Source of the DNA: Glaciimonas sp.
Lineage (GTDB): Bacteria > Pseudomonadota > Gammaproteobacteria > Burkholderiales > Burkholderiaceae_D
Direction of reading: 5' to 3'
NCBI GenBank assembly: GCA_012927585.1
Contig: JABBOY010000026.1
Coordinates: forward strand, 7,408 to 71,407
Length of the DNA: 64,000 nt
Shown here piece after piece: positions 1-64,000 of the stretch; the stretch's first letter is position 1, and the number at the start of each line of letters is the position of its first letter. The position numbers were made by a program, and so were the translations under genes. Under the pieces are notes generated by a model. That model had not been told where the DNA came from and did not search any database. It was given only the letters and a program-made list of their open reading frames with translations.

Positions 1-797
1 GGATCGATTCGCGGCGTGCTGGCCAGCAAGGCGCGCGTGTACGGATGCAATGGCCGGCTAAATATCTGATGCTTGGCGCCATGCTCGACCGTTTTGCCCA
101 GATACATCACCAACACTTCGTCGGCGATCATCTCGACTACCGCCAAATTGTGCGAAATAAACAGGTAAGCAACATCGCTGGCCTCTTGTAAATCCATCAG
201 CAGATTCAATACCTGGGCTTGAATCGATACGTCCAATGCCGATACCGGCTCATCGGCCACAATAACTTTAGGGTTCAGCATCAAGGCGCGGGCGATGGCG
301 ATGCGCTGACGTTGGCCACCGGAAAACATGTGCGGGTATCGGCCGTAATGTTCAGGCCGCAAACCGACCTTGGCCATCATGGCTTGGGCGCGTTCCATAC
401 GTTCCGATTTGGCATAACCGGTATTGATCGCCAACGGTTCTTCCAGGATGGAGCCCACTTTTTTGCGCGGATTCAAGCTGGCATACGGATTTTGAAACAC
501 CATTTGCACCATCGGACGAACATGTTTGCGGGCGGCCTTATCTGCGTTTGCAATATTGATCCCGTCCATCCATAGCTCGCCGCCGGTGGGTGACTCTATC
601 ATTACAACCTGACGTGCCAGCGTTGATTTCCCGCAACCGGATTCACCCACTACAGCTAGGGTCTTGCCCGGGGTAAGCGTGAACGATACGCCATCGAGTG
701 CGCGTGCCGCCACCTTCGGCTTGAACCATCCCTGCGATACCGCGTAATGTTTGCTGAGATTTTTTGCTTCGAGCAGAATATTTATATTTGTCATCAT
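1..797 (-). CDS. dppF: Dipeptide ABC transporter ATP-binding subunit (partial, runs off left edge)
   Basis: Manual translation from ATG at 797: [59 protein letters not shown] (Walker A); overlaps dppD stop; absent from ORF track because truncated. Confidence 0.9.
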   Translation of the reverse strand, partial: MMTNINILLEAKNLSKHYAVSQGWFKPKVAARALDGVSFTLTPGKTLAVVGESGCGKSTLARQVVMIESPTGGELWMDGINIANADKAARKHVRPMVQMVFQNPYASLNPRKKVGSILEEPLAINTGYAKSERMERAQAMMAKVGLRPEHYGRYPHMFSGGQRQRIAIARALMLNPKVIVADEPVSALDVSIQAQVLNLLMDLQEASDVAYLFISHNLAVVEMIADEVLVMYLGKTVEHGAKHQIFSRPLHPYTRALLASTPRID

Positions 798-1792
798 CAA
801 ACCTTTTGCCAGCCGTTGGTGGGAAGGCCTTGACTATCAAGTGGAAAATGACAGCGCGCCTGCACGCCGGATGCGCCGGTCAATTCAGGCCGCTCCTGAC
901 GACACTTATCGGTAGCGTAAGGACAGCGCGGACTCAGCAAGCAGCCACTAGGACGGTCATATTGACCTGGCACCACGCCAGCCAGTGCCTGCAATCGATT
1001 ACGGCCGATATTGTGCTCCGGCAGCGCAGCCAGCAGGGCTTGTGTGTAGGGATGCCGTGGAGCGTCAAAAATATCAGGCACGCTTCCGGTTTCGACCACC
1101 TGCCCAGCATACATCACCACCACCTGTTTGACCGTCTGTGCGATCACGCTCAGATCATGGGTAATGAGCATCAATGCCATGCCTCGATCCCGCTGCAATT
1201 GCAGCAATAATTCCAGCATTTGGGCCTGCACCGTAACGTCCAGCGCAGTGGTCGGCTCGTCGGCAATCAGCAAGCGCGGATTGCACGCGATGGCAATGGC
1301 GACCATCACGCGCTGGCTCATGCCGCCGGATAATTGATGCGGATAAGCATCCAGGCGGCGCTCGGCATCCGGGATGTCGACTTGCTTCAATAGCGCCAAG
1401 GCCTTGGCCCGCAGCGCCTTGTTCGATCCACCTTCGTGAGCGCGCAAGGTCTCCATCAACTGGTAAGCGACCGTAAAGGATGGATTCAGACTCGTCATCG
1501 GGTCCTGGAATATCATTGCGATATCCTTGCCCAACAGCTTGCGCCGCTCGCTTTCCGACATCTTTAGCAAATCACGGCCATCGAAAGCCATGCGTTCAGC
1601 CTGGACCCGGCCCGGATAATCGATCAATCCCATCAGCGCGAGTGAAGTCACGCTCTTGCCGGAACCGGACTCTCCCACTATGCCAACTACTTCACCCTGA
1701 TCGATATTCAAATCCAGACCATCAACTGCCATGAATGGTGCGTTTTCTGAGCCGAACTGCACGCTCATGTTCCTGATTTCTAAGAGTGCCAT
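797..1792 (-). CDS. dppD: Dipeptide ABC transporter ATP-binding subunit
   Basis: GESGSGKS Walker A, LSGGMSQR signature, IADEPTT Walker B, C-terminal oligopeptide-ABC Cys motif. Confidence 0.93.
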
Positions 1793-1807
1793 GATGTTTT
1801 ATTTTAT

Positions 1808-2734
1808 CTATCGCTTCAGTTTCGGGTCGAGCGCATCGCGCAATCCATCGCCCATCAAGTTAAAAGCAAGCACGGAAACCAGAATCGCCAAGCCAGGAAA
1901 AGTCACCACCCACCAGGCACTTTGGATAAATTCGAGCGCGCTGGACAGCATGGAACCCCATTCCGGCGTCGGAGGTTGCGCGCCAAGACCCAGAAAGCCC
2001 AGCGCGGCGGCATCCAGAATGGCGCTGGAAAATCCCAGCGTGGTCTGCACGATCAACGGCGCGGCACAGTTAGGCAAAATGCAATTGACCATCAGGCGTA
2101 GGTTGCCTGCACCGGCGATGCGCGAAGCATTGACATAATCTTTCGACACTTCGCCGATCACAGCAGCACGGGTCAGGCGGGCAAAATGCGGCAGCATGAC
2201 AATGGCTATCGCATACATCGCATTCATCAGGCCCGGCCCCAGGATGGCTACCACTGCAATCGCCAGCAACAAGCTCGGCAAAGCCAGCATGATGTCCATC
2301 AAGCGCATGATGGCAACTTCAATTCCACCCCGAAAAAAACCGGCAAGCAGTCCGAGTACAACGCCAATACCGAGCGACAACGTGACTGATACCAGACCGA
2401 TGAACAAAGATAGCCGCGTACCGTAAATCAGGCGCGATAACATGTCGCGGCCGACCGGGTCAGTGCCCAGAATGAATTTACTGCTACCGCCGTCCTGCCA
2501 CATGGGCGGAACCAGGGTCGCCTCGCGGTATTGCACAATTGCCGAGTGCGGTGCGATGACATCGGCCAGCAATGCCACTAATATCAATCCGATGACGGCG
2601 AACAAGCCTATCAAAGCACCGCGATTCTGACCAAAATAGTCCCACATTTCACGCAATGGATGCGGCGGAATAGGAGAAATCTCTGGTGAAGATGTCGGCG
2701 AGGATGCAGGAGAAATTGACGTTGAATTGCTCAT
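1808..2734 (-). CDS. dppC: Dipeptide ABC transporter permease
   Basis: LGTDPVGRDMLSRLIYG motif, EAA-like loop, PPTPEWG; operon position. Confidence 0.92.
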   Translation of the reverse strand: MSNSTSISPASSPTSSPEISPIPPHPLREMWDYFGQNRGALIGLFAVIGLILVALLADVIAPHSAIVQYREATLVPPMWQDGGSSKFILGTDPVGRDMLSRLIYGTRLSLFIGLVSVTLSLGIGVVLGLLAGFFRGGIEVAIMRLMDIMLALPSLLLAIAVVAILGPGLMNAMYAIAIVMLPHFARLTRAAVIGEVSKDYVNASRIAGAGNLRLMVNCILPNCAAPLIVQTTLGFSSAILDAAALGFLGLGAQPPTPEWGSMLSSALEFIQSAWWVVTFPGLAILVSVLAFNLMGDGLRDALDPKLKR

Positions 2735-3741
2735 GAGCTGTGTCGAATACGTGGATTAATGGCGCCGTACAGCACGTCGACAAGAAGATTGACAATGATG
2801 ATGATGGTGGCAGACATCAGGATGCCGCCTTGGACAACAGCATAATCGCGGCGCTGAATTGCTCCTACCAGCCATTTCCCGATGCCAGGCCATGAAAATA
2901 TGGTTTCGGTCAGAATCGCACCGGCCAGCAGCGTACCGACTTGCAAGCCGATGATGGTAACCACCGGGATCAGTGCATTGCGCAGTGCATGTATTCCAAT
3001 GACGCGCCATTTCGATAATCCCTTGGCACGTGCGGTACGCACATAATCTTCGCGCAAGACCTCAAGCATCGCTGAACGCGTCATGCGGGCGATCACCGCA
3101 AGCGGAATCGTTCCCAGTGCAATCGCCGGCAGAATCAGGTGCGAAAGTGCCGATTTGAAAGCGCCTGGTTCGCCTGACAGCAAGCTGTCTATCAGCATAA
3201 ACCCGGTAACTGGCGGTAGATCAAACAGGATGTCGATCCGACCCGATACCGGCGTCCAGCCAAGCGTGACGGAAAACAGCAGGATGAGCAGCAACGCCCA
3301 CCAGAAAATCGGCATCGAGAACCCGGTCAGCGACAGGCCCATTACCGAATAATCGAGATACGTATTGCGCTTCAGCGCAGCCAGGATGCCAGCGGGTATT
3401 CCGATCACCAGCGCCAATAGCATGGCGCACAAGGATAATTCGACTGTCGCCGGAAACAGTGTGATGAACTCTTTAAATACCGGCTCATGGGTTGAAAGAG
3501 AAAACCCGAGATCACCTTGTAGTATATTTTTTAAATAATCAAAATATTGTACGTACAGCGGCTGGTCAAGGCCGAACTCATGCAACAGGCGCGCATAACG
3601 TGCGGCATCCATGCCGCGCTCGCCCGACATGGCCTCCACGGCATTGCCGGGGATCATGTGAATAAGAGAGAACACAAGTAAGGTAATGCCTAGGAAGGTC
3701 GGAATGACCAGACCTATTCGGCGCAGGAGAAATCCAAACAT
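2731..3741 (-). CDS. dppB: Dipeptide ABC transporter permease
   Basis: MFGFLLRRIG start (trimmed from ORF at 3804); GDLG, EDYVRTARAKG EAA motif. Confidence 0.92.
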   Translation of the reverse strand: MFGFLLRRIGLVIPTFLGITLLVFSLIHMIPGNAVEAMSGERGMDAARYARLLHEFGLDQPLYVQYFDYLKNILQGDLGFSLSTHEPVFKEFITLFPATVELSLCAMLLALVIGIPAGILAALKRNTYLDYSVMGLSLTGFSMPIFWWALLLILLFSVTLGWTPVSGRIDILFDLPPVTGFMLIDSLLSGEPGAFKSALSHLILPAIALGTIPLAVIARMTRSAMLEVLREDYVRTARAKGLSKWRVIGIHALRNALIPVVTIIGLQVGTLLAGAILTETIFSWPGIGKWLVGAIQRRDYAVVQGGILMSATIIIIVNLLVDVLYGAINPRIRHSS

Positions 3742-3891
3742 CGGGGAATCCTGTTCGATAGTCAAGTGGGAGTGTGTGCGATAAATTGACAGCGTCACAG
3801 CCACAGCACTGTTTTGCTTAATCCAGACAAAACCAAGCCGGATCAGTCATAACAGTGCTGCGCCCAATGACACTTATCACTGGGCGAAACT

Positions 3892-5502
3892 TTACTTTTT
3901 CAAATCGACGTTATTGAAATTAAAGTGGCCGGTAGGATCCATCTTGAAACCGATTACATTTTTGCGCACCGGAGTGTATGCGATCGAATGGGCAATCGTA
4001 ATCCACGGGGCTTCTTCCTTGACGATTTCCTGCGCTTTTTCGTACAACTTGCTGCGTTCAGCCTGGGTTGGAGCAACCTTGGCTTTCTGGGTCAACGCTT
4101 CAAAATCCTTGTTGCACCAGCGCGCTACGTTACCCCCGCCATTGACTGCGTTGCAACCGAGCAGCGTATCAAAGAAATTGTCTGGATCGCCATTATCGCC
4201 GGTCCAGCCGAACATCATTGCCTGTTGCTCACCGGCTTTGCTGCGTTTTTTGTATTCGCCCCATTCGTAAGTGACGAGTTTGGCTTTGACGCCAATCTTG
4301 GCCCAATCCGCCTGGACCAATACAGCCATACGTTTGCCATCGGGATTATAGGGACGCGACACCGGCAGGTACCACAAATCTATTTCCAGACCATTCGGAT
4401 AACCGGCCTTGGCCAGCAAAGCCTTGGCCTTCTCGACGTCATACGCGTAATCCTTGATGTTTTTGTTATAAGACCACATGGTCGGTGGAATCGGATTTAC
4501 GGCTGCCCGACCACCGCCTTGATAGACCGAACTGAGAATACTTTTCTTGTCCACTGCCATGTTCAGAGCTTGGCGCACAAGTTTGTTGTCGAACGGTTTT
4601 TTCTCGACATTCAAGGCGATATAACCAATGTTCAATCCTTCCTGCGATAACAGGTTGATTGCAGGGTCGCTCTTCATCATCGCAATATCGGCTGGCTTGG
4701 GATACGCCATCACTTGGCATTCGCCGGCCTTAAGTTTGGCATACCGTACCGAGGCATCAGGCGTGATGGCAAAGATCAGATTGTCAATCTTCGGCCGCCC
4801 TTTCCAGTATTGATCGAACGCCTTGTAGCGGATGATTGCATCTTTTTGGTAAGAGCCGAACACGAACGCGCCGGTACCAATCGGTTCACGGTCGATCACT
4901 TCCGGCGTACCGGCCGCCAGCATCTTGTCGGCGTACTCGGCAGACAAGATCGAGGAAAAGTCCATCGCCAAATTGGCAATGAATGGCGCCTCAGGATGCT
5001 TGAGCGTGAAGCGCACGGTTCTGTCGTCGATTTTTTCCAGTTTGTCGACGATATTGTTCATTCCCATGTCTTCAAAATAGGCAAAAGTCTGCCCTGGCGC
5101 CGTCTTGTGGAAGGGATGTGCAGGGTTCGCCATGCGGTTGTAGCTGAACAAAACATCATCCGCGTTGAAGTCGCGTGACGGCTTGAATTTGGCACTGCTA
5201 TGGAATTTGACGCCCTTGCGCAGCGTGAATGTATACGTCAGGCCGTCAGGAGATACTGCCCAGGATTCTGCCAGCCCAGGACCGACCTTGGTCGTGCCAA
5301 GTTCGAATTCGACCAAACGGTTATACATCGGCACCGACGAGGCATCGAAGGTTGTGCCGGTGGTAAAGAATTGCGGGTTAAAACCTTCCGGGCTGCCTTC
5401 CGAGCAATACACCAAGTTAGTCGCCGCCGCCGCAAATCCCGCATAAGCAAACAAGACAGCAAGCAGGCCGGCCTTGAACACATATTTTCCATTTTTTTCC
5501 AT
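3892..5502 (-). CDS. dppA: Dipeptide ABC transporter periplasmic binding protein
   Basis: Signal peptide, LVYCSEGSPEGFNPQ, PIGTG, GWTGDNGDPDNF family-5 SBP motifs. Confidence 0.93.
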   Translation of the reverse strand: MEKNGKYVFKAGLLAVLFAYAGFAAAATNLVYCSEGSPEGFNPQFFTTGTTFDASSVPMYNRLVEFELGTTKVGPGLAESWAVSPDGLTYTFTLRKGVKFHSSAKFKPSRDFNADDVLFSYNRMANPAHPFHKTAPGQTFAYFEDMGMNNIVDKLEKIDDRTVRFTLKHPEAPFIANLAMDFSSILSAEYADKMLAAGTPEVIDREPIGTGAFVFGSYQKDAIIRYKAFDQYWKGRPKIDNLIFAITPDASVRYAKLKAGECQVMAYPKPADIAMMKSDPAINLLSQEGLNIGYIALNVEKKPFDNKLVRQALNMAVDKKSILSSVYQGGGRAAVNPIPPTMWSYNKNIKDYAYDVEKAKALLAKAGYPNGLEIDLWYLPVSRPYNPDGKRMAVLVQADWAKIGVKAKLVTYEWGEYKKRSKAGEQQAMMFGWTGDNGDPDNFFDTLLGCNAVNGGGNVARWCNKDFEALTQKAKVAPTQAERSKLYEKAQEIVKEEAPWITIAHSIAYTPVRKNVIGFKMDPTGHFNFNNVDLKK

Positions 5503-5631
5503 AGCCCATTCCCTCTTTAGTATTGAATCCAGTGAATTGAATCGGTTTATTTCTAGCCTGATGAGAACGCATTATCAAATAATCCGCACCCCGATTAGAC
5601 TGGAACAAATATATAGTTAATTCAATGCGTG

Positions 5632-5673
5632 GTCAGACATTGTTTGCATAGGCCTATGCAAATAATGTCTGAC
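5632..5673. repeat. 42-bp spacerless palindrome upstream of dppA
   Basis: GTCAGACATTGTTTGCATAGG/CCTATGCAAATAATGTCTGAC: 21-bp arms with one G-T mismatch. Confidence 0.85.
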
Positions 5674-5755
5674 ATTTTGCTGGAGCGGCAGGAAACGCGG
5701 GAAAAATACCTGACCGGAAGACAGGCGGCAAACCGGTTAGCGAGCGTCCACAATA

Positions 5756-6679
5756 TTAGATGTTCTGCGACTGCAGGTAATCCCATAACTGCGCAACCAG
5801 GCGCTTACCCGGTTTTTGGCTAGAAGGTTTTTCGCGGTACAAGCGAATTTCCATATTAGTTTCCCAGCGTAGTTGCGGACTATCTGCGCGCACCAGTCGC
5901 TGCTGCGCAAGTTCCTGCGCGACAGCCGACTCCGGCAGGAATGCAAGGCCATGGCCCTCCAGTACCATCATCTTCAAGGCTTCCGCCGTTCCCGTCTCAT
6001 AGCATTTTTCCAGGTGCAGTGGCATTAGGGCATCGGCCTGGATTAAATCGACAATGCGACCGAAATAGGCAGCGCTTGCATAGGATAAGTACGGCAACGG
6101 CGCAACGGCGCTCCCTGGCAACGCGAACTCTGGCCGGCCGGCCTGATCGCACCGGCTATAGGCACACAGTTTTTCGCACCCCACAATCATCATGTCATAA
6201 CGGCTGGCATCAAGTTGCAATGGTTGCAGCGGATGGTAAAAAGTCAGCAGCAAATCACAACCGCCTTCGGATAACACCGATACGGCATCATGCACATTGA
6301 ATGCCGCCAGCCGCACACCGAATGGGCCGATGCCGGATTTCAGGTCTGTTAGCCATTTGGGGATATAGGTCAGCGCCAGCGTATGGTGAACTGCAAAATC
6401 AACCGAAGATTCAGTACTGGCACGATTCTCGCGCAACAATGCCCTGACATCGTTGATCTGACCGAGCATGGCAATGGCCTGCTCATAAAACAGATGTCCT
6501 TCCCGCGTCAGACTGGTGGGGAACGAGGTACGGTCGATCAGATCGGTGCCGATCCAGGCTTCAAGCGATTTAATACGGCGCGAAAATGCCGATTGCGTAA
6601 CATGACGCTGCTCTGCCGAACGGCTGAAGCTATGGGTTTGCGCCAGAGAAATAAAATCCTCCAACCATTTACTTTCCAT
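5756..6679 (-). CDS. LysR-family transcriptional regulator (HypT/YjiE-like)
   Basis: MESKWLEDF...SFSRSAEQRHVTQSAFSRRIKSLE HTH followed by LysR substrate-binding domain. Confidence 0.9.
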   Translation of the reverse strand: MESKWLEDFISLAQTHSFSRSAEQRHVTQSAFSRRIKSLEAWIGTDLIDRTSFPTSLTREGHLFYEQAIAMLGQINDVRALLRENRASTESSVDFAVHHTLALTYIPKWLTDLKSGIGPFGVRLAAFNVHDAVSVLSEGGCDLLLTFYHPLQPLQLDASRYDMMIVGCEKLCAYSRCDQAGRPEFALPGSAVAPLPYLSYASAAYFGRIVDLIQADALMPLHLEKCYETGTAEALKMMVLEGHGLAFLPESAVAQELAQQRLVRADSPQLRWETNMEIRLYREKPSSQKPGKRLVAQLWDYLQSQNI

Positions 6680-6860
6680 TGCACTGTATTTCTATATAAT
6701 ATTTTCGGTTAGAAATGCGATTGCGATGAATTATAAAACGTAAATTAGGGATGTAAATTAGCACATCAATCCTATGGTTCGCATTTTAATGTTTCTTTCC
6801 TGTTTCCATAAAACCAGCATGCAGCAACGCTTTTCAGCTGCCTGAACCAGCTAGGCAACA

Positions 6861-7394
6861 ATGAACTACTTATACATTAAACGCATCGCCGCATCGACTA
6901 TTGCCAGCTTACTGCTCATCCTGTCGTCCCATGCTGTTGCCCAGTATGTATGGCTCGATGATAAAGGCGTAAAGCAGTATTCAAACATGCCGCCGCCGCC
7001 GGCTGTACCAAATAGTCATATTCTGAAATCTCCCGGCGCTGTGGCACAAGCATTGGCTCCCGGTGTTGCGCCCGAGAAGATGCCGGACCAGAGCGAGAAT
7101 GCAGCGGCAGCTGCGGCAAAAGCGAAGCTGCCGCTAACCACCGCTGAAAAAAATGCCGACTTCCAGAAACGCAGGTTGGAGCAGGCTGAAAAAGACAAAA
7201 AAACAGCCAATGAAGCGCAACTTGCGGCCGACAAGAGCAAAAATTGCGAGCGCGCCACTGCATATCAAAAAGCGCTCGATTCCGGTCAGCGTATCGCGCA
7301 ACAGGGAAAAGACGGTCAGCGCGTTTATCTCAGCGACGCAAACCGTGCCCAGGAATTGCGCGACACAAAGAGAATTCTCAGCGAATGCAAATGA
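6861..7394 (+). CDS. DUF4124-domain exported protein
   Basis: Signal peptide then YVWLDDKGVKQYSNMPPP motif, coiled-coil C-terminus. Confidence 0.8.
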   Translation: MNYLYIKRIAASTIASLLLILSSHAVAQYVWLDDKGVKQYSNMPPPPAVPNSHILKSPGAVAQALAPGVAPEKMPDQSENAAAAAAKAKLPLTTAEKNADFQKRRLEQAEKDKKTANEAQLAADKSKNCERATAYQKALDSGQRIAQQGKDGQRVYLSDANRAQELRDTKRILSECK

Positions 7395-7424
7395 ACCCTG
7401 GCAGGGTTCCTTACATACTGTGAT

Positions 7425-7721
7425 TTACTCTGGTTTTCTGTCGGCGCGGCGACGACGGGACTCTTTCGGATCGGCTATTAATGGCCGATAAATCTCGATC
7501 CGGTCGCCGTCTCGCAGAATCGTCTCCAAAGTTTTGAGTTTGGCGTAAATGCCGACACGGCACGTCAATAAGTCAATTTCCGGCATGTCACGCAGTATCC
7601 CGCTTTGCATAATGGCTGCTTGCAAGTTGGTTCCCGGCAGTACGCTAACGTCGCGCAATAGCTGAATTCCCGGTTTGGCATAACACACCTGCACGTGCAT
7701 ATCTTCAGCGGGCCTATCCAT
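7425..7721 (-). CDS. ratB: RnfH-family ubiquitin-like protein
   Basis: VGIYAK...GDRIEIYRPLIADPKESRRRRA; follows ratA. Confidence 0.88.
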   Translation of the reverse strand: MDRPAEDMHVQVCYAKPGIQLLRDVSVLPGTNLQAAIMQSGILRDMPEIDLLTCRVGIYAKLKTLETILRDGDRIEIYRPLIADPKESRRRRADRKPE

Positions 7722-8145
7722 ATACTGCCTCTGCCCTTTTGCAAAACGATTCGACGAAACTGTTGGCGATCATGCCAAATACCGGCCCGATGAGTTTATC
7801 CAGAAGCCGGTTGGAAAACTCATATTCCAAATCGAATTCAATCTTGCAAGCATCTTCGCGCAGCGGCTTGAAGACCCAGGAACCCTGTAATTGCCGGAAT
7901 GGGCCTTCCAGCAGGCGCATTTGAATTGATGTCGGCTGGACATTGGTATTCTCCGTTGTGAAGGATTGCTTGAGCCCGTGATAATGTATGACGATAGCTG
8001 CAACCAGCCCATCGGCTGTGCGATCGCGCACCTCCGTACCGCCGCACCAGGGCAGAAAGCGTGGATAATCTTCCACCTTGTCAACCAGAGCAAACATCTG
8101 CTCGGCGCTATAACCTACAATTACTGATTTATGTACGACTGCCAT
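7714..8145 (-). CDS. ratA: RatA/PasT SRPBCC (START) family protein
   Basis: MFALVDKVEDYPRFLPWC motif; divergent from smpB. Confidence 0.9.
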   Translation of the reverse strand: MAVVHKSVIVGYSAEQMFALVDKVEDYPRFLPWCGGTEVRDRTADGLVAAIVIHYHGLKQSFTTENTNVQPTSIQMRLLEGPFRQLQGSWVFKPLREDACKIEFDLEYEFSNRLLDKLIGPVFGMIANSFVESFCKRAEAVYG

Positions 8146-8208
8146 CGAATCTCAACCGTTTGGTAAAATTACACGAATTCTAACCGACTCCCCTTATTAC
8201 CCCATCAC

Positions 8209-8658
8209 ATGACCATCGTTGACAACAGAAAAGCTTTCCATGACTATTTTATTGAGGAGCGCTTCGAAGCTGGTGTCGTCCTGCATGGCTGGGAAGCCAA
8301 GTCCATACGCGCCGGACGGGTTCAACTCAAGGAAGCCTATGTGATTGTGCGTGACGGCGAGATTTTTCTGTTCGGCGCCCATATCAGCGCGCTATTAAGC
8401 GCCTCCACCCACGTCCACCCAGAAGCCTTACGCACACGTAAGTTGTTGCTGCATGCTGCCGAAATCAGTAAGTTGGTCAGCAAGGTCGAACGCTCCGGCT
8501 ACACTCTGGTGCCGATCAACCTGCACTTCGTGCGGGGACGCGTCAAGTGTGAAATCGGACTGGCTAAAGGCAAGAAGCTGCACGACAAGCGCGACACCGA
8601 GAAATCGCGCGATTGGCAGCGCGAGCAACAGCAAATCATGAAACAGAATTTCCGTTAA
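8209..8658 (+). CDS. smpB: SsrA-binding protein
   Basis: [33 protein letters not shown]. Confidence 0.97.
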
Positions 8659-8691
8659 GTAAAAACCATGACTCTACACGCTTTAAATTAA

Positions 8692-8756
8692 TAAAGGTGG
8701 GGTATGCCATAAAACATGGTATTGTCCGCTTTATTTTATTGACGTATATTTAATAC
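8692..8756 (+). repeat. AT-rich dispersed element copy 1 (GTAT-N20-CCGCTT-N21-ATAC)
   Basis: GTAT 8702-8705, CCGCTT 8726-8731, ATAC 8753-8756; between convergent smpB and SPFH genes. Confidence 0.6.
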
Positions 8757-8869
8757 ATATGCGTGTACATAAAAAATGCACCGAGACTGCTCGTCTGGCT
8801 GATTTGTATAAAAAATCAAATTAGCAGCCGTTTTGACACGGCTTCCAATCGCTAACGGTTAGTCCTCTA

Positions 8870-9796
8870 TCAGGATTTTTGCTGTGATTTAACGACTTGC
8901 AGAGCACTTGCAATCAAACTGCTGATATCGCTCAAATTTGCTGGAACAATAATCGAATTATTCGTCTTGGCCAAATTGGCAAAGGCGCTGACGTATTGCT
9001 CTGCCACTTTCAGATTCACCGCATCCGCACCACCCGGCTCCCGGATTGCGGCAGCAGTCTTGCGAATTGCATCTGCGCTGGCCTCGGCCAAGAAGACGAT
9101 CGCTGCGGCCTGGCCTTCCGCCCGATTAATCGACGCTTGTTTTTCGCCCTCAGACTTAGCTATCGATGCTTCACGCTCGCCGGTTGCGATATTGATCTGC
9201 TCTTGCTTGCGTCCTTCGGAAGCGGCAATCAAGGCCCGCTTTTCGCGCTCTGCGGTAATCTGCGCCTGCATTGAATGCAAAATTTCCTTGGGCGGGGTCA
9301 AATCCTTGATCTCGTAGCGCAGTACTTTTACGCCCCAATTTGAAGCCGATTCATCGATTGAGCTGACGACGCTCAGATTGATGTGCGCGCGTTCTTCGAA
9401 CGTCTTGTCCAGTTCCATCTTGCCAATTACGCTACGCAGCGTGGTTTGCGCCAGTTGCGACACGGCGTAAATATAATTTGAAGAACCATACGAAGCACGC
9501 ATCGGGTCGGTCACTTGAAAATACAGGATGCCATCGACTTCCAGTTGCGTATTATCTTTCGTGATGCAAACCTGACTAGGAACGTCCATCGGGATTTCCT
9601 TCAGTGAATGCTTGTAGGCGATGCGATCGATGAACGGCAAAACGATGTTCAGACCTGGCGCCAGCGTGCCGTGATACTTGCCAAAACGCTCGACTACCCA
9701 AGCATGCTGCTGCGGTACGACGTTGATGGTCTTGACGACAAAAATAATCGCCAGAATGAACAGGATGATGGAAATGCTGCTGAAATCAAAAGCCAT
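8870..9796 (-). CDS. SPFH/band 7 (QmcA/stomatin-like) protein
   Basis: N-terminal TM, VVERFGKY, ITKDNTQLEVDG, AEREKRA; start trimmed to MAFDF. Confidence 0.9.
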   Translation of the reverse strand: MAFDFSSISIILFILAIIFVVKTINVVPQQHAWVVERFGKYHGTLAPGLNIVLPFIDRIAYKHSLKEIPMDVPSQVCITKDNTQLEVDGILYFQVTDPMRASYGSSNYIYAVSQLAQTTLRSVIGKMELDKTFEERAHINLSVVSSIDESASNWGVKVLRYEIKDLTPPKEILHSMQAQITAEREKRALIAASEGRKQEQINIATGEREASIAKSEGEKQASINRAEGQAAAIVFLAEASADAIRKTAAAIREPGGADAVNLKVAEQYVSAFANLAKTNNSIIVPANLSDISSLIASALQVVKSQQKS

Positions 9797-9806
9797 GGTA
9801 TGTCCT

Positions 9807-10235
9807 TTATGGTACGGAGTTAGCGACAATCAAGTGACTGCCGCGTATTTCACGAATGACGAAAGCACCGGCAATTGCTACTGCGCCTGGCATCAGTTCA
9901 ATGTCCCACATGGCACCTCGATACATGGTACGCGCATGATTATCCTGCCATTGCTCGACATGCACGGTTTGCCCGATGTCGAGGTTGACATTCGGGTCAC
10001 GCCCGGTAGGCAGTTTGCGCTGTTTTCCAAAGCTGCTTTTACGCAATAAGAAAGTTGCGATTGCCCCCACGATCGCCGCAATCACCATTTGCAGTGGAAA
10101 CACAAAACCGGCCAGCGCTACTGCGCCGCCGGCTAGCGCGCCTAATGCAATCATCAGTAAATAAAATGTACCGGTGAATATTTCGGCAATGACGAGTATG
10201 CCCGCCATGCCAAACCAGGTCATCCAGTCAGGCAT
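9807..10235 (-). CDS. NfeD-family membrane protein (YbbJ-like)
   Basis: W-rich TM N-terminus, OB-fold with YRGAMW; conserved partner of SPFH gene. Confidence 0.85.
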   Translation of the reverse strand: MPDWMTWFGMAGILVIAEIFTGTFYLLMIALGALAGGAVALAGFVFPLQMVIAAIVGAIATFLLRKSSFGKQRKLPTGRDPNVNLDIGQTVHVEQWQDNHARTMYRGAMWDIELMPGAVAIAGAFVIREIRGSHLIVANSVP

Positions 10236-10332
10236 CCGATTCTCCTTTTTGCGGGTTGTGAAATAAGCGATTTTTCATTATGAAAATAATCCAGTACGCA
10301 TTCTTGAAAACAAATTAATACCATCATAGGCT

Positions 10333-10363
10333 AAAAAAAACGCGAGCTTGGTGCTCGCGTTTT
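10333..10363 (-). terminator. Intrinsic terminator after ppsA
   Basis: On minus strand AAAACGCGAGC-ACCAA-GCTCGCG followed by T9. Confidence 0.8.
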
Positions 10364-10380
10364 CAGAATGGAAACAAACT

Positions 10381-12807
<2,427 letters not shown>

Positions 12808-12981
12808 AACAACCTCTAGTTTGATGATAAGAAATCTTCCTGCGCATCGTCGTTGCCCCCTTCTTTTTGTTATTCTTATAAGAGCAACTTGACGCAACCC
12901 AATGAGCAGCATTTTACATGCTGCGATTGGTTTTTATCGGCAGGCATTCTATTTTTAGCACATCCACTCTTTTAAGGCCCC

Positions 12982-13830
12982 ATGCCAGCTATTTCGATCA
13001 TTCAGCCTGCAGCATTCGATCGCACCGTTTTTTTTGTCTCTGACGGCACCGGAATTACTGCCGAGGCTTTCGGCCATGCGGTGCTGACACAGTTCAATCT
13101 ACGCTTCAAGCAGGTTCGCTTGCCCTTCATTGACGACCTCGACAAGGCGCATTACGCCGCGGCCAAAATCAATGAAACCTTTGAGCAGGAAGGCATGCCA
13201 CCAATCATTTTCTCTACGCTAGTCAAGGAAGATCTTTCACAGATTATTCGCAATACCAAATGCATGTATATGGACTTGATCCAGACCTTCGTCGGTCCGC
13301 TGGAACAGGAACTGGGGATCAAATCGACCCACACCATCGGTCGTGGTCAGGACATTGCTAATTCAGAAGCATACAAAAACCGTATTGAAGCGATCAATTT
13401 TTCGCTGATCCACGATGACGGGCAGTCGCACAAGAACCTGTCCAGCGCCGACGTGATCCTGGTCGGCGTATCGCGCTCGGGAAAAACCCCGACCAGCCTG
13501 TTTCTGGCGATGCAATACGGCATCAAGTCAGCGAACTATCCGCTGATACCGGAAGATTTTGAGCGCGGCAAAATGCCTTCGGCCTTGCTGAAGTATAAAT
13601 CCAAGATTTTTGGCCTGAGCATTACGCCGGAACGCTTATGCGTAATCCGCAACGAGCGGCTCCCTGGCAGCAAGTATGCAGCCTTGGAAAACTGCCGCTT
13701 TGAGGTCAACGAGGCAGAGGCGATGATGAAACGGGAGGGAATACATTGGTTGTCCTCCACCACAAAATCGATAGAAGAAATCTCCAGCACAATTTTGCAG
13801 GAACTAAAACTAGAAAAGCGGGTGTACTGA
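12982..13830 (+). CDS. ppsR: PEP synthase regulatory kinase/pyrophosphorylase
   Basis: FFVSDGTGITAE, HDDG, GVSRSGKTPTS; divergent from ppsA. Confidence 0.93.
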   Translation: MPAISIIQPAAFDRTVFFVSDGTGITAEAFGHAVLTQFNLRFKQVRLPFIDDLDKAHYAAAKINETFEQEGMPPIIFSTLVKEDLSQIIRNTKCMYMDLIQTFVGPLEQELGIKSTHTIGRGQDIANSEAYKNRIEAINFSLIHDDGQSHKNLSSADVILVGVSRSGKTPTSLFLAMQYGIKSANYPLIPEDFERGKMPSALLKYKSKIFGLSITPERLCVIRNERLPGSKYAALENCRFEVNEAEAMMKREGIHWLSSTTKSIEEISSTILQELKLEKRVY

Positions 13831-13862
13831 GGAATTCAGAACTGACGAAAATATTGTTTTTA

Positions 13863-13916
13863 GTAGTGCAGGCCTCCGTGCCTGCGGCACGGCGCAGGCA
13901 CGGAGGCCTGCACTAC
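13863..13916. repeat. GTAG-type REP doublet (REPIN), family A
   Basis: Perfect 24-bp inverted repeat GTAGTGCAGGCCTCCGTGCCTGCG-N6-CGCAGGCACGGAGGCCTGCACTAC; each arm has an internal GCAGGC/GCCTGC palindrome. Confidence 0.8.
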
Positions 13917-13930
13917 CTGGACTCGGAGAG

Positions 13931-14713
13931 TTAGCGTCTTTGCCTGACTTGCTCAAAAAAACAGACTGCCGCACTAGCCGCCACATTCAGGGATTCCATC
14001 AGACCGAGGTGCGGAATCCCGACCTGGTGCGTGGTCAGCGTCATCAGTTGATCGGAAATTCCTTGCCCTTCGTGGCCGAACAACCAGGCCACAGGTTGCT
14101 GTAAATCGATATCGTAAATGGCGGCTTCTGCATGGGAACTGGTCGCCAGAACAGGTATGCCGGCAGATTGCAATAACAGCACCAGATCAACATCCTCGGC
14201 GATACGCAGGTGAAAGTGCGCGCCCATACCCGCCCGCAATACCTTTGGCGACCAAGCGAAGGCGGTGCCGGCGCTGCAAAAAACGTCAGTGATGCCTGCG
14301 GCAGCCGCGCTACGCAAAATCGAGCCGAGATTACCCGGGTCTTGCAATCGGTCCAGCAGCACAGCGTTGCCGGACAAACGCAATAGCGCGTCTTGTGCCG
14401 GAGTATCGACCACAAACAGCAGGCCAATGCCATGTTCGACCTGGCTAATAGCTCTGAAAAGTGCATCCGGCAGCAAAATGCATTGCGCTCCACCTTCTTC
14501 GCAGCGTTGCAGGATCGGCGTAACTTCGTGTTGCGACACTGCGCTATCGCTGACAATGCACAAGGGCGGAGCGCCGACTTGATCAAGATAAACTTCGCAC
14601 AAATGGATGCCGTCCAACAATGTGCGTTGCGTCTTGCGCCGGGCTTGCGAACTGGTCGCCAGCTGTTTGAGTTCCTTGTAAAGCGGGTTGTCGCGCGAAG
14701 AAATCGGTTTCAT
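13931..14713 (-). CDS. TrmH/SpoU-family RNA methyltransferase
   Basis: [37 protein letters not shown] motifs. Confidence 0.9.
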
Positions 14714-15336
14714 GGCTGCTCCACAACCAGCAATGCGCGCACCGGCGCATACGATTTGCGATGCACCGGCGACACCCCGTGTTCGCGTAACCGGGCCAGA
14801 TGCAAGGCAGTCGGATAACCTTTGTGCTGGTCAAAGGCATATTGCGGAAATTGCTGATGCAGTGCGAGCAATGCTGCGTCACGCGCAGTTTTGGCCAGAA
14901 TCGAGGCGGCCGAAATGGCCGGCACCTTGTCGTCGCCTTTGATAATCGCTTCACAACGCAAGGTCATTTCAGGACAGCGATTGCCATCGATCAGCGCCAG
15001 CGTCGGCTGGGTCGAAAGCCCTTCGACCGCACGGCGCATCGCCAGCATTGTGGCTTGCAAAATATTCAGGCGATCGATTTCCTCCTCGGAGCACTGGGCA
15101 ATCGACCAGACCAGCGCACGCTGCCTGATCTGGAGTGCCAGCACCTCGCGCTGCGCCGCCGTCAGTTTCTTTGAATCGCGCAAGCCTTCGATCGGCCGGG
15201 TCGGATCGAGAATGACGGCGGCGGCGAATACCGGCCCCGCCAGCGGTCCCCGCCCGGCTTCATCGACACCACACATCAACGTGTTATCCAGTTCAATCGA
15301 CAACAGGAATTGTTCCAATTTTTCCATGCTGATCAC
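14710..15336 (-). CDS. rnhB: Ribonuclease HII
   Basis: [34 protein letters not shown]. Confidence 0.96.
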
Positions 15337-15360
15337 TTTAAAAAATTTAACGAAAATAAT

Positions 15361-15426
15361 AAAATAGGGGGTATGACAAAAAACACTACTGATTCCGCAT
15401 ATATTAAATGAGTAACTGAAAATTAC
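15361..15426 (+). repeat. AT-rich dispersed element copy 2
   Basis: AAAATAGGGG-GTAT(15371)-N20-CCGCAT(15395-15400)-N22-TTAC; in lpxB-rnhB gap. Confidence 0.65.
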
Positions 15427-15444
15427 AGTATGGTGTATTGTCCG

Positions 15445-16626
15445 CTATGCAGCGTTCATCAGCTGCAAGACAGCCTGTGCGCTTTCCTTGGCGGTATTGC
15501 GCAACAGCGCATGATGCATCTCGATAAAACGTTGCTGCAAGGACGCTTGCAGGCTGACATCGGTCAATTGCTGCCAGAGCGCATCGGCCAGGGCTTGCGG
15601 CGTGGCGGCATCCTGTAGCAATTCGGGCACCAAAAATTCCCGTGCCAGGATATTCGGCAACCCGATCCATGGTTGATATCCCATGTGGCGCATGATTTCC
15701 CAAGAAGCGCGCATCATCCGGTACGCGATGACCATTGGTTTTTTGAACAAGGCGACTTCAAGCGATGCGGTGCCGGAAGCCACCAGCACCGCATCGGCCG
15801 CCGCCAGCACGGTATGCGACTGGCCATCAACCAATTGCAGCGGAACGTCGACCAAACCGGCTTGCGCCAGCAACTGCACAAAATAATCGCGCTGCTGCGC
15901 GCCTGCCATCGGCACCACAAAGCGCAAGCCGGGCTCGCGCTGTGCCAGCAATTTTGCTGCGCCGATAAAGGCTTCCGTGTTGTATTTCAATTCCGAGATG
16001 CGACTGCCGGGCAAAATCGCCACGACTTTTCCAGCCGGGGGCAAATGCAGTGCAGCCCTTGCTGCCGCCACATCCGGCAACAACGGAATCACTTCTGCCA
16101 GCGGATGGCCGACGTAGGTAACCGGGATGCCTGCCTGGCGATAAATCGCTTCCTCGAATGGAAACACGACCAGCATGTGCGATACCGCTTTGGCAATTTT
16201 CTTGATGCGCCCGCCGCGCCAGGCCCAAATTTGCGGGCCGATAAAATGCACGGTCGGTATGCCGGCGCGCTTTAATTGCATTTCCAGACCGAGATTGAAG
16301 CCCGGATAATCGACGCCAATGAAAACCGCCGGTTTTTCAGCCAGCAACTGATCGCGCAAAGTGTTCTGGATCGACTTGATCTCGCGATAACGCGGAATCA
16401 CTTCAAACAGGCCGCGCACCGTCAGTTTCTCCATCGGCCAATCGCTGACAAAGCCCTGCTCCGCCATTTTGAGGCCACCGATGCCGTGCATGCGGGTTTG
16501 CGGCAGATGCACCCGCAGACCCGACAGCAATCGACTCGCCAGCAGGTCGCCGGAACTCTCTCCGGCCACCATCGCTATGGTGGTATTTATATTGGCGTTA
16601 ATGGTGGAGCTAACGGATGATGCCAC
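15445..16626 (-). CDS. lpxB: Lipid-A-disaccharide synthase
   Basis: IAMVAGESSGD, GVDYPGFN, PQIWAWRGGR, LPGSR; start uncertain (16650/16626/16572). Confidence 0.95.
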   Translation of the reverse strand: MASSVSSTINANINTTIAMVAGESSGDLLASRLLSGLRVHLPQTRMHGIGGLKMAEQGFVSDWPMEKLTVRGLFEVIPRYREIKSIQNTLRDQLLAEKPAVFIGVDYPGFNLGLEMQLKRAGIPTVHFIGPQIWAWRGGRIKKIAKAVSHMLVVFPFEEAIYRQAGIPVTYVGHPLAEVIPLLPDVAAARAALHLPPAGKVVAILPGSRISELKYNTEAFIGAAKLLAQREPGLRFVVPMAGAQQRDYFVQLLAQAGLVDVPLQLVDGQSHTVLAAADAVLVASGTASLEVALFKKPMVIAYRMMRASWEIMRHMGYQPWIGLPNILAREFLVPELLQDAATPQALADALWQQLTDVSLQASLQQRFIEMHHALLRNTAKESAQAVLQLMNAA

Positions 16627-17398
16627 GGGAGGATAATGCAATAAATTCACGCATCAGACGCAAGTATTGCGCAGCTTGCGGGGATTTCGATTCTTCTTCC
16701 AATAGCGCGGACTGGGCAGCGTCGAGCTGCAAGCCGGCGCGATAAATCAATTTATAACCGCGCTTGATTGCCATAATCTGCTCGCTGCTAAAGCCGCGCC
16801 GTTTGAGGCCTTCGCTATTGATTCCGGCCGGCACCGCACGATTGCCGGCGGCAGTAACGAACGGCGGCACATCCTGGCTGACCGCTGCGGTAAATGCGGT
16901 CATCGCATGCGCGCCGATGTGGCAATACTGATGGACGGTTGTAAAACCGCCGAGAAACACCCAATCACCCAAGTGCACATGCCCGGCCAGCGTCGCATTA
17001 TTGGCTAGAATGATGTCATTGCCCAACTGGCAGTCATGTGCAATATGGACGTAGGCCATGATCCAGTTGTCATTGCCAAGCCGCGTGACGCCGGCATCCT
17101 GTGCGGTGCCGCGGTTGAGCGTACAGAATTCACGAATCGTATTGCGCTCGCCGATTTCCAGCCGGGTTGGCTCACCTGCATATTTCTTATCCTGGGGCGC
17201 GGCGCCGATCGAGGTAAACTGAAAAAAAGTATTGTCGCGCCCGATGCTGGTATCGCCGTCAATCACGACATGCGAGCCGATTTTAGTGCCGGCGGCGATG
17301 CTGACGTTCGGGCCGATGACCGAATATGGCCCGACTTCGACGGAACTATCCAGTTGCGCTTTTGTATTAACCAGTGCAGTGGAATGAATCCCCGCCAT
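16610..17398 (-). CDS. lpxA: UDP-N-acetylglucosamine acyltransferase
   Basis: Hexapeptide repeats, PQDKKY, MAYVHIAHDC. Confidence 0.96.
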   Translation of the reverse strand: MAGIHSTALVNTKAQLDSSVEVGPYSVIGPNVSIAAGTKIGSHVVIDGDTSIGRDNTFFQFTSIGAAPQDKKYAGEPTRLEIGERNTIREFCTLNRGTAQDAGVTRLGNDNWIMAYVHIAHDCQLGNDIILANNATLAGHVHLGDWVFLGGFTTVHQYCHIGAHAMTAFTAAVSQDVPPFVTAAGNRAVPAGINSEGLKRRGFSSEQIMAIKRGYKLIYRAGLQLDAAQSALLEEESKSPQAAQYLRLMREFIALSSRGIIR

Positions 17399-17868
17399 TA
17401 CTGACCCGCAGCCTTGCTAGCATCTGCGGCGGTGCGCATGGTGCACATTAGTTCAGCCTCAACCGCGAGTTGGCCATCTACGGTGCCTTTGACTGCATAT
17501 TTCCAGATGCCGCGCGCCACTCGCAAGATTTCAACCTCCATCCTGAGTTGATCGCCGGGTTCCACCGGCCGTTTGAAACGTGCGCCATCGATGCCGAGAA
17601 AATACACGATAGTGTCTGCGTCCGGCTTCATGTCCATGGTCAAAAACGACAGAATAGCAGCGGTCTGTGCCATTGCCTCGATCATCAACACACCCGGCAT
17701 CACCGGTTTGTTCGGAAAATGTCCATTGAAAAATTCTTCATTGGCCGTGACATTCTTGATCGCAGTGATGCGCTTGCCTGCCTCCCAGTCCAGCACGCGA
17801 TCGACTAGCAACATCGGATAGCGGTGCGGCAAATATTGTTTGATTTGATTGATATCGAGGGTTTTCAT
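17398..17868 (-). CDS. fabZ: 3-hydroxyacyl-ACP dehydratase
   Basis: [30 protein letters not shown]. Confidence 0.96.
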
Positions 17869-18935
17869 GATTCTTGACTCTTGTCTGTAAGCGATTTTGT
17901 AAGCAACTGCACGGTTTTTTCCAGATTACGGATTTTTTCACGCATCGATGTCAGGTTACGCACGATGGCAGCGGACTTTTCCCAATCGGCATTCTTGGCC
18001 AGCGGATAAAAGCCAGTGTACTGCCCGGCCTCCCGGATCGAGCGCGATACCATGCTGCCGGAAGAAATATGCACGTTGTCGGCGATGCTCAGGTGACCAA
18101 GCACCATTGCCGCGCCGCCAAAAGTACAATATTTGCCAATTGTGGCGCTACCGGCCACGCCGACACAACCGGCCATTGCAGTGTGCGCGCCGATATGGCA
18201 GTTATGGCCGATTTGAATTTGGTTATCCAGCTTAACGCCGTTCTCAATGATGGTATCCGTCAGAGCGCCACGATCGATGCAGGTATTGGCGCCGATGTCG
18301 ACATCGTCGCCGATGATCACACGCCCGGTCTGCGGAATCTTGATCCACGTCCCGCCATCATTGGCAAAGCCAAAGCCGTCAGTGCCTATCACGGCGCCGG
18401 AATGGAGAATGCCGCGCTGCCCGATTTCACATCCAGCATGGAATGTTACACGGGCAAAAAAATGAGTGCCGGCACCGATTTTAGCGTCGCGTCCAATAAA
18501 ACAGCCGGCATCAATCACCGCATGGTCGGCAATTAATGCTCCGGCTTCAATTGTTACATGCGGGCCGATGAATGCGGTCGCTGCAATCGTGGCACTGGCA
18601 TCCACATGCGCACTCGCATCAATGCCGGCCGCCAGCGGAGGTGCGCTCTCCGCGGCAAACCATTGCGCTGCTCTGGCAAAATACGCATAGGGATTATCTG
18701 CCACAATCCGCGCACCCTGATATTCGGGACCGATTGCCGCGGCACTTGAAGCCGATAGGATAATGGCGGCCGCTTGCGTGTGCGCCGCCTGTGTCCGAAG
18801 CTTGGGATTAGAGAGAAATGTGATGTGCGACGCGTTTGCGTCATCCAAAGGCGCAATACCGAACACTTCTGTGTTCGGATCGCCCATCAATTGCCCACCC
18901 AAGCGTTCGACTAGTACACCAAGTCGAATGCTCAT
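17865..18935 (-). CDS. lpxD: UDP-3-O-(3-hydroxyacyl)glucosamine N-acyltransferase
   Basis: Hexapeptide repeats, [18 protein letters not shown]. Confidence 0.95.
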
Positions 18936-18953
18936 AGTGGTTTTTTCATGAAA

Positions 18954-19463
18954 TTACTTCTTGTTGAGGATTTTCAGCACTTTTTCAGTAACATCGATGC
19001 GCGGATTGAAGTAGGCAGCATCCTGGAAAATAATGTCGTATTTTTCAGCCTCTGCAATCTGCTTGATTGCCTTGTTCGCGCGTTCAACCACGATAGCAAT
19101 TTCTTCATTGCGACGCAGGTTCAAATCTTCGCTGAATGCGCGTTGCTTGCGCTGAAAGTCTTGATCCATGTCGCTTAGTTCCCGCTGACGCCGGATCCGG
19201 TCTGATTCGGAGATTACCGCCGAATCCTTATCGAGTTTTTCTGCCAGAGTTTTGATGCGGCTCGAAGAATCGAGTAATTCTTTCTGGCGCTTTGAAAATT
19301 CCTGCTCGATTTTTGTTTCGGCTGCCTTGGCCGGGGCCGATTCACGCATCACGCGCTGGGAGTTGATCAAGCCGATCTTGGACTCTTGCGCATGCACATT
19401 TACGGCCATGCATAGCAATACAGCGCCAACGATTTTTGATGATGATGTAGTTAGAAACTTCAA
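18954..19463 (-). CDS. skp: OmpH/Skp periplasmic chaperone
   Basis: Signal peptide, KIGLIN, coiled coil, IDVTEKV; position after bamA. Confidence 0.9.
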   Translation of the reverse strand: MKFLTTSSSKIVGAVLLCMAVNVHAQESKIGLINSQRVMRESAPAKAAETKIEQEFSKRQKELLDSSSRIKTLAEKLDKDSAVISESDRIRRQRELSDMDQDFQRKQRAFSEDLNLRRNEEIAIVVERANKAIKQIAEAEKYDIIFQDAAYFNPRIDVTEKVLKILNKK

Positions 19464-19519
19464 GTGTATTCTCCAAGAGTCAAACGGCCGAGGCCGTCAT
19501 AGTATTTAAGTCGTATAAA

Positions 19520-21862
19520 TTAGAACCCGGTACCCAGCTGGAATTGGAAATTCTGCTTCCGGTCGGTAGACGTGGCATTCATGGGTTTGCCATAACTTAA
19601 TTTCAGCGGACCAATCGGTGATATCCAGCTCAAACCGATGCCCACTGAGGTACGTAAATCCGAAGCACTGATCTTTTGCCCTTCTGCAAACACGTTACCC
19701 GCATCAAAAAAGGTAAACCAGCGCAAGGTACGGTCATTTCCCGAACCAGGAAATGGAAATTGCAACTCGGCATTCGCAATCAAGCGGGTTGAGCCGCCCA
19801 GAGATTCCCCGGTTACGCGATCAATGTTGGTTCCGACACCCAGCGAGGAGCCTTCATAGCCGCGCACAGATCCGATACCGCCGGCATAGAAATTTTTGAA
19901 AATTGGATACTTATTACCCCCTAATCCATGACCGTAATCAACTTCGCCATTCAATGCCAGCGTCATGGTACGGTTAATCGGCAGGAAGTATTGATCCTGA
20001 TATACGGCGCGGTAATAACCCAGGGTGCCGATCACTGACAGCTCGAGATTTGCGCGTTGATAGCGTCCCTTGTTGGGCGCTATCGCGCTATCGCGCCCGT
20101 CACGTTGCCATGCCGCGGTTAAGGGAAATGACGTTGTAGTAGCTTTCCCTATACCGGATGGATCGCCGTTATCTTTCACGAATTCCTGCCATCTGTCCGG
20201 GCTGCTTGCAAAAGTTTCAACTGCAGTTCGTTCTGCGCCGATGCCGAAAAATACGGTATCCAGTTCGGAGAATGGCACACCAAATCGTATACTGCCGCCC
20301 GAGGTTACTACCCGATAGTCGTAGGTATAGGTATCAGCCGGACGGGTTGTCCGATAAAACAGTTCATAACTGCGACTGACGCCATCCTTGGTGAAATACG
20401 GGTCGGTTTGTGACAAAGCTATCGTGCGATTGCGTTTGCTGGTGTTGACATCCAGCCCTATCGTATTGCCGGTGCCAAAGGCATTGGCTTGCTGGATGGA
20501 ACCTGTCAGCGTCAACTTCTCGCTACTGGAAAAACCGGCACCTAGTAGCAAATTACCAGTCGGCTTTTCTACCACCGCCATATTGATATCGACCTGATCG
20601 GTACTGCCGGGTACTTCCGGTGTTTCAATATTTACTTCCTTGAAGAAGCCGAGACGATCGACTCGATCCCGGGAAAGCCGGATTTTGGTGCCGTCATACC
20701 AGGCATCCTCAAATTGCCGGAATTCGCGGCGAATCACTTCATCACGCGTTTTTGTATTGCCGGCAAGGTTAATGCGGCGAACATAGACGCGCTTACCAGG
20801 ATCCAGGAAAATCGTCAGCGCGACTTCCTTTTTCTCACGATTAATTTGCGGATTGGCATTGACGTTAGCGAAAGCATAACCAAAGTTACCCATGCGTTCT
20901 GATATTTTCGCAGTGCTTGCCGTCAGTTTTTCGCCCGAATAGACATCGCCTTTTTTTAAAGTCAGCAGGGAATTAAATTCCGCTTCGCGGCCAAACATTT
21001 GACCTTCGATCTTAACGTCGGAGACGGTGTATTTTTCCCCTTCATTGATATTGATGGTGATGAAGATATCTTTTTTGTCCTGCGTGATCGAAACTTGCGT
21101 CGATTCGACCTGCATCTCGATATAACCACGATTCAGATAATAGGATTTCAGCGCTTCAATGTCGCCTGCCAATTTTTGTTTCGAATATTGGTCAGCTTTT
21201 GTGTACCAAGAAAACCAACCTGGTGTTGTCAGGTTTAATAAGTCCGATAATTCGCTGTCGGTAAACGCTTTATTACCGACAAAATTGATCTGCTTAATAT
21301 GGGTAATATCGCCTTCTTCCACTGCGAAATTGACTGTTACCCGGTTACGCTCGATCGGTGTGACGGTAGAAGTAATTTGAACCCCATATAAACCTCTGGA
21401 AAGATATTGGCGCTTTAATTCCTGCTCCGCACGATCCACTAAAGCCTTGTCGAAAATGCGTGATTCACCCAGGCCAATCTCTTTCAACGCCTTAGTCAGC
21501 ACTTCCTTGTCAAACTCCTTGGTTCCTGAGAACTCCACGCTGGCAATCGCAGGACGTTCTTCTACCAGGATGACTAGCACATCACCATCGACTTCAATAC
21601 GAACATCCTTGAAGAACCCGGTTGCATAAAGAGACTTGATCGCGGTTACACTTTTTTCATCAGTGAAAGTTTCGCCGACACGCACCGGAAGATAACTAAA
21701 TACAGTGCCGGCCTCAGTACGCTGTATCCCTTCTACCCGAATATCTTTCACCTTGAATGGCTCGATCGCCAGCGCGGATCCGGCACATAGGGAAAAAACA
21801 GCAATAGCGAGTAGATTTCGGCGAAAAACAGGAATGGAAAAACGCTCAGAATATAATTTCAT
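19520..21862 (-). CDS. bamA: Outer membrane protein assembly factor
   Basis: POTRA repeats (IRVEGIQR), FYAGGIGSVRGY, C-terminal FQFQLGTGF. Confidence 0.97.
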   Translation of the reverse strand: MKLYSERFSIPVFRRNLLAIAVFSLCAGSALAIEPFKVKDIRVEGIQRTEAGTVFSYLPVRVGETFTDEKSVTAIKSLYATGFFKDVRIEVDGDVLVILVEERPAIASVEFSGTKEFDKEVLTKALKEIGLGESRIFDKALVDRAEQELKRQYLSRGLYGVQITSTVTPIERNRVTVNFAVEEGDITHIKQINFVGNKAFTDSELSDLLNLTTPGWFSWYTKADQYSKQKLAGDIEALKSYYLNRGYIEMQVESTQVSITQDKKDIFITININEGEKYTVSDVKIEGQMFGREAEFNSLLTLKKGDVYSGEKLTASTAKISERMGNFGYAFANVNANPQINREKKEVALTIFLDPGKRVYVRRINLAGNTKTRDEVIRREFRQFEDAWYDGTKIRLSRDRVDRLGFFKEVNIETPEVPGSTDQVDINMAVVEKPTGNLLLGAGFSSSEKLTLTGSIQQANAFGTGNTIGLDVNTSKRNRTIALSQTDPYFTKDGVSRSYELFYRTTRPADTYTYDYRVVTSGGSIRFGVPFSELDTVFFGIGAERTAVETFASSPDRWQEFVKDNGDPSGIGKATTTSFPLTAAWQRDGRDSAIAPNKGRYQRANLELSVIGTLGYYRAVYQDQYFLPINRTMTLALNGEVDYGHGLGGNKYPIFKNFYAGGIGSVRGYEGSSLGVGTNIDRVTGESLGGSTRLIANAELQFPFPGSGNDRTLRWFTFFDAGNVFAEGQKISASDLRTSVGIGLSWISPIGPLKLSYGKPMNATSTDRKQNFQFQLGTGF

Positions 21863-21924
21863 TGGGTACCGATTATGAATATTTTTTGTTTTGCGAGTGC
21901 TCGTTAGGCAAGATCATTATCAAC

Positions 21925-23292
21925 TCAGGAAATAAGGCGCACGATATCATTGAAGACAGCTACCAGCATCAGTGTCATCAAAATACCCATCCCGGCCCGT
22001 TGGGCAATTTCGCCAAAACGTGCAGAAACAGGGCGTCCGGTAAAAACTTCCACGAAATAATACAACAAAAGTCCGCCGTCCAACACCGGGATCGGTAGCA
22101 AATTCATTACACCCAGACTGATGCTGATGAATGCAATAAAACTGATATAGCTAACAATGCCAATACGTGCAGTCTGGCCTGCATAGTCGGCGATGGTGAT
22201 CGGGCCTGTGATGTTTTTCAGGGAAACCTCGCCCACCAACATCTTTCCGAGCATTTTGAGCGACACTACGCTAGTGTCCCAAGTGCGGTTAGCGCCCTTG
22301 ATAATTGCATCAATCGGTGTCGCGCGCACGGTAATCATAGCTGGGATCATGGACACTTCAGCCTTGATCTTGCCAATGATCCGGCTGCCTTGCGCTTGTC
22401 CTTCCGGGGTAACGGTTGCAGAGAATTCGCGCCCTGCCCTTTGCCCCGTCAACTTCAATGACTTATTGGCGGAACTACGCAATAGTTCTATTAAAGCCAA
22501 TCCATCAACTACAGGTTTTCCATCGACAGTCAGAACTAAATCCCCCTCATGCAGTCCGCCATGCATAGCGGGACCATCCGGCATAATTTTTCCCAAAACG
22601 GCAGGCGGCATCGCAAGCGAAATACCTAATCCGCCTAAAAAATCACCTTCCAGATCCTCCGGCGTCAAGCTATCCAAAGGCACGGTAACGGTACTTAACA
22701 ACGTTCCTTCGGGGTCTGCCGGGTCGGCCGAACTAACGTCGAGTTTGGCAGCGCTCTTATCGATAGCTAGCTGCACTATTCTCCAGCGCAAGTCAGACCA
22801 TAACGCTACTGCCTCGCCATTGACTGCCGTTACGCGTTCGCCGCCGCGCAAACCAGCCTTGTATGCTACCGATTGCTCGGGAACAATTCGGATGTTGGCA
22901 ACCGGCTCTGGAACCCCGTATGTATAGAGTGAAGCGAATAACAGTATGGCAAGAATAAAGTTGGCAATAGGCCCGGCGGCAACGATGGCAATGCGCTTCC
23001 AGACGTTCTGGCTAGTGAATTCGCGTTGTCTATCCTCGGGAGCCAAGGTATCTAAACTCTGCTCCCTGGCATCCAGCATCTTCACATAACCGCCAAGCGG
23101 CAACGCTGAAATCACCCATTCGGTTTGGTCTGCGCCAAAACGGCGCGAGAAAATCACTTTGCCCATCCCGACCGAAAAACGTAGCACTTTTACCCCGCAC
23201 AGGCGGGCCACCAAAAAATGTCCCAGCTCATGGAAGATGACAAGTGTCCCGAGGGCAAAAACAAAAGCAACCAGTGTTTGCAGTAAGCTCAT
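21925..23292 (-). CDS. rseP: RIP metalloprotease RseP
   Basis: HELGH, PDZ domains, [11 protein letters not shown]. Confidence 0.96.
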
Positions 23293-24461
23293 GATTGCAT
23301 GTAGCCGGTGGCGATTCTGCGAGCCTCGCAGTCTTGCTCCAGCAAGCTTTCGATACTGTCCACGTGAATATGTGGCAACGCATCCATTACGCGCGCAATC
23401 AGCTGATCTATCATACGAAATCCGGTATGCCCATCCAAAAACCCTTGAACCGCAACTTCATTGGCGGCATTCAGAATTGCCGGTGCAGAACCGCCTGCGC
23501 GCAAAGCATCAAATGCCAGTTTGAGACACGGAAACTGGCTAAAATTCGGCTTTTTGAATTCCAGATGCCCAATGCTAGTCAGATCAAGAGGCGCCACACC
23601 GGATGCAATACGCTCTGGATAGGCAAGAGCATGTGCAATTGGCGTGCGCATGTCAGGATTGCCTAGCTGCGCGAGAACAGAACCATCAATATAGGAAACC
23701 ATCGAATGAATTACGCTTTGCGGATGAATTACAACTTCGATTTGATCGGCTGAGGCGCCAAACAGCCAATGCGCTTCGATCACTTCCAGCCCCTTGTTCA
23801 TCATCGTAGCTGAATCAACTGAAATTTTCCTGCCCATAACCCATTTTGGGTGCGCAACGGCTTCTGCTGGCGTCACGACATCCAGTGTCTCGACAGGCCG
23901 ATTCAAGAACGGCCCACCGGATGCCGTTAGTAATATCTTGGCAACTCCCTGCCCTGGTTGTCCGCGAAGATAAGTCTTTGGCAGGCACTGGAAAATCGCA
24001 TTATGTTCGCTGTCAATGGGTAAAAGTGTGGCTCCGTTCGCCTGCACCGCATCCATGAAAAGTTGACCGGCCATCACCAGCGCTTCTTTATTTGCCAGCA
24101 GCACTTTTTTACCGGCCCGGGCCGCTGCCATTGTAGGCACCAAGCCGGCGGCACCCACAATTGCTGCCATGACAACATCACAGTCTGGATCAGAAGATAC
24201 CGCTGCCAGCGCATCGGGTCCAAATTCAACCTGCGTTTTTAGACCTTTTTGTCGCAACTGCTGCGATAAATCTTGTGCCGCCTGCGCCGACCCAACCACG
24301 GCTATGCGCGGCTTGAATTGTTCACATTGCCGGCACAGTGCATCAACACTGGTATCCGCGGTCAACGCATGGATAGAGTAACGATCAGGATGCCGCGCAA
24401 CCACATCCAGTGTTGATGCGCCAATGGAACCGGTAGAACCGAGAATGGTAATTCTTTGCAT
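23289..24461 (-). CDS. dxr: 1-deoxy-D-xylulose-5-phosphate reductoisomerase
   Basis: [34 protein letters not shown]; start trimmed to MQRIT. Confidence 0.97.
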
Positions 24462-24483
24462 AATTTCTATTCCAACACCAATG

Positions 24484-25311
24484 CTATAACCATGCATTTA
24501 TCAGCACAGCTAGCGGTAAAACAGGGATCAAGGCATCAATCCGGTCCAGTACGCCGCCGTGGCCTGGCAGCAGATTACTACTGTCTTTCATTCCGGCACG
24601 TCTTTTAAGTTGCGACTCAAACAGGTCGCCAACCACGCTAGCGGCAACTAAAAACGTCATGCATGCCATAAAGATTATCAGCCCCCAACGGTCATGTGAT
24701 CTTACTAGGCTTGCTGCAAAAGTGTCATGCATTGCCGGGAAACGAACCGAAATGAATGCTGCCAGCATGACGGCAATCCAGCCCCCGATAGCCCCTTCCC
24801 AGGTTTTTCCCGGAGAAATCGATGGCGCCAATTTGTGCCGGCCAAACGCTTTACCAGAAAAATAAGCACCAATATCCGCAATCCAGACTATCGCCATAAC
24901 AGAAAGTAAAAAAAGCGGAGAGTGTCGAAATGCAGCAACAATCGCTACAAAGCAACCAAGGATGGCAACACTATAAAAACCGGCCAGGAGCCGACTACGA
25001 ACACCTTGCAAAGGAGGCAAGCCGTTTGCCAGCAACGGTATAAACACAAAAAGCCAGAGTGCGGCACAGAATGCGAATAATAGTACCGCTGCCATCGCAT
25101 TGCTGTTCATAAGAAAAAAACCAAACAGCACGGTCCAGAATACTGCAATAACTTTAGGATAAGCGTTACTGCATAGACGAAAATTTTCCCATGAAGCTGC
25201 GGCAAAAAAAATCGCGGCAATTACGGCTAAGGCAGGAAAATTATTCAAAAACAAAACTGGCAGGAGCACCGCTAGCAATACCAGTGCTGTGAGTACCCGC
25301 ACTTTAAGCAT
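24484..25311 (-). CDS. cdsA: Phosphatidate cytidylyltransferase
   Basis: [35 protein letters not shown]. Confidence 0.95.
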
Positions 25312-26069
25312 CAGGAAGCCTTTTTATTTTCAAACAACTGCGCGCTTGTGCGTCCAAAGCGGCGCTCACGTTGTTGATAAGAAGCGATCGCATCATCTAG
25401 TTTTTTCGAGTCGAAATCAGGCCAGAAAGTCTCGGTAAAATACAGCTCTGTATACGCCAGTTGCCATAATAGAAAATTTGAAATGCGCTGCTCGCCGCCA
25501 GTGCGAATAAATAGATCAGGCTCTGGCGCATACGCCATTGCCAAATGTGGCGCCAACTGATCTTCGCTGAACGCGGTTGCATCGGGGTCAAGCGCTACCA
25601 TTTTATTGACGCCTTGCATCACATCCCATCGACCGCCGTAATTGGCGCATATTGTGATGGTCAGGCGCTTGTTTGCTGCCGTTCTTTTTTCAGCTTGAAA
25701 AATCATGTCCTGTAGCTTGGGTTCAAATCGACTAAGATCGCCCACCACCTTCAGCCGGATACCATTCGCATGCATGCGGGAAACTTCGCCGTCCAGTGCA
25801 GTAATAAATAAGCGCATCAAAAGCGATACCTCATCCGCCGGGCGCCGCCAATTCTCTGAACTAAATGCAAAAAGAGTCAAGTACCCAACACCACGCTCGA
25901 CACAGGCCTCTACAATATTACGGACAGTTTTGACGCCTTTGACATGTCCAGCCACGCGTGGCAAAAAGCGTTTGGTAGCCCAACGGCCGTTACCATCCAT
26001 AATGATGGCGATATGATTTGGCACCGCAGACACTACCGGCACTTCTTGAGTCGAGCTCGATTGTGTCAT
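25311..26069 (-). CDS. uppS: Undecaprenyl diphosphate synthase
   Basis: [36 protein letters not shown]. Confidence 0.96.
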
Positions 26070-26120
26070 GGTTTCAATGGAAAATAAGATACTCTTGTCG
26101 TGAGAAAAAACTGCTTTTAG

Positions 26121-26681
26121 CTATACAGTCAAGATTTCTTTTTCTTTTTCGGCCACCAATTTATCAACATCCGCGACAAATTTGTCCGTCAGCTTCTGTA
26201 TTTCATCCTGGGCGCGACGTTCGTCATCTTCAGAGCAGGCTTTATCTTTCAATAATTTCTTCAGTGCTTCATTAGCGTCGCGGCGTATGTTGCGGATGCC
26301 TATCTTTGCGTCTTCCGCTTCGTTTTTTGCCAGTTTGACCATTTCCTTGCGCCGCTCTTCCGTCAAGGCAGGCGTCGGCACGCGGATCATATCGCCCTGC
26401 GTTGATGGATTCAGCCCGAGATCGGATTCACGAATCGCTTTTTCAACTACCGCCACCATCTTTTTTTCCCAGGGTTGAACGCCTATGGTGCGAGCATCGA
26501 TCAAAGTCACATTCGCCACTTGCGTCAACATGGTAGGGTTGCCATAATAATCCACTTGGATATGATCCAGAATTCCTGGATGGGCGCGACCGGTCCGTAC
26601 TTTAGCCAGATCAGTCTTTAACGCATCAATCGATTTCTGCATTTTTTGATCGGTATTCTTCTTAATGTCAGGTATGGTCAT
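26121..26681 (-). CDS. frr: Ribosome recycling factor
   Basis: [25 protein letters not shown]; start trimmed to MTIPD. Confidence 0.96.
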
Positions 26682-26811
26682 CTGCGACTCTTTTTTCCAA
26701 AGGTTAAATCTTATTCTACTTCCAAGGCAATCGCGAATACGAATCCAGGACGCATACGGTACGTAATACTGCAAACGCAGCTTAAAATACACCGGTTGAA
26801 TAAAAATGAGA

Positions 26812-27528
26812 TTAAACGTGAACTAATGTGCCCTCGTCTTCACCCATAATTGCGCGCATCAATGCACCGGGCTTGATTATCGAAAATACCTTTATTGGCA
26901 ATTTCTGATCACGACACAAAGCAAATGCAGTTGCGTCCATTACCTGAAGACGCTTTGCAATTGCCTCATCAAAAGTAATTGTGGAATATCGTACTGCGTT
27001 CGGGTCTATTTTAGGATCGGCAGTATAAACACCGTCAACCTTGGTAGCCTTCAGCACAATTTCCGCACTAATTTCCGCCCCTCGCAATGCAGCGGCAGTA
27101 TCGGTAGTAAAAAATGGATTACCAGTACCCGCAGCAAATACCACAATTTTCCCCTCCTCCAGATATTGAAGAGCCTTGGGGCGAACATACGGTTCGACAA
27201 TCTGTTCAATACTGATGGCAGACATGACGCGGGCGATGATTCCAGCTTGACGCATGGCGTCAGCGAGAGCAAGAGCATTCATGACTGTCGCCAGCATGCC
27301 CATGTAATCGGCGGTGGCACGATCCATACCCTGCGCACCCGGCGCCACGCCACGGAAAATATTACCACCACCGATAACAATCGCTAATTCGACCCCCATG
27401 CTAGCTACTTCAGCGACATCCGCGACCATACGCTCAATCGTGGCGCGATTAATACCGTAAGCATCATCGCCCATCAGGGCTTCTCCGGATAGCTTGAGGA
27501 GGACACGCTTGTAGGCAGGTTTTGTCAT
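26812..27528 (-). CDS. pyrH: Uridylate kinase
   Basis: [27 protein letters not shown]. Confidence 0.97.
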
Positions 27529-27661
27529 GAGCTGATTTCCTTTTGGTTGTCCGGATGATTATCTATCGTGCTACTGAACTCCATTTTGAGAATTCCAATA
27601 ACTGAACCATTGCGTGAAGTTCATAGCATGTACCACTACTGACTGTTGCCAGTCAGCTTAC

Positions 27662-27687
27662 ATAAACGGGCCTTTCGGCCCGTTTAT
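27662..27687 (-). terminator. Hairpin after tsf
   Basis: ATAAACGGGCC-TTTC-GGCCCGTTTAT perfect 11-bp stem. Confidence 0.65.
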
Positions 27688-27693
27688 TTCCGC

Positions 27694-28575
27694 TTACGCC
27701 TGCTTTGCTGCGGCGACTTGGGCCGCAACTTCTGCCGCAAAATCATCTTGTTTTTTCTCAATGCCTTCACCGACCACGTACATTGCGAATGATTTCACGT
27801 TTGCATTTGCTGTTTTTAGCATTTGCTCAACGGTTTGCTTGTCGTTCTTTACAAAAGGCTGATTGAACAACGACACTTCTTTCAGATATTTTTGCACCGA
27901 ACCCGCGATCATTTTTTCGGCAATTTCAGCCGACTTTCCGGATTCAATTGCTTTTTGTGTTGCAATCGAACGCTCTTTTTCGATCAGGTCTGCCGGTACC
28001 TGATCCGAAGACAAAGAAACGGGCTTCATTGCCGCGATATGCATGGCAACGTCCTTGCCTACTTGCTCATCATCGCCCTCAAATTCGACCATAACGCCGA
28101 TACGCGTGCCATGCAGGTACGATGTCAGCTGGACTGGCGTTTCAAAACGCACGAAACGACGAATCGACATGTTTTCACCGACACGGCCAATCAGTGCTGA
28201 ACGGAATTCTTCGACTGTTTGCTCACCCATCGATAGCATCGATAAGGCAGCAACATCGACAGGATTGTGTTCTGCAACCAGTTTCGCGCAAGCGTTTGTA
28301 AAAGCCATGAAATCATCATTTTTAGTAACGAAGTCGGTTTCGCAATTAACTTCAATCATGGCTCCCACGCACCCGGCAATGTGCGTGGTCACTACACCTT
28401 CAGCTGTAATGCGCGAAGCAGCCTTGGATGCTTTGCTACCCAGCTTGACGCGCAGAATGTCTTCCGCTTTCAGCATATCGCCGCCAGCTTCAGTTAATGC
28501 TTTCTTGCACTCCATCATTGGGGCATCGGTTTTTGCACGTAATTCGCCAACCATTGCTGCGGTAATTGCTACCAT
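27694..28575 (-). CDS. tsf: Elongation factor Ts
   Basis: [25 protein letters not shown]; start at MVAIT with GGAG RBS. Confidence 0.97.
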
Positions 28576-28644
28576 ATAGTTCTCCTGACTCAATTCACGC
28601 CCTATGGGACGTCGATGTTCGTAATATGTTCAAAAAAATCAATC

Positions 28645-28677
28645 AAAAAAAAGGGGCGAACCTTGTTGCCCCCTTTT
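28645..28677 (-). terminator. Terminator/attenuator between rpsB and tsf
   Basis: Minus strand AAAAGGGGGCAACAAGGTTCGCCCCTTTTTTTT. Confidence 0.7.
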
Positions 28678-28705
28678 CTAACAACCGGAAAATCAGAAGA
28701 AGGGC

Positions 28706-29458
28706 TTATGCCTGCTCACTGACCTCAACGAATTCTTCGCCGTTGCCGGCCTTGATTGCCGCAACCACATTGTTGTCTGCATTGGCACGACCTTCCAGGA
28801 TTGCATCCGCCACGCCGCGGGCATACAGCATGATCGCCTTGGAAGAGTCGTCATTACCAGGAATGACATAGGCTACGCCTTCAGGCGAGTGGTTGGTATC
28901 AACCACAGCGATTACAGGAATGCCCAATTTCGCAGCTTCCGTGATTGCACCCTTGTGATAACCGACGTCAACGATAAAAATCGCATCTGGGATGCCGCCC
29001 ATATCCTTGATGCCGCCAATCGATTTTTGCAGCTTGATCATTTCGCGTTCAAACATCAGCGCTTCTTTTTTGCTCAATTTTTCGACCGAACCGTCGGCAA
29101 TCATGACTTCCATGTCTTTCAGACGTTTGATAGATGTCTTGATTGTTTTGAAGTTTGTCAGCATGCCGCCCAACCAGCGTTGGTCTACATACGGAACACC
29201 GGCGCGCTGCGCTTCAGCGGCGATAATGTCGCGTGCCTGGCGCTTGGTGCCCACCATCAGGATGGTGCCGCGGTTTGCCGACAATTGGCTGATATGCTTC
29301 ATTGCCTCTTGATACATACCAAGAGTTTTTTCCAGATTGATAATGTGGATTTTGTTGCGGTGACCGAAGATGAACGGCGCCATCTTTGGATTCCAAAAAC
29401 GGGTTTGATGGCCAAAATGGACGCCGGCTTCCAACATTTCACGCATAGTAACGGACAT
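28706..29458 (-). CDS. rpsB: 30S ribosomal protein S2
   Basis: [33 protein letters not shown]; start trimmed to MSVTM. Confidence 0.98.
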
Positions 29459-29465
29459 AAATATC

Positions 29466-29525
29466 TCCAGGGTTAGGTCTGGAATCCGGTCAGCCACCTC
29501 ATTCTGAGGCACCCTTTATCGAGCG
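29466..29525 (-). promoter_or_regulatory. Probable rpsB leader (S2 autoregulatory RNA)
   Basis: Minus strand AAAGGGTGCC...ACCGG...TAACCC-TGGAG just upstream of the RBS, resembling the GGGU...UAACCC elements of rpsB leaders. Confidence 0.55.
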
Positions 29526-29726
29526 GATTCGCGATTTTTCAAAAACTAGCTATTTGTAAAATAAGCTAGCCGGGTATTTTACCCTGATTTCCACTTATCT
29601 TTCAAGCGCCAGCCTTGTCCAATTGCACCAATGCCAAAAGAAGTCGATTGATTGTTTATGGCCTTACCGCAGTCTTCAGCAGTTATCCTATAGCGTTGGC
29701 AACCAAGGCGCTGCGCGCTCCATCCC

Positions 29727-30332
29727 ATGCCCCGTGAAAAAATCCTCATCCTGTGCGGCTTGCTGCTAATCGTCATCATGGCAATTTCGTTTAGTAATGC
29801 GTATGACCGTGCCACCTGGCTACTGGAAGTGGCGCCGGTGCTGATCGCATTGCCGATACTGGCAGCGACTTACCGCCGGTTTCCGTTGACGGGCCTGTTA
29901 TACGGTCTGATTTTCGTGCATGCACTGGTATTGATCGTGGGCGGCACTTATACCTACGCACGGGTGCCGTTCGGTTTCTGGATGCAAGACGTGCTGGCGC
30001 TGGAGCGCAACCCGTACGACAAGATCGGGCATTTCATGCAGGGTCTGGTGCCGGTGCTGGTGACGCGCGAGATCCTGCTGCACGGCTCTTATGTGTCCGG
30101 GCCCAGGATGACGGATTTTCTGTCGGCCTGCGTGGCACTGGCGATCAGCGCCTTTTATGAGCTGATCGAGTGGTGGGTGGCGCTGGCGATAGGGCAGGAT
30201 GCCGACGCTTTCCTCGGCACTCAGGGCGATCCGTGGGATACCCAGTCGGACATGTTTTTAGCGATGATCGGGGCGCTGGCAGGTCTGGCGCTGCTGTCGA
30301 GATTGCAGGATCGGCAAATGCGCTTGCTTTAA
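29727..30332 (+). CDS. DUF2238 (YjdF-like) inner membrane protein
   Basis: TWLLEVAP, YTYARVPFG, RNPYDKIGHFMQG, YELIEW, GTQGDPWDTQSDM. Confidence 0.88.
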   Translation: MPREKILILCGLLLIVIMAISFSNAYDRATWLLEVAPVLIALPILAATYRRFPLTGLLYGLIFVHALVLIVGGTYTYARVPFGFWMQDVLALERNPYDKIGHFMQGLVPVLVTREILLHGSYVSGPRMTDFLSACVALAISAFYELIEWWVALAIGQDADAFLGTQGDPWDTQSDMFLAMIGALAGLALLSRLQDRQMRLL

Positions 30333-30483
30333 ATCGGACTTGATGCGGCAGTGCCTGAATACTGTTCAAACGCCGCCAGCGCATCGGCCACATCAGCGGT
30401 GGACCGCCGCCCATATAGACCGCCATGCCCAGGGTTTCTTCGACTTCGGTGCGGGTTGCGCCGAGCTTTACCAGTGCCTGCCC
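30329..30483 (-). pseudogene. 3' remnant of a carboxymuconolactone decarboxylase (CMD/AhpD-like) gene
   Basis: Manual translation GQALVKLGATRTEVEETLGMAVYMGGGPPLM, then frameshift to ADALAAFEQYSGTAASSPI*; no 5' half. Confidence 0.75.
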
Positions 30484-30491
30484 GGCAAACT

Positions 30492-33293
30492 TTAACAGTG
30501 CAGATCAATCACATCCCGCACTCCGGCAGCATCTCCCACCACCACATCCCAGGCCCAGGTGCCAAAGCCACCATGCGCATTGACCGCTTCGACCCATTGA
30601 TCCAATGCTGCGCGCTTGGCTTGGTCTTGCGGTGAATCCACGCCTTTGATCTCCAGCACCAGCGTTTTTCCTGATGCATAGCGCATCAAAAAATCGGGGA
30701 TATATTTACGCTTGGAGCCATTCCACAGGTACAAGATGCTAAAGCCCAGGTGATCGTTCTTGGCCCACGCTGCCACTTTCGGGTGGGTCTCCGCAATATT
30801 CGCCGCGTATTTCTCCCAGCCACTGTCCACCACAATATGACTAATCTGCGAGTGCTGCGTTGGCTCGGCAATCCGGGTGGTGTACCAAATTCGCATGTCG
30901 CGGGTAGAGCCAATCGGTCGGTCGCCATCAAACACCGGCTCCAGCCGCTCCGTATTCTGCTCCATCACGTATTGCATCAGATGCTGGGTAATCAAGTCGA
31001 TGTGCAGCGAGAACAGAATGCGTTTGCGCAGCGGGTCCTGATGAAACAGCGAGGGGATGTCGATCTTGTTCGATGTCAGAAATTGTTCCACCAGCCGCAC
31101 CAGTTGGAACAGCAGATATTCCCGCTGGCCCTTGAACTGCTCCTGCAGCAAATCAAACGCACGCTGTGCTGCCTTGAATACCAGCCGCTGCAGGCGGAAC
31201 TCTTCAGGCAGTTTTTCCAGGTCGATGGTCCGAACCTGGCTCCAATCGGCCGCCCCGCCCAGCGCGGGCGCAATTTCAGCGCGGATGGCCATGCTTGCCG
31301 GGTTGATCACCAAAGGCGCCACCTTGCTCCAATCCACCACCAGTTGCGGGCGCACCACTTGATCCACGCGCAACACATTGGGCCATTTGATTTCATACAC
31401 GTTGCGCGCGCTCAGCGACTCCACCTGCGTGCTGGGCTTGGGTGGCGGCGGGCTCATGCCGCTCTCGCCTGGCCGCAGAGCAATGGACAGCGGCACGCCA
31501 AACACGTTGACAAATTCCGGCACATACAAGCCCTGTTCATCCATGTCATAGGAAACGCGGCGCAGTCCCCGACCAATCACCTGCTCACACAAAAGCTGAC
31601 TGGTGAAAGCGCGCAGCCCCATGATGTGCGTCACATTCTTGGCATCCCAGCCTTCCGACAGCATGGCAACCGACACCACGTTTTGCAGGTCTTGTCCGGC
31701 CTGGTCGCGCTTGCCGACGGTGTCGACCAACTCGCGCAGCAACTGTTCTTTCTTCATGCCGCGCAGAGTTTCTTTGCGCGTCTCCGGGATGCGGGCGGCC
31801 TCCACAATCTGGCGCAGCCGCAGTTCGTAATCCTTGTCGGCAGTGGCGGTTTCGCCAAGCTCGGCCTTCTCCAGCACCTTGGAATCGACCCGAAAAGTTC
31901 TGGCGGGATAGTGCAATTCCGGCCAGTGGGCATAGCCCTTGGTGAAGAAATGCTCTACGCGGGCCGCAGTCTCAGTGCGGTTGCACACCGTCAGCATCAC
32001 AGGCGGTGATTGGTGACCTGCCTCTTTCCAGCTTTTTGCCGTTGCAAGCCAATCCGCGCCCAGCAGGGTGTAAGCCTGCTGCACCAGTGCTGGCAAAGCC
32101 TCATGGGCTTCGGCCTTGCGGTTCAAATCTTCGGCCACCTCCGGCTCGCGATACAAGTGATACAGCTTGGGGCGCAACGTCTGCGCATTCGGCATGGCAT
32201 CGTCGCGCACCACCACACGCGGGGTTTTGACCAACCCCGACTCAATAGCATCATTCAGACCGAAATCGGACACCACCCAAGTGAACAGTCCGGCCTCCGT
32301 ATTGGTGCGCCCGGTCGGAGCGAACGGCGTGGCCGACAAATCAAAACAGCGGGCAATCCGACGTGTCTTGTGGATGCGGTCCAGCCCCTCCACCCAACGG
32401 GTCGCTTCATCCAGGTCTATCCCCAGCGCCTCGGCTTCCGCCTTGCTGATCTTCACATCGGCCGGTGTGCGATAGGCATGGTGCGCCTCATCGTTTATGA
32501 CCAAAATATCTTTGTGGATTGCCAGCTTGCCCAACACCCTCCTGGTGAAAGCTTCATCGCTTTCAAAACCTTTTTTCACCACAGAACGGTCTTGCGCCTT
32601 GAGCGGCATCAATGTGTGCCAGTTCTCGATCAGGATATCGGCCCGGTTCAGGTTTTGCCGCATGGCCTCGGATGGGCACAGCACAAAGCTGTCGTAGTAA
32701 TTGGCTTCATGGCCGGGCATCAGAACTTGCAGCCGGTCTTTGACGGTCAGGCCCGGCGCCACCAGAAACACCGCACTGGAATACTTGCGCGGCGATTTTG
32801 GGTAGGTCAGCGCATTCAGCACTTGCCAGGTGATGATCATGGCCATCACGGTCGTTTTGCCGCTGCCGGTGGCCATCTTGTTGCACAGCCGCTCAAACGC
32901 ACCGCCGTCGCCCTGCACGCTGATGCCCTGACGGTATTCCGCCTGCGCTTCTGTGTACCAAATCAAGGTTTCAATCGCTTCGAGCTGGCAGAAGTAAAAC
33001 GGATACTGCCGCCCGGACACGCGCTCAAGATCCCACCAGTGATCCAGCAACTCATTGGTGACCGCCGTCACGCCGGGCCAGCCGTCCGCGCGCCACGCGG
33101 CCACCCGTTGGCGAATGTCGTCCACCAGCGGAATCGACACCTTGCGCCGGGTATTCTCGCGCGTGTCTATAATTTCGTAGCCGGCCGGGCGACGCGTGCC
33201 CACCAGACGCAGCGTGCGGTCGGTGTTCTCGGCCCAGTGGCGCTGCGGCTCGATGAAAGGCGAGTTGATGATCAGAGAAGTAGGAGCGGTCAT
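30492..33293 (-). CDS. res: Type III-like restriction helicase-nuclease (Res; BPTD_3080-like)
   Basis: SF2 motifs KMATGSGKT, DEAH, LSATP, SEGWD, EQVIGRGLRR; C-terminal YIPDF...LEIKG PD-(D/E)xK. Confidence 0.88.
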   Translation of the reverse strand: MTAPTSLIINSPFIEPQRHWAENTDRTLRLVGTRRPAGYEIIDTRENTRRKVSIPLVDDIRQRVAAWRADGWPGVTAVTNELLDHWWDLERVSGRQYPFYFCQLEAIETLIWYTEAQAEYRQGISVQGDGGAFERLCNKMATGSGKTTVMAMIITWQVLNALTYPKSPRKYSSAVFLVAPGLTVKDRLQVLMPGHEANYYDSFVLCPSEAMRQNLNRADILIENWHTLMPLKAQDRSVVKKGFESDEAFTRRVLGKLAIHKDILVINDEAHHAYRTPADVKISKAEAEALGIDLDEATRWVEGLDRIHKTRRIARCFDLSATPFAPTGRTNTEAGLFTWVVSDFGLNDAIESGLVKTPRVVVRDDAMPNAQTLRPKLYHLYREPEVAEDLNRKAEAHEALPALVQQAYTLLGADWLATAKSWKEAGHQSPPVMLTVCNRTETAARVEHFFTKGYAHWPELHYPARTFRVDSKVLEKAELGETATADKDYELRLRQIVEAARIPETRKETLRGMKKEQLLRELVDTVGKRDQAGQDLQNVVSVAMLSEGWDAKNVTHIMGLRAFTSQLLCEQVIGRGLRRVSYDMDEQGLYVPEFVNVFGVPLSIALRPGESGMSPPPPKPSTQVESLSARNVYEIKWPNVLRVDQVVRPQLVVDWSKVAPLVINPASMAIRAEIAPALGGAADWSQVRTIDLEKLPEEFRLQRLVFKAAQRAFDLLQEQFKGQREYLLFQLVRLVEQFLTSNKIDIPSLFHQDPLRKRILFSLHIDLITQHLMQYVMEQNTERLEPVFDGDRPIGSTRDMRIWYTTRIAEPTQHSQISHIVVDSGWEKYAANIAETHPKVAAWAKNDHLGFSILYLWNGSKRKYIPDFLMRYASGKTLVLEIKGVDSPQDQAKRAALDQWVEAVNAHGGFGTWAWDVVVGDAAGVRDVIDLHC

Positions 33294-33847
33294 GCGTGCG
33301 TCAATTCCTGGATACTGCGCATCAAGACCCGAAAACTGTTTGACTTGTTTTGGGTCAGGTCGAGATGGGGCGCAATTTTGCGGGCGCCCTCACGCTTTTG
33401 ATAGGTTGGAATCAGTCGTCTGATTTCCGCCGAAGGACTGCCCAACAGGTCAGGCACACGGTATTTGGCGCGGTTAGCGTTCGCAGCAAGTGCGGGGCGC
33501 TCGAAACCGGCTGCGACGGCAGGCCAATCCCCAACGAAGAAACTTTCGAGTTCCTTGCACACGACTCTCACGACGGCGTCAGGCTGTCCAGCCTGGACAC
33601 ACAAGTCGCGCAAACGTGCCTTGATCACCACGCAGTCCCCGCTATCTTGATCCCGCATTACAATAAAATAGCTATTCGGACGCAGCCAGCGTTTCATGCG
33701 CAGGACCAATCGCTTTTCCAAATCCTGCTTGCCCTCGAAAACCAAAAAATGCGGTGTGATATGCGCAGGCAGCACCCGGGGCAAGACTGCCTGCAGAAAA
33801 TCCTGGGCAGAAGGCTCTTCCAAAAAAAATACCAGATGCTCGATCAC
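33290..33847 (-). CDS. DUF4276-family TOPRIM-like protein
   Basis: GTG start overlapping ATPase stop (GTGA); LVFFLEEPSA, VMRDQDSGDC (DxD), ELESFFVGD. Confidence 0.78.
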   Translation of the reverse strand: MIEHLVFFLEEPSAQDFLQAVLPRVLPAHITPHFLVFEGKQDLEKRLVLRMKRWLRPNSYFIVMRDQDSGDCVVIKARLRDLCVQAGQPDAVVRVVCKELESFFVGDWPAVAAGFERPALAANANRAKYRVPDLLGSPSAEIRRLIPTYQKREGARKIAPHLDLTQNKSNSFRVLMRSIQELTHA

Positions 33848-35037
33848 GGATTGGCTCCCGCAAACAAGCCCTGTTTCCACAAATAGCCCATTTGGTCGCC
33901 CTCAGCCATATAGACCTTGAGCTGTTCGTCATCCCGTGCGCGATGTGCGGTGGTGTAACCGTCTTCCTTGACCAGCCAGAACACCTCATCGAGCCCCACT
34001 GCGTTCAAAAAGTCGGGTGAATGTGTGGTGACAAAAACCTGTCCGCCACGCTGCGCATAAGAGCGGAACTCCTCGGCCAAATCCCATAGCAAAGACGGAT
34101 AAAGCTGATTTTCAGGCTCCTCGACGCACAGCAGTGGGTGCGGCGCAGGATCAAACAGCAACACCAAATAGGCCAGCATCTTGATAGTACCGTCGGAAAC
34201 ATAGCGCGCCAAAAAAGGGTCCTCAAACGCGCCATCCTGAAATTTCAAAAGTACACGGCCTTCTTCAGTCGTTTTCGCCTCTACCTTGGTGACTCCCGGC
34301 ACGCGAGACTGTAGCCGACTAAGAATGTCCGTGAATATTTTATGATGATGATTGAACAGGTATTCCACCACCAGCGAGAGGTTTTCACCCTCGCGCGACA
34401 AGTGTTCTGCATAGCCCGCTTCCACCTCCGGGCGAGCCCGGCTAATGTGAAAGTCCGACAAATGCCAGTTTTCGATCAAATTTCCCAGCGCCACCACAGC
34501 GGGGAAACGCTCAAACTGCGCCAAACCCTTGATGGCAAGAATATCCGGGCTTTTGAGAGTTTGCTGTTCGCGCTTGAGATCCTTTTCGTCCTTAACAGAG
34601 TCAAGCTCATTGGTAACTGCTTCGCCTACGCCATTGGAAAAGTCAAGAAAATGCCAAGGTTGGCCCCGGCTACCGCGCCGGTATTTCAGAATTTCCCGGG
34701 CGACAACCGGGCGCCCCTTTAACTCGTCAATATGCAGCTCGTAGGTGATGAGTTGGCTGCGGCCACTCGACAACACCGTGCGCAGCTTGATTTCGATCTC
34801 AATCGGCCCGCTTGTGCCCCGGCTGCGTACCTCGTTCAAGCCGCGACTGCCACCCAGGCGCCCCAGTGCTGCGGTCAAGTTGGTCGTCATCGCGTCGCGC
34901 AAAAACGCAAACACCGAAAACAGTGTGCTCTTGCCGGTTCCGTTGGCCCCCACCAGCACGCAAAAGCGGGGAATATCGCGTAATGTCACATCCTTGAAGC
35001 TGCGAAAATTCTTCAGGCGTATGGCTTCGATTTGCAT
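33844..35037 (-). CDS. ABC-type (AAA_21-like) ATPase
   Basis: GANGTGKS Walker A, VSDGT signature, LCVEEPEN Walker B, VTTHSP H-loop; no TM segments. Confidence 0.88.
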   Translation of the reverse strand: MQIEAIRLKNFRSFKDVTLRDIPRFCVLVGANGTGKSTLFSVFAFLRDAMTTNLTAALGRLGGSRGLNEVRSRGTSGPIEIEIKLRTVLSSGRSQLITYELHIDELKGRPVVAREILKYRRGSRGQPWHFLDFSNGVGEAVTNELDSVKDEKDLKREQQTLKSPDILAIKGLAQFERFPAVVALGNLIENWHLSDFHISRARPEVEAGYAEHLSREGENLSLVVEYLFNHHHKIFTDILSRLQSRVPGVTKVEAKTTEEGRVLLKFQDGAFEDPFLARYVSDGTIKMLAYLVLLFDPAPHPLLCVEEPENQLYPSLLWDLAEEFRSYAQRGGQVFVTTHSPDFLNAVGLDEVFWLVKEDGYTTAHRARDDEQLKVYMAEGDQMGYLWKQGLFAGANP

Positions 35038-35040
35038 GGT

Positions 35041-38000
35041 TCAGTTCTCCAGTCTCATAACCTTCAACGACTCAATCCCCCGGTCGTCCACAATCTTGAC
35101 TGCCACAGTATGGTTGGTGCCGGCTTCGAACGGCAGCGACACGGTGCCAACAAAGTGCGACAACAGGTCTTCGTCGAGTTCGGCGCGGATGTTCTTTTTC
35201 AGCTTCAGCCAGCCGCCGTCCTTGCCCGCCATCGGAAAGAAAACCTGGTGCGGAAACAGCGAGCGCCCGTCATAGTCGGTATCCAGCGACCAGGCGGCAA
35301 TCTTGCCTTTGCCGCCCGAGACCAGTTCGCCCTTGGCGGTATCGAAATAGTCGAAGCCATTGACCTCGACTTGCCACAGCCCGGCTTTGGTTTGCGACAA
35401 CAGCACATCGGGCTGTCCCATGAGCCAGAAACTCTGGTTGCTGGAACGCGCCTTTTTCAGATCTTCGGTCAGCATATCCGGGTTCATCTGCGCCTTCAGC
35501 GCGGTGATGCCTTTTAATGCATCGATATCCTTTGCTGCCTCCGGGTCAAACATGAAGGCGCAGAACACGATCATCTTGGGTAGCGGAAACAGTTCGCCCG
35601 CTTCGCGCAGCGCATGCTCGACCTGGCGCTGCTCCAATGCGCCGTGCTCCGGGCCGAAACTCACCACCACGCGTTCGCCACTGTCGAGGTGACCGCTGGC
35701 GTGCAGGCACGTAGTGCCGGGCAATACCTCCAACTCGGCAAATTTCAGCATCTGCCCGCCTTTGCCGCGGATGCCGGTTTTCAGCAATTCGTCGCGCCAG
35801 CCATGCTGCCGGCTGGTCGCGCCGCTGCGGGCAATGGCCAGATCGGCCGCCATCGCAGTGGGCGCCTGCGTCGCAGGCTGGTCCAGCGACAGCACGGTGG
35901 GGAAAGGCACCGCCTCCACCGTGAACGGGCCGGTAATGCGCAGCTTGTCTTTGGCCTTCTCCGGCTGGTCGTACAAGGTTTCGTTGTCGGCCTGCGCGGC
36001 GATCGAGCGATCCATCTCGGCTTGCATTTTCTGGCGCGCAGCGTGGAAACCGTCGAACGCTGCCCGGGCGCTGGCAGGCCAGTCGGGCGGGTAATCGAAC
36101 GGCACTTCCCACTCCAGCAGCGCCACGCCTTTGTTGCCGATTGCCAGCTTCTGGCCTTTGCGTGCGCCGTCAAGCACTGCAAGAGGCGCTGCGGGCGGCG
36201 CTGCTGCCAGTCCGGCGTTCAGCTTGGCCAGCGCGGCGTCGATGGCCGGATGCAGGCGTTCGTAAATTGCATCGATATCGGGATTGTTGGCGATGCTTTT
36301 GAGCGTGACGTGCGGCACGGTCTTGTAGATGAACCCGCCTTTCAAGCCTTCGTGCGGATAGCGCAGCGCGAAGTAATCGAAGCTGGCCGTCATCAGGCGC
36401 TGCTTGGCCAGCGTGATGGCGACGCGCGAAGTGTCGCAGGTGATCCAGCGCCGGCCCCATTTTTCGGCGACATAGGCGGTGGTGCCGCTGCCGCAGGTCG
36501 GGTCGAGCACCAGGTCGCCAGGGTCGGTGGTCATGAGCATGCAGCGTTCGATGACTTTTGTGGTTGTCTGAACAACGTACGACTTGTCTTGTTCAGCCGT
36601 TCCCATCGTGTCTGACCACAAGTTGCTCAAAACAAATGCGGGGAAGTCATCTACAAACATTTTGTAGTTGACGAATTCTTTGGTTAATACAAGCCGATTG
36701 CTCGCGATTAACCGGTTCATTCCCAACTTCCCAGTTTTCCACCCACCTTTACGGATTTGAATTGGGCGGCCCTTTAAGTTGAAATCGAAGGTTGTTGATT
36801 CGCTAGCAGTTTCTGAGGTTAGTGGACCTCCTAAAAAGGCCCGACAGTCCTTGGAAACGAGACCAGAGTCTTCCTTTTCCAGTTTGGACATTGCTCTCAC
36901 CCGGCCATCTGCTTCCTGAATTTGGTTGTATCTGGCACCGCCGCCGATTCCAAGTGCTTTTGGTAAGTAGAGTCGATTAAATTTTGCTTTTTGCTTGGAA
37001 CAGCAATACCAAACGACATAGTCGGATACGTTGTCAATAAATTGCTCGCCCATGCCACCGGTCTTCTTTGTGGTGATGACACTTAGAAAATTATCCGATC
37101 CAAAAATTTCATCTAGCATTTCCCGCACATGATGCAAGTTTTCATCCGAAATCTGCACAAACACGCTGCCGGTCTCACTCAACAAATCCTTCGCCAGCAA
37201 CAACCGGTCGCGCAGATACGTCAGATACGAGTGTATGCCCAGCTCCCAGGTGTCCCGAAACGCCTTGATCATTTCGGGTTCTTGCGTCAGGTCGGCATCG
37301 CTGCGGTCCTTGACGTCGCGCTTGTTGGTGAACGGCTGGAAATTGCTGCCGTACTTGATGCCATACGGCGGGTCGATGTAGATCATCTGCACCTGCCCGG
37401 CCATGCCTTCTTTTTGCAGCAGGCTGTTCATCACCAGCAGGCTGTCGCCGGCCACCAGGCGGTTGGCCCAGCCGCGGTCGTGCTTATAGAAATCCACTGC
37501 GGAGCGCAGCGGCAGGCTCTCGAACGGCGCTTCGAACAAGCTGGCCTGGAAGCCGCCGCTGGCGGCCTTGCCGTCTTTCTGGCTGCCCTGGCGCTTGCTC
37601 ACCGCCGACAGGATGCTCATAGCGTCGATGCGCTCGTGCACGTGCAGGCTGACGGTATCCACCTCGAAACTGGTGCGCTCGGCCTTGCCGCTCCACTGCA
37701 GATAGGGCGAGCCAAGGCGGCGCAACTGCTCCAGCGCGCTGCGCATGGCGGCGGGGTCGTCACCGGCCAGCGCGTCGTCGATCAGCTTTTCCGCTCCGGC
37801 ACGAGCCGAGTCAAACTGCAATGCCGGGTCCAGATGCGGGTCGTAATTCCAGACCGTCTTGGGCGTTTCGGGATCGCTGGCTTCGTTGACCAGGCCCACT
37901 TCAGGGTTGTTTTTGCGGCGCTCGGAATGGCGGTAACTCAGCACTTGCGGCTCGCCGGATGCGGCCTGCGGCGCTGCTCTGAGCTTGCGCGGCTTGGCTG

Positions 38001-38307
38001 CTGGCTTGCTTGCAAGTTGGCTTGCGAACAGGTCGGTCGTCGTGACTTCGGCTTTCAGCGCAAAGTCGGGCCTGGCCTCACCGGCAGCGCGCGCGGTGGA
38101 GCCGCCACGTCCCTTGCCCTTGATGATGCTGCCTGACGCCAAAAGAGCATCGCGGGCAATATGCAGCTCTTCCTCGGAGGCATCCACTCCATCAACGTTA
38201 CAGGCAAGTTGCAACAAGGATTTATTGCCGATGAATGAACAATCCTCTGGAAGCAGTTTTAAGATAATCGCTTGCAGCGCACGCTGACGAGTCTCGCCCA
38301 TGGTCAT
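35041..38307 (-). CDS. mod: Type III-like DNA adenine methyltransferase (Mod, beta class)
   Basis: YIDPPY motif IV precedes VLDPTCGSGTT motif I with a TRD between; start at 38307 or 38301. Confidence 0.9.
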   Translation of the reverse strand: MTMGETRQRALQAIILKLLPEDCSFIGNKSLLQLACNVDGVDASEEELHIARDALLASGSIIKGKGRGGSTARAAGEARPDFALKAEVTTTDLFASQLASKPAAKPRKLRAAPQAASGEPQVLSYRHSERRKNNPEVGLVNEASDPETPKTVWNYDPHLDPALQFDSARAGAEKLIDDALAGDDPAAMRSALEQLRRLGSPYLQWSGKAERTSFEVDTVSLHVHERIDAMSILSAVSKRQGSQKDGKAASGGFQASLFEAPFESLPLRSAVDFYKHDRGWANRLVAGDSLLVMNSLLQKEGMAGQVQMIYIDPPYGIKYGSNFQPFTNKRDVKDRSDADLTQEPEMIKAFRDTWELGIHSYLTYLRDRLLLAKDLLSETGSVFVQISDENLHHVREMLDEIFGSDNFLSVITTKKTGGMGEQFIDNVSDYVVWYCCSKQKAKFNRLYLPKALGIGGGARYNQIQEADGRVRAMSKLEKEDSGLVSKDCRAFLGGPLTSETASESTTFDFNLKGRPIQIRKGGWKTGKLGMNRLIASNRLVLTKEFVNYKMFVDDFPAFVLSNLWSDTMGTAEQDKSYVVQTTTKVIERCMLMTTDPGDLVLDPTCGSGTTAYVAEKWGRRWITCDTSRVAITLAKQRLMTASFDYFALRYPHEGLKGGFIYKTVPHVTLKSIANNPDIDAIYERLHPAIDAALAKLNAGLAAAPPAAPLAVLDGARKGQKLAIGNKGVALLEWEVPFDYPPDWPASARAAFDGFHAARQKMQAEMDRSIAAQADNETLYDQPEKAKDKLRITGPFTVEAVPFPTVLSLDQPATQAPTAMAADLAIARSGATSRQHGWRDELLKTGIRGKGGQMLKFAELEVLPGTTCLHASGHLDSGERVVVSFGPEHGALEQRQVEHALREAGELFPLPKMIVFCAFMFDPEAAKDIDALKGITALKAQMNPDMLTEDLKKARSSNQSFWLMGQPDVLLSQTKAGLWQVEVNGFDYFDTAKGELVSGGKGKIAAWSLDTDYDGRSLFPHQVFFPMAGKDGGWLKLKKNIRAELDEDLLSHFVGTVSLPFEAGTNHTVAVKIVDDRGIESLKVMRLEN

Positions 38308-38459
38308 TCCCTGAATAATGTATTGAACCCGAATTTCGGCAACGATGGTAACAGTCTCTGGCGGGGAAGTTGTCAAAAAATTTCCACTGTGCAAATAGCG
38401 TATTTTTAATCACACGCGTAACCAATGTTACGCAACGCATTATGGTAAAAAACAATGTC

Positions 38460-38663
38460 CACGAAATACACGAAAGGCACGAAAAAAATCGGATGCAAGC
38501 CGCAATTTTTGTCCGATCCAATTGCGCTGTCTTCAAAAAAAATACAGTATATTTTACCTACGCAATAAATATATGCGGAAAATGCCATAAAAATGACGAT
38601 ACTCCTCATTTTATGAAAAACACCGGAGTGTCAGGCCGGTTCGCGCTTTTCGTGTCTTTCGTG
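38460..38663. repeat. 204-bp element bounded by 24-bp inverted repeats built from 9-bp CACGAAA units
   Basis: CACGAAATACACGAAAGGCACGAA (38460-38483) vs reverse complement of 38640-38663 CACGAAAGACACGAAAAGCGCGAA: 21/24 identical. Confidence 0.75.
38547..38612 (-). repeat. AT-rich dispersed element copy 3
   Basis: Minus: AAAATGAGGA-GTAT-N20-CCGCAT-N22-ATAC. Confidence 0.7.
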
Positions 38664-38686
38664 AACCAGTGCGTAAGTTCGGCATC

Positions 38687-38770
38687 GTAGGTCGGGTTAG
38701 CGGCTTCATCGCGTAACCCGACATTTGCGGCTAAAAGAATGTCGGGTTACGCTACGCTAACCCAACCTAC
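38687..38770. repeat. GTAG-type REP doublet (REPIN), family B
   Basis: GTAGGTCGGGTTAGCG-N-CGTAACCCGAC plus inverted unit ending CCAACCTAC. Confidence 0.85.
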
Positions 38771-38792
38771 TAAAAACCGTTGCAATGTTTGT

Positions 38793-39353
38793 TCAGTCCA
38801 GCACGCAGAGCGCGCCGTAAGCGATTTGATGCGCGCTGCCGACTGCAACGGCAGCAATCTCTTCCAGCGACCGCTCTGACGAGCAAGCCAGCGACAGGCG
38901 AATGATGCCGGCATGGCAAAGCACGATTGCGGACTCAAACGGCAAGCGTGCCAGATCGGCATGGAAGGTGTGTACCCGTGTGATTACTTGCAGCACGCTT
39001 TCGCCGCCGCCGGGGCGGTAATGAATCAAATCTGCGGCCCAGGCGTCGATTTCATTGCGAGCGATTGCATCCCAGGAACGCATTTCCCAGCCGCCGAAAT
39101 CCATTTCCGCCAAACGCGCATCGAACTGTACTGCAGCGCCGCCGCGTGCTGCGGATAACTGCTGCGCCAGCGTCGCGCAACGCAATAAAGGGCTGCTGAA
39201 GATCGGTGTTGCCGGCGGCAACGCTTGCAGTTGCGGCAGCAATGCCGCCAGCGTTGTGGCTTGTTCCTGGACTGAAACCGTCAAGTCACTGCGGCCGTAG
39301 CACATTTCGGGCGCGACCTCAGGCCGAGGATGGCGGATCAGATAAATGCGCAT
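38793..39353 (-). CDS. cobC: Histidine phosphatase, alpha-ribazole phosphatase-like
   Basis: LIRHPRP, SSPLLRC, EMDFGGWE, GGES, CHAG; downstream of cobS. Confidence 0.82.
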   Translation of the reverse strand: MRIYLIRHPRPEVAPEMCYGRSDLTVSVQEQATTLAALLPQLQALPPATPIFSSPLLRCATLAQQLSAARGGAAVQFDARLAEMDFGGWEMRSWDAIARNEIDAWAADLIHYRPGGGESVLQVITRVHTFHADLARLPFESAIVLCHAGIIRLSLACSSERSLEEIAAVAVGSAHQIAYGALCVLD

Positions 39354-39367
39354 GCGCTAACTTCTGC

Positions 39368-40177
39368 TCATGCCATGACGGCCAGCAGGCCAAGATAAAA
39401 CGCGACTTCGGCCACTTGCTGTACCGCGCCCAGGCAATCGCCGGTATAGCCGCCGATACGCTGGACGAACTTGCGCGCCAAAAAGGCCGTTGCCAGCGTC
39501 GCACAGATTGCACCGGCCAGCAGCCCTTGCCACGCGATCCAGCCTAACCCCAGTACGATTGCCGTCGGCAGCGCAACTGTTAGCGCCGCGATCAGAAATT
39601 CGGCAGACGACATCTGCTGCGCCAACGGTTTGGCCTTGCCTTCCACCTTCGCGTACTGCAGTTGCCAGATCAACGTAGTGGCCAACAGGCGCGACAAAGT
39701 GTGTCCCAGCAGTAGCGCAATCACGACACTCGCGCCCGGCAGGCTGGAGAGCAGCACGCATTTGAACGCCAGCAACAGCGCGATGCCGATTGCGCCGTAT
39801 GCGCCGACGCGGGAATCCTGCATGATTTCCAGCACCCGCTGCTGCGTGAGGCCGCCGCCAAAGCCGTCACAAACATCGGCAAAACCGTCTTCATGAAAAG
39901 CGCCGGTCAGATAAATGCCGGCGCTGGTCGACAACAGCACCGCCACCGCTTGCGGCCACAGCAGCGCCGACAACGCATACACGGCGGCGGTAACTGCCGC
40001 CACCACCCAACCGACAGACGGGAAATAGCGCACCGCGTGCTGCAACCAAGCGGACTCGAACCCGACCCAGCGCGGAATCGGTATGCGCGTAAAGAATTGC
40101 AGCGCAATAAAGAACAGCCGCAACTGATGCAGGCAACGATTCATCAAACCTGGCGGTTGGTATGCAGTGGATGGCAT
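39368..40177 (-). CDS. cobS: Adenosylcobinamide-GDP ribazoletransferase
   Basis: LQFFTRIP, TGAFHEDGFAD, IMQDSRVGAYG, GGYTGDCLGA; start 40177 or 40144 (ORF-track extension overlaps cobT). Confidence 0.93.
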   Translation of the reverse strand: MPSTAYQPPGLMNRCLHQLRLFFIALQFFTRIPIPRWVGFESAWLQHAVRYFPSVGWVVAAVTAAVYALSALLWPQAVAVLLSTSAGIYLTGAFHEDGFADVCDGFGGGLTQQRVLEIMQDSRVGAYGAIGIALLLAFKCVLLSSLPGASVVIALLLGHTLSRLLATTLIWQLQYAKVEGKAKPLAQQMSSAEFLIAALTVALPTAIVLGLGWIAWQGLLAGAICATLATAFLARKFVQRIGGYTGDCLGAVQQVAEVAFYLGLLAVMA

Positions 40178-40193
40178 CGGAGAATTGATTGTG

Positions 40194-41231
40194 TTATTCC
40201 GTCTTTTCACTGACCTGCGCCGATTCGAAAGTCGCCATCTGGCACAGGAAATTGGCCGCCGCTTGCAACAACGGCAAAGCCAGCGCCGCGCCGGTGCCCT
40301 CACCCAGCCGCAAATCCAGCTGCAACAACGGTTTTGCGCCCAGATGGGCCAGCATGCGCTGGTGGCCGCTCTCGTTGGAGCAATGCGCAAACACGCAATA
40401 ATCCAACAGCGCCGGTTGCAACTGTGCTGCCACCAGCAAGGCTGAGGTGACGATAAAACCGTCAACCAGCACTGTCATGCGGCGTTCAGCCGCCCCCAGC
40501 ATGGCGCCAACCATCATCGCGATCTCGAAGCCGCCGAAGGTGGCCAGCACATCCAGCGGTTCCAGCACGCCGGCGTGGAATGCGACCGCCTGCTCAATCA
40601 CCTGACGCTTATGTTGAATACCGTCAGGTGCCAGCCCAGTGCCGGCACCGACGCAATCGACCACCGGGATACCGCTCATCTTGTGCATCAGCGCCGCGCC
40701 TGCAGTGGTATTGCCGATGCCCATTTCACCAAAGCCGACTAGGTTGCCGTCCAGCGCAGCCACCAGCGCGTAGCCGTGCTGCATCGCCTGCGCGCACTCG
40801 ACTGCACTCATCGCCGCTTGCCGGGCGAAATTGTGCGTACCCAGCGCAACTTTACGGTCGATCAAGCCGTCACGCGGTCCAAAATCGTGATTCACGCCGG
40901 CATCGACAATCTGCAACGCGCAACCGGTCTGACGCGCAAAGACGTTGATGGCGGCACCTTGCGCCAAAAAATTCTCTACCATCTGCCAGGTCACGCTTTG
41001 CGGAAAGGCTGAAATATTTTCCGCGGTAATGCCGTGATCGGCGGCGAACACAATGACCGCCGGTTGACGTATCGCCGGCTGCGTGGTCTGCTGGATCAGC
41101 CCTAGCTGTTTTGCAAGCGTTTCAAGCAAGCCCAGGCTGCCGAGCGGTTTGGTCTTGTTGTTGATAGCTACGTCCAACTGCGCAGACAGGGCGACATCGA
41201 AAGTGGAATTGATCTTGGTAAATGGCGACAT
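40194..41231 (-). CDS. cobT: Nicotinate-nucleotide-dimethylbenzimidazole phosphoribosyltransferase
   Basis: TKPLGSLGLLE, FAADHG, GEMGIGNTT, LRLGEGTGAAL; start trimmed to MSPFT. Confidence 0.95.
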   Translation of the reverse strand: MSPFTKINSTFDVALSAQLDVAINNKTKPLGSLGLLETLAKQLGLIQQTTQPAIRQPAVIVFAADHGITAENISAFPQSVTWQMVENFLAQGAAINVFARQTGCALQIVDAGVNHDFGPRDGLIDRKVALGTHNFARQAAMSAVECAQAMQHGYALVAALDGNLVGFGEMGIGNTTAGAALMHKMSGIPVVDCVGAGTGLAPDGIQHKRQVIEQAVAFHAGVLEPLDVLATFGGFEIAMMVGAMLGAAERRMTVLVDGFIVTSALLVAAQLQPALLDYCVFAHCSNESGHQRMLAHLGAKPLLQLDLRLGEGTGAALALPLLQAAANFLCQMATFESAQVSEKTE

Positions 41232-41301
41232 GGGAATAATGGTTGGTGGTCTCGGCCGCGGCTGCGAACCAAGCTTGATATTCAGTAATACCGGCGGTTT
41301 T

Positions 41302-41384
41302 GTAGGTCGGGTTAGCGGCTTCATCGGGTAACCCGACATTTACGGCTGAGAATGTCGGGTTACGCTATCGCTAACCCGACCTAC
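41302..41384. repeat. GTAG-type REP doublet (REPIN), family B, second copy
   Basis: Near-identical to 38687-38770 and in the same orientation. Confidence 0.85.
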
Positions 41385-41556
41385 CGATTCCGGCTCGCTC
41401 TGCTTGAGAAGTGCATAACATCAGTTAAGTAATACCGGCAGACGGCTAGTGTAGGCAAGCTGAGCAAGTACGTCAAACTGCAAATACAGATGCGGCAATG
41501 CGTTATCCTTGCGCATTGAAGCCAGCGCCAGCCCTCATACCGACCAAACTCTTGCC

Positions 41557-42414
41557 ATGAAAAATCCGACAGGCTATTACAGCCGGCAATACAATGCGCG
41601 CGCCATGATTCCCGAGCATTCCCGCATCTTTACCCGCTGGATCCACGATTCGGCCCATGTGCGGCGCACCAAACTCGGCCTATACGATCTCCCTTATGGC
41701 GAATCGGCGGGCGAACGACTGGATTTTTTTCCAGCCAGGCGAGGTGGAGCAGCACTGCTGGTATTCATCCACGGCGGCTGGTGGCGTTCGCTGGACAAGA
41801 GCAATTTTTCCTTTATCGCCCCACCCTATCTGGAAGCCGGATTCAATGTCGCGCTGCCGAATTACACGCTAGCGCCGCACGCCACTATTGAAGACATCAC
41901 TCGCCAGCAGCTGCGCGCACTGGCCTGGCTATACCGACGCGCCGAACAGTACGATTTCGACCCGCAACGGATTGTCGTTGTCGGCCACTCTGCCGGCGCG
42001 CATCTGGCGGCGATGATGATGGCCGCCCTCTGGCCGGTATTCGACCCGGAACTACCGGTAGACCTGATCAAGGGCGGCGTGCTGTTGTCCGGTATTTATG
42101 ACCTGAAGCCGCTGCTGCAGGCCGATTTCGTCAATACAGATTTGCAACTAAGCGCGCCACGCGCCGCCATGCTGTCGCCAGCCTGGATGCCGCAAGCGCA
42201 CCAAACCCCTTTCCTGAGTGCAGTCGGCGGCGGTGAATCGAATGAATTCAAACGGCAAACCGCGCTGATCGACACAGCCTGGAAAACCAGCCACCTCGGC
42301 AATATCGCGCTAGCCAGCGAAAACCACCTGACCGTCTGCGACGCATTCGCGACGACCGGCCACCCGCTGTTCGAGGCCGTCGTGAAACTCGTGGCGGGAC
42401 TGAAAACGCGTTGA
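41557..42414 (+). CDS. Alpha/beta hydrolase (arylformamidase-like)
   Basis: FIHGGWWRSLDK, GHSAGAHL, catalytic His in ENHL. Confidence 0.85.
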   Translation: MKNPTGYYSRQYNARAMIPEHSRIFTRWIHDSAHVRRTKLGLYDLPYGESAGERLDFFPARRGGAALLVFIHGGWWRSLDKSNFSFIAPPYLEAGFNVALPNYTLAPHATIEDITRQQLRALAWLYRRAEQYDFDPQRIVVVGHSAGAHLAAMMMAALWPVFDPELPVDLIKGGVLLSGIYDLKPLLQADFVNTDLQLSAPRAAMLSPAWMPQAHQTPFLSAVGGGESNEFKRQTALIDTAWKTSHLGNIALASENHLTVCDAFATTGHPLFEAVVKLVAGLKTR

Positions 42415-42445
42415 AAAATTTCTTAAAAATTAAATACATACCATT

Positions 42446-42511
42446 GTATTTTTGCAATCCGCAATTAAAATATGCGGAACACCCCATGTTTTCTTGCATA
42501 CTCCATCAAAA
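42446..42511 (-). repeat. AT-rich dispersed element copy 4
   Basis: Minus: GATGGA-GTAT-N20-CCGCAT-N22-ATAC; between convergent genes. Confidence 0.7.
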
Positions 42512-42548
42512 AACGTAAAATAAATTACTGTTTAGCGGCAGGAACCGG

Positions 42549-43802
42549 CTACAGCACTAAGAAGAAAAGCGCCGCCACACTCGTTGGCAATAGTGCTCCC
42601 AGCAACAGACCGCCAGCACCGATCGACGCATCATTGAAGCCGTTGCGCAGCAATGCCACGCCGGCAGGATTGGGGGCGTTTGCAATCACGGTGAGGCCGC
42701 CGCCGGCCACAGCGCCGGCAACCAGCATGTACTGGGCTTGATTGGACATTCCCTCGATCAATGAACCCAGATAGGTCAGCGCCGCATTGTCCGTAATGGC
42801 GGTCAAACCCAGTGCGCCAAAGAACAACGCGGTCGGCTCAAGACTGGAGACAATCGGCTGCAGCCACCATTGTTGCATCCCTCCCAGAACCACCAAACCG
42901 GCAAGAAAGAAACCGACCAGCAAGCCCTCTTTCAGTATCAGCGGAGTTTGGTATTGTGCATAGGCTTGGGTAAATCCCATGAAAAACAGGAAAAGCCCGA
43001 CGAACACCACCGGATGATGCGCAGAAATGACGACGGCGACCAGGAACAACAGATGAATCGCACGCACCAGCCAAGGCACTGCGAGTTCCGTCGTTGCGGC
43101 GTGATCCTGCTTTAAATTGCCGACGTGGCTGCGTAGCAAAAAGGTAATGACTGTTGCGTTGACAATGACCGCGAGACAGGCTTTCCAGCCAAAATGGGTT
43201 GCCATGAAAAGACTATCCCATTGCCAGGTGGCGGCCACCATTAGTACCGGCGGCGCGGCAAACGAGGTTAAGGTGCCACCGATGGACACGTTCACGAAGA
43301 GCACGCCGAGAGCGCCGTATTTCAGCCATTCTGGAATCCCTTGCCGAAAAACCTGCGGCGCCAAAATCAGCGCTGCCAGCGTCATGGCGGCAGGCTCCGT
43401 AATCAGCGAACCGATCAGAGGTACCAGCGCCAAACCAAGCCAGACGCTTGCGACAGCGGAATTTACCGGAACCAGCGCCGCAATCGCGGCAACCAGTCCT
43501 TTCACCGTATCCAAAACCGGCCTCGACGCAGCCACCACCATAACGACGAACACGAACATGGGTTCCGTATATTGGCGCGATTCCGCGTATTCAACGGCCT
43601 GCGTTGCGCCCACCGCCAGCGCCATTATGACCAGCAGAATAAAGGCCCAAAATCCGAAGACCACTTCGATTTCGCCCAGCAGATGAAACAAGCCGGCGTG
43701 TTTGGAATGGCGATCGGCAAGACGTTCAAAATATTTTGCGGCAAAAGTATGAGCCAGCGCGATAGCAAAAAGAATAACGGCAATAATATTAATGTTGTCC
43801 AT
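42549..43802 (-). CDS. Putative Na+/H+ antiporter (DUF1504-like)
   Basis: Multi-pass membrane protein, GEIEVVFGFW, ITEPAAMT, TDNAALTY, ANAPNPAG. Confidence 0.75.
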   Translation of the reverse strand: MDNINIIAVILFAIALAHTFAAKYFERLADRHSKHAGLFHLLGEIEVVFGFWAFILLVIMALAVGATQAVEYAESRQYTEPMFVFVVMVVAASRPVLDTVKGLVAAIAALVPVNSAVASVWLGLALVPLIGSLITEPAAMTLAALILAPQVFRQGIPEWLKYGALGVLFVNVSIGGTLTSFAAPPVLMVAATWQWDSLFMATHFGWKACLAVIVNATVITFLLRSHVGNLKQDHAATTELAVPWLVRAIHLLFLVAVVISAHHPVVFVGLFLFFMGFTQAYAQYQTPLILKEGLLVGFFLAGLVVLGGMQQWWLQPIVSSLEPTALFFGALGLTAITDNAALTYLGSLIEGMSNQAQYMLVAGAVAGGGLTVIANAPNPAGVALLRNGFNDASIGAGGLLLGALLPTSVAALFFLVL

Positions 43803-44066
43803 TTTTTTTGATTGTTTTGATTGTTTTGCTTGTGTTAAGCGGGCTTTCCATTATGAAGCAACATCGGCGCTGCGACGCTAGACCATAATGTGCAAAAGCA
43901 GCCCAGCTCGTCAGGGCTGGCGGCGACAAGGTGAATCACCGCAAAAGGTAATCTTATTGCCGCCTGCATGAATCACTGTATCGATACAACCGATTGATGT
44001 ATTTTGTGACTTTTCTGGAAAAATCATATTTTCCAGAATGAATGGAGTGCCGGTACTTGGCGTGAT

Positions 44067-44080
44067 TTGAACTGAATCAA
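44067..44080. promoter_or_regulatory. FNR-like box
   Basis: TTGAA-CTGA-ATCAA, 9/10 match to TTGAT-N4-ATCAA, about 125 bp upstream of usp. Confidence 0.45.
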
Positions 44081-44204
44081 ACGAATTTTGGGACGCCTCA
44101 GTAGCCTTGACGCATGTGATGTGATGTTGATGTGACGGGACGCGGTGCTGAGTGCAGCCGTGTCAACTGATAGCACCAGCCAACCCTTTCTGAAGGAAAC
44201 CAGC

Positions 44205-44633
44205 ATGCGAAAAATATTGATACCCTGCGACGGTTCGGATAATGCGTTACGGGCGGTGCGCTATGCAGCGTCTGTTGCGACCAGGCGCTCCGATGTGCAA
44301 CTGGAGTTGCTGTATGTGCAGGATGCTGTGCCGCTAAAATTGCATGCGTCACTATCCTTGCAGGAAATCGAACGTATGCAAACCGACGAGAGTAACCGCG
44401 TTCTGCAACCAGCCAGGCAGATCCTCGACGACGAAGGTGTGCCATACCAGCTCCGCTGGTGTGCAGGCCCAGGTTCATCCGCCAACCAAATTGCGCGGCA
44501 CGTGCAAGAAACCCAATGCGACGCAATCATCATGGGCACCCGCGGACTGAGTCCGGTTGCCAACGTGATGGTCGGTTCGGTCGCCGCCAAGGTCATCCAT
44601 CTGGTTGCGGTTCCGGTGACTCTGATCAAGTAA
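44205..44633 (+). CDS. Universal stress protein
   Basis: MRKILIPCDGS, IIMGTRGLS, GSVAAKV. Confidence 0.92.
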   Translation: MRKILIPCDGSDNALRAVRYAASVATRRSDVQLELLYVQDAVPLKLHASLSLQEIERMQTDESNRVLQPARQILDDEGVPYQLRWCAGPGSSANQIARHVQETQCDAIIMGTRGLSPVANVMVGSVAAKVIHLVAVPVTLIK

Positions 44634-44732
44634 TTGCTGCAAGCGCGACCTGGAGGTTGCGGGAGCAATCCGGCCCTGTTCCCGCGCATCGATAAAACCG
44701 ATGCGGGCTCTCTCTGTTAGTGACTCTCTTGA

Positions 44733-44797
44733 AAAATAGGGTGTATCACGATTTTTATGGCATTCTCCGCATATTTACATTGGCATTCTAAATATAC
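44733..44797 (+). repeat. AT-rich dispersed element copy 5
   Basis: AAAATAGGGT-GTAT(44743)-N20-CCGCAT(44767)-N21-ATAC. Confidence 0.7.
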
Positions 44798-44960
44798 CCA
44801 TAGCTATACGGGCATCCGTCAAATTATCATTTCAGCGCGCTTATCTGCTCCTGCGTCCCCACTACCTTCCTTTTTTCGTGGAAAGCGTCTTCCCCCATAA
44901 TGGGCACGCGTAACATCAGTTAATCAATTATTTCATCAACTTACCCAATTCTGGAATCCC

Positions 44961-45608
44961 ATGCTAATCATCACCATCAAACAAGGCAAAGAAAAAAGCC
45001 TGCTGGAAAATCGCCAGCCGTGGATTTATGCCTCTGCGGTTGAGCGCGTCGATGGCAAACCCGAAGAGAAAATGAAATCAGGCGCGACGGCGCTGGTGCG
45101 ATCCTCTTCCGGGCAATTTCTGGCGCGCGCCGCCTGGAGCCCGAAATCGCAGATTCGGGCTCGCATCTGGAGTTTCGATGAAAACGAGCCAATCGACCAT
45201 GCGTTGGTCAAGCGCCGCGTCAAGACAGCCGTCGCCGCACGCAACGGTGCCGCCAACGGCAAAAAGACCGCGCCAAATCATTTGATACACCTCATTCTGG
45301 GCGAAGACGACGGTCTACCTGGGCTGGTAGTTGACTGGTTTGGCGGCCAGCAAGGTTATCTGGTGTGCCAGTTTCAGGCTGCTGGCGTGGATGCCTGGAA
45401 GATCCCCATCGTGCAGGCCCTGATCGCCGCAACCGGCTGCCCGAACGTGTACGAACGCGCCGATGCACTAGTGCGCAAGGGCGAAGGCTTGCCGGTCACA
45501 AATGGCATACTGGCCGGCGACGAACCACCGGACGAAATGCTGTTCACTGAAAATGGCATGCGCCATGCACTCAACATCAAGACTGGTAAAAAGAGTAATT
45601 TCAGATAA
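44961..45608 (+). CDS. RlmI-like protein: PUA and middle domains only, no methyltransferase domain
   Basis: PWIY, SPKSQIRARIW, EDDGLPGLVVD, CPNVYERAD; stops where the SAM-binding domain would begin. Confidence 0.75.
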   Translation: MLIITIKQGKEKSLLENRQPWIYASAVERVDGKPEEKMKSGATALVRSSSGQFLARAAWSPKSQIRARIWSFDENEPIDHALVKRRVKTAVAARNGAANGKKTAPNHLIHLILGEDDGLPGLVVDWFGGQQGYLVCQFQAAGVDAWKIPIVQALIAATGCPNVYERADALVRKGEGLPVTNGILAGDEPPDEMLFTENGMRHALNIKTGKKSNFR

Positions 45609-45674
45609 AATTCAGAAGCTACAGGAACCCGCCGAACCGGCCCATCCAATGCACCCGACTTCAGGAGTTGCACC

Positions 45675-47189
45675 TTGCTGACACCTCATTTCATCGCTCC
45701 CGCCCACTTTGACGATCCTGCTGCTGCATTAAACCAGGTGCATGCCATTTATGAACGCAGCATCAGCCATTTGCGCGAATCCCTGCAACGCTTCGTCAGC
45801 GGCGAAAATCCGTCAGATCACGTACGCGCCTGTTATCCGTTTGTGCGCGTGCATACCGATACTGTAGTGCGGGCCGATTCGCGCCTGTCTTACGGCTTTG
45901 TGGCTGGGGCCGGCACTTTCGAAACCACGCTCACGCGACCTGATCTGTTCTCAAACTACTATCTGGAGCAGTTTCGTTTGCTGCTGAAAAACCACAATCG
46001 CAACCAGCAGGTGCAACTGGAAATAGGCACCAGCACGCAGCCGATTCCAGTGCATTTCTCGTTTGCCGAGCACGACCACATTGAAGGCAGCATGAGCGCC
46101 GAGCGACGTTTGTCGATGCGCGACCTGTTCGACCTGCCCGATCTGGCCGCGATGGACGACGGCATTGCCAATGGCACCTACGAAGTACGGCCCGGGGAAG
46201 CCAGGCCGTTATCGTTGTTCACTGCCCCTCGGGTGGACTATTCGCTGCAACGGCTGCGCCACTACACCGGCACCGCACCCGAATATTTCCAGAATTTTGT
46301 GCTGTTTACCAACTACCAGTTCTACATCGACGAGTTCGTGCGACTGGCGCACGAGATCATGAACCGTGCTCCCGATCCTTTGGCCCCGGCGGACGATGAC
46401 ACTTACATTGCCTTTGTCGAGCCGGGCAATGTGATCATGCGAAGAGTGGGGCAAAGCGTACAAATCGGAGACGACATGGGCGCAGCGCCACCGCGTCTGC
46501 CGCAGATGCCCGGTTTTCATCTGATCCGTGCCGATGGCAGCGGCATCACCATGATCAACATCGGGGTCGGCCCGGCCAATGCCAAAACCATCACCGACCA
46601 TATTGCCGTATTGCGTCCGCATGCGTGGCTGATGCTCGGCCACTGTGCCGGCCTGCGCAACACCCAGCAATTGGGCGACTATGTACTGGCGCACGGTTAT
46701 GTGCGCGAAGATCACGTGCTGGATGAGGATTTGCCGCTGTGGGTACCGATTCCGCCGCTGGCAGAAGTGCAGGTGGCAATCGAAGCCGCAGTGGCGGAAA
46801 TCACCCAACTCACCGGTTACGACCTGAAACGGGTGATGCGCACCGGCACGGTAGCCAGCACCGACAACCGCAACTGGGAATTGCTGCCGCAGCGCACGCC
46901 CGAGCGCCGTTTTAGCCAGAGCCGCGCGATTGCGCTGGATATGGAAAGCGCCACCATTGCTGCCAACGGTTTTCGTTTCCGTGTGCCCTACGGTACCTTG
47001 CTGTGCGTGAGCGACAAACCGCTGCATGGCGAAATCAAACTGCCCGGCATGGCAAACCAGTTCTATCGCGACCGGATCGATCAACATTTGCGCATCGGCA
47101 TCCGCGCAGTAGAGTTGTTACGCAAGCAAGGTGTAGACAAATTGCATAGTCGCAAACTGCGCAGTTTTGCCGAGGTGGCGTTTCAATAA
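45675..47189 (+). CDS. amn: AMP nucleosidase
   Basis: RVDYSLQRLRHYTGT, VLFTNYQFY, NIGVGPANAKTITDH, ALDMESAT. Confidence 0.95.
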   Translation: MLTPHFIAPAHFDDPAAALNQVHAIYERSISHLRESLQRFVSGENPSDHVRACYPFVRVHTDTVVRADSRLSYGFVAGAGTFETTLTRPDLFSNYYLEQFRLLLKNHNRNQQVQLEIGTSTQPIPVHFSFAEHDHIEGSMSAERRLSMRDLFDLPDLAAMDDGIANGTYEVRPGEARPLSLFTAPRVDYSLQRLRHYTGTAPEYFQNFVLFTNYQFYIDEFVRLAHEIMNRAPDPLAPADDDTYIAFVEPGNVIMRRVGQSVQIGDDMGAAPPRLPQMPGFHLIRADGSGITMINIGVGPANAKTITDHIAVLRPHAWLMLGHCAGLRNTQQLGDYVLAHGYVREDHVLDEDLPLWVPIPPLAEVQVAIEAAVAEITQLTGYDLKRVMRTGTVASTDNRNWELLPQRTPERRFSQSRAIALDMESATIAANGFRFRVPYGTLLCVSDKPLHGEIKLPGMANQFYRDRIDQHLRIGIRAVELLRKQGVDKLHSRKLRSFAEVAFQ

Positions 47190-47197
47190 GCCCGTTG

Positions 47198-48505
47198 TTA
47201 CTCCTGCCTCGCTTGCGCATTGAAAAAGCGCATCATTTCCCGGCTCGCATCCGGGCCTTTGGCATCGGTATAACTGCCGCGCTTGCTGCCGCCGGCCCAC
47301 GCATGTGCAGCGCCATGGATCAGCCAGTGTTCGGCCACGATCTGCCCTTCGGCATTTTGATGCGTAGTCTGGGTGTAGGCGTGGCCGTTTGGAATTTTGC
47401 CGCGCAACACGCTTGGCTCGGATTTACTCGATGGTGCTGCAGAAGCCGCTCCTTGATGACGAACAACCTGGCTTTGCGCCATCACCTTTTCCCCGTTGCG
47501 CGGATGCACCGTAGTGTCTCGATCGCCATGAAATACGATGATCGGAATCGTATTTTTTTGTGCGGCAGCAGCCGATTTAGCTGTCTCATTAAGCGCCGAC
47601 TTGCCTGCCACCCCACCTTTCATTGCAGCCAATGCAGACGGCAAGTCATGTGCGGCCGCATACGGCAAACCGGAATGGACGCCGACCGCCGCGTACAGAT
47701 CAGGATAATGCGTGCCCATGATGACGGCCATCGCGCCGCCGGCCGACATGCCCGCGATATAGACTCGGCTCGCATCGATATTGTGGCTGCTGATAATCTG
47801 GCGCGTGATGCCGGCGATGATCGACGGCTCGCCCTGGTCGCGCTGCTGATCGATGGCATTGAACCAGTTCCAGCACTTGGAGCTGTTGGCTGATTGGGTT
47901 TGTGCCGGATAGACGACGAAACATTGTTTTTCTTCCGCGATGGCGTTCATCCGGGTGCCGGCGGCAAAGTCGTCCGGGCTTTGCGTACAGCCATGCAGCA
48001 TCACAATCAACGGCAGCGCCTGGCCGTGGTAACCGCTCGGAATATACAATTTGTAACTACGGCTGCCGGCCTGGTTGGAATAAGAACCGGTAATAAATTG
48101 GCCCGCGCTGCTGGCATCTGTTTCCGCTTCATGCTGAGGCTGCGACTGCGGCACCAAGGATGGGGTCGGAAATTCAGTCGGGAAAAATTCTGGCCGGACA
48201 AACTGTCCCCCTTCAAGGCCGGTTTGGATACCCAGCTTTGCCAATAAATCGGACACAAAATCATTCGCCAGCGGGACATCATCCACCTTGGCGGCATTCA
48301 TCGCATCTTTTTCGGGCAAGGGATTGATATCGTGCATCGGACGCGATTGGGGCGTGCGTTCGGCTGGATTAGCGGCGGCGTGTTGTGAATAAATGCCTTT
48401 CTGCAGCGCGTGCTGAATTGCCTCAGTCGCTGCCATCGGGCCGACGGCCATCAATTTTTGCGTGGCCTCGCGTAGTTTCGCGAGCATTTCTTCATGAAGT
48501 TTCAT
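47198..48505 (-). CDS. PHB depolymerase-family esterase (LpqC-like)
   Basis: MLHGCTQ, CWNWF, AGMSAGG lipase box, HAWAGGS; long N-terminal extension. Confidence 0.88.
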   Translation of the reverse strand: MKLHEEMLAKLREATQKLMAVGPMAATEAIQHALQKGIYSQHAAANPAERTPQSRPMHDINPLPEKDAMNAAKVDDVPLANDFVSDLLAKLGIQTGLEGGQFVRPEFFPTEFPTPSLVPQSQPQHEAETDASSAGQFITGSYSNQAGSRSYKLYIPSGYHGQALPLIVMLHGCTQSPDDFAAGTRMNAIAEEKQCFVVYPAQTQSANSSKCWNWFNAIDQQRDQGEPSIIAGITRQIISSHNIDASRVYIAGMSAGGAMAVIMGTHYPDLYAAVGVHSGLPYAAAHDLPSALAAMKGGVAGKSALNETAKSAAAAQKNTIPIIVFHGDRDTTVHPRNGEKVMAQSQVVRHQGAASAAPSSKSEPSVLRGKIPNGHAYTQTTHQNAEGQIVAEHWLIHGAAHAWAGGSKRGSYTDAKGPDASREMMRFFNAQARQE

Positions 48506-48571
48506 GGGGTGCGATCCTTTCAATAGTCATCGGGCAGTGTTGCCATCGGTGACAAGTGTCAACTTCTTAAT

Positions 48572-48985
48572 TTAACGAATACGCCCGGTTAGCGCTGTTT
48601 TGACCAACGAACTCGCATGCAATGCTCCCAATACCACCACAGAATCGATCGTCGCCAGGGCTAGTTCTGGCGATACATCGGTGCCGATACTAGCTAAACC
48701 CAACACCTGAATTTGCAGGCGCTGCCCGGCGGCTTGCACGGCCTCAAGATCTGCGCGGGAATAATGTTGCAATCCAAGCACCAGACTTTTGCGCGCCACC
48801 GTTTGCTTGACTACCTCGGCATGGGTACTCAATTGATTGCGAATGGCGGTGCGGATCAGATCGGTACGATTGGAATAAAAGCCTTCCTGCACCAATAAAT
48901 CAATTTGTCCAAGATCGATTAATCCCAGATTAATGGTGATTTTCTCGCTTTCGTTGAGCTTGGGCCGAATTTCATGCAGGTTCAT
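48572..48985 (-). CDS. CopG/ribbon-helix-helix transcriptional regulator
   Basis: EKITINLGLIDLGQIDLLVQEGFYSNRTDLIRTAIRNQL; start trimmed to MNLHE. Confidence 0.88.
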   Translation of the reverse strand: MNLHEIRPKLNESEKITINLGLIDLGQIDLLVQEGFYSNRTDLIRTAIRNQLSTHAEVVKQTVARKSLVLGLQHYSRADLEAVQAAGQRLQIQVLGLASIGTDVSPELALATIDSVVVLGALHASSLVKTALTGRIR

Positions 48986-49032
48986 ATATCCTCTTATAAC
49001 ATCCAAATAACCTCTAAATGGAATCCACATAC

Positions 49033-49046
49033 CATCCATACGGATG
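49033..49046. promoter_or_regulatory. Candidate CopG operator
   Basis: CATCC-ATAC-GGATG palindrome about 50 bp upstream of the CopG start. Confidence 0.4.
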
Positions 49047-49142
49047 TTATCACAAAAACAGACGAACGATTGTCGAGTAAAAAGCGACGCTATCGACAGG
49101 AGTCGATGCGTCGCATTATCGCAATCAAGCAAGTCAAACTAT

Positions 49143-49577
49143 TTATGCATGCGCCTGCGTCCACGCCACAATACCGGCAGCGTCCATCGCACCGGCTTGC
49201 CGCGCCACTTCGCGCCCGTTCTTGAACAGCGCCAGAGTCGGGATGCTGCGAATGGCGTACTGTGCAGCTAATTCCTGCGCTTGTTCAGTATCGAGCTTGA
49301 CGACCCGGATGGCCGGCTCTAAAAGTTGTGCCGCCTGTGCGTAGGATGGCGCCATCGTGCGGCACGGGCCGCACCACGGGGCCCAGAAATCGACCAGTAC
49401 CGGGATCTGATTACGCGTGATGTGCCGTATGAAACGGGCGCTATCGAGCTCCAGCGGTTGTGCTGCGAACAACGGTTTCTGGCACTTGCCGCAGGTGGGT
49501 TGCGCGTTGAGTTTGTCCGCCGGAACGCGGTTGACTGCATCGCAATGCGGGCAGACGATATGCAGGGAATCGGACAT
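49143..49577 (-). CDS. trxC: Thioredoxin 2
   Basis: CPHC...CGKC zinc finger plus WCGPC active site. Confidence 0.93.
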   Translation of the reverse strand: MSDSLHIVCPHCDAVNRVPADKLNAQPTCGKCQKPLFAAQPLELDSARFIRHITRNQIPVLVDFWAPWCGPCRTMAPSYAQAAQLLEPAIRVVKLDTEQAQELAAQYAIRSIPTLALFKNGREVARQAGAMDAAGIVAWTQAHA

Positions 49578-49643
49578 GCTTTTCCTTTTAACTGAGGCTG
49601 ATGCTGAAACTAGGCGTAGGTAAAAAAATAACTGATTTTGCAG

Positions 49644-51173
49644 TCATTGCAAAATAGGGATTTTAGCCTGCATGCAGCGCCGCCCGTGCCGACCCAAGAT
49701 ACGAATCTGCCGTTCAGTGCGCGCATCGAGATAACCCTGAGTCAGGCCGGCGCTGAAAGCCAGCTCAGGATGGCCGTGCGCCAATTGCTGCAACAAACGG
49801 TCGGCTACCGCAATGTCATTAAGCCGGCCTAATCGATCCTGCAAGCCTGATAGAGCCTTGAGATACGCGTGCATCGGCCCGGGCCGGTACAGCGACTGGA
49901 AAAACTCACTGGCATAACGTAATTTCTTGGCCGCAATGCGCACTCGATGGCGCGCTTGAGACAGATCATCTTGTGATCGTAGCCGCCGCAACCGTTTGAT
50001 GCGCTTTTGCATTTTTTTACGGCATTGCTGCAGCGTATTTGCCGCAAAATCAGGCAACGGCAGTGCCCACGTTCGATCGCCCTGCAGCGCCTGCGCGTTA
50101 TGTAGCCAACTGCCGATAGCCAGCAGAAAAGCTGCATAGCGCACCGAACTCAGGGCCAACTCAGCCTGATGCCGATGCCGTTGCGCCAGCGTATGCGCCG
50201 TCTGCAGTAGCGCCTCCGGCAGCGGAACTGGGCCGGAATGTCTTAGCATTCCAGAAAAAACTTCCCAGTCGCGCGCGGCACCCAATACGCCCAACAGCCA
50301 TTTCAATTCAGCTAACAGCCCCGCAGGGCAAGGCACAATTTGGGTAAATAATCCAATTGCGCAACGCAATCGACGCAGGCCGACGCGCATCTGGTGCACG
50401 CTTTCCGGGTCGCTACCCAGCTTGACCCCATCCTCATTGCCCTGGATTTGCGCCAGGCAATTACCGACTATCGCTTGCAAGCCTTGCTCTACGTTCAAGT
50501 CTGAAGCCAGCATCAGGGGCACCACCATCGCCACTGTTGGCGCTTGCGGCATCAGCAACGCATAACCGCGCCCGGCCTTGCTGATATTACCAACACGCAA
50601 CGGCAGCGTTTGTTGCAATTCCAGAGCAAATTCAAACAGCCCGGCCGCTGCGCCGGATTTGAGTTCCAGTTCGATCTCGCTAATCGGCAAGCTTGTTGCT
50701 GCATGTACCACCGCGCCTTGATCGAGCACCAGTTCGACCTCTTCCCCGTGCGCCAGGCGCAATTGCCACAGCGTGCGGCGAAATTTAGTAATGAAAATCG
50801 GCACCAGTTGTGAACTTAAATCGCTACCGAGCAACCTCCGGCCCCATTTACTGTGCCGTCCGACCAGATCGGCCAAAGCCGTGAGATCGGGAAATCCGCC
50901 AGTCACAGAAGATTCCCACTCTTCACGTTGATGCAGGCCGGCCGCCACCTGAGCGTCTGCCTTTAGGGTCTGTATCCACTGGCGGTTGACGCTGCGCACC
51001 CGCAATCCGGCACCGTGTCGCCTGAAATAACCATCCGGCGTATCGAAATAAGTGCTGGTAAGTTGTTGCGTGGTGGGCTTGGCAAGCGCATACCGGCGCA
51101 GCAAAGAATGCCGTCGAAAAAGCGCCACGCCAGCCGGGTCCAGCAATAGTTTCAGTTCGGTTTCCATACGCAC
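49644..51173 (-). CDS. CYTH and CHAD domain protein
   Basis: ETELKL, YFDT, EIELELK (CYTH); HQMRVGLRRLR, HRVRIAAKKLRY (CHAD). Confidence 0.9.
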   Translation of the reverse strand: MRMETELKLLLDPAGVALFRRHSLLRRYALAKPTTQQLTSTYFDTPDGYFRRHGAGLRVRSVNRQWIQTLKADAQVAAGLHQREEWESSVTGGFPDLTALADLVGRHSKWGRRLLGSDLSSQLVPIFITKFRRTLWQLRLAHGEEVELVLDQGAVVHAATSLPISEIELELKSGAAAGLFEFALELQQTLPLRVGNISKAGRGYALLMPQAPTVAMVVPLMLASDLNVEQGLQAIVGNCLAQIQGNEDGVKLGSDPESVHQMRVGLRRLRCAIGLFTQIVPCPAGLLAELKWLLGVLGAARDWEVFSGMLRHSGPVPLPEALLQTAHTLAQRHRHQAELALSSVRYAAFLLAIGSWLHNAQALQGDRTWALPLPDFAANTLQQCRKKMQKRIKRLRRLRSQDDLSQARHRVRIAAKKLRYASEFFQSLYRPGPMHAYLKALSGLQDRLGRLNDIAVADRLLQQLAHGHPELAFSAGLTQGYLDARTERQIRILGRHGRRCMQAKIPILQ

Positions 51174-51303
51174 ATCCCGAAAAATTGGTTCATGACAGGC
51201 CCCGCAAAACTACAAAATAGCACACGCAATGCGGCAAGCCATGCCAAACATCAACCAGATACGCGCCAGAATTCCTTTGCGTCACGGTTGACGCAATCCT
51301 ACT

Positions 51304-51504
51304 TTACAACGCATCACGGATGTTATGTGCGCCTAGTGGCCTGCGCCAAAGCAACAAGCCGGCCAGACACAGAAACAGCAAGGAGCCAAAACCCCATACC
51401 CAGGCATAACCAATCATGTCGGCCCAAGGTACCAGGGCATAGGCCAGTCCGAGCAGCGCCCAGACGATGGCGATCGGAACGATCAGCCAAAAATCTTCAT
51501 TCAT
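51304..51504 (-). CDS. Small two-TM membrane protein, possible accessory subunit of the oxidase-like complex
   Basis: 66 aa, two hydrophobic segments, AAGGGG RBS, starts 18 bp after subunit I stop. Confidence 0.65.
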   Translation of the reverse strand: MNEDFWLIVPIAIVWALLGLAYALVPWADMIGYAWVWGFGSLLFLCLAGLLLWRRPLGAHNIRDAL

Positions 51505-51522
51505 GTATTTACCCCTTGAGAA

Positions 51523-53202
51523 TCAATGACCGGCAGCGCCGCCAACGACGGTTACCGGGAGTGCTTGCATCAGTTCAAAGCCAATCGCCGAGAAAGCGTA
51601 CATCGCGATCACAATCACCAGCACGGAAATGGGACCGACCCAGGCTTTGAGCCCTGCGGGCGCCGCACTGTCACCCCACGACACCGTCAGGCCATCCGTC
51701 GATGACACGGTTATCTGCCGCCCGGGCCACAAGGACGCAGCAATACCCGCAGCGAAGGCGGTCAGAGCCACTGCCATGATGCTCCCGCCAATAGCGACGG
51801 TCATCATCAGGCCTTGCCACAAAGCTGGCGCCAAATTCTGGTAAGTCACATCCATCACCCGACGCGGTACGCCCAGATAGCCGGCCGTTATGCCGGCGGC
51901 ACCGAACACCAGCAAGCCTGCAAATGCCAGCCAGGGCATCCAGCGCAACAGATCGGGACGCCACAGCGGACGCCCGCCAATGGCTGGCAGCACGACTGAC
52001 AAGGCCGCCAGCAACGTCATACTCACCGTACCGACAGTGAAAAAATGGAAATAACCCGGCACAAAGAAAGTGTCCGACAGCAGCGGCGCAAGCTGGGCTT
52101 GAATCAGCACAAAGGCAAACACCAGTCCCAATCCCATGCTCAACACGGCCACGCCCATGGCGGCCATGGCTGGGTGACGCCACGGCAGCAGACGGATCCA
52201 GCCGAACAAGCCGCGGCCACCTTGAGCGCGGGCGTGTACTTCCAATGACGCCACGATGATGAGAAAAGCGGTGATCGTGGGCACACTGACGAACAGGGAC
52301 AAAATCGACCCGCCCACTTGAACCATCTTGGGTAAATTCGGTTCCAGAAACATGTGGTAAAGCGAGGTAGGTGGCACAAATATCAGGTACATGGAGAAAA
52401 CGATCTTTGAGAAACGCTCGCCGAACACCGATTTGACTCCTGTAAGAGTTTGCATCAGCACGTACCAGAGGATCACCGTCGCCATCAGCGGCAGGTAATG
52501 CATGTTGTGAAACACGATGTGCCAGCGGGTGCCGTGATTGGCCGGAAAGGGCCCGACACCCAGTACCCACAAGACACCAGGCGCAAAGGTGTACAAGGCA
52601 GCAAATCCCGTCACCATCAGAAACCCGGCCCAAGCGAACAAGGCAAATCCGATGGCGCTCAGTCGATCCTGTTGACCCTGCCAGCGCGGCTTCAGCAAAG
52701 TCGCAATGGCTGAAGCCGGCAGAGCCATCAATCCCAAGGCCAGACATAGGTAACCCAGGTTGAAAACAAGCAAGGCGCTTGGGTTGTCGGCAGCCAGTTC
52801 GGGCGCGCCGTTGTAGAGCAGCGGCGTGCCCATGAACGAACCTGCCATGCTCAAGCCCAAGCCCACCAGTATCAGCGCGAAGCCGCTCCACGCCAGGCGC
52901 GGCAAAGCCAGTCCGCCACTGTGTTCGGTAGCGGCAAAGCCCAACAACAACGCCGCCTGCGCGGTGAACAGCCAGTAGAAGAAGATGCTCTGGCCGTGTA
53001 CGGTCAGAGCGCGGTAGCCCGTGTTCAGCGAAAGATCCAACAAGCCGCCGCGCACCAGCGCGGTAGTCAGGCCGGCCAGTACGCCTATCGCTAGTGCCAA
53101 CAGCGCGACTGCAACCATGCTCTTGAGCAGACGACGGTCATGCGCCGGCAGAGTGATAAAACGTTCAATGTAAGTGGATGTGGTTGTGGGGGTGTGGGTC
53201 AT
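51523..53202 (-). CDS. B-family (ba3-like) heme-copper oxidase subunit I homologue with altered active site
   Basis: LTVHG, HxxxY (FHNMHY), GGRGLFGWIRLLPW, VPRR match ba3 CbaA; LYHMF and PGYFH replace FHHQF and PGHFH. Confidence 0.88.
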   Translation of the reverse strand: MTHTPTTTSTYIERFITLPAHDRRLLKSMVAVALLALAIGVLAGLTTALVRGGLLDLSLNTGYRALTVHGQSIFFYWLFTAQAALLLGFAATEHSGGLALPRLAWSGFALILVGLGLSMAGSFMGTPLLYNGAPELAADNPSALLVFNLGYLCLALGLMALPASAIATLLKPRWQGQQDRLSAIGFALFAWAGFLMVTGFAALYTFAPGVLWVLGVGPFPANHGTRWHIVFHNMHYLPLMATVILWYVLMQTLTGVKSVFGERFSKIVFSMYLIFVPPTSLYHMFLEPNLPKMVQVGGSILSLFVSVPTITAFLIIVASLEVHARAQGGRGLFGWIRLLPWRHPAMAAMGVAVLSMGLGLVFAFVLIQAQLAPLLSDTFFVPGYFHFFTVGTVSMTLLAALSVVLPAIGGRPLWRPDLLRWMPWLAFAGLLVFGAAGITAGYLGVPRRVMDVTYQNLAPALWQGLMMTVAIGGSIMAVALTAFAAGIAASLWPGRQITVSSTDGLTVSWGDSAAPAGLKAWVGPISVLVIVIAMYAFSAIGFELMQALPVTVVGGAAGH

Positions 53203-53203
53203 T

Positions 53204-53911
53204 TCATGCTACCTCAATGGTTGCTTGCATCATGTCGTGAGCGGCACCGCAATAAACAGTGCAGTACATCAGATAGCGCCCAGGGCGTTGAAATGTGAGC
53301 TCGGTCTCGGTGAGTCGCCCCGGCAGCAGACGCATCATGCGTGCACCGTTGCCGAACTGGATCGACGCACCGTGGGAAACGTCCAGCGCCATCATCCTGA
53401 AACGATAAGGCTGCCCCATATCCAGGCGCAGGATGTTGGGCTGGTAGTACCACTTGCCTGCAGTCATGAGCACCTCGATCGGCTGGCTATCAACCGCTGC
53501 TGGTAGGGCAATGCCCTGTCCGGCGGAGCCCATCGCCATATCTTGCATGGTGCCATGCCCGGCGTGCGGATCGTTATTACGGATTGGCGCAACTTCTAGC
53601 CGGCGCGGGTACACGCTACCGTCGGGCAGGCGGAAGCGTTCACTGAATTCAGCGCTCATGCGGCTGAACTCTTCGGGACTGGGGCCCTTGGCAGCAACGC
53701 CATGACCGCCATGACCACCTTCTGACAGCTTGACTTGGGGCTGAGCAGCGCCTTCGGCATGGGTTTCATTGCGTGCGCCGTCCAGTCCGAGCAATGCCAG
53801 CGGTCCAGGGGCGGCGCCATAGGCAGCCCATAATCCATACAGGCTGACGCCGCCAAAACCGGCAGCAGCAATAAAGGCGCGCCGGGTTGTGAAGTGTTTT
53901 GTATCTTTCAT
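53204..53911 (-). CDS. CuA-containing cupredoxin (oxidase subunit II-like) with Tat signal
   Basis: TTRRAF twin-arginine motif, DVSHG and CTVYCGAAHDMM CuA ligands, His/Met-rich linker. Confidence 0.85.
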   Translation of the reverse strand: MKDTKHFTTRRAFIAAAGFGGVSLYGLWAAYGAAPGPLALLGLDGARNETHAEGAAQPQVKLSEGGHGGHGVAAKGPSPEEFSRMSAEFSERFRLPDGSVYPRRLEVAPIRNNDPHAGHGTMQDMAMGSAGQGIALPAAVDSQPIEVLMTAGKWYYQPNILRLDMGQPYRFRMMALDVSHGASIQFGNGARMMRLLPGRLTETELTFQRPGRYLMYCTVYCGAAHDMMQATIEVA

Positions 53912-53993
53912 TGGGTTCTTCCAAGACAGTAATAAATATCAATGGAGTGCAAGTTCCAGCAGCCTAGTGTAAGAAAAAGAAGGAAACGAGAAC

Positions 53994-54022
53994 ATGACAA
54001 CAAGATTACAGTTTTGTAATCT
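53994..54022. promoter_or_regulatory. CopR/CusR-like box upstream of the oxidase-like operon
   Basis: AGATTACA-GTTT-TGTAATCT perfect palindrome (54003-54022) plus ATGACA half-site 11 bp from ATTACA. Confidence 0.55.
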
Positions 54023-54145
54023 ATGCTCCATGTTCATGCCAGGAGCCCGTAAAATGGGAAAACAACACACCATGCTTCGGCCATTCTGAGCATCAATAAG
54101 AGAGTGCAATAATCTTTGCTGCGGCTATGGCCGCATAAATGGAAA

Positions 54146-54188
54146 TGAGGACGACCTCAGCGCTCCATTACCGCTCGGGGACGGCCCC
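54146..54188 (+). promoter_or_regulatory. Guanidine-II (mini-ykkC) riboswitch
   Basis: Two hairpins with ACGR loops: TGAGG-ACGA-CCTCA and GGGG-ACGG-CCCC, directly upstream of sugE. Confidence 0.92.
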
Positions 54189-54211
54189 ATTTATCAAGAA
54201 TGGAGTGAACA

Positions 54212-54532
54212 ATGGCCTGGATTATTCTGGTTCTGGCAGGGCTGTTTGAAATTGTGTGGGCAATTGGGCTTAAATACACCGAAGGCTTCACCCGTCTGTG
54301 GCCCAGTATCGGCACTGTGGTGGCGATGTTGATTAGCTTCGGCTTACTGGGTATCGCCCTGAAATCGCTACCAGTGGGAACCGCTTACGCAGTGTGGGTC
54401 GGGGTCGGTGCGGTCGGTACGGTGATCCTCGGCATCGTATTGCTGGATGAGCCGGCAAACCCCGCCAAGCTCATTAGCGTGGCGCTGATTATCATCGGTA
54501 TCATCGGGCTGAAACTGGCTACGCCGAGTTAA
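54212..54532 (+). CDS. sugE: SMR-family guanidinium exporter Gdx (SugE)
   Basis: [40 protein letters not shown]; riboswitch upstream. Confidence 0.95.
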
Positions 54533-54683
54533 AAAAATGAAAATAAATTCCCGCTAGCAGCACCCCTGATAACCCAAGAAGTCAAGGGAGGAGAAAAATC
54601 CAAAACAGGAAATAACGCAATATAAACTTAATGTAATTCATCCCGAAATACGCTAACTAGCGGTTTCATAAGAGGTTTTTAAA

Positions 54684-54718
54684 CTATCCACAACAACTGT
54701 GGATAACTTTGTGGATAA
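54684..54718. promoter_or_regulatory. Three-DnaA-box cluster (DARS-like geometry)
   Basis: CTATCCACA-N5-TGTGGATAA-N3-TGTGGATAA (one near-consensus box opposed to two perfect boxes). Confidence 0.75.
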
Positions 54719-54802
54719 CTCCCCCTTGACAGGCCGCGGCGCAAGCAATTACGCGGGTTTCAATAAAATGCTTAATCCGTTTGCAATAAAAAAAACATTT
54801 AA

Positions 54803-54815
54803 AATCAACTACTTG
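54803..54815 (+). promoter_or_regulatory. IHF consensus site
   Basis: AATCAA-CTAC-TTG = WATCAA-N4-TTR, preceded by an A-tract. Confidence 0.5.
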
Positions 54816-54910
54816 GAAAATCGAATTGAAGAGTAAAAAAAATATTTAAATATTTTTATGCTTGCATTATTTGTGCATAAGTGTTTTTTTATGACGGCAT
54901 TTCACACCGG

Positions 54911-55230
54911 TTACCAGCACCTTTGAGGTGCCCCGAGAAATGGATTCAGCTTGACCATGTAGGCCCTGAAGTGTCCGGGCAAATACGTGGCGGTGACTCC
55001 ATATTCATTTTCTCGCTTCGCCGTCTTCCGTTGAACATCGTTCAGGAAAATTCCGATATGGGGAAGTCCGGTATCAGTAAAGCGGTTGCAAAGATATTTG
55101 TCCATGAAAGCCTTATCAACTCGATCTTTGCTGGACGCTCTCACTGAGCCAATTATTTTCAATTCGTCGTCTTTACCCGCCAATCAAACGAATTTGATGC
55201 AAGCGCCGATTCGGGTGCTCGTATTGCAGT
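54911..55230 (-). pseudogene. Gene fragment, possibly a PD-(D/E)xK restriction-endonuclease remnant
   Basis: Protein-like stretch (FDW)..AGKDDELKIIGSVRASSKDRVDKAFMDK..PHIGIFLNDVQRK with no proper start and frame breaks; family assignment is from memory only. Confidence 0.3.
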
Positions 55231-55283
55231 TGAAAACCTTCCGTTACAGACTCAAATCCACGCGGTCCCGCTCGCAGGGACAT

Positions 55284-56081
55284 CTATCTTGATAAACAAC
55301 GACACCGCAGACGTGCAACCAATTGCGGCAAATCCAGTTGGGTACGCAGACTGCTGGCTTCAGCCCTTTGCAGCAATTGTGGTCGAAAATCATGTTGGCA
55401 TTCATTAACGTCATCCTCGCCACCATTGATGGCAAAGACAATCCGGTTACCGCCGCCTTCGGCGCGGCACCAGCAAACCCGCAAATCGAACTCTGCATGC
55501 AGGCATTGCATGCAAAATGGCAACTGGAGGTCGCGATCGATGATGTTGGCAACCAGCACACCGTGCGGATTGAGCGCGCGCCGGCAGGCCGCATAAAAAT
55601 GCGCCGAACATAACTCCGGCGGCAAGCCCTCCGCGCCGAAACCGTCCAGTAGCAACACATCGATATCCTGCGCAGCACTTTCCATGAAGACTGCTGCATC
55701 AGCATGGATGACCCGCAAGCGCGCATCATCAGGTGGAATCAAAAATTGGTCGCGCAGCGCAATCACGTCGGCGTCCAGTTCCAGCACAGTGATACGGGTA
55801 TCGGGCAAATAGCGATAACAGAACTTGACCATCGAGCCGCCGCCCAGCCCGACCATCAGCAAGTGCTTTGGCATTGGCTGAAACAGCAGGAACCCCATCA
55901 TGGCGCGGGTATAACTGAACACCAATTCATCCGGTGCCGAGACCCGCATTTCACTCTGGATCGCGACCCCGTTAAAATGCAGGGATAACAGGTCGCCCTG
56001 ACGCTGAATGAACGGTTTTCCGCCAGCCTCTTCCAACAAGTAGATTAAATCGTCGAAATAGGTCTTGAATGGCTTGGGCAT
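55284..56081 (-). CDS. Spermidine synthase-like SAM-dependent methyltransferase
   Basis: QSEMR, YTRAMM, LMVGLGGGS, VLELD, LLDGF; start trimmed to MPKPF. Confidence 0.85.
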   Translation of the reverse strand: MPKPFKTYFDDLIYLLEEAGGKPFIQRQGDLLSLHFNGVAIQSEMRVSAPDELVFSYTRAMMGFLLFQPMPKHLLMVGLGGGSMVKFCYRYLPDTRITVLELDADVIALRDQFLIPPDDARLRVIHADAAVFMESAAQDIDVLLLDGFGAEGLPPELCSAHFYAACRRALNPHGVLVANIIDRDLQLPFCMQCLHAEFDLRVCWCRAEGGGNRIVFAINGGEDDVNECQHDFRPQLLQRAEASSLRTQLDLPQLVARLRCRCLSR

Positions 56082-56255
56082 CGGGCATCCTGTTGGTGAT
56101 GATTGCTTGGTTCGCGGTTCGCAATGGTGCGCTGAAGCGGCCCTGCAATGCAAGAATTACGGCAAAACAAAACGTATCGCCGATTTATCAGTAAAGTAAT
56201 GATTTTTTCAATACTCGTCAGCAACGCACATTTCACCTTGGGAATTCACACGTTT

Positions 56256-57626
56256 ATGGAATACGAAGTCGTCAATATCCAAATTTCACCGGAAGGTCGC
56301 CTGGAAGTCTTGTCCAAGGCCGAAGTCAATAAACTGCTCGACACCAGTCATGGCGGCCTATACACGCTGTTTCGCAACTGTTCGCTGGCGGTACTGAACT
56401 GCGGCAGCGATGTTGATAATGGCAAGGAATTGCTGGAGCGTTATCAATCTTTCGACATCAGCATTATCCAGCGCGAGCGCGGCATCAAACTGAACGTCAT
56501 GAACGCCCCTGCGATGGCCTTTGTCGACGGCAAAATGATCAAGGGCATTCACGACCATCTGTTTGCCGTGCTGCGCGACGTAATTTATGTCAACGACGAA
56601 ATCCATGACAACCCGAAATTCGATCTGAGTAGTGCGGATGGCGTCACCGATTCGGTCTTTCACGTATTGCGCAACGCTAATATTTTGCGCCCGTTAATCA
56701 ATCCGCAACTGGTGGTGTGCTGGGGTGGCCACTCGATCAACCACGAAGAATACGATTATTCCAAAAAAGTCGGCTATCAATTGGGCTTGCGCCATCTCGA
56801 CATTTGCACCGGTTGCGGCCCCGGCGCGATGAAAGGGCCAATGAAGGGCGCCACCATCGGCCATTCCAAGCAGCGCATCCATAGCGGCCGCTACATCGGC
56901 ATTTCCGAACCGGGCATCATCGCGGCCGAGGCCCCCAACGCGATTGTCAACGACCTGGTCATCATGCCCGATATCGAAAAGCGGCTGGAAGCTTTCGTGC
57001 GTGCCGGACATGGGATTGTGGTGTTTCCCGGCGGCGCCGGCACGGCAGAAGAAATCCTGTACATCCTGGGCATCCTGCTGCATCCCGACAATGCGGCGAT
57101 TCCGTTTCCGCTGATCTTCACCGGCCCGGAAAAATCGGCAGATTATTTCCGCCAAATCGACCAGTTCATCGGCGACACGCTGGGCAGTGCGGCGCAACAG
57201 CGTTACAAAATCATGATTAACGATCCAGTCGGCGTGGCGCAGGAAATGCTGGCGGGAATCAAGCAAGTGCGCGAATTCCGCAAGGAAAAAGGGGATGCCT
57301 ACTATTTCAATTGGCTATTGAAAATCGATGCCGAATTCCAGCGGCCGTTTATGCCCACTCACGACGCCATGCGCAGTCTGGAGTTGCACAAAAATCAGCC
57401 TAGCCATCTATTAGCGGCTAACCTGCGACGCGCTTTTTCCGGCATCGTGGCCGGCAATGTCAAGGATGATGGAATCCGCACCATTGAACGCCACGGCCGC
57501 TTCGAAATTCACGGCGACGCCGCCATCATGACATCAATGGATGGGCTGCTGACATCCTTTGTGGAGCAACACCGGATGAAATTACCGGGGAAGAAATACA
57601 CGCCTTGCTACCAAATCATCCAGTAA
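56256..57626 (+). CDS. ppnN: Nucleotide 5'-monophosphate nucleosidase (LOG family)
   Basis: VVCWGGHSI, CTGCGPGAMKGPMKGA, DIEKRLEAFVR, FPGGAGTAEE. Confidence 0.93.
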   Translation: MEYEVVNIQISPEGRLEVLSKAEVNKLLDTSHGGLYTLFRNCSLAVLNCGSDVDNGKELLERYQSFDISIIQRERGIKLNVMNAPAMAFVDGKMIKGIHDHLFAVLRDVIYVNDEIHDNPKFDLSSADGVTDSVFHVLRNANILRPLINPQLVVCWGGHSINHEEYDYSKKVGYQLGLRHLDICTGCGPGAMKGPMKGATIGHSKQRIHSGRYIGISEPGIIAAEAPNAIVNDLVIMPDIEKRLEAFVRAGHGIVVFPGGAGTAEEILYILGILLHPDNAAIPFPLIFTGPEKSADYFRQIDQFIGDTLGSAAQQRYKIMINDPVGVAQEMLAGIKQVREFRKEKGDAYYFNWLLKIDAEFQRPFMPTHDAMRSLELHKNQPSHLLAANLRRAFSGIVAGNVKDDGIRTIERHGRFEIHGDAAIMTSMDGLLTSFVEQHRMKLPGKKYTPCYQIIQ

Positions 57627-57689
57627 ACCTCAGACCATTTGCACGCCAAAACCTTCTCACGGCCGCTCATATTAATAATACTGGACGTT

Positions 57690-57747
57690 GTACAGCATAA
57701 AATAGACTCATTACCGCATTATTTCTGGGACACTTGTAAAATACTCC
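57690..57747 (+). repeat. AT-rich dispersed element copy 6 (most degenerate left half)
   Basis: GTAC-N20-CCGCAT(57714)-N21-ATACTCC; right end is the reverse complement of GGAGTAT. Confidence 0.5.
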
Positions 57748-57814
57748 ATAGTATATTTATTTAAAACTAATTCTTTAATGCACTATGCGAAACGTCAAAA
57801 CAGAAGCGGGTTTT

Positions 57815-57882
57815 GCAGGAGCGCACCTGGGCGCGAAAGCAGTCTCAAGACTGCATCCATTGATCGCGCCCGGGTGCGCTCC
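57815..57882. repeat. Degenerate REP doublet, family C
   Basis: GCAGGAGCGCACCTGGGCGCGA ... TCGCGCCCGGGTGCGCTCC (19-bp arms, one mismatch) enclosing a GCAGTC-TCAA-GACTGC hairpin. Confidence 0.65.
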
Positions 57883-57953
57883 AAAGTCGTACTATTTCGT
57901 TCTTAATTGCCATGCCAGCTAAATAGTTACAAAAAAACAGCGTCTAAAACACC

Positions 57954-58364
57954 ATGCACACACCCGCCATCACCATAGTCGAGCACGAAGTCGAGATCAG
58001 CGCGATCCGCGCCCAAGGTGCCGGCGGCCAAAACGTCAACAAGGTATCGAGCGCAATTCACCTGCGCTTCGACATTGCGACGTCATCGCTGCCGGAGCAC
58101 ATCAAAGAACGCTTACAGAAGTTGAACGATCAACGCATCACCAAAGATGGCGTGGTTGTCATCAAGGCGCAGACGCACCGCAGCCAGGAGAAAAACAAGG
58201 GAGAGGCAATGCAGCGCTTGCAGGAACTGGTCGACAGTGTGGCGGTGCTGCCGAAACATCGCAGGCCAACCAAGCCGACCCGCAGTTCGCAACGCAAGCG
58301 CCTCGATAGCAAAGCCACGCATGGCATCCTCAAGCGTGCGCGCGGCAAGATCAGCGGGGTTTGA
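57954..58364 (+). CDS. arfB: Alternative ribosome rescue factor B (peptidyl-tRNA hydrolase)
   Basis: GAGGQNVNKVSS, RSQEKN, basic C-terminal tail. Confidence 0.95.
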   Translation: MHTPAITIVEHEVEISAIRAQGAGGQNVNKVSSAIHLRFDIATSSLPEHIKERLQKLNDQRITKDGVVVIKAQTHRSQEKNKGEAMQRLQELVDSVAVLPKHRRPTKPTRSSQRKRLDSKATHGILKRARGKISGV

Positions 58365-58402
58365 GCAAAATGTTTAATGCTGAAATTTAACGACTTATTA
58401 CA

Positions 58403-58705
58403 TTACCGCCTGTATTTGCCGGAATAAATATCCTGCCCAGCTTCATTGATCTGGCGGCGCAGTGCGCTACGCTCTTCCGGCGACAAGCGACTATTATTCC
58501 TTGACGGTGCGTGCCCATTCGCATCAGACCCATTCTGCTCGCTACGGACTCCACGCTGGGCGTCACGCTCCGCTTCATATCTTTGCTGTGCCTGATCCTG
58601 CTGGCGCTCTGCCCGCGCCCGCCCTTGGCCCGGGTCGGCGTAGACGCTCGCCGCTCCTGCCAGTAGCAGTAGTGCGAGAAAAATGCTTTTGCATGGTATC
58701 TTCAT
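58403..58705 (-). CDS. Hypothetical exported protein
   Basis: Signal peptide MKIPCKSIFLALLLLAGAASVYA; RLSPEERSALRRQINEAG motif; divergent from ompR. Confidence 0.7.
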   Translation of the reverse strand: MKIPCKSIFLALLLLAGAASVYADPGQGRARAERQQDQAQQRYEAERDAQRGVRSEQNGSDANGHAPSRNNSRLSPEERSALRRQINEAGQDIYSGKYRR

Positions 58706-58864
58706 TACGATTTCTTTCAGATTGCCGACTTGACTTTGCCGCATGAATTCCAGTGTAGGCCGCTTTTCCCCTGGCTCTAAGCGCCATACGGTAAAGTATG
58801 TAACTGTTTGTAATGCCTGGTGAATTTGCATTTTCATAGTACCTTTCCGACGTTACCATGCAAC

Positions 58865-59644
58865 ATGAATAAAATAAACTCCACCATGCCACCGCATACC
58901 CAGACCAGCACACAAACCAACAATGCCCATCAGTCCAAAATCCTGGTAGTGGACGACGACATTCGGCTGCGCGATCTGCTGCGCCGCTACCTGACTGAGC
59001 AAGGCTTTCACGTTGTCACGGCCGAACACGCCACAGCCATGAACAAGTTATGGCTGCGCGAGCGCTACGATCTGCTGGTGCTTGACTTGATGCTGCCGGG
59101 AGAAGACGGGCTTTCGATCTGTCGCCGACTGCGCGGCGCCGGCGACGACACACCAATCATCATGCTGACCGCCAAAGGCGAGGATATCGATCGCATCATC
59201 GGCCTGGAAATGGGTGCTGACGATTACTTGCCCAAGCCGTTCAACCCACGCGAACTGGTGGCGCGCATTAACGCGGTGCTGCGCCGCAAAGGCCCCGACG
59301 AGATCCCGGGCGCGCCATCCGGCACCCCGCAAACCTTCGAATTCGGCAGTTTCGTACTTGACTTGGCAACCCGCTCGCTGAAGAAGAATGGCGAAACAAT
59401 TGCGCTCACGACCGGCGAATTCTCAGTGCTGAAAGTCTTTGCCCGCCACGCCAGGCAACCGCTATCGCGCGAAAAGCTGATGGAAATGGCGCGCGGCCGC
59501 GAATATGAAGCGTTCGATCGCAGCCTCGACGTCCAGATTTCGCGCCTGCGCAAGCTGATCGAGCCGGACCCATCCAATCCGCTGTACATCCAGACTGTCT
59601 GGGGCTTGGGATATGTATTCATTCCCGAAGGCCAGCCGCGCTAG
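58865..59644 (+). CDS. ompR: OmpR-family response regulator (OmpR/RisA-like)
   Basis: ILVVDDD, VLDLMLPGEDG, KPFNPRELVARI, winged helix YIQTVWGLGY; start uncertain. Confidence 0.9.
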   Translation: MNKINSTMPPHTQTSTQTNNAHQSKILVVDDDIRLRDLLRRYLTEQGFHVVTAEHATAMNKLWLRERYDLLVLDLMLPGEDGLSICRRLRGAGDDTPIIMLTAKGEDIDRIIGLEMGADDYLPKPFNPRELVARINAVLRRKGPDEIPGAPSGTPQTFEFGSFVLDLATRSLKKNGETIALTTGEFSVLKVFARHARQPLSREKLMEMARGREYEAFDRSLDVQISRLRKLIEPDPSNPLYIQTVWGLGYVFIPEGQPR

Positions 59645-59661
59645 CGCGCCCGGCAAGATCG

Positions 59662-60996
59662 ATGCACCTTACCGATAAACGGTTCAACTGGCTGCACAGC
59701 GGCTTGTTCTGGCGCACTTTTCTGCTGCTGGCGATTTTGATGATGACCAGCATGACGGTCTGGATCAGCTCTTACCGCCTGCTCGAACGCGAGCCTCGCG
59801 CCCGCCAACTGGCTGCCCAAGTGGTTTCCATCGTCACCATCACGCGCGCGGCGTTGACCCATTCAGCTCCCGATTTGCGACGCGAATTGCTGTTCGACCT
59901 GGCCAGCAATGAAGGCATTCGCATCTATCCGCTTGAGCGCAGCGACCGGGTGGAACCCGTTCCCGATAGCGAAATCGGACTCGCGCTGCAAGAAAACATT
60001 CGCGGTACGCTGGGCCAGAACACCCGTTTCGCGGGTGATGTCAATGACGTTGCCGGTTTCTGGATCAGTTTTAGTATCGAAGACGATGCGTACTGGCTCA
60101 TGCTGGAAAGGGACCGCATCGAAAATTTCACCAATCTGCAATTGCTGGGCTGGGGCGCCAGCGTCTTTGGATTATCTCTGCTGGGCGCGCTTTTCATCTC
60201 CGGCCTGATCAACCAACCGCTGGCCAGATTGACCGCCGCTGCCCGCGCCATCGCAAAAGGCAAGCAAATGGCGCCGCTGCCGGAACAAGGCCCAACTGAA
60301 ATCAGGGAAGCCAACCGCAGCTTCAACCAGATGGTCGATGACCTGAATCAGATCGAATCGGATCGCGCCGTGATTCTGGCCGGCATTTCGCATGATCTGC
60401 GCACGCCAATCACCAGAATGCAACTCGAAATCGAGATGGCGCCTTTGTCTGCCGAAGCCAGGCAGGGCATGTCGGACGACATTGCCCAGATGGACGCCAT
60501 CATTGGGCAATTTCTCGATTACGCCAGGCCGGCAGATGCCAATAGCTTTTCTTCGGTCGATTTATCCGCCCTGTTGCACGACTGCATCGGGCAAGCAGAA
60601 CGCTTGCCCGACGTAAACATCAGGCCCCGAATCAGTAACCCAATGCAAGTGACAGGCAATCAAACCGATCTCAAACGCGTTGTTAACAATCTGATAGAAA
60701 ATGCGCGCCGCTATGGCAAGACGGCCGGCACAGACATCGCCGAGATCGATATCCATAGTTACCTTGACAGCGGAAAATCGATCCTGGAAATCACCGATCA
60801 CGGCGCCGGTGTGCCGGATGCGGAAATCGATCGCCTGCTACGGCCGTTTACCCGCATGGATACCGCCCGTGGACAAGCTAACGGTGCCGGCTTGGGGCTG
60901 GCAATTGTGCAACGTATTATCAAGCGCCACGGCGGCCAACTGCAATTAAGTCGCGGCAAGGATGGCCGGGGACTGGCGATCAGAATTATTTTTTAA
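59662..60996 (+). CDS. EnvZ/RisS-like sensor histidine kinase
   Basis: Two TMs, HAMP, ISHDLRTP, NLIENA, DHGAG, GAGLGLAIV. Confidence 0.92.
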   Translation: MHLTDKRFNWLHSGLFWRTFLLLAILMMTSMTVWISSYRLLEREPRARQLAAQVVSIVTITRAALTHSAPDLRRELLFDLASNEGIRIYPLERSDRVEPVPDSEIGLALQENIRGTLGQNTRFAGDVNDVAGFWISFSIEDDAYWLMLERDRIENFTNLQLLGWGASVFGLSLLGALFISGLINQPLARLTAAARAIAKGKQMAPLPEQGPTEIREANRSFNQMVDDLNQIESDRAVILAGISHDLRTPITRMQLEIEMAPLSAEARQGMSDDIAQMDAIIGQFLDYARPADANSFSSVDLSALLHDCIGQAERLPDVNIRPRISNPMQVTGNQTDLKRVVNNLIENARRYGKTAGTDIAEIDIHSYLDSGKSILEITDHGAGVPDAEIDRLLRPFTRMDTARGQANGAGLGLAIVQRIIKRHGGQLQLSRGKDGRGLAIRIIF

Positions 60997-61017
60997 AGAC
61001 GCCGTATCTATCTGGAA

Positions 61018-61036
61018 TTCCGGCCCTCCGCCGGAA
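61018..61036. terminator. Hairpin between convergent kinase and ferritin-like genes
   Basis: TTCCGGC-CCTCC-GCCGGAA. Confidence 0.45.
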
Positions 61037-61054
61037 GAATTTATACTTTTTAAC

Positions 61055-61360
61055 TCAGCCTTCCGGGTCTTGGTGCTGGCCGGTAATCGGGCCGGCTTTG
61101 AACAGTGCATCGTGCAATTCATGATCCATTTTCGGGTCGCGGCGACGGATCCACTCCAGGATCATCGCAGCATGCTCTTTTTCTTCGTCGCGATTGTGCG
61201 CCAGGATCAGCTTGAGTTGCGGATCGGTACAGGCATCGACACGCTGGTTGTACCAGTCCACTGCTTCTAGTTCTTCCATCAGCGAAGTAAGGGCGCGGTG
61301 CATGTCCATGGTTGGCGCAGTGAGTTTGTCGATCGGTTCGTGGTAGCCTTCATTTGACAT
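61055..61360 (-). CDS. Encapsulin-type ferritin-like protein (EncFtn/Flp)
   Basis: MSNEGYHEP, LMEELEAVDWYNQR, HNRDEEKEHAAM, EWIRR. Confidence 0.9.
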   Translation of the reverse strand: MSNEGYHEPIDKLTAPTMDMHRALTSLMEELEAVDWYNQRVDACTDPQLKLILAHNRDEEKEHAAMILEWIRRRDPKMDHELHDALFKAGPITGQHQDPEG

Positions 61361-61441
61361 TCGGTGCTCCTTTTTCAAGTTAAAAATGGCGGCTTGCAGG
61401 AACGCCGTAAAGCGTTTTTTCAAACCACGTTGTGCGTGTTC

Positions 61442-61711
61442 TCAAATACCCATGCGATTCAGGATTTGGCCCAACTCCCTCAGGATCGGTTCCAGTTGCG
61501 GGTGCCGTGCAGCAAATTGGGCTGAAATGGCTTGCGAGCGATCTATCAACTCGTCTGTGATGGTGGTGTCCGTTGTGTCTTTCTCCAACAATTTATGGAT
61601 GTCATTGTCCAGTACCCGCAGGATTTCCTTCAGCTCGGGATCGACGTTTTCGGCTGTCTCCAGATTGGCATGCAGCCTTGTTAGTGTCTGTTTCAGGCTA
61701 TTTGTATTCAT
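61442..61711 (-). CDS. DUF4404-family protein
   Basis: Helical protein ending F..RHPQL...LRELGQILNRMGI. Confidence 0.8.
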   Translation of the reverse strand: MNTNSLKQTLTRLHANLETAENVDPELKEILRVLDNDIHKLLEKDTTDTTITDELIDRSQAISAQFAARHPQLEPILRELGQILNRMGI

Positions 61712-61842
61712 GATGTCCTCGGTCGTGGTGGTGTGGCTGCAACAGTAGTGATTTTAATAGAATGGCTTCAATACCTCGCATACCGGCTTGTCAGCATTTA
61801 ACCAAAATTTCAAGCGACTGGGAAGATTTATCGCAACTGCGC

Positions 61843-62343
61843 TTACTGCGTTTGGCAGCAATAAATCAATACTACTGCCTGCGCCGCGATGCCTTCCTCC
61901 CGACCCAGAGCGCCGAGCTTCTCGTTGGTCTTGGCCTTGATGTTGACCTGCCCCGCTGCTACGCCCAAATCTTCGGCCAGATTCACGGCCATCTGCGCGA
62001 TATGCGGCGCCATTTTCGGCGCTTGCGCGATGATGGTGGCGTCCAGATTACCAACCGCATAACCGGCCGCCGCGACCCGTTTAAGCGCCTCGCGCAGCAG
62101 CAAGCGCGAATCGGCACCGGCAAACTGTGCATCGGTATCGGGAAAATGGCGGCCGATATCGCCCAAGCCGGCGGCGCCCAGCAAGGCATCGATAATCGCA
62201 TGCAACAGCACATCAGCGTCAGAGTGACCGAGCAAACCGGTCTTGTGCGCAATAGTCACGCCGCCAATGATGAGTGCGCGGCCGGGCACCAGCGCATGGC
62301 AATCATAGCCTTGGCCGATACGGAATGGGATTGGATTAGTCAT
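61843..62343 (-). CDS. ispF: 2-C-methyl-D-erythritol 2,4-cyclodiphosphate synthase
   Basis: [38 protein letters not shown]. Confidence 0.97.
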
Positions 62344-62369
62344 TATTACGCTGCTCTAAAATAGTTAAT

Positions 62370-62435
62370 AAAATAGGGAGTATCATAAAAAATATGCCTA
62401 TTACCGCATATGATTAATAGTTATCGTAAAAATAC
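62370..62435 (+). repeat. AT-rich dispersed element copy 7
   Basis: AAAATAGGGA-GTAT(62380)-N20-CCGCAT(62404)-N22-ATAC; in ispD-ispF gap. Confidence 0.7.
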
Positions 62436-62453
62436 GATAAGTAGTATGTATTT

Positions 62454-63143
62454 TTACAATCCAGCGGATAAAAATAACGCCGCCAGAGAAATATCCTCTT
62501 GCCGTGTCACCTTCAGATTGCAGGCATGACCTTCCACCAATAACGGCGTCTGGCCGATGGCTTCGATTGCGCTGGCTTCGTCAGTGACGTCAGTGACATC
62601 TCCCACTTCGCGCAAGGCGCGCTCCAGTAATGCGTAACGGAACATCTGCGGCGTTTGCGCCAGCCACAAACCGTCACGCGCAATCGTCTGTACCCGACCT
62701 GCTTCCACCCGCTTGACGGTATCGACTACCGGTAGCGCCAGCAGGCCACCGACTGGGTTATCGCCGATAGCGGTAATCAATTTTGCGATCAAGACCGGTG
62801 TCAAACCGGGACGGGCTGCATCGTGCACCAATACCCAGTCGTGAGCAGAAAGTTGATCGCGCAGCGCCTGCAAGCCGTTCAGCACAGACGCCTTGCGCGT
62901 CGCACCGCCGCAACGCAATATGGTCACGCCAGTCAATGCACCCAGCACATCCGCAATATATGCATCATCCGGGCTAACCACTACAAAGGTGCGCGTAATC
63001 AAGGGGCTGTTCAAGAAAGCAGCCACTGTGTGGCGCAGCATCGGTTGGCCGGCAAGCGGCAAATATTGCTTGGGGCAGTCAGCTTCCATGCGAGTACCAA
63101 CCCCAGCGGCAGGAATCAGGGCGAAATGGCGAGCTTGCTTCAT
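62454..63143 (-). CDS. ispD: 2-C-methyl-D-erythritol 4-phosphate cytidylyltransferase
   Basis: IPAAGVGTRM, PKQY, LVHDAARP, QTPQMF, NLKVT. Confidence 0.96.
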   Translation of the reverse strand: MKQARHFALIPAAGVGTRMEADCPKQYLPLAGQPMLRHTVAAFLNSPLITRTFVVVSPDDAYIADVLGALTGVTILRCGGATRKASVLNGLQALRDQLSAHDWVLVHDAARPGLTPVLIAKLITAIGDNPVGGLLALPVVDTVKRVEAGRVQTIARDGLWLAQTPQMFRYALLERALREVGDVTDVTDEASAIEAIGQTPLLVEGHACNLKVTRQEDISLAALFLSAGL

Positions 63144-63214
63144 TGGATTGAGTTCCGATTAATTTTCAAAGTGCATTTGGTCGCCCAGAATGCATCTGAT
63201 TGCGCAGACAGCCG

Positions 63215-63379
63215 TTATGCTGATGCTTTGCTCCTTAGCCCACGGCAACGCTCAGAACAATATTTAACCGCATCCCACTCCCGCGCCCACTTTTTGCGCC
63301 AAGTAAATGGCAATCCGCATTGTGCGCATATTTTAGTCGGTAGATATGTTTTTTTGTATCGTGGCAGGATGCCTTTCAC
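63215..63379 (-). CDS. DUF2256-domain protein
   Basis: [14 protein letters not shown]...YCSERCR; GTG start overlapping upstream stop. Confidence 0.85.
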
Positions 63380-63612
63380 TGCCAGCCTTGCAACCATTGT
63401 CTGCTGTCCGTCAGAGCACGCCAAGGCAAAGTAAAACTACGGCCGGAGTAAATGGCTTCCAATTCTATGGTCTCAATCTGCGTGGCCGGCAGCGCCGGCG
63501 CGATCACTTTCGTAACAATAAAATGTTTCTCCTTGTTGCCTGGAATGGTAGCAGTCCATTTGCTGCGCAAAAGTTTATTCGGATTAAGTTGCAGTGTGGT
63601 CTGCGCAGTCAT
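63376..63612 (-). CDS. TIGR02450-family Trp-rich protein
   Basis: [12 protein letters not shown]...KEKHFIVT...WRAL...WLQGW. Confidence 0.85.
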
Positions 63613-63614
63613 GG

Positions 63615-64000
63615 TTATTTTTCCTCAGTACGAGTTTGCTTGACCCAAATCAGCGCTTGGGTATTGAGCCCCAGTTGTTCGGCTTGACGTAGCAGTTGTG
63701 CGCGAATCTCTGCTGAAAGTTGCTTGTCCCTGGCCAATATCCATAAATAATCACGGTTCGGCCCCACTACCATGGCCCAGCGGTACTCTTTCTGGTCCAG
63801 AGCTATCACGTGGTAGCCGCCATAAAAAGGTCCAAAAAAAGAAACCTTCAGAGAAGCAATGTTGGCATCTCCGGTGAACACGGCCCGTCCGTCGGCCTGG
63901 CTCCACTTTTTCTTTTTATTGTCATAACCGCGATTGATGACTTCCACACTGCCATCCGGTTGCGGGCGGTAAGTCGCGCTGACATCACTCAAGCCACGCT
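63615..64000 (-). CDS. blc: Lipocalin (partial, start beyond right edge)
   Basis: ATY..PDGSVEVINRG, LKVSFFGPFYGGY, YLWILAR. Confidence 0.88.
   Translation of the reverse strand, partial: RGLSDVSATYRPQPDGSVEVINRGYDNKKKKWSQADGRAVFTGDANIASLKVSFFGPFYGGYHVIALDQKEYRWAMVVGPNRDYLWILARDKQLSAEIRAQLLRQAEQLGLNTQALIWVKQTRTEEK

Follow-up and report, generated by a model that had tools for sequence, protein, structure and literature searches.

What is the short AT-rich sequence that lies between two convergent genes near the start of this stretch, and why does it recur, with three anchors at fixed distances, in other intergenic gaps? In the present study, this question was followed from the window, by which we mean the whole stretch of 64,000 nucleotides (contig C8, positions 7408-71407), to the draft assembly of Glaciimonas sp. 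to which it belongs (G000; 4.17 Mb, 54% G+C, 42 contigs) and to its relatives. A preliminary description had listed seven copies of the pattern GTAT-N20-CCGCAT-N21/22-ATAC in the window. At E<0.1, a profile built from the genome finds all seven in the window and adds none, and the strict pattern itself matches exactly at 4 places there (0.00 in 100 shuffles). The details of that description were also reproduced: the first spacer is 20 nt in all seven copies and the second 21 or 22 nt, an ATG stands at spacer positions 11-13 in five of the seven, and three copies have a one-base deviation in an anchor (CCGCTT at 8726, TTAC at 15423 and GTAC at 57690). The count of copies between convergent genes had to be raised from two (8702 and 42446, both of which do lie in such gaps) to three, since 62380 lies in one as well. 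The copies are listed here by their profile boundaries; the focal copy, for which the profile runs over 8699-8768 on the plus strand, is given with its lead-in and its parts.

8689-8768, plus strand: focal copy, subtype A, between the convergent ORFs 8209-8658 (plus) and 8870-9829 (minus)
8689-8698: AT-rich lead-in of the focal copy
8699-8705: GGGGTAT of the focal copy
8711-8714: A-tract of the focal copy
8726-8731: core CCGCTT of the focal copy
8753-8756: ATAC of the focal copy
8765-8768: GTAC of the focal copy
15367-15438, plus strand: copy between lpxB and rnhB, in a 108-nt gap, 7 nt past the lpxB stop codon
38544-38605, minus strand: subtype B copy with a T-tract and the right end AAAATATAC, at the edge of a restriction-modification island
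42434-42505, minus strand: subtype A copy between the convergent ORFs 41509-42414 (plus) and 42549-43802 (minus), with an orthologue in the relative G002
44739-44803, plus strand: subtype B copy upstream of the ORF 44961-45608 (plus), identical in G002
57690-57755, plus strand: weakest copy (profile E=1e-5), with GTAC for GTAT and the right end ATACTCCATAGTATAT, between the ORFs 56148-57626 (plus) and 57954-58364 (plus)
62376-62448, plus strand: subtype A copy between the convergent ORFs 61762-62364 (plus) and 62454-63143 (minus)

The element is 75-85 bp long and so exceeds the pattern first described, with AAAAATA-GGGA before GTAT and N7/8-AGTAT after ATAC as extra ends. The full unit reads AAAAATA-GGGAGTAT-N4-A5-N8-TTTCCGCAT-N7-TTGCG-N5-AAAAATAC-N7/8-AGTAT, and the consensus of the genome copies is aaAAAAAtA-GGGAGTAT-gcc-AAAAA-cAtggca-TTTT-CCGCAT-ATATTTA-TTGCG-n5-AAAAATAC-a-n6-AGTATAt. 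It consists of 75% A+T, in a genome of 54% G+C. Among the strict genome copies the first spacer is constant at 20 nt and the second has a length of either 21 nt (60 copies) or 22 nt (176 copies); with these lengths GTAT and ATAC are 52 bp apart from start to start, which makes about five helical turns. Four blocks stand at fixed helical phase, namely AAAAATA-GGGAGTAT, the A5 tract, TTTCCGCAT(-N9-TGCGG) and AAAATAC-N8-GTAT, and the spacers of different copies are close to random sequence. Two dyads can be recognised in the blocks. The first is CCGCA-N9-TGCGG, of which the right half is weaker, and the second is AAATAC-N8-GTATTT.

Three subtypes are distinguished by their tracts and ends. Subtype A (~75% of copies) has the A-tract and the right end ATAC-N7/8-AGTAT, and its two ends differ. 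Subtype B (~12%, or ~41 of 340 anchored copies) has a T-tract and terminal inverted repeats of ~21 bp (TTTCATAAAAATAGGGAGTAT ... ATACTCCAATAAATATGGAAAT). In subtype C (~10 copies) the left module is inverted (AAATATACTCCC-N27-CCGCAT), and over the family this module is therefore found in both orientations. The genome contains the word GGGAGTAT 151 times, compared with 28-36 occurrences of control words; 131 of the 151 are intergenic, 120 are within profile-defined elements and ~10 more belong to subtype C. The 12 partial profile matches are subtype C or truncations; no IS lies inside any of them, and insertion of IS elements into copies was rejected as their cause. A palindrome of GGGAGTAT at the 3' side of the glutamate dehydrogenase gene was considered as an operator and rejected, as it is an ordinary bidirectional terminator.

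Some side observations concern the surroundings of the copy at 38547. It is contained in a larger unit (window 38470-38670), the inverted ends of which consist of 9-bp units of the CACGAAA type (TTCACGAAAGACACGAAAAGCGCGAA ... TTTTTCGTGCCTTTCGTGTATTTCGTGGA); a subtype C copy at C18:118505 is flanked by a similar run, CACGAAAAG. It also adjoins a GTAG...CTAC REPIN, with GC-rich repeats at window 38620-38790 (read on the minus strand), e.g. GTAGGTTGGGTTAGCGTAGCGTAACCCGAC. Over the genome, such GC-rich GTAG...CTAC REP/REPIN repeats (elsewhere GTAGGGCGGGTGCAACCCGCGC) are often in the same intergenic gap as the AT-rich element, and they are a separate repeat family. In addition, the ~9.2 kb at window 29623-38796, which include a restriction-modification/ATPase cassette, replace ~950 bp of unrelated sequence in G002, where a different copy, of subtype A, is present. 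With repeats at its borders, this segment is a variable island.

The preliminary description had expected hundreds of copies in the genome, and this proved correct. The 4.17 Mb contain 236 exact matches to the strict pattern and ~390 copies by an iterated nhmmer profile, and a reversed-pattern control gave 0 matches in 41 genomes. By our gene calls, which are crude (longest ORFs resolved greedily; 3820 genes, 88% coding), 116 copies are in convergent gaps, 100 in tandem gaps on the strand of the genes, 106 in tandem gaps on the opposite strand, 47 in divergent gaps and 18 within called ORFs. When gaps of at least 90 nt are considered, 30% of the convergent, 21% of the tandem and 12% of the divergent ones are occupied. 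No gap holds more than one copy, and the smallest distance between two copies is 398 nt. Copies stand in any orientation and at any distance relative to the neighbouring genes, with no preferred distance to start codons, and they are often found 1-27 nt from a stop codon. The density is uniform across all large chromosomal contigs. Two contigs have zero copies, C17 (88 kb, 60% G+C, foreign-looking; 8.2 expected) and C37 (35 kb, 58% G+C; 3.3 expected), and these are probably plasmid, ICE or recently acquired DNA. Plasmid and phage collections contained nothing matching the element. The orientation of copies follows the GC skew weakly (rho 0.15), with 57-63% agreement in the sense of a leading-strand bias.

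With regard to neighbouring copies, it was also observed that consecutive ones have the same orientation in 207 cases and not in 150 over the genome, and that among those less than 3 kb apart the left (GGGAGTAT) ends face each other 15 times and are arranged oppositely 5 times. At C29:33235-33535 there is a 100-aa zinc-ribbon fragment, by eye similar to the N-terminus of an IS1595-type transposase, which is flanked by two copies 398 nt apart with their left ends inward.

The family is narrowly distributed. In a scan of one genome per species, the strict pattern was recurrent in Herminiimonas sp. CN, 'Glaciimonas sp. KJC.1', Undibacterium spp. and several Oxalobacteraceae/Burkholderiaceae MAGs, and elsewhere there were scattered single chance matches. 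All six genomes of the genus have 23-170 strict copies each. Of 151 genomes and 64 genera of the bacterial family searched with a sequence-only covariance model, 21 and 11, respectively, have the element, and outside this family the model gave one marginal match among 121 genomes of the order. In both searches, the number of copies counted per genome had an upper limit (29 or 37). The element is restricted to a subclade of one Burkholderiales family, the Oxalobacteraceae (Herminiimonas, 'Glaciimonas', Undibacterium and relatives). The genome paper of Minibacterium massiliensis (PMC1950954) and full-text motif searches gave no description of the element, although one may exist beyond the literature that could be searched.

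Within this subclade the copies are conserved in place. Four of four syntenic window sites are also filled in G002, a close relative with 96% identity in the 780-aa gene at 19520-21862 (a putative bamA judged from its neighbours). For a wider comparison, foreign loci with the element were collected whose two flanks map to one place in G000, and G000 also carries the element at 51 of these 55 orthologous sites. The shared sites include those of Undibacterium and those with flanking sequence that is 71-80% identical, and orthologous copies are of the same subtype. The identity per position was determined in 30 orthologous pairs with flanks less than 91% identical, as follows.

GGAGTAT, CCGCAT, AAAATAC and GTAT: identity 0.93-1.00
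A-tract: identity 0.8-0.97
spacers: identity 0.33-0.55
surrounding intergenic DNA: unalignable

Since a pair was included only if its anchors were intact in the foreign genome, the divergence of the anchors may have been underestimated, by a factor of two at most, and the difference between anchors and spacers is thus not explained by ascertainment. Shared blocks of only 6-8 bp make gene conversion implausible. With both discounted, intact anchors next to drifted spacers at the same place indicate that the anchor blocks are under purifying selection at each site.

Furthermore, the copies are spaced more evenly than expected. In the null model, copies were assigned at random to eligible gaps of the same contig and gap class, with gap length as an optional weight. 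The coefficient of variation of the inter-copy distances (median 7.2 kb) is 0.725, against 0.92 ± 0.044 in the null (z about -4.4). Both short and long distances are depleted: 10.9% are below 3 kb against 22% in the null (z -5.6), and 3.9% exceed 25 kb against 7.6% (z -3.3). At most 1 in 1000 simulations reached any of the observed values. Alternatively, the even spacing could be left over from target immunity during transposition, or from neighbouring copies interfering with one another, and not be a sign of domain function.

In the first alternative to be weighed, the family is a selfish repeat of REP/MITE type with no host function, and its copies are relics of an old burst tolerated in intergenic 3' regions. 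The intergenic, 3'-biased placement is typical of such repeats, and the ~21 bp terminal inverted repeats of subtype B agree with it. So does the copy between lpxB and rnhB, which sits in a formerly coupled pair. In ~22 element-free genera these two genes abut or overlap, and in G000, G002, G019 (genus g15) and G045 (genus g41) a copy follows 7 nt after the lpxB stop in the same orientation; it is conserved in G002, G003, G004 and the genera g15 and g41. The element-bearing genera g16 and g19 have no copy at this junction. As this comparison indicates, the copy was inserted once, long ago, into the operon junction and has been retained since, and together with the inverted repeats of subtype B it points to an ancient MITE-like spread. 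The idea of an old non-autonomous mobile element, put forward in the preliminary description, is hence kept for the origin of the family; the copies, however, are the element itself and not target sites of another one. At the focal copy, an orthologue is present in G002 and G003 and absent from G004, which is without a ~170 nt segment including the element relative to G000 and G003. This indel may be counted in favour of a selfish repeat, and its length is not that of the element.

A tolerated relic, however, would be expected to decay uniformly, yet its anchors have remained 93-100% identical where spacers and flanks are saturated, and even spacing with a deficit of long gaps would be unexpected for it. 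The retention of 51 of 55 sites across species also speaks against it. Recent mobility is not supported, as the four syntenic window sites are common to G002, those 51 of 55 sites are shared, spacers are near-random and C17 has no copy; recent copies are likewise lacking on foreign-looking DNA and on plasmids and phages in the collections searched. Neither an autonomous partner nor a flanked transposase was found: in G000 no target-site duplication and no autonomous IS with the same ends were noticed, and between the 12 closest copy pairs there are housekeeping genes and one IS1595-like fragment, with no RAYT-flanked arrangement there. A cognate gene between close inverted pairs was rejected, as the genes there are housekeeping ones. 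Overall, we regard a selfish repeat with no function as unlikely.

A small probability, too, is left to the explanation that the element acts on transcription or mRNA at the ends of transcription units, as a protein roadblock, an unconventional terminator, an attenuator, or an RNase or mRNA-stability site. Its enrichment at gene 3' ends and in convergent gaps, often close behind a stop codon, is in agreement with this, as is an AU-rich transcript whichever way round it is read. In addition, canonical intrinsic terminators are rare in this genome, where a hairpin followed by a T-run is found at ~12% of 3' ends; this figure does not differ between ends that have the element and those that do not. 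An intrinsic terminator or a substitute for one was rejected because the element has no hairpin and leaves the terminator frequency unaffected. No column pair of the alignment has mutual information above 0.1, and RNAalifold predicted 0 pairs. In ViennaRNA the two strands have the same modest MFE z-scores, the top pair probability being 0.29, and the complementarity of the arms within a copy is about that of permuted arms from different copies. The seven window copies matched nothing in Rfam at the gathering threshold or at E<=10. With no fold, covariation or Rfam match, the reading as an RNA element was rejected. The copies are oriented at random with respect to transcription (100 against 106 in tandem gaps), which would be intolerable for an RNA motif. 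Both lpxB and rnhB are on the minus strand, so that the copy at 15367 is transcribed as the reverse complement, and RNA polymerase must read through this intra-operon gap, which argues against a strong terminator or roadblock. The element acts as double-stranded DNA and not as RNA.

As a separate observation from the Rfam search, the sole family present in the window is a Guanidine-II (mini-ykkC) riboswitch at 54143-54189 on the plus strand (39.7 bits; gathering score 32).

It is very unlikely that the element is a site for a recombinase or transposase, either with a Xer-like core (CCGCAT-spacer-TTGCGG) and accessory arms or as a preferred target of IS110 type. The chromosomal dif on C39 is ATTCGCATAATTTATATTATGTTAAAT, ~48.4 kb from one end (minus strand), and its XerC arm resembles the element core CCGCATAT, with CGCATA in common. 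The core dyad CCGCA-N9-TGCGG, the occurrence of the left module in both orientations and the variable island that adjoins the copy at 38547 can be added in favour of such a site. On the other hand, the XerD arm TTATGTTAAAT is absent from the element, and ~390 active sites would scramble a chromosome whose synteny and element positions are stable. At short range, direct pairs of copies are no scarcer than inverted ones, and no copy split by an IS is among the partial matches.

Finally, it is extremely improbable that the element is the promoter or operator for a very large regulon under an alternative sigma factor or a global regulator, for although the fixed spacing of the blocks is promoter-like, with CCGCAT 17-18 bp upstream of a (T)AAAAAT stretch and CCGCATAT resembling the sigma-32 -10 motif, the sigma-70 geometry reaches at best an average of 4.7 of 9 and is present in neither orientation, promoter-like sites are not above shuffles, occupancy is lowest in the divergent gaps, which contain promoters, and highest in the convergent ones, no orientation or start-codon distance is preferred, and the flanks downstream of the element are not conserved. 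Readings as sigma-70, sigma-54 and sigma-32 promoters were rejected on geometry, in part by reasoning from the consensus. Each of the four explanations fails at least one test.

Among the known systems, the REP/BIME repeats of Enterobacteria and the REPINs of Pseudomonas are like the element in having hundreds of short intergenic copies at 3' ends or between operon genes, in either orientation, and in being inherited vertically. BIMEs are thought to dock host proteins, namely gyrase, IHF and Pol I. The element differs from them in that it has no imperfect palindrome, stable hairpin or GTAG, its anchors being GTAT and ATAC, and in that it is never clustered or tandem and has its blocks at fixed phase with free spacers. 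Thus it shares with that class the hundreds of 3'-biased intergenic copies and lacks the palindrome or stem-loop with compensatory changes. The MITEs, such as the Correia elements of Neisseria and ERIC/IRU, have the same size range and hundreds of copies, and the terminal inverted repeats of subtype B, the one insertion at an operon junction and a possible take-over for host functions are MITE-like. In contrast to MITEs, most copies (subtypes A and C) are without matching ends, and the copies are old, orthologous across genera and evenly spaced, with saturated spacers, intact blocks and no IHF consensus; an IHF site was rejected, as this consensus is absent from all seven window copies.

The sites of MatP (matS), ParB (parS) and SlmA/Noc and the KOPS resemble the element as dispersed, selected, sequence-specific motifs in duplex DNA with a non-random chromosomal arrangement. 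They are 8-16 bp long, usually palindromic or strand-skewed, present in tens of copies (KOPS apart) and regionally restricted, whereas the element is an asymmetric composite of 75-85 bp with ~390 copies, a uniform distribution and a strand bias of 57-63%. A role of matS/parS type, as first suggested, is not supported in that form: the element, at 75 bp, is not short, it is asymmetric and not palindromic, and it is uniform over the chromosomal contigs and not regional, with a weak strand bias.

The reading that we favour, and hold tentatively, is that these copies form an ancient double-stranded DNA family, most likely derived from a MITE, which would now be a domesticated, phased protein-binding platform with a probably architectural role. 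Selection on phased contacts in duplex DNA, and not recent copying, had been proposed in the preliminary description, and this is supported by the lack of RNA structure, the identity of anchors (93-100%) against that of spacers (33-55%) and the even spacing. A duplex motif with phased blocks, dyads and A-tracts, selection per site, free orientation, exclusion from promoters and foreign-looking DNA and an even spacing fit a docking platform. Under this proposal, the conserved blocks would be the contact points of one or more sequence-specific proteins. The two dyad sub-sites suggest dimeric binders, and the A-tracts suggest bending or wrapping of the DNA. The resulting nucleoprotein complex may serve chromosome architecture where transcription units end, either as a barrier between topological domains or as a site where supercoils are handled, in analogy to the roles suggested for the enterobacterial BIMEs, as docking sites of gyrase or IHF, and for barriers between supercoil domains of ~10 kb. 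The spacing of the copies is near the scale reported for such domains in bacteria. The bias to 3' ends could be mere exclusion from promoters.

A more specific form of the docking-platform proposal is possible, and we consider it rather doubtful. In this form, the copies would be evenly spaced putative docking sites for a lineage-specific complex, acting as topological or insulator boundaries of units of ~7-10 kb, and the domesticated MITE would be kept by selection in several genera. If the boundary reading is true, these bacteria would possess a hard-wired system of domain boundaries at the ends of their transcription units. Dispersed bacterial repeats are usually portrayed as hairpin REPs or as young MITEs, with function argued by analogy. 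Here a repeat family is shown, from sequence alone, to be kept at its sites block by block across genera. The family may give a handle on whether bacteria encode sites for chromosome domains and supercoil management in their DNA, and it would offer a clean case of an exapted MITE.

Follow-up and report, generated by a model that had tools for sequence, protein, structure and literature searches.

The window, a stretch of 64,000 nucleotides of Glaciimonas sp. DNA, contains four tightly coupled genes in one orientation (minus strand), in the order mod, ABC ATPase, DUF4276 gene and res. The mod gene (35041..38307), encoding a Type III-like N6-adenine DNA methyltransferase of 1088 aa, lies in an open reading frame spanning 35041-38394, and its likely start is the ATG at 38307, preceded by AGGGA. 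It is followed by the gene of an AAA_21/AAA_15 ABC ATPase (33844..35037, 397 aa), by the gene of a DUF4276 protein (33290..33847, within an open reading frame at 33290-33880; 185 aa from the GTG at 33847, a start consistent with the family), and by res (30492..33293, 933 aa), encoding a BPTD_3080-family restriction endonuclease. This order and the tight coupling had been described in the original prediction, and both were confirmed by the coordinates and by direct reading of the junctions: the TGA of mod and the ATG of the ATPase gene are separated by a 3-bp gap (acc), the ATPase and DUF4276 genes overlap by 4 nt (GTGA), and the DUF4276 and res genes share an ATGA overlap. The two middle genes are indeed less GC-rich than their neighbours, with 54.3% for the ATPase and 54.7% for the DUF4276 gene versus 58.6% for mod and 58.7% for res (54% vs 59% overall). 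At third codon positions, the values are 63 and 61% for the inner pair and 72% for each outer gene (62% vs 72%). Upstream of mod, an AT-rich leader (38308..38530, minus strand), mostly single-copy (1-6 genome copies), is the putative promoter region of the operon; a sigma-70 consensus scan of this leader gave no match, and the promoter is therefore placed there only tentatively.

These genes form one operon and make up an island of about 8 kb that was acquired by horizontal transfer; they are the only four genes between the flanking host genes. The island is absent from 5 of 5 same-genus genomes, and two host genes have been replaced. In one same-genus genome, homology with the window ends at 30481, and in place of the island there is a PaaI thioesterase gene next to a CMD gene that is intact and encodes 120 aa. 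The left junction of the island (30333..30491, minus strand) holds what is left of a CMD/AhpD-like gene, a frameshifted 3′ portion that breaks off 10 bp from the stop codon of res. On the other side, host dispersed repeats (38531..38793, no strand assigned), consisting of REP/REPIN-like sequences and an AT-rich element found in 9-35 copies in the same genome, lie between the island and cobC, and inverted repeats are visible among them.

The outer genes had been read as a Type III-like restriction-modification (RM) system, and this reading held. The Res protein matched the NCBIfam model NF046055 (BPTD_3080 family) with 1138.5 bits, above the cut-off of 800, over its full length (residues 6-930 of 933 on model positions 3-967 of 970), and it also matched Pfam ResIII. 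Its translation contains the SF2 helicase motifs GSGKT, DEAH, SAT and QxxGRGxR and a C-terminal PD...ExK nuclease, and its homologues are annotated as “BPTD_3080 family” or “type III restriction endonuclease subunit R”. PADLOC Type III REase models matched Res weakly, over a short stretch only. The adjoining Mod matched PADLOC MTase_III PDLC03632 (E 3.7e-169), Pfam N6_N4_Mtase (E 1.5e-30) and, among PDB sequences, the Type III Mod subunits 6K0W and EcoP15I 4ZCF; DPPY is found upstream of an FxGxG-like DPTCGSGTT, which is the beta-class order (motif IV before motif I). When Hma (helicase-methylase-ATPase) models were looked for in PADLOC, Res matched REase_III models only, and the top 25 matches of Mod were all RM methyltransferase models or mad2. 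In 76 of 80 related loci, mod and res occur together. We conclude that the two genes form a Type III-like RM pair that is intact and predicted to be active. It shares with EcoP15I-like systems the gene order, the beta-class N6-adenine Mod and a Res in which an SF2 helicase is combined with a PD-ExK nuclease at the C terminus, and differs from them by the size of Mod (1088 aa versus about 645 aa) and by a Res for which a sequence search against PDB chains gave no detectable match.

[quoted passage not shown] The ATPase matched PADLOC HEC-01 model PDLC04144 with an E value of 1.1e-200 (residues 1-397 on positions 1-394 of 395) and Pfam AAA_21 with 1.7e-29, and its partner matched PADLOC HEC-01 model PDLC04143 (E 2.6e-70) and Pfam DUF4276 (E 9e-13, 49 bits for a cut-off of 30.2). 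The PADLOC search that had been suggested at the outset thus returned the pair as HEC-01 (E 1e-200 and 3e-70, rounded), and on this point the original prediction does not hold as worded; it had itself named assignment to a described system as counting against it. The ATPase was also similar over its full length to the PADLOC mad3 model (E 2.4e-23), and scored 115 bits with the MAD3 model NF047739, below the equivalog cut-off of 420 bits; the only PADLOC models matched by the DUF4276 protein were those of HEC-01. The ATPase carries Walker A (GANGTGKST), signature (SDGT), H-loop (TTHS) and Walker B (hhhhEEPE) motifs, invariant in 15 homologues. All the ABC motifs announced are therefore present, but the term “full” needs to be qualified, because Walker B has a Glu where an Asp is usual. 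In the DUF4276 protein, the TOPRIM-like residues noticed initially are E10 and D66-x-D68, invariant in 32 homologues of two subtypes, and they fit the TOPRIM pattern of a Glu after strand 1 and a DxD after strand 3. Its AlphaFold2 model (pLDDT 95.3) had as top Foldseek matches the OLD nucleases 6NK8 and 6NJV, in their TOPRIM-containing C-terminal region (prob 1.00, TM 0.50-0.57, E 2e-4 to 9e-4), and the predicted fold is a three-layer alpha/beta, OLD-nuclease-like TOPRIM. For both inner genes, dN/dS was ~0.03-0.05 where measurable, dS being saturated elsewhere; both are, by this measure, under purifying selection. From its sequence, the inner pair is HEC-01, a split OLD-type ATPase with its predicted TOPRIM nuclease.

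HEC-01 (Hma-embedded candidate 01) was defined in PADLOC-DB v2, as an embedded candidate, by Payne, Hughes, Fineran and Jackson (bioRxiv 10.1101/2024.01.29.577857). In that work, the nesting of defence genes was already reported, the idea of a “genomic sink” was discussed, a guard role was suggested for embedded ABC ATPases, and the HEC-01 tested gave no defence; NF046055-type RM is outside the host systems whose embedded genes were analysed. One HEC-01 representative, expressed alone, is reported to protect E. coli B against one or more of the phages T4, T5 and T7 (PMC12881386). The anti-phage record of HEC-01 is therefore mixed, and the assayed members belong outside the exact PDLC04144/04143 subtype of the window pair. 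The closest characterised relative of the inner pair, and the only one characterised biochemically, is MAD3-MAD4 from the MADS system of Pseudomonas aeruginosa, a 2:2 heterotetramer with ATPase and Mg/Mn-dependent DNA nicking/cleavage activities, toxic only when both proteins are co-expressed (PMC13662399).

A survey of the cargo carried at the same position, also proposed initially, covered 78 loci with a Res of this family, namely that of the window and 77 relatives. The mod gene directly abuts res in 45 of them, so that the inner pair is dispensable. The 33 filled slots contain HEC-01 of subtype A (8 loci) or subtype B (8), PDC-M56 (4), PD-T4-4 (2), Schlafen/HATPase (2), toxin-antitoxin modules (5; ParE, VapBC, and MqsRA with a SecB-like chaperone) or other genes (4); RhuM-Fic is also among the cargo, and ABC-ATPase pairs make up two thirds of it. 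Occupancy varies sharply over the Res tree: in one clade, mostly alphaproteobacterial, 37 of 38 loci have an empty slot, whereas 32 of the 40 other loci carry cargo. In the window's own Res clade, 14 slots of 18 are filled, all 14 with ABC-ATPase two-gene modules. When cargo was mapped on the Res tree, at least 25 changes were needed. Moreover, sister loci whose res DNA is 94-95% identical have unrelated genes in the slot, homology being lost at the stop of mod and at the start of res. The mod|res junction serves as a slot where defence and toxin-antitoxin cargo is exchanged, and this accounts for the position of HEC-01.

HEC-01 is also found apart from mod and res. Among 29 sampled genomes with ATPase homologues 57-75% identical to the window ATPase, the DUF4276 gene follows the ATPase gene, and an NF046055-type mod/res was found within 1.5 kb of it in none. 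In the 20 genomes where neighbours were inspected, those listed in the tally were of housekeeping type, with no RM or defence family among them. As for the closest relatives (ATPase 85-94% identical), HEC-01 stands alone at two loci (L153 and L154), and at two others (L151 and L152) it is intact next to an internally deleted res or mod. As HEC-01 occurs without mod/res, outlives decayed mod/res, and includes a member that defends alone, we favour the view that it is here an autonomous embedded module, predicted to have no dependence on mod/res.

Our explanation for the whole locus, to which we give a probability of roughly 0.7, is that of an acquired island with an outer Type III-like RM system and an inner, autonomous HEC-01 lodged in the exchange slot. 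As expected from their families, Mod would methylate host DNA, and Res would cut unmethylated incoming DNA by means of its ATP-dependent SF2 helicase and PD-ExK nuclease. Judging from MAD3-MAD4, the HEC-01 ATPase and TOPRIM protein probably assemble 2:2, and the ATPase would stabilise and gate a metal-dependent nuclease, toxic when unleashed. HEC-01 would most likely act on its own as a second line of defence, responding to a separate trigger. The gene identities, their coupling, the variability of the slot and the existence of HEC-01 without mod/res are observed, whereas the trigger, the nuclease substrate (which may be DNA, as for MAD3-MAD4, or tRNA, as for PARIS) and an abortive outcome are what we infer. 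Cargo of the slot would be co-transcribed, translationally coupled and transferred along with the RM genes. Two observations count against autonomy: the bias of cargo in the window's Res clade (14 of 14) could reflect a functional link with RM rather than mere hitch-hiking, and tight translational coupling is equally expected of an integrated system. The lack of defence in Payne et al. counts against the explanation as well.

The original prediction was that the pair may be a dedicated guard, a fail-safe either held by Mod/Res, as PrrC is, or sensing phage anti-restriction proteins, as in PARIS. Both are established ABC-ATPase guards of RM (PMC12707154, PMC11464382), and the idea, shared by Payne et al. 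for embedded ABC ATPases, is consistent with the location of HEC-01 inside a translationally coupled RM operon and with the ABC-ATPase pairs of all 14 filled slots in the Res clade. However, the same HEC-01 subtype remains intact without mod/res or beside deleted copies, which is hard to reconcile with a PrrC-like masking by RM proteins. In addition, the homologues of the 29 other genomes have no such mod/res nearby, near-identical RM backbones swap their cargo, toxin-antitoxin pairs and Fic share the slot, one HEC-01 member defends by itself, and no AriB/DUF4435 or PrrC nuclease signature was found in the pair with PADLOC. We do not favour this role, and consider it unlikely, though a PARIS-like form of it, in which anti-restriction proteins are sensed with no contact with Mod/Res, may apply. 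It is somewhat more doubtful still that the junction of the NF046055 family is more than a permissive sink and has been selected as a docking slot for ABC-ATPase fail-safe pairs (HEC-01, PDC-M56, PD-T4-4), fired when phage proteins block Mod/Res; if true, this would give Type III systems their own version of PrrC/EcoprrI, with guards that can be exchanged.

We find it improbable that HEC-01 is a selfish hitch-hiker or addiction module, that is, a toxin-antitoxin-like cassette placed in a permissive junction, linked to a selected RM and bringing no real anti-phage benefit. Classical toxin-antitoxin modules do use the slot, MAD3-MAD4 is toxic on co-expression, and a “genomic sink” was discussed by the same authors who saw no HEC-01 defence. 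Yet one HEC-01 member protected E. coli B, selection on both genes is strong across saturated synonymous divergence, and validated defence systems such as PD-T4-4 occupy the same slot. Finally, it is very improbable that the pair is an additional nuclease arm of a single, MADS-like, four-gene methylation-based system, as could be suggested by the shared operon, the full-length similarity to mad3 and the need of MADS for its own module, since mod abuts res in most loci, unrelated genes can replace the cargo, the MAD3 equivalog score is too low, Res has a PD-ExK nuclease of its own, and GC3 of the pair is 10 points apart from that of mod/res.

The locus clearly adds one more instance to a phenomenon already known and is not a new system, since the inner pair and defence-in-defence nesting are both published. 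To these it adds a clean, well-populated example of nesting in an RM family outside the hosts analysed by Payne et al., a sharp pattern of slot occupancy, and cargo swaps between backbones with res DNA about 95% identical. Such loci are natural isogenic-like constructs for asking whether embedding matters, be it as guard, co-regulation or mere linkage, and the intact four-gene operon is a setting in which to study HEC-01 with and without its neighbours.

[quoted passage not shown] With MAD3-MAD4, it shares the split ATPase and DUF4276/TOPRIM module in a methyltransferase-containing locus. MADS, in which a methyltransferase is combined with a required module of this kind (PMC13662399), is an eight-gene system, whereas the RM here is a two-gene unit in most relatives. 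Assignment to MADS (mad1-mad8) was rejected, with four genes between the host genes instead of an operon of eight that includes a kinase and a second ATPase module, and with the MAD3 cut-off missed.

PARIS and PrrC, brought forward as analogies, are apt for thinking about the pair. PARIS (PMC11464382) likewise associates an ABC ATPase, AriA, with a separate TOPRIM nuclease of the OLD-like superfamily, AriB, and could be a model of how a sensor ATPase releases a nuclease. It differs by its DUF4435 partner and by an ATPase of about 464 aa versus 397 aa. The Ocr trigger and the tRNA cleavage of PARIS are at most hypothetical for the window pair. Similarity of the window ATPase to AriA is limited to the generic AAA_21 core. 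PARIS was rejected as an identity, the AriA models giving 76-100 bits versus 665 bits for HEC-01 and PDB AriA an E value of 0.003; the small protein matched only HEC-01 (PADLOC) and DUF4276 (Pfam), and an AriB-type DUF4435 partner is absent. PrrC, in the Type IC EcoprrI locus, is also an ABC-ATPase-based effector nested in an RM operon, but it is a single protein that includes an anticodon-nuclease domain, is kept masked by the RM complex and nearly always occurs embedded, whereas HEC-01 consists of two proteins, often without mod/res nearby. A PrrC-type guard was rejected by architecture, the locus being a Type III-like operon with two proteins, one a TOPRIM partner, and not a Type I hsd locus. 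Last, Class 2 OLD nucleases (Burkholderia pseudomallei 6NK8, Xanthomonas campestris 6NJV) resemble the DUF4276 model most closely in structure, and have in common with the pair a TOPRIM with a helical C-terminal region and an ABC ATPase partner, fused in one chain in their case and encoded by separate genes here.

Four co-oriented open reading frames occupy positions 30492-38307 on the minus strand of the window: mod (35041-38307, 1088 aa, counted from an ATG downstream of AGGGA), an ABC ATPase gene (33844-35037, 397 aa), a DUF4276 gene with a GTG start (33290-33847, 185 aa) and res (30492-33293, 933 aa). The longest open frame of the DUF4276 gene starts at 33880, and the start used in the family models and homologues is 33847. 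The junctions of the original prediction, TGA-acc-ATG between mod and the ATPase gene, GTGA between the ATPase and DUF4276 genes, and ATGA between DUF4276 and res, were all read in the sequence. As the scan for promoters and terminators gave no convincing one inside the operon, nor a sigma-70 match in front of mod, it is from the gene spacing that the four genes appear to be co-transcribed. The GC content of the inner genes is 54.3% (ATPase) and 54.7% (DUF4276), against 58.6% for mod and 58.7% for res, and the gap is wider at third positions (63% and 61%, against 72% for both outer genes).

The genome belongs to the Oxalobacteraceae. The window's res gene was found in none of five genomes of the same genus, nor in 19 sampled genomes of the same family, bar one weak, fragmentary match. 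In one same-genus genome lacking the island, 956 bp separate the flanking membrane-protein gene from cobC, and comprise two intact genes, one CMD/AhpD-like (120 aa) and one for a PaaI-type thioesterase (1523-1885 and 2133-2543 of that locus, L097). In the window, the island takes the place of this stretch. A frameshifted 3′ remnant of the CMD/AhpD-like gene lies at 30333-30481 (minus strand), 10 bp from the res stop; the 5′ two-thirds of that gene and the thioesterase gene are lost. On the other side, about 260 bp adjoining cobC (38531-38793) consist of stacked dispersed repeats of the host, present in 9-35 copies in the genome, and the repeats between the island and cobC include a REP-like hairpin, GGGTTAGCGTAGCGTAACCC. 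Upstream of mod, the ~220 bp nearest to it are mostly single-copy (1-6 copies).

The outer genes are best read as an intact Type III-like restriction-modification (RM) pair. Mod has an N6_N4_Mtase domain (Pfam), matches the PADLOC Type III methyltransferase model PDLC03632 (E 3.7e-169), and its nearest solved relatives in a PDB sequence search are Type III Mod subunits, EcoP15I among them. Res belongs to NCBIfam NF046055 ('BPTD_3080 family restriction endonuclease'), which it matches over its whole length with 1138 bits, for a cut-off of 800. Its translation contains the motifs of an SF2 helicase and, at the C-terminus, a PD...ExK motif. The PADLOC REase_III models match Res over a short stretch only (46 bits), PDB sequences gave no match, and a literature search on 'BPTD_3080' found no paper. 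Plasmid homologues of Res are annotated as BPTD_3080 or as Type III R subunits. Membership of mod and res in an Hma system was rejected, with zero matches to Hma models. The same genome has another Type III-like res, a distant relative of this one (contig C28, ~13690-15240, open frame of 1040 aa).

Both inner proteins match the PADLOC models of HEC-01 over their full length, the ATPase with PDLC04144 (E 1.1e-200) and the DUF4276 protein with PDLC04143 (E 2.6e-70). In the homologue alignment, Walker A, the SDGT signature and the H-loop of the ATPase are all invariant. Its Walker B (region 34110-34130, LLCVEEPEN) reads hhhhEEPE without variation across the two HEC-01 subtypes examined; Walker B usually has Asp where the HEC-01 ATPase has Glu. 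Invariant residues of the DUF4276 protein are E10 and D66-x-D68. Its AlphaFold2 model is confident (pLDDT 95.3), and the only significant structure matches in the PDB were to class 2 OLD nucleases, in the C-terminal region that includes their TOPRIM part. At the sequence level, no PDB match was found for this protein, and the ATPase returned weak generic ABC matches only, with no MAD3 or MAD4 entry. From the HEC-01 models, the ATPase motifs, the invariant E and DxD residues and the OLD-like TOPRIM fold, the pair is identified as a split OLD-type ATPase-nuclease.

The slot between mod and res was surveyed in one genome per species, which yielded 80 loci with Res 66-87% identical. The 3′ end of mod and res were both present in 76 of them; mod abuts res (≤60 bp) in 45, and in 31 the two are separated by an insert of 0.27-2.1 kb. 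With L004, a locus on a cut contig, and the window itself, the total is 78 loci, of which 33 have an occupied slot. According to Pfam and PADLOC, the cargo was HEC-01 of the window's subtype A (8 loci), HEC-01 subtype B (PDLC04180/04194, ATPase ~29% identical to A; 8 loci), PDC-M56 (4), PD-T4-4 (2), Schlafen AlbA_2/HATPase_c_4 (2), toxin-antitoxin modules (5: ParE with antitoxin in 3, VapBC in 1, MqsRA with a SecB-like protein in 1) and others (4: RhuM-Fic; DUF2442; DUF1828 with DUF5131; DUF6978 with DUF1828). Every cargo is co-oriented, with only a few bases between it and the mod stop on one side and the res start on the other. On the Res tree, the slot is empty in 37 members of a 38-member, mainly alphaproteobacterial clade, and occupied in 32 of the other 40 loci, from beta-, gamma- and deltaproteobacterial lineages.

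Cargo type changes at least 25 times on the Res tree. Within the window's own Res clade, 14 of 18 slots are occupied, all 14 by ABC-ATPase pairs. Unrelated cargo was found in sister loci whose res DNA is 94-95% identical (L004 and L011; L013 and L014), where homology ends at the mod stop codon and restarts no more than 10 bp from the res start. No repeats or att-like motif were seen at the mod-stop and res-start junctions in ~30 loci; the apparent breakpoints fall on gene boundaries and point to no particular mechanism of exchange. No pattern of co-variation between the C-terminal tail of Mod and cargo type was seen. The best-supported reading is that mod/res carries HEC-01 as an autonomous cassette, in a slot where cargo is exchanged. 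Distant NF046055 members on plasmids (L155-L157) have both gene orders, res-mod and mod-res, with mod-DUF3800-res in Thermus and res-hypothetical-mod in Methylomagnum; the embedded or trailing genes that some of them have are DUF3800, a 173-aa hypothetical protein, a 3′-5′ exonuclease and, directly downstream, CBASS genes.

The original prediction suggested that the inner pair may be a second-line effector of the Type III-like RM system, set off by inhibition of Res/Mod. Such a dedicated guard would be either PrrC-like, masked by Mod/Res, or PARIS-like; backup of the surrounding system by embedded ABC-ATPase systems is an idea already raised (10.1101/2024.01.29.577857). Sampling 400 genomes across the phylum gave ATPase homologues in 49 besides the window's own. 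Among the best 29 loci, a DUF4276 gene follows the ATPase gene, and none has mod or res of the NF046055 type within 1.5 kb. Around 20 inspected pairs, whose ATPases share 57-73% identity with that of the window, the neighbour families listed are housekeeping ones (GGDEF, MCP, radical SAM, AceK, ACC and others), each matching at most two members, and the 25 listed include no RM or defence family. The pair's nearest relatives, with ATPases 85-94% identical, come from four settings and are intact in each: between mod and an internally deleted res (L152), beside an internally deleted res and a mod that HNH and MazG-like genes interrupt (L151), alone adjoining a Wadjet system (L153), and alone adjoining SDR genes (L154). 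The evidence thus says that HEC-01 is not tied to mod/res. Intact pairs lacking RM genes, or beside broken ones, fit poorly with the PrrC-like form. We consider a guard function unlikely; of its two forms, the PARIS-like one may still apply.

In the metagenomic locus L151 (3554-9534), HNH_2 and MazG-like genes split mod, res lacks residues ~111-716, and the ATPase is 94% identical to the window's. In L007 (9144-10001), a small GIY-YIG gene with flanking short repeats stands in place of DUF4276 and the ATPase is kept (89% identical), which leaves a half-decayed cassette between a mod and a res that are otherwise intact.

That the pair is a purely selfish hitch-hiker or addiction module seems more doubtful still. 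This reading is weakened by purifying selection on both inner genes, as judged from dN/dS, a ratio uninformative past the closest pairs as synonymous sites are saturated, and by the protection reported for a single HEC-01 representative, which, alone in E. coli B, acted against one or more of the phages T4, T5 and T7 (PMC12881386). Non-synonymous divergence of DUF4276 was about 3 times that of the ATPase in every pairwise comparison (dN 0.13 and 0.04, or 0.38 and 0.16, for instance) of window 33290-35037 with L036, L039, L070 and L151-L154, a set in which synonymous sites are saturated. As for integral subunits of a MADS-like four-gene system, this is very improbable, being contradicted by the 45 loci where mod abuts res.

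HEC-01 was defined by Payne et al. as an ATPase plus TOPRIM candidate embedded in Hma systems, and gave no protection in their assay (bioRxiv 10.1101/2024.01.29.577857). The pair is already catalogued, and the embedding of defence genes published; NF046055 as a host RM family and its occupancy pattern are not described in the literature searchable here. DUF4276 is a Toprim member, and also the family of Mad4 (PMC12065111). In MADS, MAD3-MAD4 forms a 2:2 heterotetramer with ATPase activity and Mg/Mn-dependent DNA cleavage, shows toxicity only if the two proteins are produced together, and is required for defence (PMC13662399). The HEC-01 cassette would probably be a gated ATPase-nuclease complex of this MAD3-MAD4/OLD kind, responding to a trigger of its own, probably with abortive infection or direct attack on nucleic acids.

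Follow-up and report, generated by a model that had tools for sequence, protein, structure and literature searches.

A family of B-family-derived heme-copper oxidase homologues with Tyr at two active-site His positions and a link to copper resistance

The six metal-ligating His residues of heme-copper oxidases (HCOs) are treated as defining the superfamily, and the locus described here raises the question of what a homologue may do in which Tyr stands at two of these positions. The gene lies in a 64,000-nt stretch of DNA from Glaciimonas sp. (GCA_012927585.1, contig JABBOY010000026.1, positions 7,408-71,407; hereafter the window), within an operon of three genes, all on the minus strand, which encode subunit II, subunit I and a small membrane subunit. 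The relevant features, in window coordinates and with their basis in brackets, are:

51249..51258, no strand: left copy of an imperfect 10-bp direct repeat, CATCAACCAG, at the cassette edge (comparison with congener G106)
51304..51504, minus strand: small two-helix membrane subunit, 66 aa (homologues at the same place in relatives)
51523..53202, minus strand: subunit I, B-family-derived HCO catalytic subunit, 559 aa (Pfam, HMMER, alignments, AF2/Foldseek)
52045-52047, minus strand: H386 codon CAT, low-spin heme His (coordinate check and alignment)
52051..52053, minus strand: Y384 codon TAT, position of the high-spin heme proximal His, ba3 H384 (alignment)
52357..52359, minus strand: Y282 codon TAC, position of the CuB ligand ba3 H282 (alignment)
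52495..52509, minus strand: HNMHY, CACAACATGCATTAC, with the CuB His H232, the new pocket His H235 (ba3 V236) and the cross-link Tyr Y236 (alignment)
52996-52998, minus strand: H69 codon CAC, low-spin heme His (coordinate check and alignment)
53204..53911, minus strand: subunit II, Tat-signal CuA cupredoxin (Pfam COX2, motif counts)
53228-53263: CuA box CTVYCGAAHDMM in subunit II (coordinate check)
53980..54025, minus strand: promoter module of about 46 nt, comprising the copper box, an extra TGTCA half-site and a -10-like TACACT (43/46 match to a copper-island promoter)
54005..54020, no strand: palindromic CopR/CusR-type copper box ATTACAAAACTGTAAT, TTACA-N4-TGTAA (exact 16-mer search of the genome)
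54091..54100, no strand: right copy of the cassette direct repeat, CATCAATAAG (comparison with congener G106)

Subunit I has the fold of the superfamily, with a score of 133 bits against Pfam COX1 (PF00115; cut-off 34.8). Among all PDB chains searched with HMMER, its best match is subunit I of Thermus ba3 (E 4e-25 to 1e-21), which is also the top Foldseek match (TM 0.78) of its AF2 model (pLDDT 89.5, pTM 0.93). The alignment pairs HPI(V)Y of ba3 with HNMHY, GFHHQF with SLYHMF, VPGHFH with VPGYFH, DYVVHNT with APLLSDT and VPRR with VPRR. A preliminary description of the locus had aligned the protein to ba3 by hand, and the HMMER search against the PDB gives the same pairing, APLLSDT and VPRR included; the coordinates and residues assigned there to subunit I are likewise all correct when checked against the sequence. 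Five other COX1 genes are found elsewhere in this genome, so that subunit I at 51523-53202 is not the housekeeping oxidase.

The signature of the protein reads H69 / H232-N-M-H235-Y236 / Y282-H283 / Y384-F-H386 / R447-R448. Retained with respect to ba3 are both low-spin heme His (the invariant H69 and H386, matching ba3 H72 and H386, which provide a bis-His ligation), two CuB His (H232 and H283), the Arg pair and the cross-link-type Tyr, Y236, which is invariant and lies four residues past H232, as is typical of helix VI in the B family as far as the sequence can tell. The proximal His of the high-spin heme is replaced by Tyr at position 384, and the third CuB His by Tyr at position 282. In an alignment of 57 family members and 14 canonical B-family sequences (alignment A2), H232, H235, Y236, Y282, H283, Y384 and H386 occur in 57/57 members; His stands at both 282 and 384 in the 14/14 canonical sequences, which have Val or Gln in place of H235. 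This new His might make up for the lost CuB ligand. A Phe at the position of ba3 G232 is part of the same rebuild. Read from the alignment, the scaffold of the predicted catalytic pocket is altered in one fixed way, i.e., proximal His to Tyr, CuB His to Tyr, V236 to His and G232 to Phe.

The changes extend to the proton routes. Among the K-path residues of ba3 (S309, T312, T315, Y244 and Y248), only S309, as Thr, and Y248 are kept. Across the family, T312 has become Ala in 44 of the 57 members, T315 is Ile, Leu or Val, and Y244 is Val in 54 of the 57; the window protein carries T312A, T315I and Y244V, together with D372A and H376S at the proton-loading site.

Such a combination of changes is no accident of one strain. 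Among close homologues, VPGYFH is found in 116/120, SLYHMF in 119/120 and HN[ML]HY in 120/120, and the H/HxxHY/YH/YxH signature is invariant in all full-length relatives from 100% to 31% identity, with a clean switch to the canonical pattern in relatives at 29% identity or less. The preliminary description had called for a check on whether both Tyr and the extra His hold among homologues, and their fixation down to 31% identity disposes of strain-specific decay or error. Decay of an oxidase gene and sequencing error are thus ruled out by the intact ORF, the 57/57 invariance, the presence of the family in about 242 species and the conserved three-gene architecture. Each His-to-Tyr change amounts to a single transition, which is the lone point for either reading.

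In a tree with A-type, cbb3 and NorB-like outgroups, obtained by a quick search with no bootstrap, the family is monophyletic (SH-aLRT 100) and nested inside the B family; its sister group (SH-aLRT 99) is an HxxQY/HxxQQ B subclade. The earlier view that the pattern is neither that of a normal oxidase nor that of a described NOR holds, because the cross-link Tyr is invariant here and absent from all six new families of Murali et al. 2024 (PMC11214002). In that work, the broadest recent survey of HCOs, only one family has a single His replaced, namely gNOR (His to Asp), which was termed the first HCO with a replaced active-site His (PMC11214002). No published account of the present signature, or of an HCO in copper resistance, was found in searches of the full-text literature, and to that extent neither such an active site nor a copper-detoxifying role has been described before in the heme-copper superfamily.

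The two other genes of the operon recur among relatives. Subunit II scores 25.3 bits against Pfam COX2 (cut-off 22), carries a Tat signal (TTRRAFI) and contains two linkers, one His-rich (GGHGGHG) and one His/Met-rich (PHAGHGTMQDMAM). The CuA motif Cx3Cx3Hx2M with an upstream His is present in 87/92 subunit II relatives, as expected of a CuA subunit, and TRRxF[IV] recurs in subunit II of the proteobacterial relatives. The linkers, rich in His, Met and Asp, differ in length among relatives, reaching 8 repeats of the MDHGA type in Thioalkalivibrio, and resemble the MDH copper-binding repeats of CopA/CopB (PMC12428095). A homologue of the small subunit, with the conserved pattern D..L..VW..L..YA..P..M.GY..VWG.G..F, follows subunit I in 66/81 loci, and in the most distant family members an ORF of 46-73 aa is likewise found after subunit I.

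The promoter region ties this operon to copper. At 43 of 46 positions its module matches the sequence that precedes the Met-rich/MCO/DUF411/DUF2933/Cu-ATPase operon of the same genome (C29:~219300), and it is common only to the oxidase-like operon and this MCO/CopG/Cu-ATPase operon. The exact 16-mer box ATTACAAAACTGTAAT has only two sites in the 4.17-Mb genome, one here and the other upstream of the copper-island operon. Its architecture, TTACA-N4-TGTAA, is the same as that of the published CopR/CusR consensus, TGACA-N4-TGTCA (PMC12428095), as expected of a promoter of that regulon. Similar boxes precede subunit II in 10/76 relatives, a density about 17-fold that of such boxes across the loci as a whole. 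The island beside the second copy of the box encodes a heavy-metal two-component system, scored above NCBIfam cut-offs and of the cognate type. The operon therefore appears to be copper-regulated, as part of the CopR/CusR regulon. A search for RNA runs containing the sequence found none, the runs returned having just a species label in common with it. The two-component system within the window (58820-60996) was considered as CusRS and rejected, since Pfam assigns it to the RisS/OmpR type.

The genomic context of the relatives points in the same direction. Using gene counts from tblastn searches, and with kinases and regulators excluded from the copper tallies, at least one copper-resistance gene is found in 38 of the 52 loci of at least 15 kb (73%) versus 6.6% of random windows under identical scoring. 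Neighbours among 81 loci include the Cu P-type ATPase (32), DUF411/CopG (18), CusA (16), ICMT (14), MCO (13) and CusB (13), and further CueR-type MerR (11), DUF2933 (10), CusF (9) and a CopI-like cupredoxin (8); in 6 loci CopG directly precedes the operon and shares its strand. The Hydrogenophaga locus, for instance, has the order CusRS, MCO, cupredoxin, CusF, CopG, [II, I, small], Met-rich protein, DUF2933, ICMT and Cu-ATPase, and that of the most distant member (31% identity) reads SCO1, MCO, [II, I, small], a 241-aa protein and CopCD. The family is thus habitually encoded within copper-resistance islands, recurrently across taxa. About a quarter of the long loci, this window included, have no copper gene within 10 kb, and there the copper link is at most promoter-based. 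The role in copper redox or handling favoured in the preliminary description gains support from these cop/cus neighbourhoods and from the promoter module common to the MCO/CopG/Cu-ATPase operon; the copper-type box and the His/Met-rich partner that it had pointed out are both real and conserved in kind among relatives.

Cytochrome ba3 of Thermus thermophilus (PDB 1EHK/1XME/3S8F) is accordingly the nearest known system in sequence and fold, the family being nested in the B family. Both have a CuA subunit II, a small extra membrane subunit, the low-spin heme His pair, the His233/His283 equivalents, the helix VI cross-link Tyr and the Arg pair. The family differs from ba3 by H384 to Tyr, H282 to Tyr, V236 to His and G232 to Phe in the pocket, by T312/T315/Y244 to A/I/V and D372/H376 to A/S in the proton routes, by the Tat signal and His/Met-rich linkers of subunit II, and by a context of copper resistance, not respiration.

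We propose that these proteins form a membrane redox complex, induced by copper stress and descended from a ba3-like oxidase of the B family, that serves as a non-pumping, CuA-fed sink for periplasmic Cu(I), a reading to which we give an even chance of being right. The His/Met-rich tails of subunit II, once exported by the Tat route, would bind periplasmic Cu(I), or partners of the CopG or CopI type would pass it on, and the Cu(I) would donate its electron to CuA. From there the electron would move to the low-spin heme and on to a site composed of a tyrosinate-ligated heme and a copper held by two to three His plus Tyr. At this rebuilt site O2 or H2O2 would serve as the oxidant and be reduced with periplasmic protons and without proton pumping, the net effect being a membrane-bound electron sink that would turn toxic Cu(I) into Cu(II). 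The residues of the electron-input wire, namely the CuA ligands, the His pair of the low-spin heme and the two Arg, are invariant. If tyrosinate ligates the catalytic heme, its Fe(III)/Fe(II) potential should be very low, judging by hemes of the catalase type, and this counts against O2 binding with electrons from Cu(I) or CuA. Retention of the high-spin heme is itself in doubt, as D372 and H376, with which its propionates would pair, have changed too. Moreover, an MCO that oxidises Cu(I) is often encoded alongside, and a second cuprous oxidase could be redundant.

As to possible partners, CopG has been proposed as a Cu(I) oxidiser that is important anaerobically (PMC7558416), and the cupredoxin CopI, which has a His-rich tail, is needed for copper tolerance (PMC4600104). 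The complex resembles the MCOs CueO/CopA/PcoA, CopG (DUF411) and CopI in its regulon and islands and in its proposed substrate, Cu(I), and it shares with CopI the arrangement of a cupredoxin domain after a His- or Met-rich copper-binding tail (PMC4600104). Unlike all of these, it is a membrane-integral, predicted heme-containing complex of HCO descent, and the catalytic cores are not homologous. More tentatively, as something possible rather than probable, this would be the first HCO family whose catalytic heme is ligated by tyrosinate and whose CuB site is built anew from His232/His235/His283 and Tyr282, acting as a terminal sink that would pass electrons from periplasmic Cu(I), received directly or via CopG/CopI, to O2 or H2O2, and thus as the missing acceptor for low-oxygen copper detoxification.

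Other functions may be considered for the same proteins. A copper-proof back-up respiratory oxidase, that is, a cytochrome c (or cupredoxin):O2 oxidoreductase induced because copper damages cbb3 and c-type cytochrome assembly, would agree with the B-family descent, the intact CuA-to-heme b wire, the kept cross-link Tyr, the apparent copper regulation and the cytochrome c gene near the operon in 9 loci, and in Rubrivivax the levels of c-type cytochromes and of cbb3 oxidase do fall under copper stress (PMC4600104). We nevertheless hold it to be rather unlikely, given that every member has lost the proximal His at the O2-binding heme as well as one of the CuB His, that the proton-loading residues and three positions of the K-path are gone, that Phe at ba3 G232 and His at V236 fill the terminal part of the O2 channel, a site of channel mutants in ba3 (PDB titles), and that the gene travels with resistance islands rather than with respiratory genes. 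With these residue losses and the filling of the O2 channel, energy conservation looks abandoned. A membrane-bound peroxidase has a small but real chance. Its tyrosinate heme, with H235 on the distal side as in catalase, would reduce H2O2 via CuA and curb copper-driven Fenton chemistry, Cu(I) not necessarily being the direct donor. The invariant proximal Tyr and new pocket His and the retained electron wire fit this function, as does the known tendency of Tyr-ligated hemes, such as those of catalases, to favour ferric and ferryl states; AhpC/thioredoxin genes adjoin one distant locus and a thioredoxin 2 gene lies near the operon in the window. The likeness to catalase is one of sequence position only, the folds being unrelated, and the heme, if present, would sit beside a copper site and be fed by an intramolecular electron wire. 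There is, however, no systematic oxidative-stress context, the copper context being dominant, and a peroxidase accounts neither for the two retained CuB His nor for the cross-link Tyr or Y282.

B-family offshoots with altered sites have repeatedly become NORs (PMC11214002), and the sister clade includes HxxQQ sequences that lack the Tyr, so a new reductase of NO or another N-oxide also comes to mind. The family is, like eNOR, bNOR, sNOR, nNOR and gNOR, a B-family offshoot with a rebuilt site and a cupredoxin subunit, and gNOR too replaces an active-site His (PMC11214002). It differs from these enzymes in its invariant cross-link Tyr, which the described NOR families lack, and in its proximal heme ligand, a position at which none of them has the His replaced (PMC11214002). 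No FeB site completed by Glu or Asp is present, and none of the 92 neighbourhoods contains NorB or other HCO genes or nir/nor genes; a single one (L060) adjoins nosRZDF and NsrR/YtfE-like genes. The B-family-derived NORs belong to a denitrification context, whereas context and promoter are here of the copper type, and we regard this function as very improbable. A non-catalytic role as copper sink, sensor or assembly scaffold, with copper bound in the old active site and in subunit II, would account for the His/Met-rich tails, the His/Tyr-rich pocket and the copper regulon. It is improbable too, since the strict conservation of the CuA ligands, low-spin heme His and Arg pair deep into the family points to electron transfer and a 13-helix complex is a costly means of holding a few copper ions.

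Under the proposed function as a sink for Cu(I), the bacterial copper-defence repertoire would gain a membrane redox complex, and proteins that oxidise Cu(I) in the periplasm, CopG and CopI among them, a candidate electron acceptor. The deep and strictly conserved Tyr/Tyr family would furthermore show that a third kind of active site is possible on the HCO scaffold, and would offer bioinorganic study a predicted natural Tyr-ligated heme/copper centre. The hypothesis is directly testable in culturable, non-pathogenic carriers of the operon, among which are Hydrogenophaga pseudoflava, Azospirillum, Paracoccus and Azoarcus taiwanensis. Annotation is poor in the non-copper neighbourhoods, e.g., that of Azospirillum. 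A search of PLSDB returned three unannotated Azospirillum chromids only, with no sign of carriage on classical resistance plasmids. In this genome, the operon and its promoter form a 2.84-kb cassette that is missing from congeners; in congener G106, the sequence corresponding to window position ~51258 is joined straight to that at ~54091 via a single CATCAACAAG.

The subunit I gene, which is claimed by no NCBIfam model, lies in an operon of three tightly packed genes, all on the minus strand.

Genes of the operon
53204-53911, minus strand: subunit II, 235 aa; Pfam COX2/cupredoxin; CuA motif CTVYCGAAHDMM
51523-53202, minus strand: subunit I, 559 aa; Pfam COX1, 133 bits against a cut-off of 34.8
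51304-51504, minus strand: small subunit, a two-helix protein of 66 aa

Among all PDB chains, the top match of subunit I is Thermus ba3 subunit I (HMMER, E 4e-25 to 1e-21). The pairings with ba3 that the preliminary description had made are all reproduced in this alignment (HPI(V)Y/HNMHY, GFHHQF/SLYHMF, VPGHFH/VPGYFH, DYVVHNT/APLLSDT, and VPRR/VPRR), and the codons it had read are found where it placed them. The AlphaFold2 model of subunit I, built with 71 sequences as input, is confident (pLDDT 89.5, pTM 0.93), and the structures closest to it are entries of ba3 subunit I (TM 0.78).

The substitutions are characteristic of a whole family. A word-indexed search returned more than 812 homologues, and in the best 120 of these (72-100% identical) the motifs VPGYFH, SLYHMF, and HN[ML]HY are found in 116, 119, and 120 sequences, respectively. 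Furthermore, when representatives at 50% identity were searched exhaustively, 17 full-length relatives came up, the nearest at 79% and the farthest at 31% identity, and all 17 keep H69, H232..H235-Y236, Y282-H283, Y384..H386, and R447-R448 (subunit I residue numbering), hence both Tyr residues and the extra His that had been singled out from the window alone. Matches at 29% identity or less show instead the canonical B-family pattern (HxxV/QY, HH, HxH). In a 71-sequence alignment, the columns splitting the family from canonical B sequences are G231F, V235H, W238P, R266K, V279T, H282Y, S309T, N/D372A, and H384Y. A maximum-likelihood tree, from a quick search without bootstraps, places the family as one clade (SH-aLRT 100) nested in the B family, with a B subclade carrying Gln at the V236 position (Thermus ba3 numbering) as its sister (support 99); the A-type, cbb3, and NorB-like subunits of the window's own genome fall outside the B family. 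On these sequence grounds, subunit I belongs to a deep family, and decay of an oxidase gene is ruled out. A scan of one genome per species identified a relative in 242 species, with carriers including Burkholderiales, Rhodocyclales, Thioalkalivibrio, Nitrincola, Paracoccus and other Rhodobacterales, Azospirillum, and Rhizobiales. Odd B-family relatives (P0170, P0223, P0208, P0204) were also seen among the representative matches: two HxxQQ sequences without the cross-link Tyr, probably of an NOR family, one with N/E/Y/V/R at the CuB positions, and one without both helix-X His residues.

In the family alignment, subunit I retains both low-spin heme His residues, the Arg pair that holds the heme propionates, two CuB His residues, and the cross-link Tyr, and the CuA ligands are kept in 87 of 92 subunit II sequences. 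Two metal ligands are changed, the proximal one of the catalytic heme (H384Y) and one of CuB (H282Y). Three of the five K-path positions are lost (T312A, T315I/L/V, Y244V), as are both residues proposed for proton loading (D372A, H376S). Two positions that line the ba3 oxygen channel at its end have turned bulky or polar (G232 to F and V236 to H in Thermus ba3 numbering), the very positions at which ba3 channel mutants have been crystallised according to PDB titles. We infer that the complex probably still moves electrons from CuA to the low-spin heme, may no longer pump or take up cytoplasmic protons, and may perform a different chemistry at the end of this electron wire.

The closest family is that of the B-family oxygen reductases, which the complex matches in fold, descent, and subunit plan but from which it departs in three defining features, namely the proximal His, the third canonical CuB His, and the K-path. 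B-derived NOR families all lack the cross-link Tyr (PMC11214002), which is kept here, and the complex belongs to none of them, in line with the preliminary description, which saw no NOR pattern here. According to Murali et al. 2024 (PMC11214002), gNOR is the first HCO with any active-site His replaced, and a full-text literature search found no description of a Tyr-substituted HCO family. We rate the complex as a new HCO family in which the predicted set of ligands is unprecedented and the physiological setting is new.

A role in copper redox or handling had been proposed for this protein, and its neighbourhoods are indeed rich in copper genes. At least one copper gene (regulators excluded) is present in 38 of the 52 loci of at least 15 kb, against 6.6% of random 21.6-kb windows by identical scoring, a background drawn from the window's own genome only.

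Genes found by tblastn in 81 non-redundant loci (80 related loci and the window)
Subunit II: 79/81
Small subunit: 66/81
Cu P-type ATPase: 32/81
DUF411/CopG: 18/81
CusA-type RND: 16/81
ICMT: 14/81
Multicopper oxidase (MCO): 13/81
CusB: 13/81
CueR-type MerR: 11/81
DUF2933: 10/81
CusF: 9/81
Met-rich periplasmic protein: 9/81
CopI-like cupredoxin: 8/81

CopG lies directly upstream of the operon on the same strand in six loci, and the gene order in Hydrogenophaga pseudoflava is CusRS, MCO, cupredoxin, CusF, CopG, [II, I, small], Met-rich protein, DUF2933, ICMT, Cu-ATPase. Copper genes also surround the family's most distant member (31% identity; locus L083, 3900-12600), in the order SCO1/SenC, 215-aa protein, MCO, [II, I, 73 aa], 241-aa protein, CopC-CopD fusion, so that the copper association is as old as the family. 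In this locus, the 215-aa protein bears, besides a His-rich segment, a second CuA-like motif (CxxxCGxGH), the 241-aa protein is His-rich and anchored, and upstream come a UbiA-family gene and a DOMON protein. In 92 neighbourhoods, nor and cox genes were absent from around the operon. An N-oxide context occurs in one of 92 loci, a Pseudotabrizicola MAG (L060:3000-18000), where the operon has an Rrf2/NsrR-like regulator and a YtfE-like di-iron protein on one side and apparent nosR, nosZ, nosD, and nosF on the other; NosZ is a CuA enzyme too.

In the window, no copper genes adjoin the operon, whose neighbours are CHAD/CYTH, thioredoxin 2, SugE, and a RisS-type two-component system. The latter (58820-60996) was rejected as the copper sensor of the operon, being RisS/OmpR-type (PF16524) and not CusS-type. 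The palindrome ATTACAAAACTGTAAT lies at 54005-54020, about 100 nt upstream of subunit II, and its architecture matches the CopR/CusR consensus TGACA-N4-TGTCA (PMC12428095). Across the entire 4.17-Mb assembly, this 16-mer has just one other exact copy, which on contig C29 precedes an operon encoding a Met-rich protein, a CueO-like MCO, DUF411/CopG, DUF2933, and a Cu-ATPase. The two promoters share 43 identical positions in a stretch of about 46 nt that also takes in another TGTCA half-site and a -10-like hexamer. Of 76 loci, 10 have a related box ahead of subunit II, about 17 times the density of such boxes across the loci. The C29 operon is adjoined by cusCBA and by a two-component system scoring above the NCBIfam heavy-metal cut-offs (regulator, TIGR01387, 351 bits; kinase, TIGR01386, 494 bits); this copper island of the genome, with its cusCBA-like genes and copRS, spans C29:213947-231960, outside the window. 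Its Cu-ATPase has a YHS-like N-terminus, and its Met-rich periplasmic protein (128 aa) stands directly behind the twin promoter, similar proteins following the oxidase-like operon in about nine other loci.

Proteobacterial subunit II begins with a twin-arginine motif, TRR[GAS]F[IV], which is absent from that of distant members. Between the signal and the cupredoxin domain lie a GGHGGHG His-rich stretch, a conserved F..RYRLPDGSVYPRR, and a second tract, rich in His/Met/Asp, whose length varies among members, the most extreme His/Met-rich tract of the family being a linker of eight tandem HGAMD/MDHGA repeats in a Thioalkalivibrio MAG (L038). CopA/CopB have similar tracts in their MDH copper-binding repeats (PMC12428095), and so does the copper-tolerance cupredoxin CopI in its His-rich tail (PMC4600104).

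The complex combines an invariant electron-input wire, an invariantly rebuilt pocket, lost proton machinery, a copper-type promoter, and residence in copper islands. In the mechanism that we propose, Cu(I), bound on the His/Met-rich tails or handed over by CopG or CopI, would reduce CuA; the electron would pass via the low-spin heme to a putative tyrosinate-ligated heme/His-Tyr copper site, where O2 or H2O2 would be reduced using periplasmic protons. CopG is a proposed Cu(I) oxidiser that matters anaerobically (PMC7558416), and the complex could fill an acceptor gap for CopG-type proteins, the gap itself being our own reading. A weak point of this mechanism is that Tyr ligation should lock the catalytic heme, if bound, in the ferric state.

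Five further COX1-family genes are found elsewhere in the genome (contigs C26, C36, C38, and C35), namely an A-type, a cbb3 CcoN adjoining a P-type ATPase, one of 573 aa, and two of NorB size, so that the function of the operon is accessory. This respiratory repertoire is large and independent of the operon. Among 151 sampled genomes of the window's taxonomic family, the gene occurs in the window's own genome only, and it is absent from four congeners. One congeneric genome (G106) joins window positions ~51258 and ~54091 directly, and what the window has in addition, 2.84 kb, consists precisely of the three genes of the operon and their copper-box promoter. This mobile cassette (51249-54100), an insertion relative to that congener, carries at its borders the two copies of an imperfect 10-bp direct repeat (CATCAACCAG/CATCAATAAG) of the single target CATCAACAAG, with no transposase or integrase inside its 2.84 kb. 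Two genes lie downstream of it:

49644-51173: CYTH-CHAD protein (polyphosphate/triphosphate-tunnel family)
49143-49577: zinc-ribbon thioredoxin 2

Both are kept in congeners devoid of the cassette and are thus not part of it.
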